From Candidatus Tayloriibacteriota bacterium (lineage in GTDB: Bacteria; Patescibacteriota; Minisyncoccia; Phycocordibacterales; PALSA-1337), in NCBI GenBank assembly GCA_052034805.1, contig JBPOID010000005.1:1-48983 (forward strand): a stretch of 48,983 nucleotides of DNA, in the 5' to 3' direction. Position 1 is the stretch's first letter; the number at the start of each line of letters is the position of its first letter. The notes below the pieces were generated by a model that worked only from the letters and a program-made list of their open reading frames with translations, made no database searches and was not told where the DNA came from. This document shows positions 1 to 48,983 of this stretch, piece by piece. The translations under genes were made by a program, and so were the position numbers.

Positions 1-989
1 GAACATGAAGCTGTAGAACCACCATTTGAGCCTATACATTGCCATAGATTATTCGTAGGAGTATCTGCAAGATCAGAGAATGTACCTGCTGAACATGAGT
101 TTACTATTGATGAACAGGATCCTGATATGGGGGTGGGGGTACCGCCTCCTCCACTATTATTACTACCAGAATATAGACTCGATACTTCTTGTGAAGATAA
201 TTCTCTACCGTAAACACGCACATCATCTATAAGGCCATTGAAATAACTACCACTATTACAAATACTACTACCATCACTACCACCTATCGAAAAACCCCTT
301 TGAGTAGAATTAAGTGTAGTAAATGTTGCCGAAGAACCACTTTGATCCAAAGATCCATTAATATAAAGTTTCGCATTACCAAGACCATCATAAGTTGCAA
401 CTATATGGTTCCATGTATTATCTGGTGTAGAAGATAAAGAAGCTATAAGAGTTAGAGGTGTACCCAGATCTGATCCTTGAAGTCTGAATGTATATCTATT
501 ATTAGAACTTTCATATAATTGATATTGTGATACTGAGGCATTACCATTAACAGTTCCCTTCGATACTAGAGTCATATTTTTAGAAGATGAAATCTGTTTA
601 GCCCACGCTGATATACTAAGAGCACCAGTAAGATTCAAAGATGAAGTATTACCAACGCTTACACAATTATTACCATCAAAAGAAATTGCACTTGTTCCAG
701 ATTTATAATCACTATTATTCCAAATAGGATTATTAATTAATGTTCCACTATTCCCACTACCACTAGAATCAACAGCAGTTGTTCCACTACCATCATCGAA
801 TTTCCACCAACCCATTAAACCTGTATCTATACTTGCTACTTGGGCTAATTGCGAATGAATGGGTTCAGAAATATTATTATATTTTATATTTCTATTAAAT
901 TGAGTTATGAATAAAATTGATAATAGGAAAGTACTACCTATTATTAGTAAATTATGACTTGGTTTTATATTATAATTCTTAAACATCAT
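1..989 (-). CDS. LamG / Laminin_G_3 (concanavalin-like) domain secreted protein; C-terminus lies beyond the left edge
   Basis: Not in the ORF track because it runs off the window. My minus-strand translation from ATG at 987-989 gives MMFKNYNIKPSHNLLIIGSTFLLSILF (signal/anchor). It continues ...NTWNHIVATYDGLGNAKLYINGSL... and ...YFNGLIDDVRVYGRELSSQEVSSLY..., the two hallmark motifs of Laminin_G_3 domains. Confidence 0.75.
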   Translation of the reverse strand, partial: MMFKNYNIKPSHNLLIIGSTFLLSILFITQFNRNIKYNNISEPIHSQLAQVASIDTGLMGWWKFDDGSGTTAVDSSGSGNSGTLINNPIWNNSDYKSGTSAISFDGNNCVSVGNTSSLNLTGALSISAWAKQISSSKNMTLVSKGTVNGNASVSQYQLYESSNNRYTFRLQGSDLGTPLTLIASLSSTPDNTWNHIVATYDGLGNAKLYINGSLDQSGSSATFTTLNSTQRGFSIGGSDGSSICNSGSYFNGLIDDVRVYGRELSSQEVSSLYSGSNNSGGGGTPTPISGSCSSIVNSCSAGTFSDLADTPTNNLWQCIGSNGGSTASC

Positions 990-1064
990 TAATAACTAAA
1001 TTATACCAATTTTTAAGAAAAAATTATATAGTTGTATAAAAGAATAAGGACTTTAATTATAATA

Positions 1065-1631
1065 TTATTCAATCAATTTAAATGTAGAAAGAAAAGTATA
1101 GAAATCATCTAAATTATTCTGAATACTTTTACTTTTCGAAATATCTTCTGATGATTTCCAATCAATAGCTATATATTCTCCATTATCTTTTCTAATATAT
1201 ACAGTCTTATTAATTATATTGCTGATATTATAAGAAAATTCTCGAGAATCTTTACCAGAAACTATAATTGTTTTTTGTTGAAAATCTTTTTCGTCTTTAA
1301 ATGGATAACTTTTAATAGCATCTTCGAAAGATTGATGATTATAATCCCCACTCACACTAAAAGACCAATCACCATAAGACGGCCGACGAAGCGTAACAAA
1401 AACATTTCCACTTTCAGGATAATTATCGTTTACATCTAAAACAAAATCTTTCGGATAATAAAAACTGAAACCATTTTTATAATCAGTATAATTTTTATTA
1501 AATGAAATATTATTTTTAATAGGAATATTGTTTTCTTTATCTTTCAATTGATAAAAATAAATTCCAATCGAAATAATTATTATAAATAGAATAAATATTT
1601 TTATATTTCTTTTATTATTTTTTAATAACAT
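1065..1631 (-). CDS. hypothetical membrane-anchored/secreted protein
   Basis: ORF track. One N-terminal hydrophobic helix (IKIFILFIIIISIGIYFY) followed by a soluble domain; no family recognised. Confidence 0.6.
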   Translation of the reverse strand: MLLKNNKRNIKIFILFIIIISIGIYFYQLKDKENNIPIKNNISFNKNYTDYKNGFSFYYPKDFVLDVNDNYPESGNVFVTLRRPSYGDWSFSVSGDYNHQSFEDAIKSYPFKDEKDFQQKTIIVSGKDSREFSYNISNIINKTVYIRKDNGEYIAIDWKSSEDISKSKSIQNNLDDFYTFLSTFKLIE

Positions 1632-1647
1632 TATGAACTAGATTATA

Positions 1648-1980
1648 TCAATACATGAATAAACCTACGAGCGATACAATGTAATACACAACCAAAAGGG
1701 TTATAAATAATCGGAATGCTTTTCTTGATACATAAGAAAAGTTTAATTTACCATTTTTATTTTTGAATTCTTTTAATGAAAGGATGAAATCTATTAGAGC
1801 ATATATAAATATTTCATAAAATAGCGCTGAGATACCCCATATAAAAGCAGATTGAATATAATTATTTTTAAGACTAGAACCAGTATAAAAAATCTCACCG
1901 ATTGTAATAACAATTACCAAAACTACAAAACTAATTAGTATGTAATACTTTTTCCATTTCGCTAAATTACTCCAATTCAT
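1648..1980 (-). CDS. small multi-pass membrane protein
   Basis: ORF track; three hydrophobic segments; ATG at 1978-1980. Confidence 0.55.
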   Translation of the reverse strand: MNWSNLAKWKKYYILISFVVLVIVITIGEIFYTGSSLKNNYIQSAFIWGISALFYEIFIYALIDFILSLKEFKNKNGKLNFSYVSRKAFRLFITLLVVYYIVSLVGLFMY

Positions 1981-2083
1981 ATTTTTATTTTCATTAAATT
2001 AAGAACTATTTTTCACTACAATGTTTTAATTGTATCACATAAAAGCTGGTGCTCTTGGTTACCCTGAAACTATCGCGGATTTC

Positions 2084-2129
2084 AACCGCTCACGAAAACC
2101 AAACGGCTTTCGTCGGGCGGTTTTCTTTT
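2084..2129 (+). terminator. orphan plus-strand intrinsic-terminator-like hairpin inside a GC-rich patch
   Basis: aaccgc/gcggtt (2084-2089 with 2117-2122) and acgaaa/tttcgt (2092-2097 with 2108-2113) form the stem. It is followed by ttttctttt, yet all neighbouring genes are on the minus strand. Confidence 0.35.
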
Positions 2130-2184
2130 ACCAAACAAACACCCTTTCAAGTGCTGGTTTCATTTTAATTATTTCACTGTACTT

Positions 2185-2445
2185 TTATGCCAATGGGTAA
2201 AAAAGAAGCAAACTAATGCCGATCTCAAACAAAATTAAAAGATATCCGGCATATGTTGGCTCCTTTTTAACAAGAGACGTAATAGAAAAACCCACACAGA
2301 GAAGTACAAATAAACCGTATATCCAGTGAGAAATTAATTCTACTGTATGCCCTTGCCACGACGGCAGAATCCATCCAAGACCGAATTGAAGGACAATCAT
2401 TAGAAGAGCTAGGTAAGCGAATTTTTTACTTTGTGTTTGTTGCAT
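2185..2445 (-). CDS. small multi-pass membrane protein (cassette 1 cargo)
   Basis: ORF track; three hydrophobic helices; ATG starts 6 nt after the stop of remnant copy 1. Confidence 0.55.
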   Translation of the reverse strand: MQQTQSKKFAYLALLMIVLQFGLGWILPSWQGHTVELISHWIYGLFVLLCVGFSITSLVKKEPTYAGYLLILFEIGISLLLFYPLA

Positions 2446-2451
2446 ATATTT

Positions 2452-2500
2452 TTAGTTATTCCCCGCCTCAATCACATGTCTCAACAAAATAATTATATTC
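2452..2500 (-). pseudogene. degenerate copy 1 of a GAPDH-type 3'-end remnant
   Basis: Minus-strand ...LLRHVIEAGNN*. The DNA aligns by eye at roughly 70 percent with copies 2 and 3 (tccccgcct, cacatg and ctcaac blocks conserved) and carries a 1-nt indel. Confidence 0.4.
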
Positions 2501-2528
2501 AAACTCCTAACGAATAGCAAGTAAAATA

Positions 2529-2936
2529 TTATTGCCCAACCAGAGGTGCCCAATAAGGTGATGCACCAAAAATCAGAATAATCAACCCAATGATAACCGT
2601 CAGTACAATTATGAGGGTAGCAACAGGTTTGCCTGAGCTTGTTTCTAAGTTTGGATCTTTTATAATTTTGTACCATACCCATGCACACAACAAAAGAATG
2701 ATGGTTGAAACAGTTAACAAAACTGCCTTATGTGTGGCAACATCAAAATCCCAACAAACTTCATTTCCTAAAAATATACAGGTAGGGAAAAACACGAATA
2801 TTCCAGTACAGACAGTAAGTATATAGTATCCAATAGATTTTATTATTCCAGGATGTCTGTGAAGAATATAGTTAAAAAGTACAACCCTTATAATAAAGAA
2901 AATAATGGTAACAATTGTGAGAAAAATAATTGACAT
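2529..2936 (-). CDS. multi-pass membrane protein (cassette 2 cargo)
   Basis: ORF track; about four hydrophobic helices; ATG lies 15 nt downstream of the remnant copy 2 stop. Confidence 0.6.
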   Translation of the reverse strand: MSIIFLTIVTIIFFIIRVVLFNYILHRHPGIIKSIGYYILTVCTGIFVFFPTCIFLGNEVCWDFDVATHKAVLLTVSTIILLLCAWVWYKIIKDPNLETSSGKPVATLIIVLTVIIGLIILIFGASPYWAPLVGQ

Positions 2937-2951
2937 GAATTTTATAAATTA

Positions 2952-3017
2952 TTAAATTAATCTCCCCGCCTTCACCACATGCTCAACCAAAGTATGCGTA
3001 TACCCCATCTCATTACT
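2952..3017 (-). pseudogene. copy 2 of a GAPDH-type 3'-end remnant
   Basis: Minus-strand translation SNEMGYTHTLVEHVVKAGRLI*, preceded by an in-frame TAA (3018-3020). It fits the C-terminal WYDNE-x-GY[ST]-x-x-[LV]V signature of type I glyceraldehyde-3-phosphate dehydrogenases. Confidence 0.65.
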
Positions 3018-3033
3018 TTACGCAGATCTGATC

Positions 3034-3552
3034 TTAATTACTTCTAACAATAACAGAGCGATATTTGAACACATTTCTAATAATAGAAATACTCAAAACC
3101 AAAATTATACTCAACCACATCAATTTACTAATCATTACAATAGGTTGACTCTGGACCAATGCTGTCCAAGCAGCAGGAACTCCATCATCTCCGATAGGAC
3201 CTGTTTCATCGAAGATGGCGATAAATGAATACCAACCGCCGAAAATGATTGAATCTATAAAAAATGTAATGAATAGCAACATATAGAAATTGAAGATAAG
3301 CTTCATGACTGATCTCCTAATCCCGATTATACTGAATGCTAACTTGTCAGCAAAGATTATAGAAAGAATGAATACTAAGCCAGTTACAGGTGCATCTAAC
3401 ATATATAACCAAGAAAACGGACCTATAGGGACGATAACACCAAGAGAACGAAAAAGTTCTCCCGTTATAAAAAATATACCGATATAAATAATACTAACCA
3501 AAATCCAAATGAACCAATAACTCAAGTACCATTTATAAGGAAATAATTTCAT
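3034..3552 (-). CDS. multi-pass membrane protein (cassette 3 cargo)
   Basis: ORF track; five to six hydrophobic helices; ATG lies 24 nt downstream of the remnant copy 3 stop. Confidence 0.65.
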   Translation of the reverse strand: MKLFPYKWYLSYWFIWILVSIIYIGIFFITGELFRSLGVIVPIGPFSWLYMLDAPVTGLVFILSIIFADKLAFSIIGIRRSVMKLIFNFYMLLFITFFIDSIIFGGWYSFIAIFDETGPIGDDGVPAAWTALVQSQPIVMISKLMWLSIILVLSISIIRNVFKYRSVIVRSN

Positions 3553-3576
3553 ACCATTTATTTTATTAATATTTTA

Positions 3577-3654
3577 TTAAATTAACTTCCCCGCCTTCAC
3601 CACATGCTCAACCAGCGTATGTGTATACCCCATTTCGTTACTGTACCACGCTAG
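3577..3654 (-). pseudogene. copy 3 of a GAPDH-type 3'-end remnant
   Basis: Minus-strand translation LAWYSNEMGYTHTLVEHVVKAGKLI*. Similarity to the GAPDH C-terminus stops at about 3655; the upstream MPKITENS is unrelated. Confidence 0.65.
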
Positions 3655-3816
3655 CGAATTTTCCGTTATTTTTGGCATTGGCTTAAGTATAACATGAAAT
3701 TTTTTTTGAAATCATCCCGCCGCCCGTCTTCTGAAGCAACAATTTTTGCGACCTCAAAAGGCGAGCGATGGATGTGCTATTCTGTTGTCAACGTCCTTGT
3801 GTATCATCATAAACAA

Positions 3817-3838
3817 ACGCTTGTTTAATAGCAAGCGT
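3817..3838 (-). terminator. intrinsic terminator after the integrase / small basic ORF
   Basis: acgcttg (3817-3823) pairs with caagcgt (3832-3838) around an 8-nt loop. On the minus strand it is followed by ttgttt and overlaps the TGA of the small ORF. Confidence 0.4.
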
Positions 3839-3981
3839 CAGAATACGCCCTGTTTTAGGGCTTTATTTCGTCTTTTCTTACCACTCAACTTCCCCATTCT
3901 GCTGAAGTGTTTCTTGCCGTATTTGCGGACTGTTGTCGATCCGCCTTTTCGGCCAAGCTGTTGTGCCGCTTTATTTTTCAC
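3838..3981 (-). CDS. possible 47-aa lysine/glycine-rich basic protein (KGG-repeat-like)
   Basis: My translation from GTG 3979-3981: VKNKAAQQLGRKGGSTTVRKYGKKHFSRMGKLSGKKRRNKALKQGVF*. It is in the same frame as the integrase, separated only by its TAA plus 8 codons. No clear SD; below the ORF-track size cut-off. Confidence 0.3.
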   Translation of the reverse strand: MKNKAAQQLGRKGGSTTVRKYGKKHFSRMGKLSGKKRRNKALKQGVF

Positions 3982-4005
3982 CCACTTATTATAACAAACG
4001 ATTGT

Positions 4006-5013
4006 TTAGCAGTGAATAGCCCTCGTTCTGGGTATTTTATATTTTTTTGCTCTCTGATTTCTCGGAACATTTTTAAATGCGTCATATCGTCTCTGCAAAT
4101 CTGGACCGGTCATCATAGTGTATATCATGGAACTCTCAAGACTCGAGTGCCCGAGAATATTTGACACATCTGAATTTGATCCGCCTTTGTTCACAATATC
4201 TCGTCCCATAAAATGTCTCATCGAGTGCGCATTCAATGTGGGTATGCCTGCACGATTGGAATTTGTGCGTAGCAACTCAGCAACACCAACAACCGTCATT
4301 CTTTTTCCTCTTGTCGCATTCTGACCACACTTTGATATGGATACAAACAATGCATCCAAATCCTCAAAAGTGAAAAGCTGATACAGATGCTTTCTTTTCT
4401 GCACCCATCTTTTCAGAAGTGCATTTGTGCTTGGAGTCCAAAATATTTCTCGTATCGGCCGACGGCCGCGGGACTTCTCTGTTTTAATAAGCGCCGTTCT
4501 CTTGTTAAAATCGAGATCGCTTACATTGAGAGCTGTTATTTCTCCGTTTCTAGCACCAGTGTCCCATATGAGAGAAATCAAAGCGCGATTTCTTAAGTGG
4601 TGAGGCTTGTTGTCTTTTGGTATAGAGTTGATGAGTTTATTGAATCCCTGCACAGTGGCAATGCGGGGAATATTGTATTCCTTTCTTGGTGTCGGTATGA
4701 GAGCCTCATTGATTACGTTGAATTTTTGCAGATTATAAAATTCAAAGAATTTTTTGAGACCGAGTGTGACAATGATGATGCCATTTCGTTTCCATCCCAG
4801 ATCCTTCATCATATTCAAATAGCTCATGATGTCATTGAGAGTAATGTTTTCGATATGAGGATTACGCAGGTACAGGCAAAAAATCCTCAATACCTTGTCG
4901 TATCTCTTTACAGTATGACCGGAGACTTTGATCTGTCTCCAACCACTAAATTGATCTATGGCATCTTTGAAAAGCATATGTGCCAACCAAAAAGCCCACT
5001 CGATGCTACTCAA
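4006..5013 (-). CDS. tyrosine recombinase / phage-type integrase (XerC/D-like)
   Basis: ORF track. Catalytic residues are visible: R in DTGARNGEI, HSMRH (H-x-x-R), and LGHSSLESSMIY (His and Tyr nucleophile). The listed start is TTG at 5011-5013; ATG at 4975-4977 (MLFKD...) is an alternative. Confidence 0.9.
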   Translation of the reverse strand: MSSIEWAFWLAHMLFKDAIDQFSGWRQIKVSGHTVKRYDKVLRIFCLYLRNPHIENITLNDIMSYLNMMKDLGWKRNGIIIVTLGLKKFFEFYNLQKFNVINEALIPTPRKEYNIPRIATVQGFNKLINSIPKDNKPHHLRNRALISLIWDTGARNGEITALNVSDLDFNKRTALIKTEKSRGRRPIREIFWTPSTNALLKRWVQKRKHLYQLFTFEDLDALFVSISKCGQNATRGKRMTVVGVAELLRTNSNRAGIPTLNAHSMRHFMGRDIVNKGGSNSDVSNILGHSSLESSMIYTMMTGPDLQRRYDAFKNVPRNQRAKKYKIPRTRAIHC

Positions 5014-5039
5014 AGTGGGACTTTTGGCGACAATCTGCT

Positions 5040-5215
5040 CATTGAGCGTCCTGCCATTCCCTAGCTAGGGAGACATAACCTTACGGCCATATCATTCATC
5101 ATCTTACTCCACCCCTTTGGGGAATAGCAAGCTAATGTGGGTCAAAAGTCCATTGGGTAGCATCTGGCCATATAGGCCTGATCCCTTTCGGGTACAATGG
5201 ATAATATTCGGTTGT
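5040..5215 (-). ncRNA. hairpin-dense structured leader / possible cis-regulatory RNA or att arm region upstream of the integrase
   Basis: On the minus-strand RNA, ccauug/caaugg (5195-5200 with 5150-5155) encloses ccc-GAAA-ggg (5183-5192) and ggcc-uauau-ggcc (5166-5178). Also present: cccc-aaa-gggg (5112-5122), auggcc-GUAA-gguuau (5075-5090, two G-U pairs that would be A-C on the plus strand), and the palindrome ccctagctaggg (5059-5070). Confidence 0.3.
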
Positions 5216-5222
5216 GCACTAC

Positions 5223-5251
5223 ATCCTAGTGTAGTGTCATTCTATTGTCAA
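5223..5251 (-). promoter_or_regulatory. sigma70-like promoter for the integrase, with the -10 inside a 7-bp inverted repeat
   Basis: Minus strand: TTGACA (5251-5246), 17-nt spacer, TAGGAT (5228-5223). The inverted repeat cactaca/tgtagtg (5217-5236) brackets the -10 like an operator. Confidence 0.35.
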
Positions 5252-5338
5252 GAAGGATTTTTTATTGGATAGTACATTAGCGAGTAAATATCCATTATGT
5301 CAATTAAAATAAGGCTATTTTGACTATTCAATTAAAAA

Positions 5339-5365
5339 GTCGCAACGATTTTTAGGCGTTGCGAC
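5339..5365 (-). terminator. intrinsic terminator after the PRTase-like gene
   Basis: 9-bp stem gtcgcaacg/cgttgcgac with a 9-nt loop, followed on the minus strand by ttttt (5334-5338). It lies 25 nt after the stop at 5390. Confidence 0.65.
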
Positions 5366-5389
5366 AGATTTTTGAGGAAAATGCACAGA

Positions 5390-6406
5390 TCAATCCAGAC
5401 TTTTTCGCATTTCCTTCAGGAACCCGATTACCTCGGTATTTAGGGCAGGTAGAGCCTCATTTGCACCCACTTTTATCGGTATAGAAACCCTTGGATGGAT
5501 TCCCAGAAGCTCCCCCATCACGATACTTCGACCACTTTCTTTGCTGATACGGTTGAACAGGTCGATTGCAACATTCAGGAAGGTGACTGATAGCTCCCTA
5601 GCATTCTCGGCAGGCATGCTTGTCCACTTTTCCATCATACCGAATGGCAGAATGTATGGGTAAGCCAAGCTGTGACCTTCTGATGTCTGGACCGGTGCGT
5701 AGCTATGGGCTACATGTTCACCAACTACACGTCCACATCCGGGAGCGAACGGGATGAGGTCGCGATCGGCAATCCACTCAAACAGATTCTCGAAGGCGTG
5801 AATGATCACGAGCTCGCCTTTGAAGGCCTGTTCAATGACTGCCTTAGCCCCGACGTCGCAGAACCCGATTATAACTGTCACGACTTTGACACCACGCCGC
5901 TCTAGCTCCTTGAGTATGTAGAGACAAGTGTTACCTCGGAATGCTCCCTCTTTGGCAAGGATCACCGGACGACCGGCAATCTTGAGTGCCAAATCATCCA
6001 GTTGTCTGTCGAGGTAATTGAATCCGGGACGCGGACCGTAACCGAACATCTTGCCTTCTGTATTGAACAGTCGGTTAATGCTTAGGTTAAGACCTTCCTG
6101 ATTTGGATTCAAATCATCCATCTCAGAGCAGGTGACGAGAACCGCATGCTGATTATTCACAGCGATACGTTTATGAACCTGCTCCCAGATTTCAAGCCTG
6201 AGCTTATTCTTATCGACGGGGTGAATCGCGTTATTCGGAAACGCGCGAGTTACCCTCTCGAGAAGACTTTGGCGCAGATGCCCGAATATCGGATCATCCG
6301 GATTAGGGACAATCAGACCTTTCGATCGGAACGACTGTAGACTGCTTGCTAAGTCAAAGGAAACCACGCAGGTTCCCTGATGAGCTACCGGACTGGCAGA
6401 TTGCAT
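5390..6406 (-). CDS. phosphoribosyltransferase-like protein with a degenerate PRPP loop; otherwise unrecognised
   Basis: ORF track; GGGAGG SD 5 nt upstream. GRPVILAKEGAFRGNTCLYILKELERRGVKVV resembles by eye the PurF-type PRPP-binding loop (G-K-R-V-V-L-V-D-D-S-I-V-R-G-T-T), but the acidic DD pair is KE. No Ntn-glutaminase N-terminus. Confidence 0.55.
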   Translation of the reverse strand: MQSASPVAHQGTCVVSFDLASSLQSFRSKGLIVPNPDDPIFGHLRQSLLERVTRAFPNNAIHPVDKNKLRLEIWEQVHKRIAVNNQHAVLVTCSEMDDLNPNQEGLNLSINRLFNTEGKMFGYGPRPGFNYLDRQLDDLALKIAGRPVILAKEGAFRGNTCLYILKELERRGVKVVTVIIGFCDVGAKAVIEQAFKGELVIIHAFENLFEWIADRDLIPFAPGCGRVVGEHVAHSYAPVQTSEGHSLAYPYILPFGMMEKWTSMPAENARELSVTFLNVAIDLFNRISKESGRSIVMGELLGIHPRVSIPIKVGANEALPALNTEVIGFLKEMRKSLD

Positions 6407-6495
6407 AGGAACCTCCCTTTCTTGTGGTTGTTGAGTTGACTACGTTGAAAGAACACATCTCATCCAGTCTATATTGGAATCTGAAAAAGCGCTAA

Positions 6496-6813
6496 TTATT
6501 TTTCCTCACCCTTGAGCCGTTCTATCATCATCTTGTAGCCTCCACATCCTTCTTTCAACCATCGGTTGATCTTGGTTATTGTCACTGGAGATTCCCCCGT
6601 TTCTTCCTGAATTTGCGTGAATGGCATGCCGGCATATAATTTCTTAGCGACTTCCCATCGCATGGCGAATTCACGAAGATCCCGTTCACTCATGAGATCA
6701 CGAAAAAATGCCCTGAGTTCATCTTCATTCTTAAGCGACAAAAAAGCCTTGATCAAATCAGGAGATTTTTTCTCAAGCTCTGCCCATATTCCATTTTTTT
6801 CTTCTTCAGTCAT
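6496..6813 (-). CDS. YerC/YecD-family Trp-repressor-like DNA-binding protein
   Basis: ORF track. LRAFFRDLMSERDLREFAMRWEVAKKLYAGMPFTQIQEETGESPVTITKINRWLKEGCGGY matches the YerC/YecD TrpR-like HTH pattern. Confidence 0.75.
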   Translation of the reverse strand: MTEEEKNGIWAELEKKSPDLIKAFLSLKNEDELRAFFRDLMSERDLREFAMRWEVAKKLYAGMPFTQIQEETGESPVTITKINRWLKEGCGGYKMMIERLKGEEK

Positions 6814-6911
6814 AAATATATATTACCACTTAGAACTATTCCTATAAAGTAGTCCTACCTTTTAGTCGAAGGACATTACTTACTTTTTAATTAGTATGGT
6901 AATTATACCAC

Positions 6912-7214
6912 ATGCCCATATATAACATCGACCCATTTAAAGATGCGAGAAAAAATGCACATATTTGGCGAGGTGAAAATACCATAATCTGGTATAACGA
7001 GAAACTTGATGGGTCTTTCACGGTGCTTACACTTTATGATTTTGGTGATAAAAAACGACGAATCTATCTTGAAGTGAATGATGAAAATCAAAAAGTTGAA
7101 TTTAGAAATGATGAGTTAGCTGAAGAACAATATGTGAAGCTTTTACAGGAGATATATTTAATCGAAAAATTCCTTGCGGAACCACAGCAGTTATCAGGGT
7201 CACTTCCATTTTGA
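6912..7214 (+). CDS. hypothetical protein (only plus-strand gene in the island, within an AT-rich patch)
   Basis: ORF track; no SD and no recognisable family. It converges on a bidirectional terminator. Confidence 0.45.
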   Translation: MPIYNIDPFKDARKNAHIWRGENTIIWYNEKLDGSFTVLTLYDFGDKKRRIYLEVNDENQKVEFRNDELAEEQYVKLLQEIYLIEKFLAEPQQLSGSLPF

Positions 7215-7225
7215 CGTATAAGAAA

Positions 7226-7253
7226 ACGCCCTCGATTTTTAGGTCGAGAGCGT
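7226..7253. terminator. bidirectional terminator hairpin between convergent genes
   Basis: acgccctcga/tcgagagcgt, a 10-bp stem with one mismatch and a ttttt-containing loop. It sits between 7214 (+ stop) and 7255 (- stop). Confidence 0.5.
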
Positions 7254-7254
7254 C

Positions 7255-8925
7255 CTATATAAACTTACCCGTCAACATTGCGGACCATTGCTGATGTGGA
7301 TGCAGGGCGACAGGTTTGATGTCTCCCAATCGCTGACCCAATGCAGTGCAGGTAGTTAGATAGACTTGGAATGTATCTTGATTAGGGTCGATCAAATACA
7401 TCTTGCAATGCCCGAGCTGTTCTAACCGACGGCAATAGTCATAGTGGAAGTTTTCCCGAAAGGCAGATTCAATTTCTTGATTCAAATCCCTCAGTACACC
7501 ATCCTCAACGACAGCGCCGTTTACAAACTGAATGAACAATGTATATTCAACGACCTGTACAGATGATCGTTCGGGCGCCACCATCCAGAAACTGGGTTGA
7601 TGACTGATCCTCGAGATCACCTGTCTTATGACGTTGCTGACAAACTGCTCATTGAGCTTCTCTCCGCAGATATCGACAACTTTGTCTTGCTTGCCGACAA
7701 ATCGTATGAGCGGACACTCTGCTTCAAATCCCAAGACCTCGACTACATCGTTGAGCCGGTATCGATAGAGACCGCCACTTGTGGTGACAATCACCGAATA
7801 CTTTTTTCCAACTCCAAGTTCGTGCGCCAACCTGATCGTTTTACTCTCAACTTCTTCAAACTCGAAAAAATGGGAGTTAATCGACAAGGCTGATGCTTCG
7901 CCTCGAAGCGGAAATGACACGAATGCCTCAGTCGCAATCAAACCTTTCGGCTGGATTGTAACATTCGGAAAGTAAGTCCGAAGTTGCTTTACAGCTTCTT
8001 CTGAATTACCATGTGTCCAACAACTGATCAATTTCAGATTTGGCCAGATCGCCTCGTAAAGACATCCGTCTTTTCTGTCTCGGATTCTTTCAAGTTCCTT
8101 AGCGCGTCCCACCGACTTTTTCAGACTATTGCGGATCAACACATCAACTTCAGGTATAACCCCGAGATCAATCGACATCGAGCCAGTCCGTATATCCTCA
8201 ATGAGTTGGTTGAACCATGTCTCAAGAGGACTAAGGAATAAGGTCGCAAAAGTGGGATTCCAGATGGATACCCACGAGAGTGACTTTTCCTGTAACAGGA
8301 AACGAAGCGTGGCATACCTGAACGCATCCATGTCTTGGATGAGAGCAAGCTCCGACGGGGTTGCCATCACAGTTCCGAGAACCCATTGCGTGAGTTTCCC
8401 GAAGTATGATCGCTCGTCGTCAAAGCCTATTGGAATGCCGCCAGATGAGTACCGCTGTCTCTCACCGATCGGAGTGACCGACCAGTAGGCTTTTCCAGCT
8501 AGTATCCGCAAATGGTCTCTCATGAGATGGTACATCCACGGATCGATTCCTTCTTGGAATTCGCTGACGAGTGATGCTGTGTAAGGCACCAGCTTTGATG
8601 CGCTTGTCGAGCCACTCGATACGCCGAATCTCTGAACTGAATCTGCGGTCAGCACATTTTGTGCGCCAGCCGCTATCTCATCAATGTAGGGTTGAACGTC
8701 TTCGTAAGACTGCACTGGTACAGCCCTTTGAAATGCCGCGACAGAATCAATCTTTCCGAAGGAATGCGTTTGACCGAAGTCGGTCTCTGCATTCCGTGAA
8801 AGAAGTCGCTTCAGGATTTTAGCCTGAGTTGCTTCAACATTTTTGCTCGCTCGCCTCCAGATCCTTGTCCTCACAGCTGAGTACAAGAACCATAGGAGGT
8901 TCGCTGTGAGGACTTTTATTTTCAT
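7255..8925 (-). CDS. GH3-family acyl-acid amido synthetase (adenylate-forming)
   Basis: ORF track; AAGGAAA SD. FGVSSGSTSASKLVPYT (AMP-binding S/T-rich loop) and SGGLYRYRLNDVVEVLGF (GH3 signature GLYRYRLGD) are present. Confidence 0.85.
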   Translation of the reverse strand: MKIKVLTANLLWFLYSAVRTRIWRRASKNVEATQAKILKRLLSRNAETDFGQTHSFGKIDSVAAFQRAVPVQSYEDVQPYIDEIAAGAQNVLTADSVQRFGVSSGSTSASKLVPYTASLVSEFQEGIDPWMYHLMRDHLRILAGKAYWSVTPIGERQRYSSGGIPIGFDDERSYFGKLTQWVLGTVMATPSELALIQDMDAFRYATLRFLLQEKSLSWVSIWNPTFATLFLSPLETWFNQLIEDIRTGSMSIDLGVIPEVDVLIRNSLKKSVGRAKELERIRDRKDGCLYEAIWPNLKLISCWTHGNSEEAVKQLRTYFPNVTIQPKGLIATEAFVSFPLRGEASALSINSHFFEFEEVESKTIRLAHELGVGKKYSVIVTTSGGLYRYRLNDVVEVLGFEAECPLIRFVGKQDKVVDICGEKLNEQFVSNVIRQVISRISHQPSFWMVAPERSSVQVVEYTLFIQFVNGAVVEDGVLRDLNQEIESAFRENFHYDYCRRLEQLGHCKMYLIDPNQDTFQVYLTTCTALGQRLGDIKPVALHPHQQWSAMLTGKFI

Positions 8926-8935
8926 TTGGTTTCCT

Positions 8936-9661
8936 TTATTGTTTTACCGATCTGAGCAGTCGTGTCATTGCCGGGGCGAAGTTACCTTGGTTCACCGGCG
9001 CAACACAGACGAGCTCTGTTCCCGAAAGATATGTTCGATTCACTTCGAGAAAGAATCGTATATGTTCGTCAGGTTCTGATGGTGGCACCGCGTCGATGCT
9101 GCCTGGGATAAGGCGCTGTGTCTCCTTTGAGAACATGATGAGTCCCCGATTGGGGTCATAATCTCTAGGATATTTAACCTGCCCGAATGCATCCATGACC
9201 TCCTTGTCGGTTTTTGAGACGTCCGCATCATACTTCGGTGCGAAATGCCTGAAAAAGAATGGCAGAATCTTGTAGGTCCGCCACCCCTTCGAGATCAGAA
9301 TATAATATATTTCCTGACCTAGAGAGGTATGCAGAGCCTTCATGAAGTAGCGCCCGATTTCAATACCGAAGCCAGTGCTACTCCTATATTCCGGAAGGAT
9401 TGTAGTATCCCCCGAAAACACAGCTTTCACTTTTCTTCCTTCGATAGGAAGATTGAGCATCATGAGCGTCGAAAAGCCCACTATCTCTCCATCATGAGTC
9501 TCCTTGCGGAGTAGCATGACAGCTTCTTTTTCTTCAAGGTCTCGGATGAAATCTTGACGACTCACACCGAGAAACTCGAGGGAAAGGAGACCGAACATGG
9601 TAGCCCTCTCAGAGGGCGTAAGCTCGGCAATCTGCTTGGTCTGACTGAATATCTTTGACAT
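8936..9661 (-). CDS. GNAT-like acyltransferase (family uncertain)
   Basis: The ORF track gives 8936..9748. I prefer ATG 9659-9661 (MSKIFSQ...) because of a perfect AAGGAGA SD 5 nt upstream. VFSGDTTILPEYRSSTGFGIEIGRYF resembles the GNAT motif A region. Confidence 0.6.
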   Translation of the reverse strand: MSKIFSQTKQIAELTPSERATMFGLLSLEFLGVSRQDFIRDLEEKEAVMLLRKETHDGEIVGFSTLMMLNLPIEGRKVKAVFSGDTTILPEYRSSTGFGIEIGRYFMKALHTSLGQEIYYILISKGWRTYKILPFFFRHFAPKYDADVSKTDKEVMDAFGQVKYPRDYDPNRGLIMFSKETQRLIPGSIDAVPPSEPDEHIRFFLEVNRTYLSGTELVCVAPVNQGNFAPAMTRLLRSVKQ

Positions 9662-9753
9662 AGGTTTCTCCTTGGTTGAGGTTTTCAAATAACAAATCTC
9701 TAGGGCTATTCCTACCACAAAAATGTGCTTTAGTAAATGTCCAAGCATAAAAA

Positions 9754-9789
9754 AGAGCCTTGCTGTATTTGTGGTACGAACAAGGCTCT
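9754..9789 (-). terminator. terminator/attenuator-like hairpin inside the biosynthetic cluster
   Basis: 9-bp stem agagccttg/caaggctct with an 18-nt loop, starting 1 nt after the stop at 9791. On the minus strand it is followed by a T-run (complement of the A-run at about 9749-9753). Confidence 0.45.
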
Positions 9790-9790
9790 G

Positions 9791-10897
9791 CTACAACGTT
9801 GCAACCTCGAGATGAGCAATCCTTCCGTTTTTGGGAAGCATAGCCTTTTCTCCTGGCCAATGAACGAGGTATATTCTACTTTTAAGCTCTCGCAACGCCA
9901 GACGGCGAGCGACAGTTGAAAGCTTGTTTTCCTCGGCTAGACCGACAAGGAGATAATCATGACCGCGACCCGACCAATCCCGGCACGCTTGGCTTATAAG
10001 CGATTCAAAGACTTCAGTATTGTCGTCTTCGGCACTCACAAACGAGGCGTGTACTGACCGAATCATTTCCCCGATGCTCGGTAGCATCGGAAAACCTCTC
10101 AATCGGGCAATCCCGTTATAGAAAGGCTTGACTGCTTTCATTTGTGCAGAGTAACCAGTGACGATTGTCTGCTTGAATGATTGTTGATCCCAGACACCGA
10201 GAGTTCCTACGACCTTGCCTCTCTTTTTGTAGACATACAAGTCCTTTTTAGAGAAATTCGGAAGTAGTCTAGTTCCACCAGATAAGTCATCCAGCGTGTA
10301 GGCAGGAGCAAACTGGTGACGACCATTCCATTCACTCAGACACTTATGCGCTTGTGGCAAAGTATCTTCGTTGCAGGATAGAACCTCGTGTCGTAACTTA
10401 CGTAACACCCTCTTTCGGATGGGTATCAAATAGGTTACGAACATTCCCACGGGAACATATGTTGGCATCCCTGCTCGTCCGCTTTCGAGGATTTGCTGGG
10501 CGTACCTGTTCTCGTCGAGAATCGTCGTGAAGTAGTAAGGCACTTTTCCATCGCCGTGAAGGCTTTGGAGAAACTTGTACCCTCTGACCAATGTCATACT
10601 ACTTCGAACTTCGGGAAGGAGTCTAAGACTGCTCAGGTAGCCAACGGTTTTTTCCTCACCGTCGACATATAACTTTCGAACACTTCGACCACCGATGCCG
10701 GTGATCGTGCCGTCATTCTGATCTTGATAGACCAGTGTTTGAGACCCCACGCTTCCAGCTTGTTCGGCTATGAAGAATGAGGGTTCGCGGCTGAACGCCA
10801 ACGATACATTACCAGGCATATGGGCTTTGCGGAGAACGGCACGCAATGCGCCGTCCTCCGCTTCGCCCGCTAGCTTGAAACCGAATCTGTTGTTCAT
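9791..10897 (-). CDS. hypothetical 368-aa protein, possibly a two-lobed acyltransferase (FemX/tandem-GNAT-like) fold
   Basis: ORF track; ATGA overlap with the upstream rSAM gene (10894-10897). The function is guessed from size and context only; no motif recognised. Confidence 0.7.
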   Translation of the reverse strand: MNNRFGFKLAGEAEDGALRAVLRKAHMPGNVSLAFSREPSFFIAEQAGSVGSQTLVYQDQNDGTITGIGGRSVRKLYVDGEEKTVGYLSSLRLLPEVRSSMTLVRGYKFLQSLHGDGKVPYYFTTILDENRYAQQILESGRAGMPTYVPVGMFVTYLIPIRKRVLRKLRHEVLSCNEDTLPQAHKCLSEWNGRHQFAPAYTLDDLSGGTRLLPNFSKKDLYVYKKRGKVVGTLGVWDQQSFKQTIVTGYSAQMKAVKPFYNGIARLRGFPMLPSIGEMIRSVHASFVSAEDDNTEVFESLISQACRDWSGRGHDYLLVGLAEENKLSTVARRLALRELKSRIYLVHWPGEKAMLPKNGRIAHLEVATL

Positions 10898-12306
10898 GCA
10901 AGCACACTTTCCCTTTGAACAACTGACACGGGTTGTGGCCGTTGAATGCCTTCTTCAGGCATCCAAATCGGCTGAGGCCGTTCAGGCAGATCGCCGAGTG
11001 GTAGTCTGTCCTTCTGTCCAATTTCCTTCCGGAGAAGGTAGTTGAGCCAAAAGTATCCGCCAGCCTTCGACAACGTAGAGCAGTTACCGACGATGTTTCC
11101 AGCTCTTTTTAGGATACCAGGGTAGCTGTAGAACTTCTTTCTGGCTGCAATGCAGCCTTCATGGAGTTCGTCGGCTGTCATGTTACGCGGTGTAAATGGC
11201 GCATCTCCAAAACGAAAACTTGGAGAGAGCCACCACGCTTCATCAGTCAGCCTGCTTTCGTTCTGGAACTGCTGGTACAGCGGAGTCCCAGGGAACGGGA
11301 TGAGCGGATTGAACGCCCCAATAAAGATCCCGAACTCGAGTGCCGCTTCCACAGTTCTTTGGATATCGTCAGCCGATTCTGAATCGTAGCCGAAGATAAA
11401 CGTGCCGTAGATGGCAATGCCATAGCTGTGCATTTTTTTGATCAACTCCTTGTAGTTTCCCAGTTTGGTGTTGAACTCCTTATTCATGAGCTTCAGTGTA
11501 TCCGCACGAAGGGATTCGAAGCCCACTAGCACTCCCAGACAGCCGCTCAAAGCCATTGCTTCAAGCAGTTCGTCATCTTTGGCCATGGTAAGCGATCCCT
11601 GACCCATCCACTTGACCTTAAGTGGAGCAATTTCCCTGCACAGCTGCTTTGCATGCTTGGGATTCCCAACAAAATTGTCTTCTACGAAGAAGGCAGTCTT
11701 GTGGCGTATTGATCCAACGTCCGCGACAACGCTGTCGATGGGACGTGGGTGGTAGTGCGAGGATGTCGCTGCAGCGATCGAACAAAAGCTGCAACAGAAT
11801 GGACAACCTCGTCCAGTCTCGACATTGCTCATAGGCAGATACTGCCGCGCTCCGAAGATCTCTCTCCGGGGCATGACATACTGGTATGGCTCCGTTTTAT
11901 TCTGGACGTAGCGGCGTTTGAGAGCACCTCGTTCTGCGTCACGGATTACTGTTTCCCAGAGAACTTCCGCGTAGCCGATAAGAATGCTGTCGGCATAGCG
12001 TTGCGTTTCATCAGGAAGCAGCATCACATGATAACCGCCGAGAATAGTTCTCACTCCTCTCTTGCGGTATTCAGCACAGATTTCATAGGCACGCTTGGCT
12101 GTATAGGTTTCGATGGTTACAGCGACAAGATCAGTAGGCTGATCGAAGTCGATTGTTTCCATCCGCTCGTCAAAGTAGGCGAGCTCCACATCGGCGGGCG
12201 TAAGGCCAGCCAACGTTGCGATGGTTAACGGCTCCATCTGCCATGTCCTCACGTATTCGGTCCGCGACTTGCGACCAACGTGAGGGGTAATCAATGTCAC
12301 TTTCAT
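10894..12306 (-). CDS. cobalamin-binding (class B) radical SAM enzyme, COG1032-like, copy 2
   Basis: The ORF track gives a start at 12390. I prefer ATG 12304-12306 (MKVTLITP...), which has an AAGGAG SD and an ATGA overlap with the upstream gene. The motif is GRGCPFCCSFC (CxxxCxxC), with an N-terminal B12-binding-like Rossmann segment and a DUF4070-like C-terminus. Confidence 0.85.
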   Translation of the reverse strand: MKVTLITPHVGRKSRTEYVRTWQMEPLTIATLAGLTPADVELAYFDERMETIDFDQPTDLVAVTIETYTAKRAYEICAEYRKRGVRTILGGYHVMLLPDETQRYADSILIGYAEVLWETVIRDAERGALKRRYVQNKTEPYQYVMPRREIFGARQYLPMSNVETGRGCPFCCSFCSIAAATSSHYHPRPIDSVVADVGSIRHKTAFFVEDNFVGNPKHAKQLCREIAPLKVKWMGQGSLTMAKDDELLEAMALSGCLGVLVGFESLRADTLKLMNKEFNTKLGNYKELIKKMHSYGIAIYGTFIFGYDSESADDIQRTVEAALEFGIFIGAFNPLIPFPGTPLYQQFQNESRLTDEAWWLSPSFRFGDAPFTPRNMTADELHEGCIAARKKFYSYPGILKRAGNIVGNCSTLSKAGGYFWLNYLLRKEIGQKDRLPLGDLPERPQPIWMPEEGIQRPQPVSVVQRESVLA

Positions 12307-13700
12307 ACTGTTACTCCTTCCAATGTTAAGGTTGTCGGTTGATGCGCTACGGAATAATCCGGAGCATTGAACCACGATGTCCCCTCGCAAGGGATAGGCA
12401 TAAATTTGGGATACTTCCTGGCGTACAGGTTATATCCGAGATTCGTACCGATCGATGTAGCGAGGATAAGCGGGTTTAGAGACGCGGCAGATGTCATTAT
12501 CCGCCGTGCGATTGAGGTCATCTTGTACGCCTCGCACCAGACCCTCTTTGTGCCTTCGTAAAGGCGCTCGGGAGTCATGCCTTTCGGTTGAAAGACAACG
12601 TGCTGGCCGTCATACCACTCCCAGTCCTTGCTGATGATGCGGTTTTCCTGATCAAGCTGGCGATACAGTGGTGTCCTCGGGAACGGAGTTGCGATCGCAA
12701 AGCGCGGCAAATCAATGCTGGCCTTGAAAACGAACTCAAGCGTCTCATCAAACACTCCCTCAGTATCTCCATCGATACCGAACACGAAACAGCCGTTAAT
12801 GGCGATCCCATGATCGTGGAGCATTTTAATGCGCCACAGGTTGTCGGCTGGTTTCTGCCAGTATTTTCCCATAGCCTTCAAAGACTTAGGGTTCTGCGAT
12901 TCCAGACCAATCAAGAGACCCCGACAGCCGCTTTTGGCAGCACGCTTCACTAACTGCGGGTTATCCGTGATGTTAAGAGTTGCCAGACCGCCCCAGTATT
13001 TACCGAGCGGAGCAAGCGCGTCACAGAGCTGGCCGAAGTATTCCTGATCAGAGGTAGGCGAGAGATCAATGAGAATGAACGTCTTCCCTGGAAATTCTGC
13101 AACTTCCCGAGCGACATCCAGCGGATCGCGTTGATACTGTTTGGGCCATGCCGTCGGCACGACGCAAAATGTACAGCGATAGACGCAACCACGAGTCGCC
13201 TGCGCAACATTCATGGTCGTGTATTTATCCTTTCTCAACAATTCCCGTCTCGGACGAGGATACCCGTCCATCGTGATTGGCTGCCTGTCATAGCGCTTCC
13301 TGAGCTTTCCTGCAACAAAGTCACGCAGGAGTTCAGGCCACACTTCTTCGGCATAACCATAGACAATGGCGTCTGCATGACGTTCAGCTTCTTCGGGACA
13401 CAGGGTGATATGAACTCCGCCAAGAACGACAGTGATGCCTCGATTCCGAAGAATTCGGCTATACCGGTATGCCTTGGGGGCGTTTCCAGTGATCACTGTG
13501 ATCCCGACGATGTCTGCATCAATAGTTTGAGGATCAAAATCCTCATTGCCTTCATCAACACATCGGACTGACGCATTGAGTTCCGGCGGGATGAGAGCGG
13601 CGAGAGTTGTCAGCGTAAGCGGTGCATACCGCAGACGCTGATCAAACGCGCCATCCTTTGCATAACGAGTCGACTGCGGCATAAGTAATACGATATTCAT
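12303..13700 (-). CDS. cobalamin-binding (class B) radical SAM enzyme, COG1032-like, copy 1
   Basis: ORF track; AAAGGAGA SD; RGCVYRCTFC (CxxxCxxC). Clearly paralogous to copy 2 (VVLGGVHITLCPEEAERHADAIVYGYAEEVW versus TILGGYHVMLLPDETQRYADSILIGYAEVLW). Confidence 0.85.
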   Translation of the reverse strand: MNIVLLMPQSTRYAKDGAFDQRLRYAPLTLTTLAALIPPELNASVRCVDEGNEDFDPQTIDADIVGITVITGNAPKAYRYSRILRNRGITVVLGGVHITLCPEEAERHADAIVYGYAEEVWPELLRDFVAGKLRKRYDRQPITMDGYPRPRRELLRKDKYTTMNVAQATRGCVYRCTFCVVPTAWPKQYQRDPLDVAREVAEFPGKTFILIDLSPTSDQEYFGQLCDALAPLGKYWGGLATLNITDNPQLVKRAAKSGCRGLLIGLESQNPKSLKAMGKYWQKPADNLWRIKMLHDHGIAINGCFVFGIDGDTEGVFDETLEFVFKASIDLPRFAIATPFPRTPLYRQLDQENRIISKDWEWYDGQHVVFQPKGMTPERLYEGTKRVWCEAYKMTSIARRIMTSAASLNPLILATSIGTNLGYNLYARKYPKFMPIPCEGTSWFNAPDYSVAHQPTTLTLEGVTV

Positions 13701-13914
13701 GACAAATCTCCTTTTGTTTGTTGTGTGAGTTGTAAAGGAACAAGAAAATGTACAGGTTCCATCTATAACATACCACAGAATGATTTATTTATGTAGTCAA
13801 AGTCAAAAATAATCCCAAGATGCTTTATCCACTTTCTTGCATAGCCCTTTAGAACAATTCATTGTATAATTAATCAATATTTAATGGCGAATTTTAATAA
13901 AATAAATTAATAAT

Positions 13915-14343
13915 ATGCAATCAAAAACATCGTTAGGGATATTCAAGGCGTTGGCTTGGTTTGTATCGATTTATCATTTCATACTTGGAATACTAGCAAT
14001 ATTTGCTCCGGCAAGTATGGTCGTGCCAATAGTAAATACTATCTATGGTGTTAATCCGAACATAGATGCTCAATTTCTGTATATGGTCAAGTTTATCGGT
14101 GCCTACATGATCATGTTCGCCGTTGTAACTGCAATTCTTGCATATAAACCAATCGAGTATAAAAAATTAGTATGGATACCAATTGGTCTATTTGTTATTC
14201 GTATTATTGAGAGACTTTTATTTTTTGGTCTTCTAAGTGAAGCATTCAATATAACTTTTGCACAAGATCTTCGAGTGATGATACCTATTACAGTTCTTGC
14301 AATAGCTCTATATTATTTCAGACCACGAACTTCAATAGTGTAG
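13915..14343 (+). CDS. four-helix small membrane protein (paralog of 15643..16056)
   Basis: ORF track. Shares H-[FL]-x-x-G-x-L-x-x-F-x-P near the N-terminus and P-x-x-Y-K/x-x-W with the other copy. Confidence 0.65.
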   Translation: MQSKTSLGIFKALAWFVSIYHFILGILAIFAPASMVVPIVNTIYGVNPNIDAQFLYMVKFIGAYMIMFAVVTAILAYKPIEYKKLVWIPIGLFVIRIIERLLFFGLLSEAFNITFAQDLRVMIPITVLAIALYYFRPRTSIV

Positions 14344-14367
14344 GTAATGAAGATGTTCCTAAGTAAA

Positions 14368-14387
14368 AGAGACGCTATGGCGTCTCT
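14368..14387. terminator. bidirectional terminator between convergent genes
   Basis: agagacgc-tatg-gcgtctct, flanked by aaaa on the 5' side and tttt on the 3' side. It lies between 14343 (+) and 14392 (-). Confidence 0.6.
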
Positions 14388-14391
14388 TTTA

Positions 14392-15633
14392 CTATACAAT
14401 TCTAGGATTACCATATTTACGCACCGATCGAAGAAGTAGTGGTACGAGTGAAGATATAATGATCAACAAACCTGACCAAAGAAAAACATGTCCAAGATAC
14501 TTTTCCATCACATGTCCTGCTATTAGTTCTGATACAGGATTCAATCCAATTGATGAGAAAATGAGTATGCCCATCGTTCGGCCCATCATTTCAGGAGGAG
14601 TATTCTTTTGCACTATTGTAATGAACGAAATCATTACATACCCAGCCGCAACTGCGCTTAAGAAACTTACAAGCATAAACTGTGGTGTCGTCTGCGCATA
14701 AGCGAACAATGAAAAGAAAACTCCAATCAAACTGGCTATCACCAACAGATAGATTGAAGGATTTCTTTTGGGAGTTAAAAATCCTGCCAAGGCATACCCA
14801 ACGAGAGCACCAATTCCCCATGCAGAAACAATAAATCCAAAGGAATATGCGCCTGCCAATTGATTTTTCGCTATGAGTGGCATTCCCACAAGAAAGGGAC
14901 CAATGACGCAGAAATTTACTAATGTTGCCGCAACTAAAATATATCTGAGTCCTTTATGCTTCCAAACAGAAATCAAACCCTCCTTAAGCATTCCCGCAAA
15001 TTTTTCCGTACTCTCAATAAATGAGGTGCTTTTTATCAAGCGCAATGTCATCAATGAAACAATAAATGTCAGAGCATCGACGAGCATAGCAATACCGATT
15101 CCATTATATGCATGTGTCCTATATTCAATAAAACCAATAAGCGATCCGACAATAAACGGGCCAATAAATTGAGATAGTTGTGTCAGTCCTTGGATGAGAG
15201 TGTTTCCGATTCCAAGCACCTCCTTTGAAACAATGTGTGGGACAAGACTAGATCGAGCTGGTATAAAAAAGGCGTCAAAAATGCCAAATAGTAAGGCGAT
15301 TGTGTAAATCATCCATAGTTCAATTTTGCCAGTAAGAATAAGAAATGCTAATAAAAGTACCACACAAAAACGCGTAGCATTTGAGACGAGCATGACCGCT
15401 CGAGGAGAAAAACGATCAATAACTGTCCCACTCACGAACATGAGAATTGCTCTTGGAAAACCAGAAAGAGCAAGTACTGTTCCTACTGCAATACTACTCC
15501 CAGTCATTCTGGCGACTAACCATGCGAGACCAACAAATGTAAATTGGTCACCAATATTTGAAATTGTCTCACCCCAAAAAAGTAGTTTGAAATTTCTATT
15601 CCTGAATAATGTTTTGAGTCGTCCTTTATCCAT
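14392..15633 (-). CDS. MFS transporter (DHA3/EntS-like efflux type)
   Basis: ORF track; about 12 hydrophobic helices. The N-terminus FRNRNFKLLFWGETISNIGDQFTFVGLAWLV is typical of this MFS subgroup. Confidence 0.8.
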   Translation of the reverse strand: MDKGRLKTLFRNRNFKLLFWGETISNIGDQFTFVGLAWLVARMTGSSIAVGTVLALSGFPRAILMFVSGTVIDRFSPRAVMLVSNATRFCVVLLLAFLILTGKIELWMIYTIALLFGIFDAFFIPARSSLVPHIVSKEVLGIGNTLIQGLTQLSQFIGPFIVGSLIGFIEYRTHAYNGIGIAMLVDALTFIVSLMTLRLIKSTSFIESTEKFAGMLKEGLISVWKHKGLRYILVAATLVNFCVIGPFLVGMPLIAKNQLAGAYSFGFIVSAWGIGALVGYALAGFLTPKRNPSIYLLVIASLIGVFFSLFAYAQTTPQFMLVSFLSAVAAGYVMISFITIVQKNTPPEMMGRTMGILIFSSIGLNPVSELIAGHVMEKYLGHVFLWSGLLIIISSLVPLLLRSVRKYGNPRIV

Positions 15634-15642
15634 AATAGTTGG

Positions 15643-16056
15643 TCATCTATAATAGACAATCTGTGCAATAATTATTGAGACGCATAGTAATATAAGACCA
15701 ACATGCGAAAGATTTCTTTTTCGAGCAAGTTTTAAAGATAATGTTGCTTCTTTCTGAAATTTCAAGCGATATACAAGTCTCATCAAAAGTAGAATAACCA
15801 AGGCACCGAGTATCCAAATATATTTTTTGGGATCAAGGACTGGAAGCAGTCCTACAAGTCCTGCAAAGATACCGAGAGCACCCCACGGTTTAAGTATGAT
15901 GAGATATTCCTTTGTTTCTGGAATTTCTGCACCGAATAACTTCGAGTATGTCTTTACGGCTCTCCCAGGGAAAAACATTCCCAAGGCTCCTGTAAAAAGA
16001 TGGTCTGCTGCAAGCAGAACCAAATTCAGAGCAAAAAGAAACTTAATTATAATCAT
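15643..16056 (-). CDS. four-helix small membrane protein (paralog of 13915..14343)
   Basis: The ORF track lists 15643..16074 from a TTG. ATG at 16054-16056 (MIIIKFLF...) is more likely. Confidence 0.6.
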   Translation of the reverse strand: MIIIKFLFALNLVLLAADHLFTGALGMFFPGRAVKTYSKLFGAEIPETKEYLIILKPWGALGIFAGLVGLLPVLDPKKYIWILGALVILLLMRLVYRLKFQKEATLSLKLARKRNLSHVGLILLCVSIIIAQIVYYR

Positions 16057-16101
16057 TACTAAATAATACAACAAAATAGAAATTTTTGGTATACTTGGAC
16101 T

Positions 16102-16944
16102 ATGAAAATATTTATGGGGTGGATAAAAAGAATTCTTTACTTTCTTCTTGCCTCAGTTGCACTTATCATATGTATTCTCGTGATCGTGCATTTTTTAACA
16201 AAGCCATCTAATGATCGAAAATGGAATAATGATCAGAATATTCTTCCATACGCCGAAATCAATGATGATCTTATATCCGTACACAACATTAGAAATTTCT
16301 CATACACCTCGACTATAGACTATACTCCAAATTACTATGATAAAGTATTCGACATAAATAAACTCAAAAAGGTCTGGTATATTGTAGAACCATTCTCGGG
16401 CATCCCAGGTTCTGCCCATACATTTTTAAGCTTTGAATTCTCAAATAATCAATTTGTCGCTATTTCGGTCGAAATCCGCAAAGAAAAGGGAGAAACATAC
16501 AATCCAATCAAGGGACTTTTAAACCAGTATGAATTGATGTATGTGGTTGCAGACGAACGTGATGTCATTAAACTTCGCTCTAATTATCGCAAGGATCTGG
16601 TATATGTATATCCAGTAAAAACAACAGTTGAAAAAACACGTGCTTTATTTTTGGACATGATTGAGCGAGTAAATAATCTGAAAGATCACCCTGAATTTTA
16701 TAATACGATCACAAATACTTGCACTACAAATATCGTGAGACATGTAGACAAAATTACACCTAATAGAGTGCCTCTATTTAACCTACGTATTCTCTTGCCA
16801 GCAAATTCTGACAAGCTAGCGTACGAGCTTGGTTTAATTGATACTGATCTGCCGTTTGAGGAAGCGCGAACGAAGTACTTCATAAATGATCGTGCGTTGA
16901 AATATGCAACTGATCCTGATTTTTCTTTAAAAATAAGACCATAA
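16102..16944 (+). CDS. DUF4105 (Lnb N-terminal periplasmic domain) family protein
   Basis: ORF track. Pattern NDRKWNNDQNILPYAEI...ISVHNIRNF...SAHTFLSFEF...SVEIRKEKGE...YELMYVVADERDVIKLRSNYR...YNTITNTCTT matches the DUF4105 hallmark blocks. Confidence 0.75.
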   Translation: MKIFMGWIKRILYFLLASVALIICILVIVHFLTKPSNDRKWNNDQNILPYAEINDDLISVHNIRNFSYTSTIDYTPNYYDKVFDINKLKKVWYIVEPFSGIPGSAHTFLSFEFSNNQFVAISVEIRKEKGETYNPIKGLLNQYELMYVVADERDVIKLRSNYRKDLVYVYPVKTTVEKTRALFLDMIERVNNLKDHPEFYNTITNTCTTNIVRHVDKITPNRVPLFNLRILLPANSDKLAYELGLIDTDLPFEEARTKYFINDRALKYATDPDFSLKIRP

Positions 16945-16955
16945 AAAAGATTTCT

Positions 16956-17207
16956 ATGAATATAACATTGTATGCAACAATTGCAGGAATACTGACCTCA
17001 ATAAGATTAATTCCGCAAGTTATAAAAAGTTTGAAGACAAAAAGCACTCATGACCTATCACTATATTTTGTTGTGATATGTCTATTCCAAGCAATCTTTC
17101 TTATTCTTTATGGAGCTAGCAAACCAGATAATGCTATTCTATATATGAATATATTACCTCTGATATGTTCAGCCATTCTTCTGTATCTGAAGTACAAATA
17201 TAGGTAA
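16956..17207 (+). CDS. SemiSWEET / PQ-loop sugar transporter
   Basis: ORF track; 83 aa with three helices and the PQ motif in IRLIPQVIKSLKTKST. Confidence 0.75.
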   Translation: MNITLYATIAGILTSIRLIPQVIKSLKTKSTHDLSLYFVVICLFQAIFLILYGASKPDNAILYMNILPLICSAILLYLKYKYR

Positions 17208-17267
17208 AGTAGCAGAAAAATCATTATTAATATTGCATCAATATAGTTAGAATGAATGTCTATAATT

Positions 17268-19943
17268 TTATCTAGGCAATGATGTTAACTCTCCAAAATC
17301 CTTTGGCCTATATTTCTCCCACTCCTCTTGCTTCACATACAGCATATGATATTTAATTCTATGCTGTTGCTCATTTGCATCATCGCACCACTGCGCTAAA
17401 CGCTTGATTTTCTCAATATCGTCGAGATCCTCCCGGCCTTTGGTTTCCACGATATACACGGTCTTCTCATCGGTCTTTATAATGAAATCTGGATAGTAGT
17501 ATGAGATTGAACCGCTTGCGTTCTTATAGTCGATTTTGAAATGAACCTCATAATAATTCTTGGCGAAAGAAATGACGTCGTCTGATCGCTCGAGAAAATC
17601 TGCGAATTCAAGTTCAAATTGGCTGTCTCCAACGATCTTGTTGAACACACTCTTTTTTGGTATCAGATACGATTTATCGTTAACCACGAACGGTCGGCTA
17701 CTGGAGAGTTTGATGTAATTCTTGAGCTCGGTATCTCCCACATCCTGGACGGTAAGGTCGTTAATCGCTTTTTTGAACGACTCAATGATCGTTTTCTTGG
17801 CTTCAGTTTCCGACAGGTTCCGAAGAATATTGGCGTCCATAAGGTCGACTGACTTATCGAAGAGATGGTGCTGAATGAAATCCTTTACCTTACCGAAGAG
17901 GATATCGTAGCAACCGAAAAGCCGGAGCTCACGCATGATCGACTGGACGAAAAAGCCCACGGCGCTCTGGTAGCTCGGTTCGATCGAGCTTTCGAGTACG
18001 GTTACATGGTGTACCTTACCGTCTATAACTTCCTGGAAGACAATTTCCTTCTTTTCTTCAGCGCTAAATTCCTTCAGTTTGACTTTTGCGTGCCTGAAGT
18101 CGTCAATATCAAGATCGTTTAGATTCTTATACTCACGCTGAATACGCGGAGTCAGTATCGGAAGTTCTATGTCTAATTTCTCGACATCCTTTTTCGGATT
18201 AGCTGAGTCAATTTCAATGACAATCGGAGTGATGGGATTCGAATTTCGATCCATCTTGCGCTTCTCAAGCTCGACGCCCTCTGCCTTGATGGACTCCACG
18301 AATTCCATGAAGGCTGGCGTACCGATAACACTCACATATTCCTCGATATCATCCCTGCCGAAGAACATACGGCGCAAACCTCGGCCGAGAGTTTGCTCCG
18401 GCAGTATATTTGAGGCGGCGGCATAAGCACGCAGACCGACGATCGTGGTCACATTTTTCACATCCCATCCTTCCTTGAGCATGAGCACCGAGACGATCAC
18501 CTTATACGGACTCTCGATGCTATCGATAGTATTAGCCTGTTCGCGTAGCCGCTTCAATTCCTCATCATTCTTGCCAGTCACCGTCTCGGAAATCTCACCG
18601 CTTCTGTTCGTGTGAATGGTCATTACGGCGCCCTTGAGCTCGGGATATGTCTTTTCGAGATATCCAGCCACGTCGTCACAGTTCTTGGTATCGTCGGTCA
18701 TTATGAAAAGGATTGACTTTTTTCCGGTCGGTTCAAGCTCTTTGTATGTCTTCCTCCACTCCTCTACACCGAGATTGATAAAGTCCTCATATTTCTCAGT
18801 AAAAAGCGAGCTCTGTTTTTCGACGAGTTTTGCTCGACTAGCCTGATCCGGCAGAACCGGATTCTTTACTACTCGCTGATGGATAGCCTCCACGAGAGGA
18901 TAGTCGGAAATGGTCTGCACGAATATGGAGCCATTGTTTCTCTTTGGCGTTGCGGTGACATCGATTTGAAGCGACAATTTCTTGCCCTTTTGCAGGAGCT
19001 TGTTATGAATATCTTGAATGGATTTGAACCATGCCATCTTGTCATCATGAATGTGGTGCGCCTCGTCGTTGATGACCACGAGCTCGTCAATGTCTCGCAC
19101 GATTTCTCCGAGGTCAACCATGGATTCATTCGTCTTTGTCACTGGCTTTGAGCCGAGGAAGTAATCGGATGTGTCCTCGTCATTAGCACTGGAATCGTTC
19201 ACATCACTCTCGAATACTCGATGAATATTGGTCAGGAATATGTTACCCGTATCAGATATCGTACCTACAGCGTCCTGGAGATGGAGTGTAATTTGGAAGT
19301 CATCCTGCCAATTCTGGCCTTGGTAGCCACTATCGGGCAGGATCGGATCCTGGTAGAAAATCTTCAAGCCCTCGAAATCGTTTTTGATGCGTTCGAGCAC
19401 GATGATATTCGGTGTGATAAGCAGGAAATTCTTCGACAAGCCTGAATTCTGTTCGTAGAGCTTGTGGAAATATGACCAAGCGACAAGCAGACTCATGACC
19501 TTCGTCTTTCCACTTCCGGTTGCCATCTTTATAACGAATCGGAGCCATTCTTCCACGAACATATTCGGGCTCAATCTGCCGAGGCTGTCATATTTGATGA
19601 GATCGTACTTATTCTCAACGCCGGCAACCTCGTAAAGCCATATTACTGTTTCAACGGCCTCTCGTTGAGCGAAATAATATCTAAATGGTACGGCTATGCC
19701 TTTGGAATCAAAGATGGTGTGAGGTTCAACAAACCACCAGTTAAGAAGTGCTTGCGATGTAACGCTTGCCCCCGCATACTTGTTATCACGCCACTCCTTT
19801 ACCTGCTTGCGGAGCTCTGGCACTAGTGGTGGAAGTAGCTTCTCATATCCATGCTCACGAAGAGCTTCGTCAGCCGGAAACCACCTTATGCTGGGATCAA
19901 GTATTTCAAATGGTGAGATTGGAAAGTCTTTATGAAGTGCCAT
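17268..19943 (-). CDS. res: type III restriction enzyme, Res subunit (SF2 helicase + PD-(D/E)xK nuclease)
   Basis: ORF track. MATGSGKT (motif I), NDEAHH (motif II), VTATP (III), LKEGWDV, and a C-terminal YYPDFII...YIVETKG nuclease motif. Starts 4 nt after the mod stop. Confidence 0.9.
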   Translation of the reverse strand: MALHKDFPISPFEILDPSIRWFPADEALREHGYEKLLPPLVPELRKQVKEWRDNKYAGASVTSQALLNWWFVEPHTIFDSKGIAVPFRYYFAQREAVETVIWLYEVAGVENKYDLIKYDSLGRLSPNMFVEEWLRFVIKMATGSGKTKVMSLLVAWSYFHKLYEQNSGLSKNFLLITPNIIVLERIKNDFEGLKIFYQDPILPDSGYQGQNWQDDFQITLHLQDAVGTISDTGNIFLTNIHRVFESDVNDSSANDEDTSDYFLGSKPVTKTNESMVDLGEIVRDIDELVVINDEAHHIHDDKMAWFKSIQDIHNKLLQKGKKLSLQIDVTATPKRNNGSIFVQTISDYPLVEAIHQRVVKNPVLPDQASRAKLVEKQSSLFTEKYEDFINLGVEEWRKTYKELEPTGKKSILFIMTDDTKNCDDVAGYLEKTYPELKGAVMTIHTNRSGEISETVTGKNDEELKRLREQANTIDSIESPYKVIVSVLMLKEGWDVKNVTTIVGLRAYAAASNILPEQTLGRGLRRMFFGRDDIEEYVSVIGTPAFMEFVESIKAEGVELEKRKMDRNSNPITPIVIEIDSANPKKDVEKLDIELPILTPRIQREYKNLNDLDIDDFRHAKVKLKEFSAEEKKEIVFQEVIDGKVHHVTVLESSIEPSYQSAVGFFVQSIMRELRLFGCYDILFGKVKDFIQHHLFDKSVDLMDANILRNLSETEAKKTIIESFKKAINDLTVQDVGDTELKNYIKLSSSRPFVVNDKSYLIPKKSVFNKIVGDSQFELEFADFLERSDDVISFAKNYYEVHFKIDYKNASGSISYYYPDFIIKTDEKTVYIVETKGREDLDDIEKIKRLAQWCDDANEQQHRIKYHMLYVKQEEWEKYRPKDFGELTSLPR

Positions 19944-19947
19944 AAAA

Positions 19948-22230
19948 TTATATTTTAATATCGATTACTCTGGTCGTATCATTGCCAAAAATGTCCACGA
20001 CCTTTACAGCAATCTTATGTTTCCCTTTTCCGACCTCTTTTATGGCCGAGGTTAGCTCAAGCACACGATTTTTCTTTGTGCGAAATGACTGCCATTCGTT
20101 TTCGAATATATAGCCACCTGTCCATACCTCCTTTTCCTCACCGGTCTTCTCATCAGTCACCCTTATGACTTCCTTCTTGCTCTCGAAGTCGAAATCCACC
20201 GCCCAGTAGTCCACCCAGTCACTCCATTTCTTCGTTAGGATCTCTCGCTCGATGATCTCAGTCTTCTTGTCCTTGGATAACTTGATAACCTGACCGTTCT
20301 CGATGACCACTTTGGCTCCGCCCGGCTTGAGTTTCTCCTCAATCTCTCCGGTATTATCTTGATTGTAGAAAACAGAGAAGTCGGTCAGATCTATTGCGAG
20401 TGTGCTTTTCTTGATGATCGGCTTTATATCGATATATGCCACATCATAGAATTTTACCTGGCCTTTCTCTACAGCCTTGCGGTCAAAAACTTCTCGAGGA
20501 ATGATTTTGAATTGAACATCGATGCCGTCTTTCTTCGCTTCCGAAAAATCTAGACCCATTTCGTAATCAAAGCCGAGCACATCGACTTTCGTTATTCCCT
20601 TCTGTTTCGCCTCGGCTATGATTTGATTTATGAAATCGGAAGCAACTGGCACATCTATGGGACCGACAGCAACGAGTCGGTCACGCTTCTTGCCGACGAA
20701 TGATTTGAAAGAATTCACCGGCTCAGCCTTATATGCCGATAGAATGAGTGACACAAATTCGTGTTCCTTCTGCTCTTTCTGTCTCTGGCGTTCTTCTTCA
20801 CGTAAGTCATTATTTACACCAACATAGTGCTCACGTTCATAACGACCAATATTCAGAATCTCAAAAGCTCGGAAATTCTTTCCGTCTAGCTTTAGTTCGC
20901 GCTGAACGTCTATCATACGCTTGCGAGAGGTATGTATTCCAAATCGTCCAATATCAGAGCCAATCCATTTTCTACCAAGCTTTTCTGCAACCGCTAGTGT
21001 TGTACCAGAACCACAAAAGAAATCTGCTACTAGGTCACCTTCATTCGAAGAAGATTTGATTATCCTCTCTAGAAGTTTTTCAGGCTTTTGAGTGGGGTAG
21101 TCTCCTTTCTCGACTCCTATATCTGTCCAAATGTTCTGTAGCTCGACACCAGATAGCTCATTTAGGTATTGCTTAATATTCGGCATACCGTTCTTTGACC
21201 ATGCAATGCGCCCGATCCTGTCGAGTTCTTCGAGAGCTTTCATCGTGTCTCCTTTTGCATCCTCGCTAATTTCTCCTAGAACATAGCCTGGAATTGCCCA
21301 GTGTCTCCCCTTGCCAATTTTGCCAGGATTTATTCCACGCCATTCCATTCCAGATTTACCTGTCGTTCTTCCAGGAGCTGTTAGTGGGCTTTCTCGATAC
21401 TTACCCTTTTTAGGATCCTCACCTCTGAACATAGTCTCTACATACTCATCATCGTACTCACTGTATTGCTGATTCCATATAGCGTCATCGGATTTTGTAA
21501 AAAATAGGATACTATCATTGATATTATTGTAGAACGAACTTCCGGCTCTTGCCGTCGTTCGTTTCCAGAATATCTCAGACCTATAAGCATTTTTCCCGAA
21601 GACTTCTTCAAGCACAATTCTTATAAAGCTGTTCAGTCTCCAATCGCAATGAACATAGATGCTTCCGTCTTCTGCAAGCAAATCATGAATAATTTTCAGG
21701 CGTTCATAGATCATCGCAATAAAACTGTCAGCTCCCTTACCCCAAGTATCGCGGTATGCCACCTCCTCGATCACCGACGGCTTCTTTGTAAAACTTTCTT
21801 CTTCGTCACCATCGCCTATCTTAATATCCATCGAAAAATCGGCACCGACGTCAAAAGGCGGATCTATATACACCAGCTTGAGACCGCCCTGTGCCTCGAT
21901 CTCTTTTCGTAGCTGACCATTTTTGAGCGATGAGAGTATGAGTTTGTTGTCGCCCCAGATCAACTTGTTCGTCCAGCCAGAAATCTGTCGGCCAGATGTG
22001 TCGAAGAGAGTATCCTGTAGCTCAATCTTTCCCTCGCTACGAGGCTCATCTATATGTTCAATCGTCTGGAACGGCAACACGCTGTTCGTGACCTCATTAG
22101 TTTTTCCATTCCACACTAACTCAACTTCACGATCATCTTTGAATAGTAAGAAGCGGTATTTATCCGGCAGTGGTTTATTCTGTTCGAGGAATTTTATTAT
22201 GTCTCGTTTTTCACCATCGGAAAGTTGCAT
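19948..22230 (-). CDS. mod: type III R-M DNA methyltransferase, Mod subunit (beta-class N6A/N4C)
   Basis: ORF track. VYIDPPF (motif IV) precedes [23 protein letters not shown] (motif I), which is the beta-class order. Confidence 0.9.
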
Positions 22231-22263
22231 AACTGAAATTGTGCCATAATTTCAGTTTTTTTT
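22231..22263 (+). terminator. 10-bp hairpin plus T8 tract abutting the mod start codon (terminator-shaped only on the plus strand)
   Basis: aactgaaatt (22231-22240), 7-nt loop, aatttcagtt (22248-22257). The T run spans 22256-22263. Confidence 0.4.
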
Positions 22264-22322
22264 CAATCGCGTGGAGCGAGTAAATTTGTCAACCTATTTA
22301 TTAATCAATTTTTCACTGAGCA

Positions 22323-24065
22323 TTAAATCCTTTTCTTATCCTTAAGCTTGTCAATGTAATCAATGAGATTTTTTATCTTATTCCATTTCATCACTTCATC
22401 TGTAATCTCGTTCGTATGCATGATCGGGTTGCGTATCGGATTAATCTCTTTTACATCAGAACAAAGCTCCTTTCGATATTTTTTCAGAGTCGGTTTTTTA
22501 GCATTTTTATTTGACCAAACATCAATTATACTTGCCAGACAATACAAGTCGGCATAATTGAGATAGCTTTCTTCTTTCACAATCTTACCTTTTAGCGCGT
22601 GTGTAGATTCGTCATCATTCCGACTCTTTCGAGTACCCTTTATTTTATCAGCAAGGTCTTTTTGGTCAGCATCTGACTGGTCAAATATGCTCTCGTCGAT
22701 ATTCTTAAACTTTATATATTCGCGGAATATGTTCTCAAGAATAAAGAGATCCTGATACACTGAGGTATTCTTGTATGATAGATTACGCAATTTGCTTTTT
22801 AGATCCTCCTTGGCAGCTTTGTCGATCAAGGAAGCATCCAACTTTTCTTCAAAATCCTTCTCTCGCCAATTCTTGCTATCTTCAAGGCGTCTTTGGTACT
22901 TGGGAAGCGATTCATCCTCTATATCGCCCTCATTTTTATGTTTTCGACGCCAAGGGTCCCAATCGGTTAGGACAGCTGTTTGGATTTTCCTCAGTTTTTT
23001 CAAGAGGGACTGATATAATGGGTCATCTTTTATGATTCCTTCTCGAGAACTCGTAAATCTGTCTATCTTCTCATCTTCCAACCCGTCTACGTGGACTTCG
23101 CCGTACAAATATTCCTCCGCCAACCTTTTGAGCGAGATTTCCTGAAACAGATCTTCCTGTCTCAATCTTCCGTTACAAAACAGGTTTATACTTGCCTTGA
23201 AATCACCCTCGGATCCTCTAAGAATAAGGTCCTTCGGAAACTTCACTGACGCAATGAACCCCCTAATTTCTATAGTTTTTCCATCAAATTCAAATGTATT
23301 GTCTTCAATGACCCTATGCTCGTCGAGATTCTCATAGAGTTCCAGCCTATCCTTATCTTCTTTTCCCAAAAACCAGATGAACTGTGTGTTATCATCAAGT
23401 TCCTTCAGGTCCTTTCGCGTGATCGGTGTTCCATTGACGACGATTTTGAATTTGTCACCCTTTTTAAGACTGAATATAAAATTAAACTGAGTAGCAAGAT
23501 ATTTCCTTATGATACTCTCGCTGTTCAAGTTGATTTTTATCTTTTCGAATATTATTCTCGTTCCTGATGTTTTTTTGCTCCTAGCGAACCTGCGCTTGTC
23601 GGTGACAGTCAATACATCCAGGCTGTAATTTCCTTCGCTCCTGATTTTTTCATCAAGCTCAGGATTATTGATTCTTCCTCCAGTGAGAGCGCTCGCTTTC
23701 TTTTTAGCGATTATTGTGACTTTTTCGGAAACAGAAAGCATCGCCAGTTTTCCAATACCCTTACGGCCAATGACGTTTCTTTTGGACTTGTTATTTCTAT
23801 CAAGCCTTCTTGAATAGCCGACCTTGAGGAACTTATTCTGGAAATCGAGGTCATCCATTCCTTTGCCGTTGTCATCGACGATCAGGCTTTTCTTATCCAT
23901 CTTGATATCAACCTCAGTCGCCTCGGCATCCCACGAATTTGAAACTGCTTCAGCGATGACAGTGGCAAAACTCCTATAGAGACCTCTGCCCAGATGGTTC
24001 AGTATGTCCAGAGAGAAAGCAAATTCAAAGCGCTTATCTTCTGTTTTGGAAATTTTCTTTGACAT
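22323..24065 (-). CDS. GHKL (HATPase_c_3 / MORC-like) ATPase fused to a C-terminal HEPN-like domain
   Basis: ORF track. Bergerat motifs EAVSNSWDA, DDNGKGM and GRKGIGKLA lie at the N-terminus. The C-terminus has INPIRNPIMHTNEI (R-N-x-x-x-H, the HEPN Rx4-6H motif). The start overlaps the dcm 3' end by 32 nt. Confidence 0.8.
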   Translation of the reverse strand: MSKKISKTEDKRFEFAFSLDILNHLGRGLYRSFATVIAEAVSNSWDAEATEVDIKMDKKSLIVDDNGKGMDDLDFQNKFLKVGYSRRLDRNNKSKRNVIGRKGIGKLAMLSVSEKVTIIAKKKASALTGGRINNPELDEKIRSEGNYSLDVLTVTDKRRFARSKKTSGTRIIFEKIKINLNSESIIRKYLATQFNFIFSLKKGDKFKIVVNGTPITRKDLKELDDNTQFIWFLGKEDKDRLELYENLDEHRVIEDNTFEFDGKTIEIRGFIASVKFPKDLILRGSEGDFKASINLFCNGRLRQEDLFQEISLKRLAEEYLYGEVHVDGLEDEKIDRFTSSREGIIKDDPLYQSLLKKLRKIQTAVLTDWDPWRRKHKNEGDIEDESLPKYQRRLEDSKNWREKDFEEKLDASLIDKAAKEDLKSKLRNLSYKNTSVYQDLFILENIFREYIKFKNIDESIFDQSDADQKDLADKIKGTRKSRNDDESTHALKGKIVKEESYLNYADLYCLASIIDVWSNKNAKKPTLKKYRKELCSDVKEINPIRNPIMHTNEITDEVMKWNKIKNLIDYIDKLKDKKRI

Positions 24066-25116
24066 GTTGTTTTATGCTCTTGCCGATCACCGAACCAATT
24101 CGTACAGGAACAGCATTACCAATAAATTTGGCGACATCTCTAGTTATGATCGGCTTTCCTGGCTCAACGAACCTATAGTTTTTGGGAAATGTTTGAAATA
24201 CAGCTGCTTCGCGCAAGCTAATAGCCCTATCCTGAGAAGGATGCCCGAAGCGACCATTACCCAGTCCTGTACACTGAGTAGTCATAGTAGGTGCAGGTTC
24301 ATTCCAACGCATCCTACCATAAACGGTACGGCGATAGGTATGTCCCGATTTTTTCCTATGGCAGGGTAGTCTCAAATCATTGCTCCAGCTCATGGAATTT
24401 CCCCCATCATGTGGAGTGGACCTGATTCTCTGCATGTTTTTTTCACTTAATTTCCTGGCTTTATGCATCGGATCATTGATGCTGGATTCTCCATCTTTTA
24501 TCGGCTCGAGATCCTTGATGACGTCCCTGACGGTCACCTTTTTATCAATATGAGTACGTTTTATCAATTCAATATCTCCAAAACGGGACGCAAGAAGCAC
24601 AAGTCGGCGCCTTCTTTGAGGCACACCATAATCAGAAACATTGACGATCTCGTATTTATATTTATATCCATTCCTTTCAAGTGTACTAATAAATTCGGCG
24701 AAGACTGGATATTTACCTTTGTCTGCTAGACCACTTACATTTTCCATAGACACTATATCAGGCTTGATCTCGTCTATAAGCTGCGCAAATTTCCCGAGCG
24801 GCTCAAGCTGTTTCCTTGTTATCGTTTTCAAATTCAGCTTGGAAAAAGGCTGGCATGGCGCGCAACCTGCAAGCACACGTATGGTACCCTTGTCGTGACC
24901 GAATAATTCTTCTACTTCCTTACCGGAAACATCCAAGATGTTCTTATCGATAAATTTTGCACGATTGTTGTATTCGTAACCGTATTTACAACTGGAGTCG
25001 TTATCAATTCCCGCTACTACATCCATACCCTCTTTGATCAGACCATGACTAAGCCCCCCTATTCCGCAGAACAGATCTACAACTTTTATTTTTGAATTAG
25101 AGGATCCAATCTTCAT
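24034..25116 (-). CDS. dcm: DNA (cytosine-5) methyltransferase
   Basis: ORF track. DLFCGIGG (I), GCAPCQPFS (IV), MENVSGL (VI), PQRRRRL (VIII), GNAVPV (X). Confidence 0.95.
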   Translation of the reverse strand: MKIGSSNSKIKVVDLFCGIGGLSHGLIKEGMDVVAGIDNDSSCKYGYEYNNRAKFIDKNILDVSGKEVEELFGHDKGTIRVLAGCAPCQPFSKLNLKTITRKQLEPLGKFAQLIDEIKPDIVSMENVSGLADKGKYPVFAEFISTLERNGYKYKYEIVNVSDYGVPQRRRRLVLLASRFGDIELIKRTHIDKKVTVRDVIKDLEPIKDGESSINDPMHKARKLSEKNMQRIRSTPHDGGNSMSWSNDLRLPCHRKKSGHTYRRTVYGRMRWNEPAPTMTTQCTGLGNGRFGHPSQDRAISLREAAVFQTFPKNYRFVEPGKPIITRDVAKFIGNAVPVRIGSVIGKSIKQHVKENFQNRR

Positions 25117-25162
25117 CTTGCTTCTTATTTTACCACAAATTTAGAAAAGCGTAGCAATCATA

Positions 25163-25187
25163 AACGGCACCCATTTAGGATGCCGTT
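25163..25187 (-). terminator. weak terminator hairpin after the lysis cassette
   Basis: aacggca/tgccgtt 7-bp stem with an 11-nt loop. The downstream T tract is weak (ttatgatt). Confidence 0.35.
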
Positions 25188-25217
25188 CACGTCTGATGCA
25201 CATAGTGTGCCACAGAT

Positions 25218-25397
25218 TTATTTTCCCGCAAACGGCTGACTCGTTTCCCCTTTGCTCGCGAAGTAGAAGGAGAATGCCATCGAGGCTAGGATCATGAAAT
25301 CCTTGGGATCTACCTTCCCATAAAATAGACCGACTATAGTTGCCACTGCCATCAGAATGAAAACAATTTTTGAAGCTGATGAATATATACTACTCAT
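25218..25397 (-). CDS. 59-aa two-helix membrane protein (holin/lysis accessory candidate)
   Basis: My translation: MSSIYSSASKIVFILMAVATIVGLFYGKVDPKDFMILASMAFSFYFASKGETSQPFAGK*. Just below the ORF-track cut-off; sits immediately downstream of the endolysin. Confidence 0.45.
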   Translation of the reverse strand: MSSIYSSASKIVFILMAVATIVGLFYGKVDPKDFMILASMAFSFYFASKGETSQPFAGK

Positions 25398-25427
25398 AAA
25401 TTTATTTTAATTGATTAATAATTCGAC

Positions 25428-26483
25428 CTAGACCGCAAACTGCACATTCAGTGCTGCTCTCGTCTGCGGACCGATATTGTTCGGCGACGATGCGATCTTG
25501 TGTGCTTGTTGATATTTTGCATTTGCGGCTGCAGTCTTTGGACCAAAAATGCCAAGCTGATCAGCAGGGATAGGTGCGAGGAAGCCGAGTATCATGTATG
25601 CAATCTGTGCAAACTTCACACCGTCATTAATATCACCAAGAGCTAAATTCTTTTCCCATCTGTAGTGGAATGCTTTTGGCGATGGGAGTGCTTTGAGAAA
25701 ATTTTGAATGTCAGGCGGAATCTCTGCTATAGCCCATTGCTCAATGATGTAGGGTGACCAAATCTTCTGATTATATTTTGTCTGACCCTTATTGGCCCAC
25801 CTTTCACTCCATTCATTCTGTAGATTGTTATAAATATCATCTTCCCAACCGAAAGGAGTCATCTGATGACCTGAAACTATTACTTTTGGAATGCGGAGCG
25901 GATCTATGTCCCTATCCTCCCATGATGGAGTCCATAATTCGTTGCCAATTTCAAAGAGTGCCGAGACTGCACCATAAAGATATATAGCTTCTCGTGTTCT
26001 TTGGAAATCAATAGGAACTGAAACATAACCGGGGATCTTGTACATGGCAGCTTCCGCAAAAACCTCGGGTGTAAGTTTACAATCACACCGATATTCAACG
26101 ACAGTAAGTGAAGTATCATTGGGAAGAGTTGCCGTGGTTGCGCATCCATAAAGAACTGCGAGTTTGAAGATGAGACGTGGATAAGTGCCACCCGTAACTT
26201 TATCCTGAAGATCAAATCGCTTTGCCAAAATATCGAGAAATCGGGGAGAGAAATCAATCATCTTCCCTGTTTTCCTGAACCAATATAGTTTCAGAAGATC
26301 CACTACACTGTGGGAGACGCAAGCTGGCACGAGTGCTTGCATCATAGGAGTCGCTAGTGTCGTCTTGTACGTAGGAGGAAGTGGTATCTGTGCAGGGAGT
26401 ATTCCTGCAACTGCCGACGCAACGTACTCATCTCGATAATCGGGCGGAGAAATAATAGCACCTGTTGAAAATTGTTCATTCAT
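25428..26483 (-). CDS. endolysin: papain-like (C1-type) cysteine peptidase with a C-terminal PG_binding_1 domain
   Basis: ORF track. PDYRD, QALVPACVSHS (Cys), VSGHQM (His) and NEWSERWANKGQ (compare papain NSWG..WG..GY). The C-terminus FGPKTAAANAKYQQAHKI...GPQTRAALN is a peptidoglycan-binding repeat. Confidence 0.7.
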   Translation of the reverse strand: MNEQFSTGAIISPPDYRDEYVASAVAGILPAQIPLPPTYKTTLATPMMQALVPACVSHSVVDLLKLYWFRKTGKMIDFSPRFLDILAKRFDLQDKVTGGTYPRLIFKLAVLYGCATTATLPNDTSLTVVEYRCDCKLTPEVFAEAAMYKIPGYVSVPIDFQRTREAIYLYGAVSALFEIGNELWTPSWEDRDIDPLRIPKVIVSGHQMTPFGWEDDIYNNLQNEWSERWANKGQTKYNQKIWSPYIIEQWAIAEIPPDIQNFLKALPSPKAFHYRWEKNLALGDINDGVKFAQIAYMILGFLAPIPADQLGIFGPKTAAANAKYQQAHKIASSPNNIGPQTRAALNVQFAV

Positions 26484-26487
26484 ATAT

Positions 26488-26676
26488 TTACTTGATCATT
26501 AAATTAATAATTCCTGTAATTAGTCCCGCGACAGAAGCAGTAATGACAATCCAGAAAAACTTCATAATCCAATCTTGATTTGTTTTCATTACTGCCAGGA
26601 TTTCTTTGATATGAGCCAAGTGATTATCCTTGATCTCTTTAATATCATCCTCAATTTTTTCAATTCTTTTTTCCAT
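26488..26676 (-). CDS. holin-like small protein (coiled N-terminus, one C-terminal TM helix)
   Basis: ORF track; FFWIVITASVAGLITGIINLMI; directly upstream of the endolysin. Confidence 0.5.
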   Translation of the reverse strand: MEKRIEKIEDDIKEIKDNHLAHIKEILAVMKTNQDWIMKFFWIVITASVAGLITGIINLMIK

Positions 26677-26682
26677 AAATTT

Positions 26683-27804
26683 TTAATATAAGACATTCGA
26701 TTGAACCTCATAACTTGTACCAGTTGCTCCTGCTGTTCCCGCACTGCCGTTTGCCGATCCCGATCCGCCACTGCTGCCTGCACTTCCGGCCGACCCACCG
26801 GTGAGGACATAGCTTCCTGTCCATGTCTTTGCGGTGTAGACAACGATTGAAGCTCCGCCTGATCCGCCTCCCCCTCCACCACCGCCTCCACCGGCTGATC
26901 CCTGACCTCCCGATGACCCAGTACCACCAGTTCCACCATTGCCTCCGTTTCCACCAACCGATCTTATGGTAAATGTCCCAGCCCATATCTTGGCAACGAT
27001 AAATACTAGGCCACCAGAGGCTCCTGCACCCCCACCGCCGCCTCCACCTCCATTATTTCCACCAGCTGAGTTACCTCCTCCGCCTCCGCCGCCTGATCCT
27101 GACCCTGCCGAGCCATCATATGAGGATTGTGATCCGTTCAAAAGCAAATCGTTACCGAGAATTAGTATGTGCGGAAGGCGTCCCGGTGTTAATGATTTTG
27201 ACGCAGTTCCGCCACTGCTTCCTGATCCTCCGCCAGCTGCGCTTCCATTGTTGTATGAGGAACCATGTCCGCCCGCACCTCCTCCAACACCATTCACCCC
27301 CACTGATTTAGTTGAGCTAATTCCTGCTCCCCCGTCTCCACCTGTATTGGGAGCACCATTACCTCCATTCGCGCCATTTTGTCCTGAAGTATTCGAAAAC
27401 CTGCATCCAGAAACTGCGGCACCGCCGCCTCCACCGCCACCGCCTGAAACTGCTCCGCCACCACTACTTCCGTTCCCGCCATTGCTCCCGTTATTTCCGT
27501 CAGGATATTTAATTGCACCGGTTCCCGAGAGAGTTCCCTTCACGCGGATCATGAATCCACCAGTTGTGAGTGTGTCATTGACTGTAAGATTGTTATAAAA
27601 CATATCTCGAGTAAGGGTTGTCGGGGAAGAAATGGTGACATTGCCATCTGATCCATCACCAGTTCCACCGAATGAATCGTTAATGAAAGAGCCATCGAGT
27701 GCACCATTCGAATTTAGTTTTGGAACTTTTCCCGCATCACCTGCCCCTGCTGTTGATGCGATGAAGTCTGAGGCTAACGCTGTTTGTCCGGCTTGAATTG
27801 ACAT
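26683..27804 (-). CDS. glycine-rich tail fibre protein
   Basis: ORF track. The N-terminal 45 aa are paralogous to the adjacent fibre. Long GGGGGG/GSGG tracts follow. Confidence 0.7.
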   Translation of the reverse strand: MSIQAGQTALASDFIASTAGAGDAGKVPKLNSNGALDGSFINDSFGGTGDGSDGNVTISSPTTLTRDMFYNNLTVNDTLTTGGFMIRVKGTLSGTGAIKYPDGNNGSNGGNGSSGGGAVSGGGGGGGGAAVSGCRFSNTSGQNGANGGNGAPNTGGDGGAGISSTKSVGVNGVGGGAGGHGSSYNNGSAAGGGSGSSGGTASKSLTPGRLPHILILGNDLLLNGSQSSYDGSAGSGSGGGGGGGNSAGGNNGGGGGGGGAGASGGLVFIVAKIWAGTFTIRSVGGNGGNGGTGGTGSSGGQGSAGGGGGGGGGGSGGASIVVYTAKTWTGSYVLTGGSAGSAGSSGGSGSANGSAGTAGATGTSYEVQSNVLY

Positions 27805-27805
27805 G

Positions 27806-28651
27806 TTATGTTCGTATTAAAAAGTTCACAACAAGATATGGAGGCATATTGTTATGGGCAGCATTGCTACCTGCTGAGCCCACATTTGCACTGTCGGTAT
27901 ATGTATTACCGCTTGTCGACCATGCAAGACCAGGACAGGAACCTGAACAGGCGAGCGATCCACTACCTGAATGGTCTATAATGTAGTGACTGTGACTCGC
28001 CAATTCAGCAACACTAAGTGTATGAGTTTTTTCTCCAGTATAAGTATTAGGAGTATCGAGTGTATCAAAATTTGCATCGTTTACATCAAAGCCAAATACT
28101 GTTTTGCCTTTTAAATTCGGAAGGTTAAATGTTGTTGATCCATCACCTACACCAGAATTAAAAACCCTCCAAGTATGTACACCAGATTGCGAACCTGATG
28201 TATTCACTGCCGCACCACCTCGAGAAGTTGAAACTCGGAAATCATTTGCACTGAGTCCTGCGGAGATAACATAATAATCAGTACCTGTTGCAAGACCTGT
28301 AGGTAGAGCTCCTGTTGTCGTCAAACGTATTTTGTCACCAGCAACAAGAACATGGCCATTAGACGTAAAAACGGCAGGCGATGCAATCGTAACTGTAAAA
28401 TTTGCTGACGGGCAAAGAACAGCAAAAAGTGCAGCATATGTCGCTCTAGAAACAGCCTGACCGTTACATAGAAGCCAACCATTAGAAAATGTACGACTCA
28501 TACTCGGAACAATCATGCCTGTGAGTCCGAGAAAACTATTATCAAGGGCACCGTTAGCATCTAGCTTCGGTACTTTTCCAGCATCTCCACTACCGGCCGA
28601 TGAAGCCACGAAGTCCGATGCTAATGCTGTTTGTCCTGCTGTAATTGACAT
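27806..28651 (-). CDS. tail fibre protein with phage tail-collar domain
   Basis: ORF track. NGWLLCNGQAVSRATYAALFAVL (tail-collar motif) and a C-terminal ...TGEKTHTLSVAELASHSH...AHNNMPPYLVVNFLI. Confidence 0.75.
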   Translation of the reverse strand: MSITAGQTALASDFVASSAGSGDAGKVPKLDANGALDNSFLGLTGMIVPSMSRTFSNGWLLCNGQAVSRATYAALFAVLCPSANFTVTIASPAVFTSNGHVLVAGDKIRLTTTGALPTGLATGTDYYVISAGLSANDFRVSTSRGGAAVNTSGSQSGVHTWRVFNSGVGDGSTTFNLPNLKGKTVFGFDVNDANFDTLDTPNTYTGEKTHTLSVAELASHSHYIIDHSGSGSLACSGSCPGLAWSTSGNTYTDSANVGSAGSNAAHNNMPPYLVVNFLIRT

Positions 28652-28654
28652 AAA

Positions 28655-29140
28655 TTAATTTAAAGTTATTTGAAGCTCGATCGTTGTGTCTTCGCCTGTA
28701 CCTTTGGTATATGGCACACCAAAAATTGCACGATTAAATATTTTTCCCGTGCTCACTGAAGCAGTCCCATCAACGAATGAAGCAAATTCGTTGTATGTTC
28801 CATTCGTAAGTACGGCATCAGAGAAAAAGAATTGGAGTGTTGCGACAGCACCTGATACTGATCCAATTGCCACTGCCGCTCGTGCTACTGGAGTTTGAAG
28901 TGCCGTATCGCTCGTTGCTGGTGAATTTGTGCCTGTACCCATATCCGCATGCGTAAGGTTCAAGGTGTAAGTGTTGATGCTGGCAAGTCGTTCGAGAACG
29001 AGAGTTCGACCAGTATGTACGCCCAGCATTATTAAATTTGAAGACCAATCACTTACTCGGAGGACTTCCTTGGTTCCTGCTTTAGTAGTGATAATTCGTA
29101 TTTTGCCCTGAGGCTTTATGTTTTCATTTAATTTATTCAT
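28655..29140 (-). CDS. phage structural protein (baseplate/fibre-associated by position)
   Basis: ORF track; call rests on position only. Confidence 0.5.
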   Translation of the reverse strand: MNKLNENIKPQGKIRIITTKAGTKEVLRVSDWSSNLIMLGVHTGRTLVLERLASINTYTLNLTHADMGTGTNSPATSDTALQTPVARAAVAIGSVSGAVATLQFFFSDAVLTNGTYNEFASFVDGTASVSTGKIFNRAIFGVPYTKGTGEDTTIELQITLN

Positions 29141-29149
29141 ATATTTTTA

Positions 29150-30562
29150 TTAACCCCATGTGCCGAGGTTCCACTTGAGAGCATTGGCATCGGGACCCCA
29201 CTTATATGGACCAGAAGTTGTAGTTGCCGAAACTGCATCACTTGAGGTCATCGTTTCGGCGAACACCTCAAGGCGTTGCAGGACTTCATTTATAGCAATG
29301 GAGATATTCTTTTTGTCTTTACTGAGGAGGTCGAGCATGATGTCGGTGAACGAGACCTGACCAGAAGCGATGAGGTAAATCGTGTACTCCATTGAGCTTC
29401 CATCTCTCACCTTTCCCGTGATCTTGTTTATCTTGAATGTCTTGTCGACACTTCGGAGTACGCTTGATACATGAATTTGTTGACCAACCTTGAGTCCGAT
29501 CTGAACCGTCTTAAACGAAGCCTCGTAGACGCTCTCTGAGTATTTCTTTAATTCAGTTTGCGCTCTCGTTTGAGCCTCATTGATTGAAGTAATGCTCTTA
29601 TCGATTACAGCAGCTTGATACTCGCCGTAAGTTGCTATCGATATCTGGTCACGAACTTGCGCTATGATCGGAATATATGCATCACCAAAGATTTTGATGG
29701 TGTGTCCGCTTGTCGGAGCTGTCGTATATTTAATAAATTTTTCGTTAAAGTTATAGAGAACGTCAACGGAGGACGGATCTGACTGCTGATCGGTACCGAC
29801 AGTGTTCACCGTGGAGTTATCCTTGACCGTGATGTTGTCGTATTTGTACGAGAGAGGAAAAACTTTCTGTGTACCATCGGCAATAAAGATATCCTGTGCA
29901 CTTCCTTCTGCAATCGTCTTTTTGTATTCACCACCTCGAACAAACACCGAGTTTTTGATCTGCGTAATCGTCTTATTTATCTCCAATGAATCCCACTTAT
30001 ATGTGTCATTAGTATCGGTGAGTTCAAAAGGCGCAGACAGATTTTCACTATCGAAGAAGTGAATATCTTTGTCGGGATCAACATACCAATCCCAGCCGAC
30101 CTGATCGGCAAGTTGAGTGAGGCATCGTGTAACTTGCTCGTAGTTAAATTTTATTGATCCTACTGTTGGAGTTGAGGAAGCAACATTTGAGGTAGTAAAG
30201 CCAGAAGTGTATGTGGAGATGAGATCAAGGACAATTGAACGTGCAGTAACCAAGGCATAGCTTCTCACCACTACCTTTCTATCTAAATATTGAGAGTAAT
30301 CTTTACATCGAATTTCGTAAGCAATGAGAAGTCCGCCCTTTACAATCTCATTTCGCTCGGTAATCACTCCACCGAATATTTTCACTCCACCTTCCTCGAG
30401 CGTAACATCATCATTCACGCTTGGAATTGTCTTCGCAGGAGTTTTTATTATTTGAAACTCGAGACGGTCGACTTCCTTTGAAAGCACCTCAGTAATAACA
30501 AGTGTGTCCCACTTAACGTAGCTTGTGCGATCAACTGTATTTATTTTAAGTACGAGTGACAT
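29150..30562 (-). CDS. distal tail / baseplate protein (by position downstream of the tape measure)
   Basis: ORF track; call rests on position only. Confidence 0.55.
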   Translation of the reverse strand: MSLVLKINTVDRTSYVKWDTLVITEVLSKEVDRLEFQIIKTPAKTIPSVNDDVTLEEGGVKIFGGVITERNEIVKGGLLIAYEIRCKDYSQYLDRKVVVRSYALVTARSIVLDLISTYTSGFTTSNVASSTPTVGSIKFNYEQVTRCLTQLADQVGWDWYVDPDKDIHFFDSENLSAPFELTDTNDTYKWDSLEINKTITQIKNSVFVRGGEYKKTIAEGSAQDIFIADGTQKVFPLSYKYDNITVKDNSTVNTVGTDQQSDPSSVDVLYNFNEKFIKYTTAPTSGHTIKIFGDAYIPIIAQVRDQISIATYGEYQAAVIDKSITSINEAQTRAQTELKKYSESVYEASFKTVQIGLKVGQQIHVSSVLRSVDKTFKINKITGKVRDGSSMEYTIYLIASGQVSFTDIMLDLLSKDKKNISIAINEVLQRLEVFAETMTSSDAVSATTTSGPYKWGPDANALKWNLGTWG

Positions 30563-30568
30563 ATATTT

Positions 30569-31924
30569 TTATGCTCTTATACCTCCCAGATTGATCTGGT
30601 TTTTAATAATGCGGGCAAGCTCATTTCCGAATTCTTCAGCCACCTCCGTTGTGGTATAGAAGTCGCCGTTAAGGTTAATGGTTAACCCTCCACCTTGGCC
30701 GAGTTTGCTTAAAGGAATAATGGCTTCGGGACCTGCTTCACCCACAAGACCGAGAGTAGGGCCGGTGACGATGCCACCGTCTGCAAACTTCGACACAACT
30801 GTCTTTACGGCGTTCACAGCCCCTTTTATGGGAGCACTTACGGCTGATACCACGCTGTTATATGCACTCTGAATCGAGGCTATGGCACTCTTGATCTTCT
30901 CTATGCCCGCGTTGAATAGATCAACAATTCCATTCCATATCGAGGTAAAGAAATCTTTGATACCATTCCATGCTTCGACAAATACACCCTTGATGTTTTC
31001 CCATTGTGTTTTCCAGAGCGTATAGAAAAAGATAATCACCGCACCTATGGCGGCGATCGCAGCAATGATGAGACCTAAGGGACCTAGAAGTGTGAGAGCA
31101 GCTGCGGCAGCAACGATAAGTCCCGCAACAAAGAGTGCGGTCAGAAGACTTCCAACAACAATCAGAAGAGTACGGTTGTCCTCAAGAAATTTATTTATTC
31201 CACCTTGTGCTCCAATCCAGTTTTGTATTCCTTTTGTAACCATTTCAATTGCCGGTGCAAAAAGACTTCCCAACGCTTCAGCACCTTCACCTCCAAGCTG
31301 TCGCGTAATATCGAGCTGACCTTTCAGAGTTTCTGAATATGCGGCAGCCTGACCATGAACAGTTTTCATGATGGCAGCAAGGATAGTTTCCTTAGATGCG
31401 TGATCATCGACTTCGATTCCGAATTGTTTCAGAAGTCGTGCATTACCTTGAAAGGCAAGAATCAAAGCCTGGGTCGACTCCTCGAGTCCAATACCCTTAT
31501 AACGTGCCAGATCCATAGCTGCAGTAAATGCTTCGAAGGCAAAAGGGCCGTCATTAGTTGCCTGAAGAAGTTTTGCAATCGAGACCGCAGCTTCTTCATT
31601 GTCAAAGCCGAATTTATTCAATGCTTCATCTGCAACCGCAAGTATCTGGCCTCTCAAAGCTTGCAGGTTTGGAGGAAGGGTTTTGAGAATTGCATCAAAG
31701 CGAGTCATCTGTACTTCTGCCTCAGCAAAGGCACCGATCGCACTTTTCAATATTGCCCCTGCGCCAATCGTCTGAAGCACTCCCGCCAAAGCACCGACCT
31801 TGTCGCCTGCAAAACCAAACTGCCCACCAAGATCTGATAGGCTATTACTCATACTTCGGATTGCAGTACTTGCTTCATCCCGAAGTTGAACCAATATTTG
31901 TAGTTTGCTTATTGACTCTGCCAT
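30569..31924 (-). CDS. tail tape measure protein (short)
   Basis: ORF track. Alpha-helical Ala/Leu-rich N-half and central hydrophobic helices (LIVVGSLLTALFVAGLIVAAAAALTLLGPLGLIIAAIAAIGAVIIFF). Lies after the G/GT chaperone genes. Confidence 0.75.
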   Translation of the reverse strand: MAESISKLQILVQLRDEASTAIRSMSNSLSDLGGQFGFAGDKVGALAGVLQTIGAGAILKSAIGAFAEAEVQMTRFDAILKTLPPNLQALRGQILAVADEALNKFGFDNEEAAVSIAKLLQATNDGPFAFEAFTAAMDLARYKGIGLEESTQALILAFQGNARLLKQFGIEVDDHASKETILAAIMKTVHGQAAAYSETLKGQLDITRQLGGEGAEALGSLFAPAIEMVTKGIQNWIGAQGGINKFLEDNRTLLIVVGSLLTALFVAGLIVAAAAALTLLGPLGLIIAAIAAIGAVIIFFYTLWKTQWENIKGVFVEAWNGIKDFFTSIWNGIVDLFNAGIEKIKSAIASIQSAYNSVVSAVSAPIKGAVNAVKTVVSKFADGGIVTGPTLGLVGEAGPEAIIPLSKLGQGGGLTINLNGDFYTTTEVAEEFGNELARIIKNQINLGGIRA

Positions 31925-32459
31925 GATGTTTTATTCTTTTTCTTTATCTCCGCACTTTCCGCCTTCAACATTTCGATTATTGTGTCTATGAAGGTAGCTG
32001 GCTGACTTTCATATTCCTCTAATGTCCACTTCATCTCTCTGCAAATCATCGCCGCTACCATTTCATCAGTGAGAGAGGCTTTCAAACCTGCGAAGTACCT
32101 CTCCCACGCATACCCTACTTCGCCGACTGAAAATTTCCCTTTGTAACTTTGTTGAGTTCCGCAACCACGAAGTCATACTCCGCAGGTGTAGATTGCTCAA
32201 GCCTGTCAGCAATGTTCTCCGAGCTACCCGCATACGAGATAATGAGTTGCTCAAACGTTCGCTTCTCGGCTTTGAGCATGATTGAAGCGTCAACATCTTT
32301 CATAATGCTTTCACCTTCACTTGCTATATCATTTGGGTCGATCTTGATACCTTCAAGAAAGGCGCTCTTGATGGCATTTCTTTCCTTGGCGTTCATGAAA
32401 GATTTGATAATGAGTTCTTTTCCGAGTGGCGTTGTGAGTTTTATTGTTTCTCTTTCCAT
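31909..32459 (-). CDS. tail assembly chaperone; G form ends at 32115, G-T form is made by a -1 frameshift and ends at 31909
   Basis: ORF track for 32115..32459. By my translation, the -1 frame is open from the slippery site to TAA 31909-31911 (KFSVGEVGYAWERYFAGLK...KKKNKTSWQSQ*) and overlaps the TMP start. Confidence 0.7.
32130..32136 (-). other. programmed -1 ribosomal frameshift heptamer A_AAU_UUU
   Basis: Zero-frame codons are gga aat ttt cag. X_XXY_YYZ is satisfied with X=A, Y=U, Z=U, 5 codons before the G stop. Confidence 0.6.
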
Positions 32460-32477
32460 AATGGTTAATTATTTTGA

Positions 32478-33467
32478 TTAATATGATGCGACTGCATTTG
32501 TTGCTAATGCTGAAATCATCAAGGTGTCGCTAATACTGTAGTGAGCCTTGAATGAAAGTGTCTGACGGACCAAGTCATTGACCTTCACTGGTCGTGTGAT
32601 TTCTTTAAAGATCACTTTGGCAAGATCAATACGGATTTCAGGGTTGGCAGCACTACCGATCGTGACATCAGAGTTTACGAGGTCGAGTCTCATAGCTTTA
32701 GCGGTTGTCGCAAGTGCAGCAGTCTTGTAATCAGATTCGTTTTGCCACAATGCCTCAAAGGTTCCTTCAATTGAAAACTGTTTATTGAGGAAATCTGATG
32801 GCGTAGCGCTTCCGAGAACATCATCGTCTTCGATATTCTGATCAATCTTCAATGTGAGAGATTTGATACTCATGGCAGAAGCGGCACCAAGACCTGAATA
32901 TGATGATGCGAGTTTGAATGTGAGGTGTTGAGGGAGGAATCTGTTCTCAGTTGTAGCTGCAGGAGTCAGAGTCGCCGTTGCTCCCTTCTTTGCCTTGAGT
33001 CCGAGAGTGTAATCAAGGAACTTATTGAGCTCATACGAGATCTCAAGAGAGGTCACTGCTCCGTTACCATGCTTGTAGTCCTGCGCTCCGAGTGGATCAT
33101 CGATGAAAAGCGAGAGTGCCTGATGCTGCGAGCTCTGGGCAATCGTTATGGTGTGATCTTTAATGGACGCATCGGAGTCAGCATTGTCTCCGGTTGAAAG
33201 CGAACCGAGAATCGAATAAAGAATGAGAGGAAAGTGCTTATCACCAATTGGTGCCTTGACTGATCCTTCTGCCCACTCCTTTACTTTGCTCTGGCCGACC
33301 GAATCCTCAATCACCCCACGTGACTGATCGTCGGTCACGAGCGAAAATTTCTCATTGATATCGAGTTCTGAGAATGGAATCCAGTAGGTTGCAGCCGATT
33401 CCGGCGTACCTCGGGAGGTTTCCTTTGCGATTCCGAACTGTATTAATCTTCCTATTCCTTTTGACAT
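32478..33467 (-). CDS. major tail protein
   Basis: ORF track; lies immediately upstream of the G/GT chaperone, the conserved siphovirus order. Confidence 0.65.
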   Translation of the reverse strand: MSKGIGRLIQFGIAKETSRGTPESAATYWIPFSELDINEKFSLVTDDQSRGVIEDSVGQSKVKEWAEGSVKAPIGDKHFPLILYSILGSLSTGDNADSDASIKDHTITIAQSSQHQALSLFIDDPLGAQDYKHGNGAVTSLEISYELNKFLDYTLGLKAKKGATATLTPAATTENRFLPQHLTFKLASSYSGLGAASAMSIKSLTLKIDQNIEDDDVLGSATPSDFLNKQFSIEGTFEALWQNESDYKTAALATTAKAMRLDLVNSDVTIGSAANPEIRIDLAKVIFKEITRPVKVNDLVRQTLSFKAHYSISDTLMISALATNAVASY

Positions 33468-33481
33468 ATATTTTTAATTTA

Positions 33482-33664
33482 TTATTTTTCTTGTAATGAC
33501 TTTCCAACTTTCACTCTCGACTCCTTCCATACTCTCTCCGCTTCTTCCTGACTATCAGCTCGGATGGTCTGAGGAAGATATTCCTGCCCTCCGGAGAAGA
33601 AGTATTCCTGCTTGTTTTTCACATCCTCCTTCCCTATCATTTTGTTTTTGTTATTTGTTTGCAT
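33482..33664 (-). CDS. small phage protein
   Basis: ORF track only. Confidence 0.4.
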   Translation of the reverse strand: MQTNNKNKMIGKEDVKNKQEYFFSGGQEYLPQTIRADSQEEAERVWKESRVKVGKSLQEK

Positions 33665-33668
33665 AAAT

Positions 33669-34112
33669 TTAGAATGATAAATTTTTAATAGCTTTGGCTT
33701 TTACTGAGACCGTAAAGACAATGAATGTACCGTCACCTGAAGTGATACTCTCGGGAGTCGAGGAAGATGGCTCAACACCGCCGTTTGCTGTACCTCCTAA
33801 TGTTGGATCCTCATCGAAGGCGTTTATGATGGCTTCCATAAGTTCCTCAATGTCGTTTGCCGAGGCGACATTCTCTCCTTTCTGAATGATTCCAATCGTA
33901 AAATTGTGGGTACGGAGATTATCCCGGTTCGTTTCAGCCGCTCCCTCAAGAGAAGGTGAGGCAAGGATAGCTGCAGGAAAAGTTCCAATATCCTTGTATG
34001 CAAATCCATCCTGCTTGAAGTCATCAACAATAACTTGACCGAGCGTAGTCGGGACCAAGGAGTCGAGCTTTGCCTTCACTGCATTTTTAATTGTGGTTAC
34101 AATTGCTGTCAT
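33669..34112 (-). CDS. tail terminator / tail completion protein (by position)
   Basis: ORF track; 4-nt overlap with the upstream gene. Confidence 0.5.
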   Translation of the reverse strand: MTAIVTTIKNAVKAKLDSLVPTTLGQVIVDDFKQDGFAYKDIGTFPAAILASPSLEGAAETNRDNLRTHNFTIGIIQKGENVASANDIEELMEAIINAFDEDPTLGGTANGGVEPSSSTPESITSGDGTFIVFTVSVKAKAIKNLSF

Positions 34113-34495
34113 AGTCGTGTTTGATTAGCTATCTGCCTATTCACCATGTCCTGGGCTTCACGAAATATTTTGTTTACCTCAAGCTCAGCTTTTTTGATAA
34201 TCTTGAGCATGAAAGGATTGGCTTTTATATATTTCGTACCGTCATGCACAAAGATTGCGTAATGAGCTGTCGGATACCAAGCAGCTTGAAGCCTTGCTGT
34301 TTTGTACCTGAACGATTGCAGAAGATTTCCTGTCCTCCACGGGACCGGATTATCTTTCAAAGTATTTTTTGCGAAGATTGCCCCGGTTGCCATGACTGCT
34401 TTCTGAAATATCGGTTCAGAAATCTTCGGGTAATTTCTAAAAGCGAAGTTAAGCTCCTTAAGTCCTCGTATTTCAATTTTGAAATCTCCAGCCAT
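34109..34495 (-). CDS. HK97 gp10-family head-tail joining protein
   Basis: ORF track. IEIRGLKELNFAF...PVPWRTGNLLQSFRYK resembles the gp10-family pattern. Confidence 0.6.
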   Translation of the reverse strand: MAGDFKIEIRGLKELNFAFRNYPKISEPIFQKAVMATGAIFAKNTLKDNPVPWRTGNLLQSFRYKTARLQAAWYPTAHYAIFVHDGTKYIKANPFMLKIIKKAELEVNKIFREAQDMVNRQIANQTRL

Positions 34496-34499
34496 ATGA

Positions 34500-35123
34500 T
34501 TAAAAGAAATTTATCCTCCTGTATTTATTAATCGTCTCTTGGTCTTCCGTATTAAGAAGATCTTTCCAGGTGATCGACCCACCGTTAAAGTCCTCTCGTG
34601 ACTTCCCTTCCGCTTCCCGTCTTTTAAAGAGCTTTATAGCAAGCCTCTCTGTAAGATCAGTAAGATCTGCTGGTAGAGTATGCGTACTACTGTCTCCGTA
34701 ATTAGCGAAGTTAATTTTGTAGCCTGCTGTATATGTCGCACGGACATTATTTGTTCCGTGAATAACGGCACCACGAAACTCGATGATTCCTGATGTGCCG
34801 TCATCCAATAATTCCCAATCATCTGCCATAAAATCTGTCCAATTCGGATTACTTTTCAATCCAGCTCTAAATTGAAGATATGAAATAGCAGTGACTGGAG
34901 ATTGTTTTAATACAAGAAGGTTATTACCATTGCTTTGCATCGAATACAATTCATTCATATAAACTGCTACTTTGAATCGTCTATTGCATTCACCTTCAAT
35001 GAAATCCGTTACACTATTTATCAAATACAAAAGTATCGTGTCATGAGTGGACACAGTGATACTGAGCCGGGTCTTTACTCGCGCTACAGTTGTAAGTGCA
35101 TATGAAAGTAATGCTTCTGCCAT
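34500..35123 (-). CDS. head-tail connector (gp6-like) protein
   Basis: ORF track. The N-terminus LSYALTTVARVKTRLSI...ILLYLINSVTDFIEGECNRRF resembles the gp6-like connector. Confidence 0.55.
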   Translation of the reverse strand: MAEALLSYALTTVARVKTRLSITVSTHDTILLYLINSVTDFIEGECNRRFKVAVYMNELYSMQSNGNNLLVLKQSPVTAISYLQFRAGLKSNPNWTDFMADDWELLDDGTSGIIEFRGAVIHGTNNVRATYTAGYKINFANYGDSSTHTLPADLTDLTERLAIKLFKRREAEGKSREDFNGGSITWKDLLNTEDQETINKYRRINFF

Positions 35124-35186
35124 AAATATTTCGGGTTTAAATTCCCGCTCCTTCCTCCCACCCTAGTGAGAGGAAGTGGCTGAAAC

Positions 35187-35657
35187 TTAAGCAGCTGTCG
35201 AGCTGTTACCTACCGGCTCCTTGAACGCATGTCCAAGGAGAGCAGTTGCTCCGATAAGTGCCGCCGGTGATGTACCGCCGACAAATGCAGGAGTCAAACT
35301 GATCTTGAGGTATCGCAAGCGAGATGTTCCAAGTCCTTCGACTCGGATCTGCGCATGCTTTCCGTCGGCCGCAAGCGTAGCAGTAGCTCCGCTCACGTCG
35401 GCGTATGAACCACCTGAAGTGGCACATTCCGTAACCTTGCACGCTACTGAATATGAATCTGGTGTACCTGTTGCCACACCTGTATTCACTTCAATGAGCG
35501 CACTGTTGTAACCGAGCGTATCGATTGCAGCAGAAAGTTTTTCTGAAGCTCCCTGTGCAATCGGCGCAATACCCAGTACTGCTTTTATTCCGTCATATAC
35601 TGAACGCATATGTGTGATTTTTTCCTTTTGGCTTGTCAGCCCTTTCAAGTTCGACAT
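35187..35657 (-). CDS. phage head-associated structural protein (decoration candidate)
   Basis: ORF track; call rests on its position after the capsid gene. Confidence 0.5.
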   Translation of the reverse strand: MSNLKGLTSQKEKITHMRSVYDGIKAVLGIAPIAQGASEKLSAAIDTLGYNSALIEVNTGVATGTPDSYSVACKVTECATSGGSYADVSGATATLAADGKHAQIRVEGLGTSRLRYLKISLTPAFVGGTSPAALIGATALLGHAFKEPVGNSSTAA

Positions 35658-35718
35658 GAGGTGGAATCGGACGATCCCGTCTCAACAAGAAAGCGATTTC
35701 TCGAAAAGAGTTACGTTA

Positions 35719-35997
35719 CTAATCCTTGTGACTCTCATTGGCAGGATCGGTCGCTTGACCTGGCTCCTTTTCAAAGGAACCCTCACCGTTTCCATCCGTA
35801 GATGGAGCAGGTGTACCCTCGCTTGCCCCTTCCTCTTTTGGAGGTTCAATTTGCTCGGTTTGAGCGTGGGCGAGCTCCACATCGGGACCAATGTTTGCTG
35901 CTTCTTCGTCGGTCAGATTCACGGTTGCACCTTTTTCAAGGCGATCACCATTGAATCCGATCGGACGAACAACAGTATATTTTTTTGTATCGCTCAT
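35719..35997 (-). CDS. small acidic phage protein
   Basis: ORF track only. Confidence 0.45.
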   Translation of the reverse strand: MSDTKKYTVVRPIGFNGDRLEKGATVNLTDEEAANIGPDVELAHAQTEQIEPPKEEGASEGTPAPSTDGNGEGSFEKEPGQATDPANESHKD

Positions 35998-36078
35998 ACG
36001 TTATATTGCTTAATTGATAAAATCTGATATTTGTTTTTACTTTTTGGAATGAAAGTAAAAACATATTCAGAGAAAGAA

Positions 36079-37278
36079 CTATGACGCTGCAGTCTTCACG
36101 ACCACGAATGCAGCTGGCAGTGCAACGACCAAAGCCACACGTTTCTTGTAAACGAGTGCTCTCTGATCGGCAAGCGCAATTTCCTTTCCGCCAAATGTAC
36201 CTGATTCGTGTTGTGACACGGTCATCTCGCCCTTTTCACCGAAGGCCAGAGCCTTCAAGTTTCCAAAGACGATGTACTTTGTCGAAACGGCAGTCGCGCT
36301 GTTTGCAGGCAAGTGCTTTGAGGTAAAGACTGGGAAGCCACCGAGCTCTCCCATAGGCTTGATGCCTCCACCAGTTGGGTTGTTCGCAAGAACACCCGCA
36401 GAGACAGCTCCTGCCTGAGGCAAGATGAATGCTCCTGCTGTATCCTTTTGAGTGCGAATCTTTGCCCAGACTGTGCGGTTCATGTACCATGCAGCACCGT
36501 CAAGCACTGATTCCTCAACCTGTGCGATTGTGTCGGCCGTATCAATGACTGCATCAAATTCAGCAAAGGTGTCTTTACCGGATGCGAGTGTAAATACGGT
36601 AACGTCAGGATGATTCAAGACTCCGACGAACGGAGCACCTGTACCAACGAGACCTTGCTTGTCAGTCATGTTAGCGAGTGCCTCGCCACCAAGAGCAAGC
36701 AACCAATCCGCAAGCTGAACGTCAGCGTCGACCAAGAGATCGTTTCCGACCACGAAGGCGAGCTGCCATTTCTTGGCGATGAGGTTGGCTGCACCGAATG
36801 TGATTCCGGTAACAGAGCCAGCTGCATCAACGCCGAGGAATTCTCCTTCAAGGAATGCGCCGGTGTAACTTGGGATTGCCTTCTCATCAGTGCCCATAGG
36901 CCACTTCTGAGCTTGACTCATCACAAGACCGACGGAAGCTGCAATCCTCAAGATCGCAGACTCCACTTCCTTGGAAACAAGGTAACCTCCACGGTTATCT
37001 TGTTCAGAGATCAATGCTTCATTTGCCTTAACCTTGAGTCCAGCAGCAGCTCGGACAACGTCGACAAACTGAGACTTCTGCTCTCCTGAGAGACCAGTCA
37101 TATCCTTGCCGAAAATTGCACGCTCCATCTGCATCTTCTCCACGATTGCACGAGTTTCCTTGGCAACGAGAGGCGACACAGCTTCGCCGAGACGCTTCTC
37201 CATGACCTCCTCAACGGCGGTCTGAAGCTGGCTCTTGATCAATTCCAATTGTTTTTGATCCATACTATTTTGTGTCAC
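36079..37278 (-). CDS. major capsid protein, HK97 family
   Basis: ORF track. Size, its position after the prohead protease, an N-terminal delta-like helical region and the GGYLVSKEV segment all fit. Confidence 0.8.
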   Translation of the reverse strand: MTQNSMDQKQLELIKSQLQTAVEEVMEKRLGEAVSPLVAKETRAIVEKMQMERAIFGKDMTGLSGEQKSQFVDVVRAAAGLKVKANEALISEQDNRGGYLVSKEVESAILRIAASVGLVMSQAQKWPMGTDEKAIPSYTGAFLEGEFLGVDAAGSVTGITFGAANLIAKKWQLAFVVGNDLLVDADVQLADWLLALGGEALANMTDKQGLVGTGAPFVGVLNHPDVTVFTLASGKDTFAEFDAVIDTADTIAQVEESVLDGAAWYMNRTVWAKIRTQKDTAGAFILPQAGAVSAGVLANNPTGGGIKPMGELGGFPVFTSKHLPANSATAVSTKYIVFGNLKALAFGEKGEMTVSQHESGTFGGKEIALADQRALVYKKRVALVVALPAAFVVVKTAAS

Positions 37279-38377
37279 GAGCGGTGTTATCGTTGATTTT
37301 TCTCAACGCTTCGCTCGTGATGTTGTTGATCATCCGCAAGACCTGACGGTTTGCATTGAAGCTCTTTAAAGCCTCGATGACTTCCGACCCTGCGGCATTC
37401 GACCTTTTCTTCAGGGCATCTCCATCGAGATGTTCCTTCCCTTCGGCACCCTCGAGGAGTTCCTCTAAGGCGGCGATTGTGGCTTTCATGCCATTGATGG
37501 CTATTTTGATTTTTGTGCGACTCATCAGTTGTCGCACTCGTGCTGATTTTTCATTCTCATCAGAATCTTCCTCGGAATTTATGAGCTCGATAATCGCCTT
37601 CGAGTGCGCAATGATCGAGCTGTCGGTTTCGGACTGTATCGCCGCAAGTTCAGCACCAACTTTCTCAACAAGATCCTTATCGGCTTCCGCATCGGGATCT
37701 GCGGGAGCTTCAGCTTTTGCCTCCTCCTTGATCGTGCAGACCAACGCTCCCGAACTATCAGGAAGCATCGTGCCTTCCTTGCCGTCATCCGTTGTACACG
37801 GATCCCCTTCCTGGGTTTCAGCTTTTACAAAGAGTCCTTTTGTCATGAGTTCAGAAGCATTGAGGTTGAGTTCCTTTGCCAAGGAGAGAGCCATTGGGTT
37901 TGCAGGGACCGGAACGAATGAGAACTCAAGTAATTCTGCTTTTGTAATCACATTCCCTTCCATCTCCCGAGCAATGAATCCTACGGAGGTAGTCTTCACA
38001 ATCTTTGCATCATAAAGTCGGCGCACTTGCTGAGCGAAAGGGTTAGCTTCTTCTGGAGCGAATCGTCCTTTTGCAATCGTCTGACCTTTGTCATTGGTGA
38101 AAATCTCATCAGTTACTCCGATTGGAAGTTCGTAGTAGTTGTGGCCCCAGAGGACGACGGGGTTATTCTTATAGTTGGTGAAATCCCAACCATTTTGATC
38201 AATGACTTCTCCCTGTCGATCTTCGTCAGCTGTGGAAATGATGACCTCGAATGTTCCTGAGTCGGTTGCGGCTTTGGTCTTCTCGATCGCATCCTTGAAT
38301 TCCTTTGTGGCGAACGCCAACGAGACCTTCTCGAGGATTTCGTTATTTATTTTTTGAAATGTTGCTTCTTTTTTCAT
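37265..38377 (-). CDS. prohead serine protease (HK97/S78-like) with a C-terminal scaffold-like coiled coil
   Basis: The ORF track gives a start at 38446, which overlaps the portal. ATG 38375-38377 (MKKEATF...) is preferred. NPVVLWGHNYYELPIGV and SVGF blocks are present. Confidence 0.7.
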   Translation of the reverse strand: MKKEATFQKINNEILEKVSLAFATKEFKDAIEKTKAATDSGTFEVIISTADEDRQGEVIDQNGWDFTNYKNNPVVLWGHNYYELPIGVTDEIFTNDKGQTIAKGRFAPEEANPFAQQVRRLYDAKIVKTTSVGFIAREMEGNVITKAELLEFSFVPVPANPMALSLAKELNLNASELMTKGLFVKAETQEGDPCTTDDGKEGTMLPDSSGALVCTIKEEAKAEAPADPDAEADKDLVEKVGAELAAIQSETDSSIIAHSKAIIELINSEEDSDENEKSARVRQLMSRTKIKIAINGMKATIAALEELLEGAEGKEHLDGDALKKRSNAAGSEVIEALKSFNANRQVLRMINNITSEALRKINDNTARDTK

Positions 38378-38400
38378 GGTTTTATTTATTTTTTTATTAA

Positions 38401-40596
38401 TTACCCCTCGATACTTATCTCCTCCGGCCTCGTGTAGCACCTGCAACTCACATGGAGTGGCGGCGAGCCTACGTCGCTGTATGAGATATCTAGTTTTGAA
38501 CCATCAGCACCGGTATGGGTATCGCCTTTATCATAGAAATTGTCATCAATGCCGATGACTTTACCGTTCATGCTCTCGCACCAAGGGCAGACCATTTCAT
38601 CAGCAGCTGTGTACCACTTGATGGTCTTCACTACTCCCGCCTGCTTCCATGCTTCCTTGGTTGAGTCATTGGCAATTCGGAATGTCTCTGTTCGAGCAAC
38701 TTGAGCAGCACGGACCTCGTCACTAAAGGCATAAATATTTGAGATTTTATTCGTAAGTTCAGGAAGTGATGCACCTTCAGCCAAGCCTTCCTCGATTCCA
38801 TCTTTCAAAAGATTGAGTGTTGTGTCGTTATAGCTTTCTGCAAGAAGTTTCATTGCTCGTTCAAGAGCAAGGCGTACTTCAGCAGTGAGTCTGAATCCGC
38901 TTGAACCGAGAAGCTGCATCGCTTCAGCTCCTTCGGTTGTATAAAGGTCGGTAAGTATTGGATTCGAGAGATCGATCATTGCGCCTACCCATGCTTCACG
39001 ATTAAAAATATCCTCGGCTACAATTTTCCACCCCTTCTTATCAAAGAACCGGTTGAGGTTTGCAACGACTACAGTTTTCTGGTCATTATTAAATTTCTTG
39101 ATTCCTTCGATCATGAGGTTTTCATATCGAGTAACTCGAAGAACGAAGCCCTTGTAGAGAACCTCGTATTCCGAATGGGAGAGACTCATCAAATCAAATT
39201 GGGCTTTCGTCTTTATCTCATCAAACTTTTTCTTGCTTGCATCAATAGAGTCAGCTACTCTCTTTGCAATTTCCTCAGACATCACCTTTCGGGCTTTGGT
39301 ATTCTTTGCTCCTCTAGTTGAAGGTTTCTTGTCAGCTGTACTTGTTTTTCTACCAGAGCGATTCACAGACTTTGGTTTTGGCTTGCCGAGAGCAACCTTT
39401 GAAAAATCAGTCATGACATTTTCCCCGTTATCAATTCCATCAAGACCGAAGTATTCCTCTCGAGCTTCGTTAACACTCATGACTGGCTGGCCTGCAAGAG
39501 CCGCTTTCATTTCTTCAGTCTTTTGTAGCCTGTCCTCTGGGACCGGATCTACAAAATCGAGATATAGATTGTCTCCATATCGAGGCACAAGAAATTCATT
39601 GAGCTGTTGAACGATCATTTCCATCTTCGGTTTGATAGTTCGTGCAGCAAAGACGTAGTTTGATGTTTCCGCTGTAGCTCTATTGGTTTCTGATTCCGAT
39701 CCACCGAGAATAGTTTTTGGAACCCGGAAGCCTGCGAGTATTTTGTCTCGCATGACCTGTTGGAGATTGGCAAAGTCCATATCTTTTGGATTACTTGAAG
39801 CCTCGTCATACTTCACGCCTTTCGGAAGTACCGCTACTCGATATGCGTTCCCGGCACCCTTGTAAAGATTTTCAAATGAAGCACGAAGTACTTTCATTTG
39901 TGCATCAGTGATTGCATTTTCAGAACTCAAGAGCCCGCCGAGACGTGCACCATTTTTGAAGTAGTTGAGATTCACCTCAGTTGCAAAACTATCCGAGTCG
40001 ATCCAATCAAGTATTGCCTGGACCGTGCCAATACCTTGATATGGATCATTGGGATCAGGGTATTTGAGGTGAAGAATCTGTGCTGGTTTGTATGTGACAG
40101 TTTTTCCATCAATTGAGTAGCTATATCCTTTGATGAATTCTGGTAGGGGTGCAGGGACCGGATTCGTGTATCGAGGATTCAGAAGAAATATTGCTTTCGG
40201 CTTATCAGTATCTTTTTCGACACCATCAAGAAGCCAATATGAATTTCCTGCAAGCTCGAGATGTGAGCCTGTGAGGTATCGAAGTTCGTATCCAGTTTGA
40301 AAAGGATTTACTCCATCCAAGAGATCGAGAAGTTCGTGGTCAAATATTTCCTCGTGCACACCGTCTTTATTTACTTGAAACAACCGGAAGGATATTTTTG
40401 CGAGTTCCTCTGCAATCGCACGGATGGCAGCATACGCCCATGCGTTATATGTACCCATCGCTTTATCAATAGAAACTTTTCTTGAGCGACTCCATAGAGT
40501 GAACGGGTCATCATTTGAAAGGCCAGAAGCAAGTGGAAGATTTAATCCTTTGCGTGTGAGACCTATTAAATTTAATGTTTTATCGAAAATATTCAT
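38401..40596 (-). CDS. portal protein fused to a Mu F / SPP1 gp7-like minor head protein domain
   Basis: ORF track. The N-terminal ~420 aa are portal-like. The C-terminus ends with ...CPWCESMNGKVIG...PPLHVSCRCYTRPE, typical of Phage_Mu_F. Confidence 0.75.
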   Translation of the reverse strand: MNIFDKTLNLIGLTRKGLNLPLASGLSNDDPFTLWSRSRKVSIDKAMGTYNAWAYAAIRAIAEELAKISFRLFQVNKDGVHEEIFDHELLDLLDGVNPFQTGYELRYLTGSHLELAGNSYWLLDGVEKDTDKPKAIFLLNPRYTNPVPAPLPEFIKGYSYSIDGKTVTYKPAQILHLKYPDPNDPYQGIGTVQAILDWIDSDSFATEVNLNYFKNGARLGGLLSSENAITDAQMKVLRASFENLYKGAGNAYRVAVLPKGVKYDEASSNPKDMDFANLQQVMRDKILAGFRVPKTILGGSESETNRATAETSNYVFAARTIKPKMEMIVQQLNEFLVPRYGDNLYLDFVDPVPEDRLQKTEEMKAALAGQPVMSVNEAREEYFGLDGIDNGENVMTDFSKVALGKPKPKSVNRSGRKTSTADKKPSTRGAKNTKARKVMSEEIAKRVADSIDASKKKFDEIKTKAQFDLMSLSHSEYEVLYKGFVLRVTRYENLMIEGIKKFNNDQKTVVVANLNRFFDKKGWKIVAEDIFNREAWVGAMIDLSNPILTDLYTTEGAEAMQLLGSSGFRLTAEVRLALERAMKLLAESYNDTTLNLLKDGIEEGLAEGASLPELTNKISNIYAFSDEVRAAQVARTETFRIANDSTKEAWKQAGVVKTIKWYTAADEMVCPWCESMNGKVIGIDDNFYDKGDTHTGADGSKLDISYSDVGSPPLHVSCRCYTRPEEISIEG

Positions 40597-40607
40597 GTAA
40601 ATAAAAA

Positions 40608-40665
40608 AGAGGGCTTGCGGTGCAAACCTTCTTCGTGAGAAAAAGACTTACATCACAAGCCCTCT
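40608..40665 (-). terminator. terminator-shaped hairpin 11 nt upstream of the portal ATG
   Basis: 10-bp stem agagggcttg/caagccctct with a 38-nt loop. On the minus strand it is followed by uuuuuauuuac-AUG. Confidence 0.3.
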
Positions 40666-40790
40666 GGGGTATCCAGTCAGACTATACAAACTAAAAAATT
40701 GTGAAAGGTACTATAAAAGTATATCGGTCCCTCGACACAAACACCAGATAGGGTGTGGATAAATGATTTCAGTGAAAAATGTTGCTGTTC

Positions 40791-41006
40791 CTATATTGTG
40801 ACACGTTCAGGCTCATCAATACCCATGCTTTTACGAAGCAGTTCATTTCTCCTATCTCCCAGCTTCTGCTCAAGACGGATTATTTCTTCATCGGTTCCAT
40901 GAGCAAGTGTTTGGCTGATATATTCCATGTCAGGATTTTCACCATATGCATTACTAAGTTCGGCCACATGATTCATCACTTCTTTTTTTGTATCTTCTAT
41001 ATTCAT
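40791..41006 (-). CDS. small phage protein
   Basis: ORF track only. Confidence 0.45.
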   Translation of the reverse strand: MNIEDTKKEVMNHVAELSNAYGENPDMEYISQTLAHGTDEEIIRLEQKLGDRRNELLRKSMGIDEPERVTI

Positions 41007-41043
41007 AACAATATTGTACCAATATTTTATTTTTTTTGCATTC

Positions 41044-41226
41044 CTATAGTTCCTTTACCTCAAAATCATTCGGATCAGTCGGCTTCTTCTGGACCGTATA
41101 TTCTACCAACGTCACCTTCTTTTCATTTACCCTCAGCACAATCTGCCCGTGCGGAATTTTATCTGCAAGATCCATAATATCCTGCCATTCTTTTGTTATT
41201 TCTTTCAGTATTCGTGTAGGTATCAT
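41044..41226 (-). CDS. small protein, YezD/DUF2292-like
   Basis: ORF track. IPHGQIVLRVNEKKVTLVEYTVQKK resembles the YezD pattern. Confidence 0.4.
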   Translation of the reverse strand: MIPTRILKEITKEWQDIMDLADKIPHGQIVLRVNEKKVTLVEYTVQKKPTDPNDFEVKEL

Positions 41227-42686
41227 ATAAGTCCGATTACTTCAGGATTCTGCATTCCCTGCTGCACCAAGCCGAGAATAAGATACACGAGCGCATCGAC
41301 GAGGTCGTCGTGTTCTTCTACTCCGAATCCAAGAAGTTGAATAATAAGATCTTCACAACCATTTCTAGGGAACACTACGGTCCCATTTTGAATGTATACA
41401 GCTACTGCTCGAAGGCGAGCTCTTTTGTCAGATCCTGCGGTCATGGCAATCACGGGCAATAATGCCCTCTCCATTTCTTCTATTGCTGCCTTCTGATATG
41501 CAACGCTCTCAACGAAGAACATTGAGAACGGATTTGCTACTGCTTTTGCTTTTGTCGTCTCGATAGTCTCATGGAATGAGAGGCGAGCGTTGATAGGGTT
41601 TGGCCTAATATATATTTTTGGTATGCCATCCTTTACAAACGAGGTACCGGATACCATTGCAGTATAGTCGGCAGTTTCTTTTTTACTGATAGCAAGATCC
41701 ACGCCGGTCCCAGAGAGTCCAGTTTGCAGTTCAGGAGGCTCGGTATCGTAATACTGAATCCACTCCTCTTTAATATCAGCACCTTCTTCAGGAACGATCT
41801 TGAGGAGATACTCCCTTTGCCATGCGGTTGCTCCGACTTTATCTCGCTGATCATCGAGTGCTTGTTTGGTAGGATATTTTGCTGGCCATCTTGTTTTTTC
41901 ATCTTTTATAAGTGCGTACTCGAGATGCTTGAATGATTTATATCTACTCAGCCGTGCCATGAGTGCATCTGTGTGGAGTTGGTTTCCGATAACTACAAGC
42001 CTTCCTTGAGCTTCGTCTATCGCAGGAATAATTTCCCCTCTTAGCCATCTTTCAGTTTTATCCCTATTCTCTTTTGTGCGGACCCATTCCAAATCTTCAG
42101 GATCATCGATAATCACGAGACTCGGTCTATTTTGCCTATGACGAAGACCTCTAACCTTTTGTCCTCTTGACCGAGCAAGAATACGGACACCATTCGAGAG
42201 AAGCATATTTTTTGCCTGCCATTCTTCTTCGCTCTCAAGAGTGAAGTCTTCGCCAAACTTTCCCTTGATCTCTCCGTAGTCCTGCATGATGAGTGCGTTA
42301 TTCTCAAGCTCCTCTTTGATGTTTGCAATATTGATAGCCGACTGAAGTCCCGTATCGGCGATAGGTAGGATGAAGGGATACAAGTCGGGATGTTCAAGTG
42401 CAGCCCATAGTGGCAAAGCCAGGGATCCAAAGGTTGATTTTGCACTTCCGCGAAATCCCAAGATCTCGATCATTTTTTCTCTGTGATCTCCCAATGCAGT
42501 TAGAAGCTCATCATGGAAGTCGGCGGGGGCAATGGTTAAATAATGCGGAAGATAAATTAAACAAAAGCCTTTGAGCGTACGCGCCATCTTGCGGCGCATC
42601 TCATGGTCATCAAGAAAACTTTTATTTTGCCACCACGATTGCAGTGGTTGGGTTGGATCCATTGTTAGTGTTTTTTGTTTCTGCAT
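41223..42686 (-). CDS. terminase large subunit
   Basis: ORF track. Walker A GFRGSAKST and Walker B LVIIDDPED, with a C-terminal nuclease-like half. The true start may be an internal Met. Confidence 0.85.
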   Translation of the reverse strand: MQKQKTLTMDPTQPLQSWWQNKSFLDDHEMRRKMARTLKGFCLIYLPHYLTIAPADFHDELLTALGDHREKMIEILGFRGSAKSTFGSLALPLWAALEHPDLYPFILPIADTGLQSAINIANIKEELENNALIMQDYGEIKGKFGEDFTLESEEEWQAKNMLLSNGVRILARSRGQKVRGLRHRQNRPSLVIIDDPEDLEWVRTKENRDKTERWLRGEIIPAIDEAQGRLVVIGNQLHTDALMARLSRYKSFKHLEYALIKDEKTRWPAKYPTKQALDDQRDKVGATAWQREYLLKIVPEEGADIKEEWIQYYDTEPPELQTGLSGTGVDLAISKKETADYTAMVSGTSFVKDGIPKIYIRPNPINARLSFHETIETTKAKAVANPFSMFFVESVAYQKAAIEEMERALLPVIAMTAGSDKRARLRAVAVYIQNGTVVFPRNGCEDLIIQLLGFGVEEHDDLVDALVYLILGLVQQGMQNPEVIGLI

Positions 42687-43197
42687 CTTCTTTTGGAATA
42701 ATTCCCCAATTTACAAGGGCATCAAACATTCTCTGTTTCTGTTCAGGTTCGAGAGGTCTTGAGCGAGCCTCAAGCGCTATCTTTCCAATGTGTCGCTCGA
42801 AGATTCCCGCATCCATCTCCGCTCCAAGTATTGCAAGATCGAGTTTGATGATTGAATTGAGTGCTGCGATCTGGTCCTTGTAGCTTGGTGGAGGCATCCC
42901 TTCCTTTTTCAAATCGTCGGTGTAGAACGCGATGCGGACCAGCCTATCAACAACAATTCTTTGACGTTCTTTGAGTTGCGCTATGCGACCAGACATCTGC
43001 TGCCGATCCACCTGCCGTGCTAAGTCTCCGTTAATCTTCCAAATTATCCTTGAGAGGTAGTGAAGATTGGCGATTCGCATACCCTTTTTCTCCAGCGCGT
43101 CTTGAAGCGAACGCAGGGAAATAAGAGGGTCGATGACGATAGCGTCTCGCACCGCCCGCATTATTTTTTCTTCCGCCGGTTTGAGAATCTTTGGCAT
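42622..43197 (-). CDS. putative terminase small subunit (by position)
   Basis: The ORF track gives 43236. ATG 43195-43197 (MPKILKP...) avoids overlap with the upstream methyltransferase. Confidence 0.45.
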   Translation of the reverse strand: MPKILKPAEEKIMRAVRDAIVIDPLISLRSLQDALEKKGMRIANLHYLSRIIWKINGDLARQVDRQQMSGRIAQLKERQRIVVDRLVRIAFYTDDLKKEGMPPPSYKDQIAALNSIIKLDLAILGAEMDAGIFERHIGKIALEARSRPLEPEQKQRMFDALVNWGIIPKEDAETKNTNNGSNPTTAIVVAK

Positions 43198-43213
43198 GTG
43201 TATCTTTGTGTAT

Positions 43214-44341
43214 CTATTTTGATTTGACCCTTGCAAATACTAACTTTTCCACGATCGCCTGAACGACGTTTACGGTCACAGCATTCCCCAGACACTTGTA
43301 CCTCTGAGTATCACTTGCACCCTCTGTCCAGCTATCAGGAAAGCCCTGCAATCGTTCACATTCCATGGGTGTAAGGCGACGAATTTTCTGTAGCCCTTTG
43401 ACGGCATATAATCCCGTCTTCGCCCCTAGACCTCCTGCTTGGCTCGCTAAGGTTGTGGCTATGCCTTTTGCATCATATATTCTGCTTCCCTGTGGAAAGT
43501 TTCGACTGAGCTGTTTGCCATCATCAAGCCACTTCTTGTTCTTCTCGCTCATGACGGCTCCAATGTATTTCAGGTCTTTATGTGACGGTCTTTTACCAAC
43601 ATAAGTTCCGTTCGAGTCTGCGGTAACACGTGTCGTGATGGTCGGTAGGATAATATCCTCGCTTGCGTTTTGGGCGAGAGGAAATACTTCCGGTCTGGTC
43701 GTTCCTCTAAGATGTCCGACAATGAAGACTCGCTCTCTGTTCTGCGGTACTCCGAAATTCTTGCTGTTAAGCACCTGCCATTGGAGGTCATACCCAAGAC
43801 CATCCAGTGTGCGGAGGATAATGCCGAAAGTGCGCCCCTTTTCGTGAGAGAGAAGCCCCTTAACATTCTCAAGGAGTAGAAGCCGTGGTCTTTTGGTAGC
43901 GATAATGCGAGCAATCTCAAAGAACAGTGTCCCTCGAGTGTCTTCAAAGCCCTTTCTCTTGCCGGCAATAGAGAAAGATTGGCAAGGAAAACCTCCAATG
44001 AGTAAGTCGAAGTCGGGTAGATTTCTTGGTTTGATTTTTCTGATGTCTCCATAATTTGTGTGCTTGAAATATTTTTCATAAATTCTGATTGCGTGTTTGT
44101 CGATCTCGGAGTAACCCACGCAAGCAATCGATTCTTGTCGTAAGCCGTCGCAGTGATGGTGTTTGCAAGATTGTCCTCTCTCGGGACCAGCTTTTTCAGA
44201 CTTCTTGTATCTTTTACCACCCCGAGTCTTCGAAGTCTCTTTGCCTTCTCTGTTCTTCTTTCTGTTAACTGTTTCCACATGTGCGTTGTGTATGCCGAGT
44301 TCGAAGCCTCCGATCCCTGAGAAGAGACTGAAGTACCTCAT
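43214..44341 (-). CDS. dcm: phage DNA (cytosine-5) methyltransferase with a basic insertion after motif I
   Basis: ORF track. SLFSGIGG (I), GGFPCQSFS (IV), LENVKGL (VI), PQNRERVF (VIII), GNAVTV (X). About 45 extra Lys/Arg-rich residues lie between motif I and YSEIDKHA. Confidence 0.9.
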   Translation of the reverse strand: MRYFSLFSGIGGFELGIHNAHVETVNRKKNREGKETSKTRGGKRYKKSEKAGPERGQSCKHHHCDGLRQESIACVGYSEIDKHAIRIYEKYFKHTNYGDIRKIKPRNLPDFDLLIGGFPCQSFSIAGKRKGFEDTRGTLFFEIARIIATKRPRLLLLENVKGLLSHEKGRTFGIILRTLDGLGYDLQWQVLNSKNFGVPQNRERVFIVGHLRGTTRPEVFPLAQNASEDIILPTITTRVTADSNGTYVGKRPSHKDLKYIGAVMSEKNKKWLDDGKQLSRNFPQGSRIYDAKGIATTLASQAGGLGAKTGLYAVKGLQKIRRLTPMECERLQGFPDSWTEGASDTQRYKCLGNAVTVNVVQAIVEKLVFARVKSK

Positions 44342-45648
44342 TGCTTTATTTTATTAATCCTTTCCCATCGGTTGCGAATGACATCGCAGAACTTAGGATC
44401 AAGCTCGATCATATATGCCCGTCGGCCGACCTTTTCCGCCGCAGCCATGGTACTGCCGGACCCTCCGAAGGGATCGAGAACAATGTCATTTCTTTTTGTG
44501 GAATTGCGTAGAGCCCTCATCGCAAGCCAGTCAGGTTTTTCTGTCGGATGGAGATAATGAGCTACTGCCTTTCTTGGCATTTCCCAGACGTCGTATTCAT
44601 TGTCGCCGTAAAATTTATGAGTGCCTTCTTTCCAGCCGTAAATAATGCTTTGTGCCGTCTTTGGATCAGGCTTTTTTGCACGAGCTATCCATTCATGCTT
44701 GTAGCGATAATCATTCCATCCCATACTCGGCACGTTCTTCACCCAGATGATCACTCCGGAATGTTGGAAACCATTTTGAAACATGCTCTGGAGAAATTGT
44801 GGATACGAGCTCCAACCTGAGCAGATGTAGAAGGAAGATCCCTCTTTAGTGTTGAAGAACATCTCATGGAAGGCTCCGTCTATAAATGTCTTGAAATCGG
44901 CGTCGTTCATATTGTCGTTCTTGATTGATTCATTGCCTTCGTCTTTTAATTTCTCGCCACGACTTTTATAGTTGACGTTGTATGGAGGATCGGTGAAGAC
45001 CATATCAGCTTTTTCCTTTCCGAGAAGTTTTCTATACGTTTCTGGGTCGGTCGAATCTCCGCAAATTAACCTATGTGACCCGAGCTCATAAATTTCGCCA
45101 AGCTTTGAGCGTGGTTCCTTTTCAGATTCATCGCCTTCACCCTCATCTTCCTCCTCGTCCTCAAGAGTTTGATCGAGTATCCGACTGATCTCGTCGTCTC
45201 GAAATCCTGAAGCGGGAATTGATGGAGATTCTTTGAGGTCAACAATTATTTCAAAGAGCTTTTTCTCATCCCACTTTCCCTTTATTTTATTCAGTGCAAG
45301 ATTGAGAAGCTTTTCTTCCGCAAGATGCAAATCAACAAGATTTGCGGGAATATAGACCACTCCGTCCTTGTTTTCTATGCCCTTTATGGCCTCACCTTGG
45401 GCCACAAGCCCCTCTACGGCGGTAGTTCTTTGGTGACCTCCTACCAGGACCCATTTTCGGTCGCCACATTCGTCACAGGTGTGAGTGTTTACCACAACAG
45501 ACTCCACAAAACCGAAGGTCTTTATACTTGTCTTCAAAGCCGCCATTTCGGTCTCGGGCATAATACGGGGATTATATTCTGCACGCCTCAAGTCAGTTAT
45601 TTTAATTTTGGTCGCTTCCATAGGTTTCTGCGAATTTAATTCGCGCAT
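44338..45648 (-). CDS. ParB-like nuclease domain fused to an N6A/N4C DNA methyltransferase
   Basis: ORF track. The N-terminus ITDLRRAEYNPRIM is ParB-N-like. VFTDPPYNV (IV) precedes VLDPFGGSGST (I). Confidence 0.85.
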   Translation of the reverse strand: MRELNSQKPMEATKIKITDLRRAEYNPRIMPETEMAALKTSIKTFGFVESVVVNTHTCDECGDRKWVLVGGHQRTTAVEGLVAQGEAIKGIENKDGVVYIPANLVDLHLAEEKLLNLALNKIKGKWDEKKLFEIIVDLKESPSIPASGFRDDEISRILDQTLEDEEEDEGEGDESEKEPRSKLGEIYELGSHRLICGDSTDPETYRKLLGKEKADMVFTDPPYNVNYKSRGEKLKDEGNESIKNDNMNDADFKTFIDGAFHEMFFNTKEGSSFYICSGWSSYPQFLQSMFQNGFQHSGVIIWVKNVPSMGWNDYRYKHEWIARAKKPDPKTAQSIIYGWKEGTHKFYGDNEYDVWEMPRKAVAHYLHPTEKPDWLAMRALRNSTKRNDIVLDPFGGSGSTMAAAEKVGRRAYMIELDPKFCDVIRNRWERINKIKQ

Positions 45649-45979
45649 TGATCTGGTCGACCTTTTCTTTTTCCTTTCCCGTATTCACTTTGATTGCAGT
45701 GATCGTCTCATCGCAAGAAAGAGTAAATTCTTCAGCCGTCGCGATCTTTTTCTCGAGATCTTTTCTTTTAACCCGAGTAACCTTCGTAGTATCGGCAGGA
45801 TCGATCTTTTTGAATTCACCATTGAGCTCGTCGAGTTGCTTGAACCTGTCATCTCGGAGTTTTTCAATATCCGGAATCTTGGAGAGGTCAAAGGCGATGT
45901 TTATCTCCTTGCGCCATACCTGTTCTTGGAGTTCGAGAATAAATTTATCTTTGATTACTTTTGTTTGTGTTGGTGTCAT
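45602..45979 (-). CDS. hypothetical phage early protein
   Basis: ORF track only. Confidence 0.5.
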   Translation of the reverse strand: MTPTQTKVIKDKFILELQEQVWRKEINIAFDLSKIPDIEKLRDDRFKQLDELNGEFKKIDPADTTKVTRVKRKDLEKKIATAEEFTLSCDETITAIKVNTGKEKEKVDQINARIKFAETYGSDQN

Positions 45980-45985
45980 TATTTT

Positions 45986-46399
45986 TTAATTAATATTTAT
46001 AATTATTTCTACCCGACCTTTCCCGTCCTTGGCTATTTCGCTTTTGAATGAGCCGTCTAGGTTTTTGTCGTTGTAGAAGAGAGCATCGGCGATCGAGCCG
46101 AAGATATTTTCGGGATCGCCATGAGTGTTGTCTTTCCAAAAGATGCGAATGTCCATTACTGCATTCTCGCTTTCCTCGAGCTTGATCGGCTTTTTGGCGA
46201 TACGCAGGGACCGCACATGGACCTTGAAATCGATGTTGAGAAGGGACCGGAGGAACGCATCCTGTACATATACCTTCCAGGCCGTATATCTCTGTGCCTC
46301 TGGCGTCCACTGCTGCCGGTATGTTTTTCTGATCTTCGGTATGGCATTTCCCAGCCTGTCTTCCTGGTTACCATTTAGGGTGAATGAGAATTGCTTCAT
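45986..46399 (-). CDS. RusA-like Holliday junction resolvase (tentative)
   Basis: ORF track. GDPENIFGSIADALFYNDKNLDG resembles the RusA D-x-D-N-x-x-K-x-x-x-DAL region. Confidence 0.45.
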   Translation of the reverse strand: MKQFSFTLNGNQEDRLGNAIPKIRKTYRQQWTPEAQRYTAWKVYVQDAFLRSLLNIDFKVHVRSLRIAKKPIKLEESENAVMDIRIFWKDNTHGDPENIFGSIADALFYNDKNLDGSFKSEIAKDGKGRVEIIININ

Positions 46400-46962
46400 A
46401 GGTTTTGATTATTGGTTTTTAAAGAAAACTTCTCGGTGATTCCCGCCCTGAGTCTCAAAAACTCAGGGCGGTTATCCACAGGTGGATCGAGTGATTGTCT
46501 AATACTAGGTTTCTCTTTGTTTCCTTGGTTTTGTGTGTCTACTAGGTAGACCGATTTCGGTCTATTCTTTAGACCACTTTTGGTCAATTTTCTAGACTGG
46601 TCTACTAGATTGACTACTTTATCCACAGGCATTTCAAGGTTAATTTTGTAAAGATTTCCCTTACTGTTTTTGGTTGAAATTACTACCCCTGCACGGACCA
46701 GATTTTTGAGTCCTTCCGAGACAGATTGGCGAGATAATCCAGTACCATAATCAAGAACTACTCCTTTCCGGTCCTTTATCCCTTCCATAAATTGCGAAAA
46801 GCTAATGCGATCCGATTCCTTTTGGAAGCCGAAGGTGCGACGGCATATGTAGATTAAACATCGTGCTTCAGCTTCAGGAATAAGAGGAATAATCTTGTCG
46901 AGAAGAATATTTGGCAACTGCGTACTATTTGGTATTAAATTGTATTTTTTGTGTTCTTCCAT
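46396..46962 (-). CDS. phage replication initiation protein (replication protein O N-terminal-like wHTH)
   Basis: ORF track. EAEARCLIYICRRTFGFQKESDRISFSQFMEG...TGLSRQSVSEGLKNLVRAGVV. Confidence 0.65.
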   Translation of the reverse strand: MEEHKKYNLIPNSTQLPNILLDKIIPLIPEAEARCLIYICRRTFGFQKESDRISFSQFMEGIKDRKGVVLDYGTGLSRQSVSEGLKNLVRAGVVISTKNSKGNLYKINLEMPVDKVVNLVDQSRKLTKSGLKNRPKSVYLVDTQNQGNKEKPSIRQSLDPPVDNRPEFLRLRAGITEKFSLKTNNQNL

Positions 46963-46974
46963 TTTGATGAAGAA

Positions 46975-47073
46975 AGAAAGCGCCGGTAGGCGTTATCTTC
47001 CCTTGGCCTTCTGATCTCAATCCTCGCGCCACTGCGACGAGGACTGAGTCAGTGGCCAAAGTCAGCGCTTTCT
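46975..47073 (-). other. 99-nt rod-like intercistronic hairpin (about 33 bp of nested helices)
   Basis: Nested pairs: agaaagcgc/gcgctttct, ttggcc/ggccaa, ctga/tcag, ctcaa/ctgag (G-U only on the minus strand), tcctcg/cgagga, cgc/gcg. It starts 2 nt after the ATPase stop and ends 12 nt before the rep ATG. Confidence 0.5.
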
Positions 47074-47075
47074 AT

Positions 47076-48221
47076 CTATTTTGTTTTTGCCTTGGCCTCT
47101 GTTTTCTTGGCTGGCTTCTCGACCTTTGGTTCTGGCTTCTTCATCTCCGCTCCCTCGACTTGAATGTGTTTCTGCACAAAGTCTTGGATTCTCTTGAATC
47201 CGGCTTCCAATGCTTCAGGTCTCAATGATTCGACCACCGTCCAGCTCATAGTGTCGAAGGCATACTTGATGGCGTCGATCTTAAGTTTCTTCTGGTCGGC
47301 GGACTGTCCTGGCCAAACGGAGACGAGATAATTCTCGATCTCCTCGAGCCAACGCTTTTTCATTTGCTTCCATTCGTACTTTTCTTCCTCTGTTCGGAAG
47401 AGCGTTCCTGCATCACGTTCTGCCGTAGTTTCTAGTTTTTCAGGAGCTTCAAGCATCACATCAATGGCTGGTGCAAAATCCTTGTAATCAGGATTTTCGA
47501 AGACCTTGCCATCGATTACAGTTGAGCGGTCTTTGATGACAATGCCTTGTCTCGTAACCTTTTTAATTGAGCCTCCTTCCATTTCCTGCATGCGCTCCAT
47601 AAGGACGAGTAGGTCGGGCTCATAGGCGGTTTCGCCTTCAACCTTCATCTTTATCCCCGACTTATAGATTTCTCTTTTGCCAGTCTCCTTGTTAATCTCG
47701 TTCTCATACTCATATCCAGCACGGCCTGTCATGATAATGTTGTAAGGGTCACGAACGAAGACATCAGAAAATTCAGTCTTCCATGTAGGCTTGATCACGC
47801 CCCAGTCCTGAAATTCCAATCTGGTGCGTCTAACCTTCTCTGCGTATGATTTGAGAAAGTCCTCCCAGACATGGCTAATGGAATCTATGATCAGGACATC
47901 ACTTGCGCCTTCTCTCATGCGAGTCATAGTTTCCTTGAGGTCAGCAAGGGATTTTGATTCACGGACCAGCACCTCGATCCCTTCTGCTGCGAACATAGAT
48001 TTTAGGAACTTAGCCGCCTTCTCGGTGTCAAAGATGATGACTGGCTTCTTTGATCCGACTCTCTTGTGTAAACCTATGGCAACTTTCGCTGCCGTGTAGG
48101 TCTTACCCGTTCCTGCGAAGCCTTCGAAGGCCGCCTTGAAGTAGGGTTTGGTGTTGCCTATTAACGCGAAGAAGTTGTCTTGCGTTCTTGGCTTACCTGT
48201 TGTTAAATTTTGTGTGTTCAT
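47076..48221 (-). CDS. phage RecA-like/AAA ATPase (AAA_24-like)
   Basis: The ORF track gives 48374. ATG 48219-48221 (MNTQNL...) is preferred. Walker A GFAGTGKT, Walker B VLIIDSISH, and a Lys-rich tail. Confidence 0.65.
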   Translation of the reverse strand: MNTQNLTTGKPRTQDNFFALIGNTKPYFKAAFEGFAGTGKTYTAAKVAIGLHKRVGSKKPVIIFDTEKAAKFLKSMFAAEGIEVLVRESKSLADLKETMTRMREGASDVLIIDSISHVWEDFLKSYAEKVRRTRLEFQDWGVIKPTWKTEFSDVFVRDPYNIIMTGRAGYEYENEINKETGKREIYKSGIKMKVEGETAYEPDLLVLMERMQEMEGGSIKKVTRQGIVIKDRSTVIDGKVFENPDYKDFAPAIDVMLEAPEKLETTAERDAGTLFRTEEEKYEWKQMKKRWLEEIENYLVSVWPGQSADQKKLKIDAIKYAFDTMSWTVVESLRPEALEAGFKRIQDFVQKHIQVEGAEMKKPEPKVEKPAKKTEAKAKTK

Positions 48222-48297
48222 TATGGTTATTGACTTCCCATGAGGTTTTTGAGATGATGGATGTGTTGAAGATCCTATCTCTCCTCGCGGGGAGATT

Positions 48298-48591
48298 TTA
48301 TTTTTTGAATAATTTAGTAATTCTTTTGTCTGCTGCGGTAAGCTGAACTTTTGTGATCTGACCGATGATCTCACTTAGCAATCCGTCATAGATGATTCCA
48401 TGAGCCATAGTTACGGCTTTGTCATCTTCAGCATCAAGGTTAGTTAACTTACCCATAAGTTCGCCTGTGTAATGGGCTACCTCATCTAGCACTTCGAGAA
48501 GGATCCGTTCATCAACTATTGCCGGTGCTTTGTCCTTCACTAGCGTCAATGCTTCTCTGGCCAATACTTTCATTTGTGCTTGTGTTTTCAT
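48298..48591 (-). CDS. hypothetical phage early protein
   Basis: ORF track; overlaps the upstream SymE-like ORF by 80 nt, so one of the two limits is doubtful. Confidence 0.45.
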   Translation of the reverse strand: MKTQAQMKVLAREALTLVKDKAPAIVDERILLEVLDEVAHYTGELMGKLTNLDAEDDKAVTMAHGIIYDGLLSEIIGQITKVQLTAADKRITKLFKK

Positions 48592-48838
48592 GTGCGTATC
48601 CTGTGATTCTCCGTCTGCGGATTTCTGCCTTTTCTTTGAGTACTTTGTGTCGTTCCCTGCTCAAAGTTGGATTTCTCCGCAATTGGATTTCGTTCGACTG
48701 ATAATCGATATCGACAACATCTCCTATGTTCAATCGATATTTTCTTGTGAGCCATTTACCTTCGAGAATGATGGCCGGTATGCCATATCGTCGATAGGTG
48801 ACGGCTCGAGTGTTTTTTATGTTCTTCATTGGTAGCAT
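48512..48838 (-). CDS. SymE-family (AbrB/SpoVT-fold) toxin-like protein
   Basis: ORF track. YGIPAIILEGKWLTRKYRLNIGDVVDIDYQSNEIQL parallels E. coli SymE ...[34 protein letters not shown]. Confidence 0.65.
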   Translation of the reverse strand: MLPMKNIKNTRAVTYRRYGIPAIILEGKWLTRKYRLNIGDVVDIDYQSNEIQLRRNPTLSRERHKVLKEKAEIRRRRITGYAHENTSTNESIGQRSIDASEGQSTGNS

Positions 48839-48886
48839 CAGACTGTGTGCACCAGTCGATCCCTTTCGGGCAATGATTAGGTTCGA

Positions 48887-48983
48887 TCATATGAAGGATT
48901 TCATGAGGATCGTGCTGCCTCCCTCGACATGGTTATCGGGCAAGACGATTCTGTGCTCAATGAAGCAATTTCTTCCGAGCTTC
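48887..48983 (-). CDS. 3' end of an ORF entering from beyond the right edge
   Basis: My translation: ...KLGRNCFIEHRIVLPDNHVEGGSTILMKSFI*, with TGA at 48887-48889. Too short to classify. Confidence 0.3.
   Translation of the reverse strand, partial: KLGRNCFIEHRIVLPDNHVEGGSTILMKSFI

Follow-up and report, generated by a model that had tools for sequence, protein, structure and literature searches.

The 3′ end of the GAPDH gene (gap) of a low-GC, uncultured Paceibacteria (Patescibacteria/CPR) bacterium carries an ordinary tailed prophage and, beside it, what we take (with a probability of about 0.72) to be mini-cassettes, CIME-like and analogous to those of integrons, that have accumulated there through the action of phage-type recombinases. 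CPR/Patescibacteria have minimal genomes; most have not been cultured, and little is known of their mobile elements and phages. The window analysed here is a stretch of DNA of 48,983 nucleotides, the relevant features of which are collected in the Table. The prophage is integrated in the 3′ end of gap with the target restored, and the gap ORF is intact; the last 16 to 26 codons of gap would serve as the attachment site for Xer-like tyrosine recombinases of temperate phages.

Table. Features of the window at and near the displaced gap tails (gene order reads along the minus strand).
Feature	Position	Strand	Basis and remarks
Tailed prophage, right-hand 45.35 kb of 45.8 kb	3634..48983	minus	Pfam, identity with L004, GC
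Tyrosine integrase, Xer-like	4006..5013	minus	Phage_integrase (1.5e-23) and SAM_1; likely true start near 4977
Basic ORF of 47 aa between int and att	3838..3981	minus	81% identical to L217-type phage; kept in related phages
attR mini-ORF MPKITENSLAWYSNEMGYTHTLVEHVVKAGKLI (stop)	3577..3678	minus	Three-way attB/attL/attR comparison
Copy 1 peptide LAWYSNEMGYTHTLVEHVVKAGKLI (stop)	3654-3577	minus	Translation
Cassette 1 gene, 172-aa multi-pass membrane protein	3034..3552	minus	Hydropathy; ATG 24 nt after copy 1 stop
Copy 2, attR-type junction	2952..3023	minus	Phage-type arm, intact core, and tail
Copy 2 peptide SNEMGYTHTLVEHVVKAGRLI (stop)	3017-2952	minus	In-frame TAA before the peptide, TAC at the same place in copy 1
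Cassette 2 gene, 135-aa multi-pass membrane protein	2529..2936	minus	Hydropathy; ATG 15 nt after copy 2 stop
Copy 3, decayed full-length remnant	2452..2513	minus	Alignment to copy 2; HMM 10 bits
86-aa membrane protein gene	2185..2445	minus	6 nt after copy 3 stop; multi-pass by hydropathy

Judged by their sequences, the three minus-strand peptides (copies 1 and 2, and copy 3, which ends LLRHVIEAGNN at a stop at 2452) are true GAPDH C-termini of the Paceibacteria type, in agreement with the original prediction that they derive from a type I GAPDH. Specifically, i) all matches listed by a phmmer search of the PDB, five designer repeat proteins excepted, are GAPDHs aligned at or near the C-terminus; ii) the closest 120 GAPDHs, from Patescibacteria, end without exception (120/120) in LAWYDNEMGYT[HYN]TLV.HV..AG.L[IV]; iii) a custom HMM of the gap tail scores copies 1, 2, and 3 at 63.5, 51.3, and 10.0 bits; and iv) a 25-mer repeat occurs twice (0 expected from 100 shuffles), a direct repeat of 81 nt has 86% identity, and the local alignment of copy 3 to copy 2 scores 40, the best of 2000 shuffles scoring 31. 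The phmmer search and the custom HMM replace Pfam for these short peptides; the Pfam scan for Gp_dh_C, the check first proposed, gave no match to the remnant peptides because they are too short. Copies 1 and 2 (initially numbered 2 and 3) do differ at 6 nt over 21 codons, five of the changes being synonymous and one K/R, as first counted, and the suggestion that each copy once formed a functional gene end finds support, since L001 uses copy 1 as its gene end and GAPDHs of related species (P0028, P0034) really terminate in the copy 2 peptide. Copy 3 is degenerate, as described, but it is not the mere tail it was taken for: it is a full-length decayed copy with a left arm and a core at about 2513-2496.

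No intact gap was found inside the window. One had been predicted on the minus strand at higher coordinates, and it is there: contig L004, 100% identical to window positions 37076-48983 over 11,908 nt (11.9 kb shared), carries an intact gap ORF of 329 aa in the orientation of the remnants. The ORF ends 415 nt beyond the last window position, from which the prophage runs on for ~470 nt until it reaches attL in that gene. The integrase-bearing island said to adjoin the newest gap-tail copy is likewise present, but its nature has to be corrected to that of a tailed prophage, in which Pfam recognizes along the minus strand replication genes, methylases, portal, protease, capsid, tail, baseplate, cargo, and, last of all, the integrase. 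The cargo comprises two restriction-modification-type gene sets, an MFS transporter, two radical-SAM/B12 proteins, a GH3, and a TrpR-like protein. Prophage GC is 44% versus 31-33% in the host flanks; the low-GC stretch at 1-3576 was considered as foreign DNA and rejected, its GC (31%) being host-like and the prophage the part of odd composition. No tRNA, tmRNA, or Rfam family matched anywhere in the window, and a tRNA/tmRNA-type site is therefore rejected; an exact-protein look-up with RepO also gave no match. Downstream, gap arrays in Paceibacteria are bounded by conserved rpiB-rpe-tkt genes.

Alignment of the copies with their flanks, originally suggested as a way to the crossover core, locates it when the empty site (attB, L001), attL (L004), and attR (window) are compared: an 8-bp core, ATGGGGTA, at 3633-3626, corresponding to the gap codons Met-Gly-Tyr. 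The three sites read GAG-ATGGGGTA-TACAC in attB, GAG-ATGGGGTA-CACAC in attL, and GAA-ATGGGGTA-TACAC in attR, so that diagnostic mismatches bound the core on both sides. At attR the phage arm (3678-3634) mimics gap in its last 21 nt (LAWYSNE), and the displaced host gap tail, copy 1, follows at 3625-3577 (sequence TACACATACGCTGG); from 3625 downward the window equals L001 with a single exception at 3620. The gap of the lysogen (L004) ends in ...THTLVNHVIAAGRLV and a stop, a phage-supplied end of 16 codons (tail DNA CACACATACCCTAG) followed by a hairpin terminator and the phage early genes, and the former functional end, as in L001, now lies at attR as copy 1. The 45.8-kb prophage thus crossed over with gap at the core, the phage-supplied end keeping the gap frame and the old end moving to attR.

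A free attP is seen, already joined, in a relative: the syntenic phage L086 has int, a mini-ORF ending LTWYSNELGYTYTLVNHVIAAGRLV and a stop, a terminator, and early genes, with a gap-tail mimic of 26 codons; its Int is 54% identical to that of the window phage and its early genes ~80% identical in DNA. Two further viral contigs (L085, L094) place a gap-tail mimic ~530 nt downstream of int, and a scan of viral contigs with the tail DNA motif gave a single match, high-GC and unrelated. Junctions of the attR type occur in other lysogens (L217/L223, L229, and L220). In L218/L226 the Int is the same as in L217, yet the sequence differs starting 21 nt left of the core.

The integrase has two domains in 335 aa, a SAM-like core-binding domain (SAM_1, residues 29-92) and a catalytic domain (126-300), and leaves no room for an N-terminal arm-binding domain. 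XerA, XerC, and XerD models align to it over its full length, XerC and XerD from profile position 10-11 to the end; the scores fall far below the equivalog cut-offs, and the protein is therefore not XerC/D itself. Its 408 homologues are mostly from Patescibacteria; used as a single query against viral contigs it found no relatives, an alignment query being needed to find them. The 47-aa ORF between int and att is followed by a terminator-like hairpin (3839-3816) and an outward-facing promoter-like TTGCTA-17-TATGAT (3834-3806); a promoter scan found 26 against 25 expected, which is chance level and uninformative. A similar small basic ORF and hairpin lie ahead of attR in L220.

Below attR the prophage adjoins copy 1, copies 1 and 2 flank the 172-aa gene, and copies 2 and 3 flank the 135-aa gene, giving units of 625 and about 505 bp. 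Each unit is laid out as a gap-tail mimic, a spacer of 6-24 nt, a small membrane-protein ORF, and a gap-like left arm of 18-24 nt ending at the core; both the short spacings and the multi-pass membrane character of the three products (86, 135, and 172 aa) are as the original prediction gave them. Copy 2 consists of a left arm (GCGT..AAAGTAATGAG, 3023-3009) reading ...GATCTGCGTAAAGTAATGAG up to the core, an intact ATGGGGTA (3008-3001), and the tail THTLVEHVVKAGRLI with its stop (3000-2952). In place of the GAC/GAT and (mostly) GCT of intact host gap genes, its arm has the AGT (Ser) and GCG found in the phage arm, and the copy matches remnant R5 in the array of another species (L223) with 93% identity over 74 nt. 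Copy 3 retains a left arm (..CGTTAGGAG), a core TTTGAATA at 2503-2496, a 3-nt deletion, and its tail; because that core is decayed (4/8 positions), the crossover point here is a presumed one. Gap-likeness at 15 phage and cassette junctions is 80% at positions -1 to -18 and declines towards background beyond -27, and cassettes and phage attP therefore have a common site edge. The mini-ORF leader is found in all prophage attR sites, and the phage-specific leader sequence is absent from all cassette remnants. The surrogate tails are GC-richer than the native-looking tail of L002. A candidate fourth remnant after the 86-aa gene (GTACAGT..GAAAT) was rejected as no better than shuffles (p about 0.7).

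Extra remnants downstream of an intact gap were found in 4 of ~48 Patescibacteria species genomes (L006, L010, L018, L021) and in 0 outgroups; the feature is rare: JGI metagenomes supplied 80 gap loci (~55 being Patescibacteria-like, with 54-73% identity) and extra remnants were found in 0, and in the species P0003 and P0016 small genes directly follow gap with remnants undetectable. In relatives the first cassette ATG lies 2-8 nt after the stop of intact gap, and units measure 0.3-1.8 kb and usually hold one ORF. Because neither an obvious terminator nor much spacing follows the gap stop codon, the cassettes are probably transcribed by read-through from gap, co-transcription being suggested by the spacing. 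A common array (L217/L223) holds five units between int and rpiB, one of them a toxin-antitoxin cassette. Cassette genes occur in different species in differing order: homologues of the 172-aa protein of the window, with 55% and 41% identity, occur in L220 and L221, the one in L220 lying behind a gap-tail remnant and the one in L221 after a homologue of the post-gap gene of L200; a 74-aa family is common to L010 and L217, its ORF ending inside the left arm in both; a 127-aa family to L200 and L221; and DUF6922-AbiEii and Fic families to L208 and L217/L223. The 135-aa family is small, with 6 representatives at E<=1e-3 among 1.84 billion proteins.

The presence/absence polymorphism expected among relatives exists for the prophage, which L001 and L222 lack while having the cassettes, and for the cassettes, which are missing in L002 and L003, where gap is followed directly by the 86-aa gene without the 172-aa and 135-aa cassettes. 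This strain comparison indicates that the two units were already at the site before the phage arrived. The block in which L002 and L001 differ has the core and the tail stop codon as its exact limits; copy 3 is ~73% identical to the cassette-free tail of L002, and both flanks are at least 99.5% identical. Purely serial insertion predicts identity of these tails. Since copy 3 and the tail in the cassette-free strain are not the same, the events do not form a clean series of three steps, and one has to assume in addition that the whole block was replaced, by homologous recombination, with that of another lineage. Such replacement is supported by the 86-aa gene, which is 1.9% diverged from L002 versus 0.14% further downstream. 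An intermediate array (gap, 135-aa gene, 86-aa gene) was not found, a look-up of the 135-aa protein giving identical arrangements only; nor was a circular cassette or a cassette-bearing phage attP seen, 3 of 3 free attP examples being without a cassette. The earlier proposal of repeated integration into the gap 3′ end with surrogate ends is largely supported, and none of the three outcomes named as refuting it was observed. Its surrogate-end logic is directly visible for the phage; the mover of the cassettes is inferred, and the series is not clean.

The units would have entered by the same kind of core crossover, a surrogate end each time displacing its predecessor, and would be integrase-less, trans-mobilised mini-cassettes rather than the remains of whole prophages. 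They were probably moved by phage-type integrases, one possible route being that a phage integrates through one core and excises through a neighbouring core. The same units might instead be classical CIMEs, left by successive full-size prophages or islands at gap that were each reduced by internal deletion to one gene between two att sites. CIME tandems at the 3′ ends of genes are documented to arise by integration, decay to an integrase-less att-flanked element, and accretion (PMC5704250), and integrase-less units that keep attL and attR do lie here beside an element with the cognate integrase, copy 2 even having a phage-type left arm. We nevertheless consider this derivation unlikely. No integrase or phage gene fragments were found between remnants in 11 cassette units from 6 genomes; unlike the products of random deletion, the remnants keep only the 18-24-nt arm and never the mini-ORF leader; the ORFs stop right at the arm or within it, and for the 74-aa family the arrangement is the same in two genomes; and the prophage gene neighbouring attL, behind a terminator, encodes a soluble 136-aa protein, with no membrane-protein gene there (L004). 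Unit ends that coincide with att edges in this way do not fit derivation by decay of an autonomous element.

It is also conceivable that copies 2 and 3 arose without any site-specific event, by tail duplication through slippage or unequal exchange, with blocks swapped via homology in gap and downstream. The near-identical flanks and non-native tail of the L002/L001 block, and the roughly tenfold higher divergence of the adjacent 86-aa gene, fit this picture, and homologous replacement did contribute. As a full account it seems to us very improbable: it leaves the origin of the units unexplained, and against it stand the left arms with phage-type GCG, TAC, and AGT that are absent from the host's own gap, the intact core at copy 2 (a core that the phage demonstrably uses), and the recurrence across species of the same unit structure and cassette genes in differing order. 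More remote still is the reading as a chromosomal integron, in which an IntI-type integrase would accompany an array of cassettes bounded by attC sites; we give it next to no chance. Sedentary integron arrays have a similar look, and the cassettes here, compact, mostly with one ORF, and seemingly without promoters, are inserted at one point behind a strong housekeeping promoter and include a toxin-antitoxin pair (L217), as one would expect of an integron; but two defining features, IntI and attC hairpins, fail, and we reject the identity. The integrase scores 41.8 bits on the integron-integrase model TIGR02249 against a cut-off of 265 bits and aligns best to Xer models; single-stranded folding of five remnants gave no hairpins (z-scores -0.81 to +0.80), the repeats being mimics of gap coding sequence; and arrays exist without an adjacent integrase (L001, L006, L021), which where present is the last prophage gene.

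Within our preferred reading of phage-accreted mini-cassettes, a stronger version, which we hold only tentatively and rather doubt, would make the gap tail a dedicated cassette-acquisition platform of Paceibacteria and an analogue of the integron, with units of 0.3-2 kb, each made up of a gap-tail mimic, an ORF, and an 18-nt left arm, that circulate between genomes, are inserted or excised at ATGGGGTA by Xer-like phage integrases, are taken up and released by phages through alternate cores, and are expressed from the gap promoter. If so, episymbionts with tiny genomes would gain rapidly exchangeable surface and membrane proteins and toxin-antitoxin modules. If the cassettes are indeed mobile, they would represent a second, independently evolved answer to the problem that integrons solve, the capture of promoterless genes at a fixed, expressed site, by ordinary double-stranded att recombination combined with coding-sequence mimicry. 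The locus provides a precisely mapped phage site (attB, attL, attR, and the attP of a relative), a host assignment for a family of ~45-kb phages, a protein-coding gene end that appears to have been replaced repeatedly with its function kept, and evidence suggesting that minimal cassettes, bounded by att sites, carry single small membrane-protein genes or toxin-antitoxin pairs from place to place and accumulate behind a highly expressed gene. At least two gap-tail matches per locus can serve as a bioinformatic marker for such arrays.

Phage 21 and e14 integrate in the 3′ end of E. coli icd and carry a surrogate end. The gap prophage resembles them in its tyrosine integrase beside att, its crossover in the last codons, its element-supplied and largely synonymous or conservative end, and the displacement of the original end to the far junction; it differs in target (gap), host (CPR), and recombinase (Xer-like), and in an attP that is an ATG-initiated mini-ORF with 26 codons spanning the core (L086). 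Our literature searches turned up no mention of gap serving as an att site, nor of this phage group. SCC elements, large and mobilised by serine recombinases, sit at the 3′ end of rlmH (orfX) in staphylococci and likewise form composite arrays that include recombinase-less elements with target-gene-end repeats between them; the recombinase at gap is Xer-like, not serine. In pdif modules and IMEX, which depend on the XerCD of the host and on dif-like sites located on plasmids or in the terminus, small modules are similarly bounded by Xer-type recombinase sites, whereas the gap units are bounded by a gene-tail mimic.

Similar in layout are ICESt1/ICESt3 and the CIMEs at the fda 3′ end of Streptococcus thermophilus, with tandem accretion and cis-mobilisation (Pavlovic 2004 and Bellanger 2011, via PMC5704250): there too, the target is the 3′ end of a glycolytic gene, units that keep both att sites but have no integrase form a tandem with an element that has one, and a repeat carrying the gene end bounds each unit. 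Unlike those CIMEs, which are decayed ICEs on the kilobase scale, the gap units (0.3-1.8 kb, usually one ORF) are trimmed to att and recur across species in varying order, and their partner is a phage, not a conjugative element. As in tRNA/tmRNA islands, the target is regenerated, a displaced fragment marks the ends, and tandem arrays occur; the Islander survey, however, counts a tandem member only with its own integrase (tandems of at least three make up 4 of 3919 islands; PMC4383910), and at gap the target is a protein gene and the units are without integrases. With integrons the gap arrays have in common an ordered series of promoterless cassettes, newest first, at one site downstream of a promoter, toxin-antitoxin cassettes, and cassette families common to several genomes. 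Unlike integrons, they have no IntI, attC hairpins, or attI/Pc module; they recombine at a double-stranded site that imitates the 3′ end of a coding sequence, and their platform is a housekeeping gene whose frame has to be restored at each insertion.

The intact gap that the original prediction placed on the minus strand beyond the window is found on that strand in contig L004 (Logan SRR34217542, 53.6 kb), with its stop 415 nt past the window end: L004 is 100% identical to window 37076-48983, and beyond that stretch come two small phage genes, a hairpin terminator, and a 329-aa gap that is itself preceded by msrA-msrB. Exact-protein look-ups yielded three informative states of the locus, and related genomes differ in occupancy as repeated insertion had led the prediction to expect. 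Contig L001 (ENA ERZ27258480) is an empty site without the prophage, reading gap, 24 nt, 172-aa gene, copy 2, 135-aa gene, copy 3, 86-aa gene, and from 3625 downward it differs from the window by one base; in L002 and L003, which represent a closely related strain, both cassettes and the prophage are missing, and the 86-aa gene follows gap by 7 nt.

Alignment of the empty site (attB) with the two prophage junctions (attL and attR) confines the exchange to ATGGGGTA, left of which attL is host (GAG) and attR phage (GAA), and right of which, at +1, attL is phage (C) and attR host (T). At attR the phage arm encodes LAWYSNE, and at attL the tail that the phage supplies encodes THTLVNHVIAAGRLV followed by a stop; the reconstructed free phage site, attP, is therefore a 26-codon gap mimic. 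In L086, a syntenic IMG/VR phage, attP is seen directly (int, MKRSKQLTWYSNELGYTYTLVNHVIAAGRLV with its stop, a terminator, then early genes matching those of the window phage); in two more viral contigs, a related int is followed ~530 nt downstream by a gap-tail mimic, and the same attR layout is found at three further lysogen junctions of related phages (L217/L223, L229, and L220). We conclude that the phage integrates at the gap core and restores its target.

The three minus-strand peptides claimed at 2452-3678 are present as described, and their assignment to GAPDH C-termini is upheld by phmmer against PDB and by a tail HMM but not by Pfam, which gave no match, the peptides being too short. 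All listed PDB matches are GAPDHs, at or near the C-terminus, save five designer repeat proteins. The partial gene adjoining the cassettes in L001 (another sample) encodes the NASCTTN active site. Of its relatives, the nearest 120 are Patescibacteria GAPDHs (source-named Taylorbacteria or Patescibacteria group in some cases), and 120/120 share the ending ...LAWYDNEMGYT.TLV.HV..AG.L[IV], on which the tail HMM (27 positions) was built. The copy 2 peptide is the exact true C-terminus of some related GAPDHs (P0028, P0034), and the RHVIEAG motif of copy 3 is another natural GAPDH variant.

Features of the window and of related contigs, with tail-HMM scores and stop-to-next-ATG distances for the three gap-tail copies
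Feature	Contig	Position	Strand	Score; distance
Copy 1	window	3577-3654	minus	63.5 bits; 24 nt
172-aa gene	window	3034-3552	minus	
Copy 2	window	2952-3017	minus	51.3 bits; 15 nt
135-aa gene	window	2529-2936	minus	
Copy 3	window	2452-2513	minus	10.0 bits; 6 nt
86-aa gene	window	2185-2445	minus	
Core ATGGGGTA	window	3633-3626		
15-mer CTATTCGTYAGGAGT	window	within 2492-2520	minus	
15-mer CTATTCGTYAGGAGT	L200	7391-7405		
Mini-ORF region	window	3577-3678	minus	
Mini-ORF region	L217	~6323-6437		
Mini-ORF region	L229	~10299-10406		
Mini-ORF region	L220	~379-453		
Mini-ORF region	L086	~9613-9708		
Mini-ORF region	L085	9372-9539		
Hairpin and promoter-like element	window	3806-3839	minus	
Integrase	window	4006-5013	minus	
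Candidate RNA	window	5014-5260	minus	
Candidate RNA promoter-like element	window	5251-5223		
Unusual cargo	window	7255-13700, 17268-25116	minus	
Early-region methylases	window	43214-45648		
Toxin-antitoxin/Fic	L217	9333-10225		
Toxin-antitoxin/Fic	L208	8758-10219		
Toxin-antitoxin/Fic	L223	15799-16242		
Toxin-antitoxin/Fic	L229	10425-10973		

Copies 1 and 2 form an 81-nt direct repeat (86% identity, 625 nt apart), one 25-mer of which is found twice against 0 expected; a third, shorter copy lies 503 nt beyond copy 2, and its alignment with copy 2 exceeds all 2000 shuffles and reaches leftward into a decayed core and left arm. A recount of the six differences between copies 1 and 2 again gave five synonymous changes and one K/R, and close behind each remnant there is indeed an unrelated gene with a multi-pass membrane product (3-5 hydrophobic spans each). 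Copy 2 contains the exact core; to the left are ~15 nt bearing GCG and AGT (Ser), both signatures of the phage arm, in place of the GAC/GAT (Asp) and, in most cases, GCT of intact host gap genes, and to the right is a tail differing from copy 1 by 4 nt. Over 74 nt, copy 2 is 93% identical to R5, a gap-tail remnant of the L217/L223 array (on L223). Copy 2 has the appearance of an attR stripped to its site alone, and copy 3 is an object of the same type in decay, with a core matching at 4/8, a 3-nt deletion, and an AT-shifted arm.

The plan of a unit is therefore tail mimic, short spacer, single ORF, 18-24-nt arm, and core. Across 15 phage and cassette junctions, gap similarity is 80% at -1 to -18, 61% at -19 to -27, and at background farther out; cassette ends coincide exactly with the edge of the phage attP mimic, and the phage-specific mini-ORF leader is in 0 cassettes versus every prophage attR. 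The 15-mer CTATTCGTYAGGAGT stands directly behind the 135-aa gene, and also behind an unrelated 127-aa post-gap gene of another species (L200), but at no other site in 228 loci. Its window occurrence overlaps the decayed left arm of copy 3 as well as a promoter-like TTGCTA-17-TATAAT, and the 15-mer may be a shared cassette-end/arm variant or the next gene's promoter.

Gap-tail arrays are uncommon: extra tails downstream of an intact gap occur in 4 of ~48 Patescibacteria species genomes with a related gap, in none of the outgroups, and in 0 of 80 more distant gap loci from metagenomes. The associated genes include a 66-aa membrane ORF with a stop codon that belongs to the arm TAGCGTGGTACGATAACGAT (L006), a 74-aa ORF ending within the arm (L010), a 92-aa membrane ORF (L021), and a 141-aa ORF with its own terminator, where the displaced tail is clearly the species' own (L018). 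In L217/L223, a prophage with an Int 87% identical to the window's is followed downstream by five tails; tails 1-2 head a 200-aa protein and a member of the 74-aa family, again ending in the arm as in L010, tails 3-5 head a 426-aa and 105-aa pair, a DUF6922-AbiEii toxin-antitoxin pair, and a 134-aa membrane protein, with Fic and conserved rpiB-rpe-tkt coming after them. Cassette families are found again in different genomes at different positions: the 172-aa family is headed by a tail behind another prophage-like end in L220 and lies behind a homologue of the L200 post-gap gene in L221, and DUF6922-AbiEii and Fic are also in L208. Several species have the DUF6922-AbiEii pair and Fic in the interval from gap to rpiB; in L217, gap-tail remnants border the pair, recalling the array-stabilising toxin-antitoxin cassettes of chromosomal integrons.

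No gap, tRNA, tmRNA, or Rfam family was found in the window. Beyond 5.4 kb and up to the end of the window, nearly every large ORF lies on the minus strand and is a tailed-phage gene (RepO, AAA_24 ATPase, methylases, portal, protease, capsid, connector, tail tube, and baseplate); after the structural genes comes cargo, and the integrase comes last, behind it. The cargo includes two restriction-modification-type sets and a TrpR-like protein. Its content is unusual, with a GH3-family adenylating enzyme, an MFS transporter, two radical-SAM proteins, both B12-binding and with two unknown neighbours, a ResIII helicase/endonuclease alongside an N6/N4 methylase, and a C5 methylase alongside a GHKL-ATPase protein; the early region encodes additional methylases. 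Measured between its cores, the prophage is 45,821 bp long. Its integrase aligns end to end with Xer-type models, at scores far below cut-offs, and has no space for an arm-binding domain. GC content is 44% in the prophage, 31% in window 1-3576, and 31-33% in host flanks of related contigs; the low-GC cassettes are therefore host-like and the phage is the compositional outlier, an upward offset unusually large for a temperate phage. Cassette-borne surrogate gap tails are GC-richer than the native-looking L002 tail.

All six attP/attR regions examined contain a mini-ORF that starts with ATG and ends in the gap-tail mimic (e.g. MPKITENS-LAWYSNEMGY...), an in-frame ATG before any stop arising by chance in roughly a quarter of random cases; the mini-ORF may keep translation or coupling going into displaced downstream genes. 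A hairpin, then an overlapping promoter-like TTGCTA-17-TATGAT facing attR and the cassettes, outward from the prophage, are conserved in L217-type phage, and the promoter-like element could replace gap read-through cut by the phage terminator at attL. A candidate structured RNA of ~240 nt lies inside the 376-nt gap between a 338-aa gene and int, with its own promoter-like TTGACA-17-TAGGAT and a terminator hairpin just upstream of int; its identity is 82% in a phage whose Int is 87% identical and 73% in one whose Int is 54% identical (L086), so that in the latter, more distant phage the RNA is conserved better than the integrase. Folding of 4 sequences with RNAalifold yields 57 pairs, of which 15 show compensatory double changes, as well as GNRA-type loops; the RNA has no Rfam match, even at E<=5. 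In the last ~110 nt of L218/L226 (JGI 3300045716 Ga0486105_000091), integrase protein and arm are as in L217 up to the mini-ORF start MKNLP, and with this same Int the sequence gives way, 21 nt to the left of the core, to an unrelated non-gap ORF (SVCFSGTFGADRTDAQLIAHSGY...) running to the contig end, which could reflect another att partner, a variant phage module, or a break in the assembly.

Earlier insertions at the same gap site, each with a surrogate end, are strongly indicated, and we infer that the units are mini-cassettes mobilised in trans. By one possible route, a phage or circle with two cores would integrate via one and excise via the other, and alternate-core use would deposit or pick up the tail-ORF-arm unit between them with no new enzymology, following the same logic as the accretion and cis-mobilisation reported for ICE-CIME tandems (PMC5704250); no cassette circles, cassette-bearing attP, or intermediate arrays occur among the related and viral contigs searched. 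The units are tightly spaced to the preceding stop with no hairpins between them, unlike the phage, which has a terminator straight after its surrogate tail, suggesting that the cassettes may be transcribed from gap by read-through. Serial insertion alone would leave the native tail by the 86-aa gene, and copy 3 does not fit: it is only ~73% identical to the tail of the cassette-free strain, with flanks on both sides at least 99.5% identical. Divergence from L002 is 5/265 nt in the 86-aa gene (2180-2445) versus 3/2180 nt beyond, roughly tenfold higher in the gene, and this excess beside the array points to a breakpoint at the edge of the cassette block, the whole of which was probably swapped in by homologous recombination with another lineage.

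Integration of a phage or island with a surrogate gene end is textbook, as for icd with phage 21 and e14. An integron reading was rejected, there being neither IntI nor attC hairpins. Gene-end integration with a surrogate end is already established for tDNA islands (PMC4383910), and equally well established are tandems behind a glycolytic gene in which some members lack an integrase (fda with ICESt-CIME; PMC5704250). Literature searches yielded no report of gap-tail att sites or of such cassette arrays. Relative to these systems, what is new is i) gap as the target, and the host group; ii) a full-length coding mimic serving as attP; and above all iii) minimal single-ORF units trimmed to the att edges, recurring across species and in arrays of up to five.

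Follow-up and report, generated by a model that had tools for sequence, protein, structure and literature searches.

The window, i.e. the whole stretch of 48,983 nucleotides analysed here, harbours five co-directional genes on the minus strand, and their coordinates in an ORF check of the window matched those of an earlier note on this DNA. Two of them encode class-B (B12-binding) radical SAM enzymes, namely rSAM1 (12303..13700, 465 aa, with the motif CVYRCTFC) and its paralogue rSAM2 (10894..12306, 470 aa counted from the ATG, with the motif CPFCCSFC). They are followed by p368 (9791..10897), the marker gene of the cassette, which encodes a predicted tandem-GNAT, acyltransferase-like protein of 368 aa, by GNAT241 (8936..9661, 241 aa), which encodes a single GNAT lengthened at its C-terminus by about 100 aa, and by GH3 (7255..8925, 556 aa), which encodes an acyl acid amido synthetase (an adenylating acid-amine ligase) with the motif GLYRYRLNDVV. 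The start codons of rSAM2 and p368 overlap the stop codons of rSAM1 and rSAM2 within the sequence ATGA at 12306-12303 and 10897-10894, respectively. The ATG of GNAT241 at 9661 is preceded by the Shine-Dalgarno sequence AAGGAG, and a spacer of 10 nt separates the stop codon of this gene from the ATG of GH3. All of these features were read directly from the sequence or its translations, and they agree with the overlaps, the Shine-Dalgarno sequence, the spacing and the three motifs that the earlier note had listed.

Between p368 and GNAT241, a hairpin followed by a U-run is found on the minus strand (9749..9789), which resembles an intrinsic terminator or an attenuator. The arms (9789-9781 and 9763-9755), the T-run (9754-9749) and the folding energy of the RNA (-17.5 kcal/mol, z = -3.6 versus shuffles) are in line with the previous description of this element. 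An automated terminator scan of the window did not call it because its loop exceeds the limit of the scan. The hairpin is kept in three related CPR loci (L004-L006), with one compensatory change from G-C to A-U. In the Chloroflexota loci the GNAT and GH3 genes are divergent from the two rSAM genes and p368, and this split occurs at the same junction as the CPR hairpin. The cassette is composed of two modules, [rSAM1-rSAM2-p368] and [GNAT241-GH3].

Several accessory genes lie beyond rSAM1. mem142 (13915..14343, plus strand) encodes a membrane protein of about 140 aa without a Pfam match, which is read as a 4-TM protein and is a frequent companion of the cassette. It is followed by a gene for an MFS_3/EntS-like transporter (14392..15633, minus strand) which matches Pfam MFS_1 and MFS_3, and by mem143 (15643..16074, minus strand), a paralogue of mem142 that is likewise read as a 4-TM protein. 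On the other side, a tyrosine recombinase gene (4006-5013) is located 2.2 kb from the cassette.

The five cassette proteins

Using the Pfam gathering cut-offs (29.5 bits for Radical_SAM, PF04055, and 32.1 bits for B12-binding, PF02310), rSAM1 was found to match both B12-binding (43.6 bits) and Radical_SAM (57.6 bits), and it scores 22.3 bits with DUF4070. rSAM2 matches Radical_SAM with 52.1 bits and stays below the cut-off for B12-binding with 22.1 bits. Both proteins contain the CxxxCxxC [4Fe-4S] motif within the PF04055 domain and can be aligned from residue 1 with 33% identity over 408 aa (E 3e-71), which bears out the paralogy that had been proposed for them. Orthologues of the rSAM2 type carry a precomputed PF02310 domain at loci L026, L029, L030 and L022 and a weak one at L032, whereas those of L001, L021, L024 and L031 have none. 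The closest solved relatives of the pair are class-B cobalamin radical SAM enzymes; the nearest structure to rSAM1 is 9ccb, which is QCMT, and the relatives of rSAM2 include the antibiotic-pathway enzymes AprD4, CysS, TsrM and TokK. The B12-binding domain that the earlier note had suspected at both N-termini is real; for rSAM1 this follows from the HMM match and for rSAM2 from its homology. Both enzymes are predicted to bind cobalamin.

Like other class-B enzymes (GrsA/GrsB, Gmm, HpnR/HpnJ, CysS, TokK, QCMT), the pair combines an N-terminal B12-binding Rossmann domain with a radical SAM core that contains CxxxCxxC and with a tail of the DUF4070 type, and several paralogues per cluster are also known for GrsA/GrsB and for iterative methylases. 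Partial HMM similarity exists to the NCBIfam models of BchE, HpnJ, PhpK, the ladderane-lipid radical SAM enzyme, QCMT and ApyD. However, neither these nor the HpnR equivalog reached their cut-offs, as the cassette enzymes score at most 99 bits where 251-750 bits would be required; the highest values were 99.4 bits for rSAM1 (BchE, cut-off 481) and 90.3 bits for rSAM2 (HpnJ, cut-off 578). In contrast to the known enzymes, the orthologous groups of the rSAM1 and rSAM2 type are confined to this cassette.

p368 has no Pfam match at E <= 0.01 and none in NCBIfam. Its AlphaFold2 model (pLDDT 90.8, pTM 0.89) is a tandem GNAT, and the best Foldseek matches of this model are N-myristoyltransferases (NMT), with E ~3e-13, a probability of 1.00 and TM scores of 0.59-0.66 over about 400 columns; the tandem GNAT MAB_4324 scores about as well. 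A profile built from 28 members found nothing among the PDB sequences, including no NMT chain at E <= 10. The structure prediction, which confidently assigns p368 a tandem-GNAT fold nearest to NMT with a moderate resemblance (TM ~0.6), bears out the guess of the earlier note that this protein is acyltransferase-like.

The catalytic base of NMT is its C-terminal carboxylate. The p368 orthologues end in E/D-[VIL]-[AG]-x-L-stop at the same position in 18 of 18 cases, and L368 is fully or almost fully conserved in two alignments. p368 shares with eukaryotic NMT, its closest structural match, the tandem-GNAT fold of about 370 residues, and in likeness to NMT its C-terminal end position and terminal leucine are strictly conserved, but p368 lacks a relation at the sequence level (neither a Pfam NMT/NMT_C match nor a PDB profile match), is prokaryotic and is placed in an operon with radical SAM and GH3 genes. 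The family comprises 3476 representative clusters without a Pfam or NCBIfam model and without a named member; the homologues that carry an annotation are all 'hypothetical protein' and all originate from MAGs, and no cultured carrier was found.

GNAT241 reaches 17.6 bits with Pfam Acetyltransf_9, which is below the cut-off of 25. Its AlphaFold2 model (pLDDT 93.0) carries a GNAT fold, with Foldseek matches to Eis-like, NatD and AAC(2') GNATs over about 140 residues (E 6e-6 to 2e-4).

For the GH3 protein, all three domains exceed the Pfam cut-off of 23.6 bits (GH3 209.3, GH3_M 65.0 and GH3_C 24.6 bits), as expected from its previous assignment as a GH3 amido synthetase. The translation contains SSGSTSASK, a Ser/Thr-rich P-loop ending in Lys, and GGLYRYRLNDVV, a motif of the YRxxD type, which correspond to the nucleotide-binding motifs of the family, as defined in part by the serine mutagenesis in the OlsH paper. 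Among solved structures it matches the plant enzymes GH3.6 and JAR1 (E ~1e-24).

The sole characterised bacterial GH3 is OlsH, a GH3-like lyso-ornithine lipid synthetase, which joins free fatty acids and ornithine in an ATP-dependent manner to form N-acyl ornithine (PMC12493201). The OlsH/OlsI system of Singulisphaera acidiphila resembles the cassette in that a bacterial GH3-family enzyme is encoded in an operon with lipid-tailoring genes (PMC12493201). In addition, the cassette also exists in Planctomycetota, where it adjoins BtaA/BtaB-like genes of the betaine-lipid type, i.e. would-be genes for phosphorus-free lipids. The GH3 of the window, however, scores only 67.9 bits with the NCBIfam model of OlsH (NF052613, cut-off 620), and the similarity is mostly N-terminal with the best stretch limited to residues 18-129. 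Neither OlsG nor an OlsI-like alpha/beta-hydrolase O-acyltransferase was found among the cassette genes of the window and the related loci, which instead contain two GNAT-fold proteins and two to six B12-dependent radical SAM enzymes; radical SAM and B12 are unmentioned in the OlsH paper (PMC12493201). GNAT-fold acyltransferases of the OlsB/OlsF/GlsB type and N-acyl amino acid synthases form N-acyl amino acids as the first step towards aminolipids (see the review PMC12971839). Compared with these, GNAT241 and p368 remain below every curated acyltransferase threshold, and the cassette is without a PlsC-type O-acyltransferase partner.

Distribution and genomic context

At every related locus with enough DNA, i.e. 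where a relative of p368 (down to about 30% identity) sits on a sufficiently long contig, genes of the rSAM1 type, the rSAM2 type, p368, GNAT241 and GH3 occur together. This amounts to about 25 independent loci in Patescibacteria, Chloroflexota, Planctomycetota, Acidobacteriota, Omnitrophica and DPANN archaea (Woesearchaeota, Nanoarchaeota), with a mostly conserved gene order. The phyla number at least six, and both domains of prokaryotes are represented. An rSAM1-type orthologue was found at each cassette locus examined, and the number of rSAM paralogues, and with it that of the tailoring enzymes, varies between two and six. GNAT241 is invariably accompanied by GH3 and p368, and rSAM2 lies directly upstream of p368 at every locus where this junction is intact. 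At L026/L027 both are even joined in a natural rSAM2-p368 fusion of 817 aa. The five genes almost certainly act together as one functional cassette, as the earlier note had supposed when it grouped them.

A chance adjacency, or a remnant of unrelated pathways without a shared function, has a probability close to zero. It is excluded by the conservation of the five-gene set across phyla and refuted as well by the conserved order, the translational coupling and the gene fusion.

The distribution of the cassette is patchy and HGT-like, and its horizontal spread over evolutionary time is clear; a recent insertion of an island in the window is only putative. The description of the cassette as island-borne is only partly supported. 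A step in GC content (0.496 in the cassette segment versus 0.32 and 0.355 in the flanks) and the nearby tyrosine recombinase speak in its favour, whereas no tRNA was found, no direct repeats were found to bracket the cassette, and the genes of the upstream flank (mem143, Lnb_N, PQ-loop) show synteny to further CPR loci.

Genes for integral-membrane lipid-type enzymes recur beside the cassette. FA_desaturase family members are neighbours at six loci (L001, L012, L015, L016, L019, L024) and ICMT/PEMT at two (L021, L031), PAP2 recurs as well, and DUF3419/BtaA-like and methyltransferase genes are combined in one tight co-directional gene array at L016 and L019. These neighbours are accessory and differ between lineages. 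An MFS gene accompanies the cassette not only in the window but also at L026 and in Chloroflexota. Homologues of mem142 flank the cassette at L004, L005, L006, L013, L014, L021, L031 and L032, and an iterated search connected mem143 with mem142 as well as with copies at 8 further cassette loci. Many loci, among them those of Chloroflexota and several of Planctomycetota, lack these paralogous proteins of about 140 aa. The Omnitrophica variant of the cassette contains a PALP enzyme (beta-replacement PLP) and an M28 peptidase.

The absence of a RiPP precursor had also been noted before. To search for precursor peptides, small ORFs of 18-90 aa from all loci were clustered, and no conserved one was found to adjoin the cassette. 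Every small-ORF family conserved across loci was the shadow of a coding gene in another frame, and several cassette loci offer no intergenic room for a precursor ORF.

No paper linking GH3 with radical SAM enzymes was found in a literature search, and neither a curated family model nor a paper was found to match the cassette. The earlier statement that the gene combination fits no characterised pathway holds in this search, as no NCBIfam equivalog was reached and the best rSAM scores of about 100 bits face cut-offs of 360-750. The overall reading of the earlier note is supported, since the tests of co-occurrence, of known pathways and of the B12-binding domain all spoke for it.

Possible product of the cassette

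The window carries one copy of a cassette that is widespread and horizontally mobile and for which no characterised counterpart was found. Its most likely product, built in or at the membrane, is a modified N-acyl amino acid or an aminolipid; to a lipid-type N-acyl amino acid we assign a probability of roughly 0.55. A modified N-acyl amino acid or lipid-like molecule had been proposed by the earlier note from the five genes; the lipid and membrane enzymes found beside the cassette elsewhere strengthen this proposal, while the product itself is still deduced from the gene content.

From the chemistry of the enzyme families we infer the substrates, the order of the steps and the product as follows. 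The GH3 enzyme would adenylate a carboxylic acid, for which a free fatty acid is the most likely candidate, and couple this acid to the amino group of an amino acid, in analogy to OlsH. The two GNAT-fold proteins would perform further acyl transfers, in which p368 may act like NMT and transfer a long acyl chain from a thioester to an amine, the C-terminal carboxylate of p368 serving as base. The cobalamin-type radical SAM paralogues, two to six in number, might modify unactivated carbons of the chain or the head group by C-methylation or by formation of a C-C bond or ring, with rSAM2 presumably in close physical association with p368. The small 4-TM proteins and the MFS transporter, which is probably an exporter or flippase for the product, would handle it in the membrane.

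Support for a lipid comes from the OlsH precedent, the recurrent membrane and lipid-enzyme neighbours, the NMT-like fold of p368 and the precedent of class-B radical SAM enzymes that work on lipid tails, e.g. GrsA/GrsB and Gmm (PMC11214058). There are however several observations that count against it. The GH3 protein is far from OlsH and about as similar to the plant enzymes conjugating auxin and jasmonate, and its acid therefore need not be a fatty acid. QCMT, the nearest solved relative of rSAM1, modifies a protein rather than a lipid, the moderate NMT resemblance of p368 is common to other tandem GNATs, and the PALP enzyme and M28 peptidase of Omnitrophica would suit the chemistry of amino acids or peptides just as well as that of lipids. 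The lipid enzymes next to the cassette are, moreover, accessory and not the same in all lineages.

Alternatively, GH3 and the GNATs could assemble a secreted non-lipid small molecule, such as a pseudopeptide or amino-acid conjugate acting as antibiotic or signal, which the B12-dependent radical SAM enzymes would C-methylate and the MFS protein would export. This is unlikely, yet it carries appreciable weight given the EntS/MFS_3-type exporter next to several cassettes, the two Omnitrophica enzymes, the antibiotic-pathway relatives of rSAM2, and the patchy distribution with its variable number of tailoring enzymes. It does not account well for the desaturase, PAP2, ICMT/PEMT and BtaA-like neighbours or the 4-TM proteins; moreover, the one characterised bacterial GH3 accepts fatty acids (PMC12493201) and the fold nearest to p368 is that of a long-chain acyl transferase.

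Highly unlikely is the modification of a protein or peptide, either encoded elsewhere or one of the small membrane proteins, whose residues would be C-methylated by the radical SAM enzymes (as by QCMT and Mmp10), whose N-terminus would be acylated by p368 and whose carboxyl or amino groups would be modified by GH3 and GNAT241. In its favour, QCMT, the best solved relative of rSAM1, is a protein glutamine C-methyltransferase, partial matches to the RiPP enzyme ApyD exist, NMT, the fold nearest to p368, targets protein N-termini, and 9 loci, the window among them, have paralogous proteins of about 140 aa next to the cassette. Against this stand the lack of a conserved small ORF or precursor adjoining the cassette, the many loci from which the 140-aa proteins are missing, and equivalog scores for protein- or RiPP-modifying radical SAM enzymes that are far below the cut-offs. 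In addition, no GH3 enzyme is known to act on proteins.

A lipid-type product could also be conceived in a more specific form, namely a new lipid route in which p368, as a prokaryotic NMT-like acyltransferase employing its C-terminal carboxylate, is physically coupled to the cobalamin radical SAM enzymes. Jointly with GH3 it would make an aminolipid, C-methylated or cross-linked, from an amino acid and scavenged free fatty acids, and would provide lipid-auxotrophic episymbionts (CPR, DPANN, Omnitrophica) with a membrane lipid of their own. In this extended form the proposal is unlikely. As far as is known, CPR bacteria, DPANN archaea and Omnitrophica are largely without de novo lipid synthesis, and for this reason the presence of the cassette in these lineages matters.

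Irrespective of the product, p368 represents a family of about 3,500 clusters without a model or a named member, which is always tied to B12-dependent radical SAM enzymes and GH3. Were the product a secreted metabolite, the cassette would constitute a widespread and unmined family of natural products. If it is a lipid, bacterial GH3 enzymes would have a second demonstrated role, with OlsH as the only earlier one, p368 would be the first prokaryotic NMT-like acyltransferase, and cobalamin radical SAM chemistry would gain a new class of substrates. Should the new lipid route be true, it would also offer geochemists a new source of biomarkers in Planctomycetota, Acidobacteriota and Chloroflexota. 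How CPR bacteria, DPANN archaea and Omnitrophica make or remodel their envelopes would be directly testable with a five-gene construct.

The five-gene cassette and its distribution

The cassette occupies window positions 7255-13700 and consists of five genes, all encoded on the minus strand: rSAM1 (12303-13700, 465 aa, motif CVYRCTFC), rSAM2 (10894-12306, 470 aa counted from the ATG, CPFCCSFC), p368 (9791-10897, 368 aa), the GNAT-like gene GNAT241 (8936-9661, 241 aa) and GH3 (7255-8925, 556 aa, GLYRYRLNDVV). The co-directional layout described in an earlier note on this DNA was recovered, including the ATGA overlaps of the rSAM1 stop with the rSAM2 start (12306-12303) and of the rSAM2 stop with the p368 start (10897-10894), the Shine-Dalgarno sequence AAGGAG ahead of the GNAT241 ATG at 9661 and the spacer of 10 nt between the GNAT241 stop and the GH3 ATG. 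The hairpin with T-run is likewise present past the p368 stop, with a 9-bp stem (9789-9781 / 9763-9755) and, when folded as RNA, an energy of -17.5 kcal/mol (z = -3.6 versus shuffled sequences). A terminator scan made no call for this hairpin between p368 and GNAT241, its loop exceeding the limit of the scan, but folding and alignment confirm it. Hairpin and U-run are kept at the related loci L004-L006 of the CPR clade, with one compensatory G-C to A-U change. In Chloroflexota loci, GNAT and GH3 are divergent from rSAM1-rSAM2-p368; since this divergence and the CPR hairpin with its U-run fall at the same junction, the cassette is made up of two modules.

A word-indexed search with p368 as marker returned 180 relatives from metagenome-assembled genomes (MAGs) and metagenomes, all of them unnamed or annotated as 'hypothetical', and an exhaustive search by profile counted 3,476 representative clusters at E <= 1e-3, of which 1,388 reached E <= 1e-30. 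No exact match to the window GH3 and p368 was found in the contig index; gene context was taken from their relatives. About 25 independent loci were compared, 17 from species-representative genomes and the remainder from contig look-ups, and distant p368 members were examined individually (the L028 contig is too short to inform).

In tblastn searches with the proteins of the window as queries, an rSAM1-type and an rSAM2-type gene, p368, a GNAT gene of about 240 aa and GH3 were present at every locus with enough DNA, and the set holds down to approximately 30% p368 identity (L029, L030). Chance adjacency of the five genes is excluded, and the earlier grouping into one cluster stands. Carriers include Kaiserbacteria, Saccharibacteria, Paceibacter, Taylorbacteria and others among the CPR, and outside of it Ktedonobacteria and other Chloroflexota, Planctomycetota, Acidobacteriota and Omnitrophica. 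Two archaeal carriers are DPANN MAGs, one of them represented by a 307-kb contig which also encodes STT3 and prefoldin.

The rSAM2-type gene lies directly upstream of p368 at every intact junction, and both are fused into one protein of 817 aa (P0281) at L026:10001-12454 and L027:5053-7506. The number of radical SAM genes rises to three at L004, L005 and L029, to four at L016, L017 and L019, and to six at L026, the cassette variant which contains the fusion. In two long-read Chloroflexia MAGs (L020:2657-11079, L008:4066-5591) GH3 is broken up into several ORFs, between which unrelated ORFs lie, and in L020 rSAM2 is broken up likewise; either the cassette is decaying there or sequencing introduced frameshifts.

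The encoded enzymes

Both radical SAM proteins had been described as paralogues with B12-binding-like N-termini. The paralogy is evident from 33% identity over 408 residues, and because this alignment begins at residue 1, the N-terminal domain is common to both. In Pfam, rSAM1 matches B12-binding (43.6 bits, above cut-off), Radical_SAM and DUF4070. For rSAM2, which matches Radical_SAM, the B12-binding domain stays below the cut-off (22.1 bits) and is supported by the alignment to rSAM1. Among rSAM2-type orthologues, those of L026, L029, L030 and L022 have a B12-binding match and that of L032 a weak one, and those of L001, L021, L024 and L031 have none. The closest solved structures are class-B cobalamin enzymes, namely QCMT (9ccb) for rSAM1 and AprD4, QCMT, CysS, TsrM and TokK for rSAM2. 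Identity with BchE, HpnJ, PhpK, QCMT, ApyD or the ladderane-lipid radical SAM enzyme was rejected on NCBIfam scores, all matches being partial and far below threshold, as was also the match to HpnR. Judged by these models, the cassette enzymes belong to no curated B12-radical SAM equivalog.

p368 has no match in Pfam or NCBIfam. Its predicted structure (pLDDT 90.8, pTM 0.89, from a 28-sequence alignment) shows two GNAT-like halves, and Foldseek comparison with the PDB returned mostly N-myristoyltransferases (NMTs; E ~3e-13, TM ~0.6), the tandem GNAT MAB_4324 matching about as well. The suspected acyltransferase-like nature of this protein is borne out by the model. The likeness to NMT is one of fold but not of sequence, and searching PDB sequences with p368 and GNAT241 profiles yielded noise only. 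All 18 p368 orthologues translated from loci of Patescibacteria, Chloroflexota, Planctomycetota, Acidobacteriota and one Woesearchaeota MAG end at the same position in E/D-[VIL]-[AG]-x-Leu-stop, and Leu368, the last residue, shows no or almost no variation in either p368 alignment. In NMT the catalytic base is the C-terminal carboxylate. A C-terminus as fixed as that of p368 would fit an NMT-like carboxylate base. The model of GNAT241 (pLDDT 93.0) contains one GNAT domain and a C-terminal extension of about 100 residues; its fold resembles Eis-like, NatD and AAC(2') enzymes, and its sole family match in Pfam and NCBIfam is a sub-threshold one to Acetyltransf_9.

The GH3 assignment was confirmed by Pfam, which found all three GH3 domains, and the protein aligns with plant GH3.6 and JAR1 at E ~1e-24. 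Its sole NCBIfam match is weak and partial, to OlsH (67.9 bits versus a cut-off of 620). OlsH is the only characterised bacterial GH3 enzyme; it activates a free fatty acid by adenylation and joins it to ornithine, which yields lyso-ornithine lipid, and its homologues outside Planctomycetes may take other amino acids (PMC12493201). Membership in the OlsHI pathway was rejected, as the OlsH model is missed widely and OlsI is absent; in contrast to that system, the cassette contains neither OlsI nor OlsG. The analysis shows the families, folds, linkage and fusion of the cassette genes.

Neighbouring genes and horizontal transfer

The accessory genes vary by lineage, and the great majority encode membrane or lipid enzymes. 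FA_desaturase-family proteins are encoded beside the cassette at L001, L012, L015, L016, L019 and L024, and ICMT/PEMT-type membrane methyltransferases at L021 and L031; SnoaL/DUF4440 proteins, paired Rieske proteins and PAP2 occur as further accessory genes. In the Planctomycetota loci (L016:13567-16630, L019:13485-16622) the cassette is followed by FA_desaturase-family, DUF3419 and UbiE-type methyltransferase genes, which share a tightly packed, co-directional gene array with it. DUF3419 is the family of the betaine-lipid enzyme BtaA, and with the BtaB-like (UbiE-type) gene the BtaA-like gene forms a pair similar to those for betaine-lipid synthesis.

The window, the Chloroflexota loci and L026 also have an MFS_3/EntS-like transporter next to the cassette. 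In the window, mem142 and mem143 represent a group of paralogous membrane proteins, about 140 aa long, which were found at eight other loci of CPR, DPANN and Planctomycetota, and as a fragment in Omnitrophica, where a PALP enzyme, an M28 peptidase and two non-B12 radical SAM enzymes are inserted instead. Positions 16102-17207 of the window encode a periplasmic-domain protein of 280 aa (Lnb_N, formerly DUF4105) and a PQ-loop/SWEET-like membrane protein of 83 aa; a homologue of the former lies close to the cassette in L005 and one of the latter in L006. On the other side, a protein of 338 aa (5390-6406), whose GC content of 0.50 is cassette-like and unlike the flanks, has no Pfam or NCBIfam match and lies beside the cassette at no other locus; a YerC/TrpR-like regulator (6496-6813) separates its gene from GH3.

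The cassette had been placed on a compositionally foreign, integrase-bearing island. Indeed, its GC content (0.496) differs from the left flank (1-4005, 0.32), the right flank (13701-17267, 0.355) and the whole window (0.434), and an XerC/XerD/XerA-like tyrosine recombinase is encoded at 4006-5013. However, no tRNA gene was found, att-like direct repeats on either side of the cassette are absent, other CPR loci share the upstream flank (mem142, mem143, the Lnb_N and the PQ-loop protein) in synteny, and cassette and flank GC match at most other loci, all of which argues against a recent insertion. Horizontal transfer over evolutionary time is clear, since CPR and Chloroflexota copies are 50-66% identical, since in one CPR MAG (L022:8122-17857) a rearranged cassette with one inverted radical SAM gene lies between rpsJ (S10) and rplC (L3), breaking the normally contiguous S10 operon, and since two loci are mosaic. 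In the latter (L012:7256-8629, L024:7228-8598) rSAM1 is 81-83% identical to that of the window, and rSAM2, p368, GNAT and GH3 are 39-70% identical, a pattern which suggests recombination or allele exchange within the cassette.

The remainder of the window is rich in mobile elements; it includes a prophage-like region as well as restriction-modification genes of the type III and Dcm kinds. A defence-like block (17268-25116) encodes a ResIII helicase/endonuclease (891 aa), an N6/N4 DNA methylase (760 aa), an HATPase_c_3 protein (580 aa) and a C-5 cytosine methylase (360 aa). The prophage-like region (~25100-48983) encodes a portal protein fused to a Mu F-like domain (38401-40596) and a tail tube protein (32478-33467), and many of its other ORFs have no family match. 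The AT-rich left flank contains an 81-nt direct repeat (2941-3021 and 3566-3646, 86% identity), and each copy adjoins the start codon of one of two small minus-strand ORFs (2529-2936; 3034-3552). Positions 3-989 encode a probable surface or adhesion protein; its domain is Laminin_G_3 (concanavalin-like lectin), and it matches the clostridial neurotoxin receptor-binding N-terminal domain more weakly.

Proposed product and relation to known pathways

Substrates, order of steps and product are inferred by analogy with characterised enzymes. GH3 would make or extend an N-acyl amino acid on the model of OlsH, and GNAT241 and the NMT-like p368 may transfer additional acyl groups, taken from thioester donors. 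The cobalamin-dependent radical SAM enzymes would methylate unactivated carbons or form rings or C-C bonds at them, with rSAM2 possibly acting in complex with p368; GrsA/GrsB and Gmm (PMC11214058) are precedents for such enzymes at work on lipid tails. Within the membrane, the product might be handled by the MFS and four-TM proteins. Our favoured product, at a probability of roughly 55%, is a lipid-type N-acyl amino acid.

A secreted conjugate of non-lipid nature seems rather unlikely. We give still less credit to a system modifying proteins or peptides, which the resemblances to QCMT and to NMT had brought to mind. As the earlier note had stated, there is no recognisable RiPP precursor, no conserved small ORF being found beside the cassette, and a RiPP pathway was therefore rejected as the leading explanation.

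In the literature searched, the gene combination is nowhere reported; radical SAM enzymes are mentioned neither in the OlsH paper (PMC12493201) nor in a 2026 review on aminolipids, and the literature on B12-radical SAM enzymes and membrane lipids offers lipid-tail precedents only. Together with the missed OlsHI and named radical SAM equivalogs, this agrees with the earlier view that the cluster matches no characterised pathway. The observation in that note is confirmed and its interpretation supported, except for a recent island insertion, which is unproven. The cassette is a real, widespread and unannotated biosynthetic unit, which represents a new combination of known superfamilies.

Follow-up and report, generated by a model that had tools for sequence, protein, structure and literature searches.

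In accounts of bacterial immunity, restriction-modification (R-M) and abortive infection mostly figure as two distinct layers. Couplings between the two have long been predicted by comparative genomics, as in the PrrC-EcoprrI pair and the HEPN domains of R-M operons, and few of them are compact enough to dissect. In the former case, the anticodon nuclease PrrC is kept latent by the EcoprrI R-M enzyme. The BbrUII/HgiDII Type II enzymes correspond to the paraMORC3 proteins of Iyer et al. 2008 (PMC2292703). Fusions of paraMORC to a HEPN domain of the Ymh family were predicted computationally in R-M neighbourhoods by Anantharaman et al. 2013, who proposed a PrrC/RloC-like role for them (PMC3710099); the main text of that paper gives no Dcm-specific pairing, no census, and no tie to HgiDII-type enzymes. 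The GHKL-Shedu protein VcSduA (Shedu type I-D) was shown by experiment to be anti-phage, and both its ATPase and its nuclease residues are needed (PMC12137116, PMC10441436). The literature searches found no experimental work on a Dcm + GHKL-HEPN pair or on any member of its family, which agrees with the original prediction that such a pair lacks experimental characterisation.

The locus analysed here lies in a 48,983-nucleotide stretch of DNA from a Candidatus Tayloriibacteriota bacterium, which is called the window below. All features described are on the minus strand. The first gene of the pair (24034..25116) encodes a Dcm-type C5-cytosine DNA methyltransferase of 360 aa, and the second (22323..24065, stop codon included) encodes an effector of 580 aa, in which a paraMORC3-type GHKL+S5 body is joined to a HEPN-like C-terminal domain. 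The ORF check bore out the earlier reading that dcm ends at 24034, 32 nt inside the effector gene; this overlap (24034..24065) probably couples the translation of the two ORFs. Upstream of the ATPase motifs, no start codon other than the ATG at 24065 is usable, and the homologs of the effector align from residue 3-13 onward. Is this arrangement common? The two genes overlap in 70 of 73 homologous pairs, most commonly by 4 nt (28/73). Among 80 genome loci, which come from many bacterial phyla, 78 have a Dcm gene as the immediate upstream neighbour of the effector gene, in the same orientation, and the other two have a Dcm within 0.5 kb. On viral contigs, Dcm is immediately upstream of the effector on the same strand in nine of ten cases. 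The original prediction, which would have been given up had the homologs not been linked to methyltransferases, is borne out in this respect. The overlap and the fixed gene order point to co-translation and perhaps to a complex of the two proteins, and the identities of the two genes are correlated (Pearson 0.67, Mantel p=0.001). Scans for promoters and terminators gave chance-level matches only. As judged from these gene arrangements, dcm and the GHKL-HEPN-like effector form a two-gene unit in many phyla.

I read the pair, with a probability of roughly 0.5, as a self-contained, methylation-gated, abortive-infection-type R-M-like defence module, which may have been derived from a BbrUII/HgiDII Type II system. 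The idea of an R-M-like module of a methylase and a GHKL-HEPN protein was already part of the original prediction. It has gained from the conservation of the R and H residues and from the methylase linkage; what it missed is the BbrUII/HgiDII body and the fusions predicted in 2013 (PMC3710099). The presence of paraMORC-HEPN fusions near R-M genes was known as that prediction; new here are the BbrUII/HgiDII body and the all-helical domain found in place of its nuclease.

The methylase matches PF00145 over the whole profile (E=1.8e-58) and TIGR00675 with 135 bits. Motifs I (FCGIGG, residue 16), IV (PCQPFS, 87), VI (MENV, 124), VIII (QRRRR, 167), and X (GNAVP, 333) were all located, so that the catalytic set is complete, as had been claimed from the sequence. 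The protein is 48% identical over its full length, including the target-recognition region, to the Dcm encoded beside a classical paraMORC3 enzyme in phage PhiR44_1. Across 74 loci, the target-recognition region (185-285) shows the same degree of conservation as the core. Since the catalytic motifs and the target-recognition region are kept across phyla, selection is likely to act on site-specific DNA methylation and not on protein-protein contact alone. There is no avoidance of the HgiDII/BbrUII site GTCGAC in the window (10 sites vs 9.5 expected); the count is uninformative because the host would methylate its own sites.

This conservation bears on a guard or toxin-antitoxin arrangement, in which the methylase protein or its activity restrains a GHKL-HEPN toxin and unmethylated DNA as such is not the trigger. 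The toxin would then be released by phages that inhibit the methylase, deplete S-adenosylmethionine, or shut off host expression, and a cell that lost the module would likewise die (addiction). Several observations point in this direction: the gene overlap and fixed order just described, the PrrC/RloC analogy drawn for the paraMORC-HEPN fusions (PMC3710099), and the lack of strict correspondence between the subfamilies of Dcm and those of the effector (Spearman 0.28; exceptions L040, L066, and L070), which fits a generic control at the level of protein or activity. Moreover, no methyl-sensitive or other DNA-reading element was identified in the effector. However, a Dcm conserved across phyla in both its catalytic motifs and its target-recognition region, and an ancestral BbrUII/HgiDII system that is a true methylation-sensitive restriction system, make the guard arrangement rather unlikely.

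The methylation-gated reading draws on the body of the effector. The N-terminal GHKL (Bergerat-fold) ATPase domain (residues 1-125; 23691..24065) matches HATPase_c_3 with E=7.8e-21, and its ATP-binding motifs are intact. The motifs EAVSNSWDA, DDNGKGM, and GRKGIGKLA, from which a GHKL ATPase had been proposed, were all found, and homologs show little or no variation at these positions; E39, N43, D46, D65, G100-K106, and T169 are invariant among 68 homologs. Next come a middle S5/transducer-like domain (residues ~126-345; 23031..23690), with a confident mixed alpha/beta model, and a long helical linker (residues ~346-388; 22902..23030), in which the full-length model has a helix at 349-375. A Foldseek search with the full-length model returned GHKL proteins alone; its N-terminal part matches the ATPase modules of TRAP1/Hsp90 and MORC2/3/4 with E values of about 1e-11 to 1e-13.

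It was found that residues 13-409 match NF050001, 'BbrUII/HgiDII family restriction enzyme', with E=4e-87. The alignment spans only positions 1-398 of the 659 in the profile, and the score is 293 bits vs a curated cutoff of 550, whereas true BbrUII/HgiDII members, including 'ParaMORC3' of phage PhiR44_1, score 607-777 bits over positions 1-659. Thus, the usual nuclease is missing from the effector, which is best seen as such an enzyme with an exchanged DNase. With a score below the cutoff and the nuclease part unaligned, the effector was excluded from the BbrUII/HgiDII family itself. Residues 13-409 are nevertheless recognisable by this profile as the GHKL+S5 body of that restriction-enzyme (paraMORC3) family, an assignment that is new here. 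Both systems are two-gene units with a homologous GHKL+S5 body and a homologous Dcm (an m5C methylase in BbrUII/HgiDII). They differ in the C-terminal part, which is an RE-fold nuclease of ~260 aa in BbrUII/HgiDII (profile ~399-659) and a helical HEPN-like domain of ~190 aa in the window effector. The gene order also differs; the window pair is methylase-first and overlapping, while the PhiR44_1 pair is convergent. A similar body is found in VcSduA, where a GHKL + middle-domain part annotated as paraMORC3 likewise controls a C-terminal effector, but that effector is a DUF4263 PD-(D/E)xK DNase and the protein acts alone without a methylase. Since no match to the DUF4263 PD-(D/E)xK was obtained (Pfam, PADLOC), the window effector was rejected as a Shedu protein.

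What has replaced the nuclease? The C-terminal domain (residues 389-580, ~190 aa; 22326..22901) is an all-helical, HEPN-like domain according to its AF2 domain model and its match to PDC-M34B. HEPN active sites consist of an R-x4-6-H motif, with N, D, or H after the R, and an upstream E-x3-[KR] motif; in the HEPN fold the acidic motif lies in helix 2, an insert separates helices 2 and 3, and R-x4-6-H stands at the end of helix 3 (PMC3710099). The effector has both of these motifs: E444-N-I-F-R448 (22722..22736) in the second long helix, and, where the third core helix ends, R545-N-P-I-M-H550 (22416..22433), an R-x4-H of the type that is catalytic in HEPN RNases. The latter is the C-terminal IRNPIMH that had been taken for an HEPN-type R-N-x-x-x-H; it was confirmed at residues 545-550 and is widely conserved. 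RNxxMH is present in 120/120 close homologs, and R[ND]xxxH in 77/80 genome loci and 10/10 viral loci. In an alignment of 35 sequences, with identity down to ~17%, R545 and H550 are invariant and the second position of the motif is N or D. Thus, conservation at all three levels (close homologs, genome loci, and the 35-sequence alignment) indicates that RNPIMH is not a chance motif, and the two residues whose variation in homologs had been named as a possible refutation hold even in distant ones. E444 and R448 are likewise invariant (alignments A3 and A4), and together with R545 and H550 they are the sole invariant residues of the C-terminal domain down to ~17% identity. A second R-N-x5-H (482-489) is kept only in the close subfamily and lost in divergent homologs, and for this reason it was not accepted as the catalytic motif.

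The AF2 model of the C-terminal domain alone has a pLDDT of 91 and a pTM of 0.82, while the motif region has a pLDDT of <50 in the full-length model. Its helices span 389-412, 416-453 (with E444 and R448), an insert hairpin of 466-488 and 507-520, 534-549, which ends at the R545..H550 motif, and 563-579. At the level of secondary structure, the helix order and the motif positions fit the HEPN description (PMC3710099). Profile matches are weak and recurrent. Pfam HEPN_Swt1 matches the window effector with 16.5 bits (E=0.01), below the curated cutoff of 27.5; it is matched by 10 of 59 diverse family members (best 6.8e-4) and is the only recurrent, functionally informative non-GHKL Pfam family among the 59. 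One of these members matches the KEN/RNase L domain (2e-4), and sporadic weak PADLOC matches of family members are to Cas13a, RT-HEPN, Csx1, and, twice, CARF-HEPN. PDC-M34B of PADLOC is matched by the C-terminal domain of the window effector with E=1.3e-9 to 1.5e-10, the models being matched by 24/35 diverse members (best E=1.5e-10). PDC-M34 is a candidate system with an A and a B protein. Its PDC-M34B is a standalone protein of ~190 aa, whereas the window version is fused to an ATPase; the loci in which PDC candidates had been discovered are those of BREX, DISARM, and Type I R-M systems. Only the B-like domain is present in the window locus, since PDC-M34A gave no match among the four neighbouring window proteins scanned. 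Taken with the hallmark residues, the recurrent matches suggest that the C-terminal domain is HEPN-type, and it is called HEPN-like here.

Foldseek with the C-terminal model against PDB and BFVD (viral) gave nothing below E=1, the sole HEPN entry being HepT at rank 9 (E=7.9), so the HEPN fold is unconfirmed. When the C-terminal alignment was used as a profile against PDB sequences, two chance-level matches and no HEPN protein were obtained. A PHROGs scan of this alignment gave nothing meaningful, and word-indexed searches for homologs, started from the domain or from its profile, yielded same-family fragments only, with no annotated intermediates. Among known fusions, the paraMORC-Ymh proteins share the N-terminal GHKL paraMORC, the C-terminal HEPN, and the R-M context, but theirs is a Ymh HEPN while the weak matches of the window effector are Swt1-like. 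No match to the Ymh models was found for the effector (PF09509, Pfam E<=10; TIGR02391, NCBIfam E<=0.1), for which reason it was rejected as a paraMORC-Ymh fusion; Ymh is also absent from the recurrent Pfam families of the 59 members. The anticodon nucleases PrrC and RloC have an NTPase head and a C-terminal HEPN RNase as well, and are R-M-tied, suicidal second lines of defence; their head is an ABC-type ATPase as opposed to GHKL, the R-M partner of PrrC is a Type I enzyme and not a single Dcm, and no sequence relationship to the window effector was found. An McrBC-derived restriction-type system also has a HEPN RNase as its only recognisable nuclease, but it has no modification gene and its ATPase is unrelated.

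Could the C-terminal domain instead be a new DNA nuclease, HEPN-like or not, so that the pair would cut unmethylated sites like any other Type II R-M system? In favour of this are the homology of both genes to a genuine Type II pair, the methylase-first order usual for R-M, the matches of PADLOC Type II REase models to the N-terminal part of the effector, and the lack of Foldseek confirmation for the HEPN fold. Against these stand the invariant residues, which are exactly the HEPN set, and the chemistry of HEPN domains, which uses the 2'-OH of RNA, a group absent from DNA. As the original prediction had stated, the effector has neither PD-(D/E)xK nor HNH; the family scans gave no signature of HNH, PD-(D/E)xK, GIY-YIG, or PLD, no linked DNA endonuclease domain was recognisable (Pfam, PADLOC, NCBIfam), and the restriction-enzyme profile match ends before the nuclease part. 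Furthermore, the domain alternates on the same body with TIR, which is no site-specific DNase. Conventional DNA restriction is therefore quite improbable.

The alternation was seen in sister proteins, in which the same body, again with an overlapping Dcm, is joined to an SpbK-like TIR domain (E=7e-10 against PDB 9phb). In the census of output domains on this body, HEPN-like forms (55) outnumber nuclease forms (about 12) and TIR-like ones (4). By these domain matches, the output domain is exchanged among DNase, HEPN-like, and TIR on a constant ATPase body. HEPN and TIR domains are typical effectors of abortive infection. The pair itself is patchily distributed over prophages, plasmids, viral contigs, and unrelated phyla, with relatives on a conjugative plasmid and on viral contigs. 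Such a spread does not favour a HEPN-like domain that is a non-catalytic binder or dimeriser, the protein then pairing with an unlinked nuclease or acting as a methylation-linked, MutL/MORC-like chromosome or repair factor. Some HEPN domains are indeed inactive binders (PMC3710099), and the GHKL+S5 proteins MutL and MORC serve repair and chromatin, but the four catalytic-type residues are strictly invariant despite wide divergence, and no other neighbour gene is conserved across the 80 loci. I consider this alternative very improbable. The adjacent Type III Mod/Res was rejected as a part of the module, since relatives of it are nearby in only a few of the 80 loci.

For the methylation-gated module, I infer the RNase activity, the trigger, and the outcome as follows. 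GHKL+S5 bodies in such proteins dimerise on ATP and clamp nucleic acid. Dcm would mark the DNA of its own cell at one conserved target sequence. The effector would keep the GHKL+S5 body, its PD-(D/E)xK DNase having been replaced by an HEPN-type, metal-independent RNase. The ATPase body may engage DNA without the methyl mark, that is, incoming phage or plasmid DNA, and ATP-driven dimerisation may join two HEPN domains into a composite active site. Cleavage of RNA (transcripts, tRNA, or rRNA) would then lead to growth arrest or cell death, leaving the invader DNA uncut. The wider statement, an R-M system whose restriction arm cuts no DNA and in which unmarked DNA recognised by the GHKL clamp leads through a HEPN RNase (TIR in sister lineages) to abortive infection, has in my estimate slightly less than an even chance. 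In ordinary Type II enzymes, sequence reading is usually located in the nuclease domain. This usual seat of sequence reading is the very part missing from the effector, which counts against methylation gating, as does the lack of strict pairing between the Dcm and effector subfamilies.

The pair is not recognised as a system by current annotation and defence-finding resources. It offers a minimal two-gene case whose ancestor, a true Type II enzyme, is clear, and in which the output domain is exchanged on a constant ATPase body. If the RNase reading is true, methylation-based self-marking can gate a non-DNA effector, and the family would form an evolutionary series in which a single body has gone from DNase through RNase to TIR, linking classical restriction with cell-suicide immunity. 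The 'orphan' Dcm genes beside 'ATP-binding protein' genes in hundreds of genomes, including those of Patescibacteria, would then read differently. In the window, the locus adjoins the Type III R-M genes at the edge of a prophage, for which no tRNA or boundary repeat marking the end was found. Together with the relatives on the conjugative plasmid and the viral contigs, this is a mobile, defence-type setting, which speaks for the defence-module reading. The family is common in small Patescibacteria genomes. It also occurs in cultured carriers, on plasmid pBM153 of Paracoccus tegillarcae and on a chromosome of Bacteroides sp. KG123, and thus it is directly testable.

It was found that the two genes exist as the original prediction had stated. 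They lie on the minus strand of the window with 32 nt in common: one encodes a 360-aa C5-cytosine methyltransferase (Dcm; 24034-25116) and the other a 580-aa protein with a GHKL ATPase and an HEPN-like C-terminus (22323-24065; hereafter the effector). Dcm matches the entire PF00145 profile (E=1.8e-58), and the motifs I, IV, VI, VIII, and X ascribed to it are present at residues 16, 87, 124, 167, and 333. The effector matches HATPase_c_3 (E=7.8e-21) at its N-terminus, as expected for the proposed GHKL ATPase, and the reported R-N-x-x-x-H is RNPIMH at residues 545-550. The ATG at 24065 is the sole usable start codon, and homolog alignments begin at residue 3-13.

The best NCBIfam match of the effector is NF050001, "BbrUII/HgiDII family restriction enzyme" (E=4e-87). 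This alignment pairs effector residues 13-409 with profile positions 1-398 of 659 only, and its score of 293 bits is below the curated cutoff (550). A homolog from a P2-like coliphage (652 aa, annotated "ParaMORC3"), which adjoins a Dcm, and database representatives of 640-680 residues match the whole profile with 607-777 bits. Since true members match the whole profile and the effector only a part of it, the effector has, as judged from sequence comparison, the same body as a true family of restriction enzymes without their nuclease. The match to the PADLOC Type II REase models is likewise confined to residues ~10-390. In the full-length AlphaFold model (mean pLDDT 78), the GHKL domain and a mixed alpha/beta middle domain, which ends near residue 345, are followed by helices; a Foldseek search with the N-terminal part retrieved TRAP1/Hsp90 and the ATPase modules of MORC2, MORC3, and MORC4. 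ParaMORC3 proteins consist of GHKL+S5 and a C-terminal RE-fold nuclease and occur in R-M contexts, often with cytosine methylases (Iyer et al. 2008, PMC2292703). The m5C methylases M.HgiDII and M.BbrUII have been characterised, and the HgiDII site is GTCGAC (PMC5867850). Ordinary DNA restriction, which is what this family performs, would need a nuclease of an unrecognised type in the replaced C-terminal region, and this is a rather improbable reading.

What is the C-terminal region, then? A domain-only model, for which a 59-sequence alignment was the input, is predicted with confidence (pLDDT 91, pTM 0.82) and consists entirely of helices, while the RNPIMH motif is poorly predicted in the full-length model. 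HEPN domains are marked by R-x4-6-H, whose second residue is mostly N, D, or H, and by an upstream acidic residue, typically within E-x3-[KR]; the acidic motif lies in helix 2, an insert lies between helices 2 and 3, and R-x4-6-H lies at the end of helix 3, into the next loop (Anantharaman et al. 2013, PMC3710099). In the C-terminal model, E444-x3-R448 is on a helix (416-453) followed by a helical hairpin (466-488 and 507-520), a helix (534-549) terminates at R545..H550, and a final helix spans 563-579. The predicted helix order and motif positions thus fit the published description. Across 35 aligned sequences, the most distant of which is 17% identical to that of the window, E444, R448, R545, and H550 are the sole invariant C-terminal residues, with Y437, N445, L510, M549, and T555 near-invariant. 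A non-catalytic role for a domain with such residues is very unlikely.

Profile matches of the domain are weak and all in one direction. HEPN_Swt1 matches the effector under the cutoff (E=0.01), and scattered PADLOC matches were to Cas13a, RT-HEPN, Csx1, and two CARF-HEPN models. The strongest named match (24 of the 35 members, best 1.5e-10) is PADLOC PDC-M34B, a standalone candidate that occurs inside loci of BREX, DISARM, and Type I R-M systems. Foldseek returned no significant match for the C-terminal model in the PDB and BFVD, and HEPN proteins were absent from a profile search of PDB sequences. It is fairly likely that the domain is an HEPN domain, a probable rather than a confirmed one. 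A second R-N-x5-H string, RNDDESTH (effector residues 482-489; 22599-22622), has an R and an H that are invariant in close homologs (>=53% identity). Since it is missing from the divergent subfamily, it was set aside as a trait of the close subfamily, located in the insert that separates core helices.

Is the pair conserved in other genomes? Relatives were sought in one genome per species with peptide patterns from the ATPase domain, blind to the neighbouring genes. I found 392 relatives and inspected the best 80. The adjacency, which the original prediction had left to a survey, is nearly universal among these 80: a Dcm lies directly upstream on the same strand in 78, and within 0.5 kb downstream on the opposite strand in the other two. 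The genes overlap in 70 of 73 complete pairs, most commonly by 4 nt. The R and H residues also held up, R-[ND]-x3-H being present in 77 of the 80 loci; it is lacking at a contig end, in a truncated ORF, and in L012, a locus with a different C-terminus. The hosts include Patescibacteria (Saccharibacteria, Paceibacterota), Bacteroidota, Planctomycetota, Chloroflexota, Nitrospirota, Acidobacteriota, Verrucomicrobiota, Pseudomonadota, Bifidobacterium, and others. The effector gene is also on ten IMG/VR viral contigs, nine of them with an overlapping Dcm, and the pair is on a conjugative plasmid of Paracoccus tegillarcae, where the effector is annotated merely as "ATP-binding protein". This 20-kb plasmid, pBM153 (L083, NZ_CP025411.1), has a second, different dcm with a very-short-patch repair endonuclease (579-2398) about 1.5 kb from the pair. 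An exhaustive profile search gave 460 clusters (50% identity), and in these the HEPN-like part is essentially always fused to this ATPase body.

L012 is a Spirochaetia MAG locus (OZ244590.1, 4946-7728) whose ATPase body is 51% identical to that of the window and whose Dcm overlaps the body gene by 4 nt. Its C-terminus matches SpbK, a TIR-domain abortive-infection protein (PDB 9phb, E=7e-10). The same Dcm-coupled body with an SpbK-like TIR domain is present in representatives P0197, P0204, P0232, and P0239. The database representatives that have a complete body comprise 55 HEPN-like and 4 TIR-like forms and about 12 with the full nuclease. When the bodies were placed in a rough neighbour-joining tree, drawn without support values, the nuclease forms fell into one clade and the HEPN forms into a large sister radiation, inside which the TIR forms are nested in several places. 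The Dcm + GHKL-TIR variant seems to have had several separate origins in that radiation. This exchange of DNase, RNase-type, and TIR outputs on one sensor/ATPase body, each with the same kind of methylase, argues most strongly for the C-terminal domain as the effector part. It also suggests that the substrate of the effector need not be DNA.

The window Dcm is 48% identical over its full length to that of phage PhiR44_1, which lies beside a classical paraMORC3 enzyme. The variable region of a Dcm is normally its specificity determinant. Across 74 loci, this region (residues 185-285) shows the same degree of conservation as the catalytic core (mean pairwise identity 53% and 52%, respectively), which suggests from sequence that the whole family may have one common target. 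A common target would also explain how Dcm and effector subfamilies are able to recombine; their identities are correlated (Pearson 0.67, Mantel p=0.001), yet loosely (Spearman 0.28). GTCGAC is not avoided in the window, which is uninformative on whether it is the Dcm target.

What the analysis shows is the component parts, their conservation, and their linkage, whereas the trigger, the substrate, and the outcome are inferred. The most likely reading, to which I would give a probability of about 0.5, is a methylation-gated defence module. Dcm would mark self DNA, and the GHKL+S5 body would engage unmarked DNA. HEPN RNases are generally dimers when acting; ATP-driven dimerisation might bring two HEPN domains together, and the paired domains would cleave RNA and arrest the infected cell. 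The main weakness of this reading is that in the effector, which lacks the nuclease domain, no methyl-sensitive DNA reader was identified. A guard or toxin-antitoxin arrangement of the PrrC kind, with the toxin held back by the methylase or by its activity, is unlikely, although a PrrC/RloC-like role was proposed in 2013 from comparative genomics for paraMORC-HEPN fusions of the Ymh HEPN family in R-M neighbourhoods (PMC3710099). Unlike in those fusions, the C-terminal domain here has no match to Ymh models. In GHKL-Shedu (VcSduA), a paraMORC3-type body was shown experimentally to control a defence nuclease (PMC12137116, PMC10441436); VcSduA, however, has a DNase and no methylase. In agreement with the claim of an uncharacterised system, no experimental work on the Dcm + GHKL-HEPN pair was found in the literature searched, and none of Pfam, NCBIfam, and PADLOC treats the pair as a system. 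The pair is real, widespread, unannotated, and readily testable, while the concept was already anticipated.

Directly downstream of the effector is a complete Type III-like R-M pair (17268-22230, minus strand), consisting of Mod (760 aa, N6_N4_Mtase; PADLOC MTase_III E=6e-114) and Res (891 aa, ResIII helicase and C-terminal RE_endonuc; BPTD_3080-family, under the cutoff). Since Mod/Res is not conserved beside the Dcm/effector pair in other genomes, the four genes form a small defence island in which two systems stand independently side by side. They sit between cellular and prophage regions and share the orientation of the phage late genes; such a site is the usual place of prophage cargo. The siphovirus-like prophage (25428-48983) encodes a Sak4-like protein (47076-48374), a terminase large subunit (41223-42686), a portal fused to a head-morphogenesis domain (38401-40596), a tape-measure-like protein (30569-31924), a tail fibre or collar protein (27806-28651), a holin-sized ORF, and a putative lysin. 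It also encodes a fusion of a ParB-like N-terminal domain and a DNA methyltransferase (44338-45648, minus strand; phrog_498, E=1.5e-120), a phage-borne orphan methylase, which brings the DNA methylases of the element to at least three. The boundary lies somewhere near 17-25 kb, and no tRNA genes were found in the window. Downstream of the 62-aa holin-like ORF, a 351-aa protein (25428-26483, minus strand) has a weak C-terminal peptidoglycan-binding match (E=0.0014) and none in PHROG; this could be an endolysin whose catalytic domain escapes recognition. Between the tail fibre gene and the holin-sized ORF, a 373-aa protein with a great many glycine runs (GGGGGG, GSGGxG; 26683-27804, minus strand) has no PHROG or Pfam match, and the long proline-rich ORF opposite it is probably a compositional artefact. 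Left of 17 kb, the genes look cellular and include an MFS transporter and an Lnb_N protein. One minus-strand run (7255-13700) with a 556-aa GH3-family adenylating enzyme, two B12-binding radical SAM proteins, and two more ORFs without family matches may be a small biosynthetic cluster. At window positions 1001-2000, the G+C content falls sharply to 22.6%, against 34-51% elsewhere.
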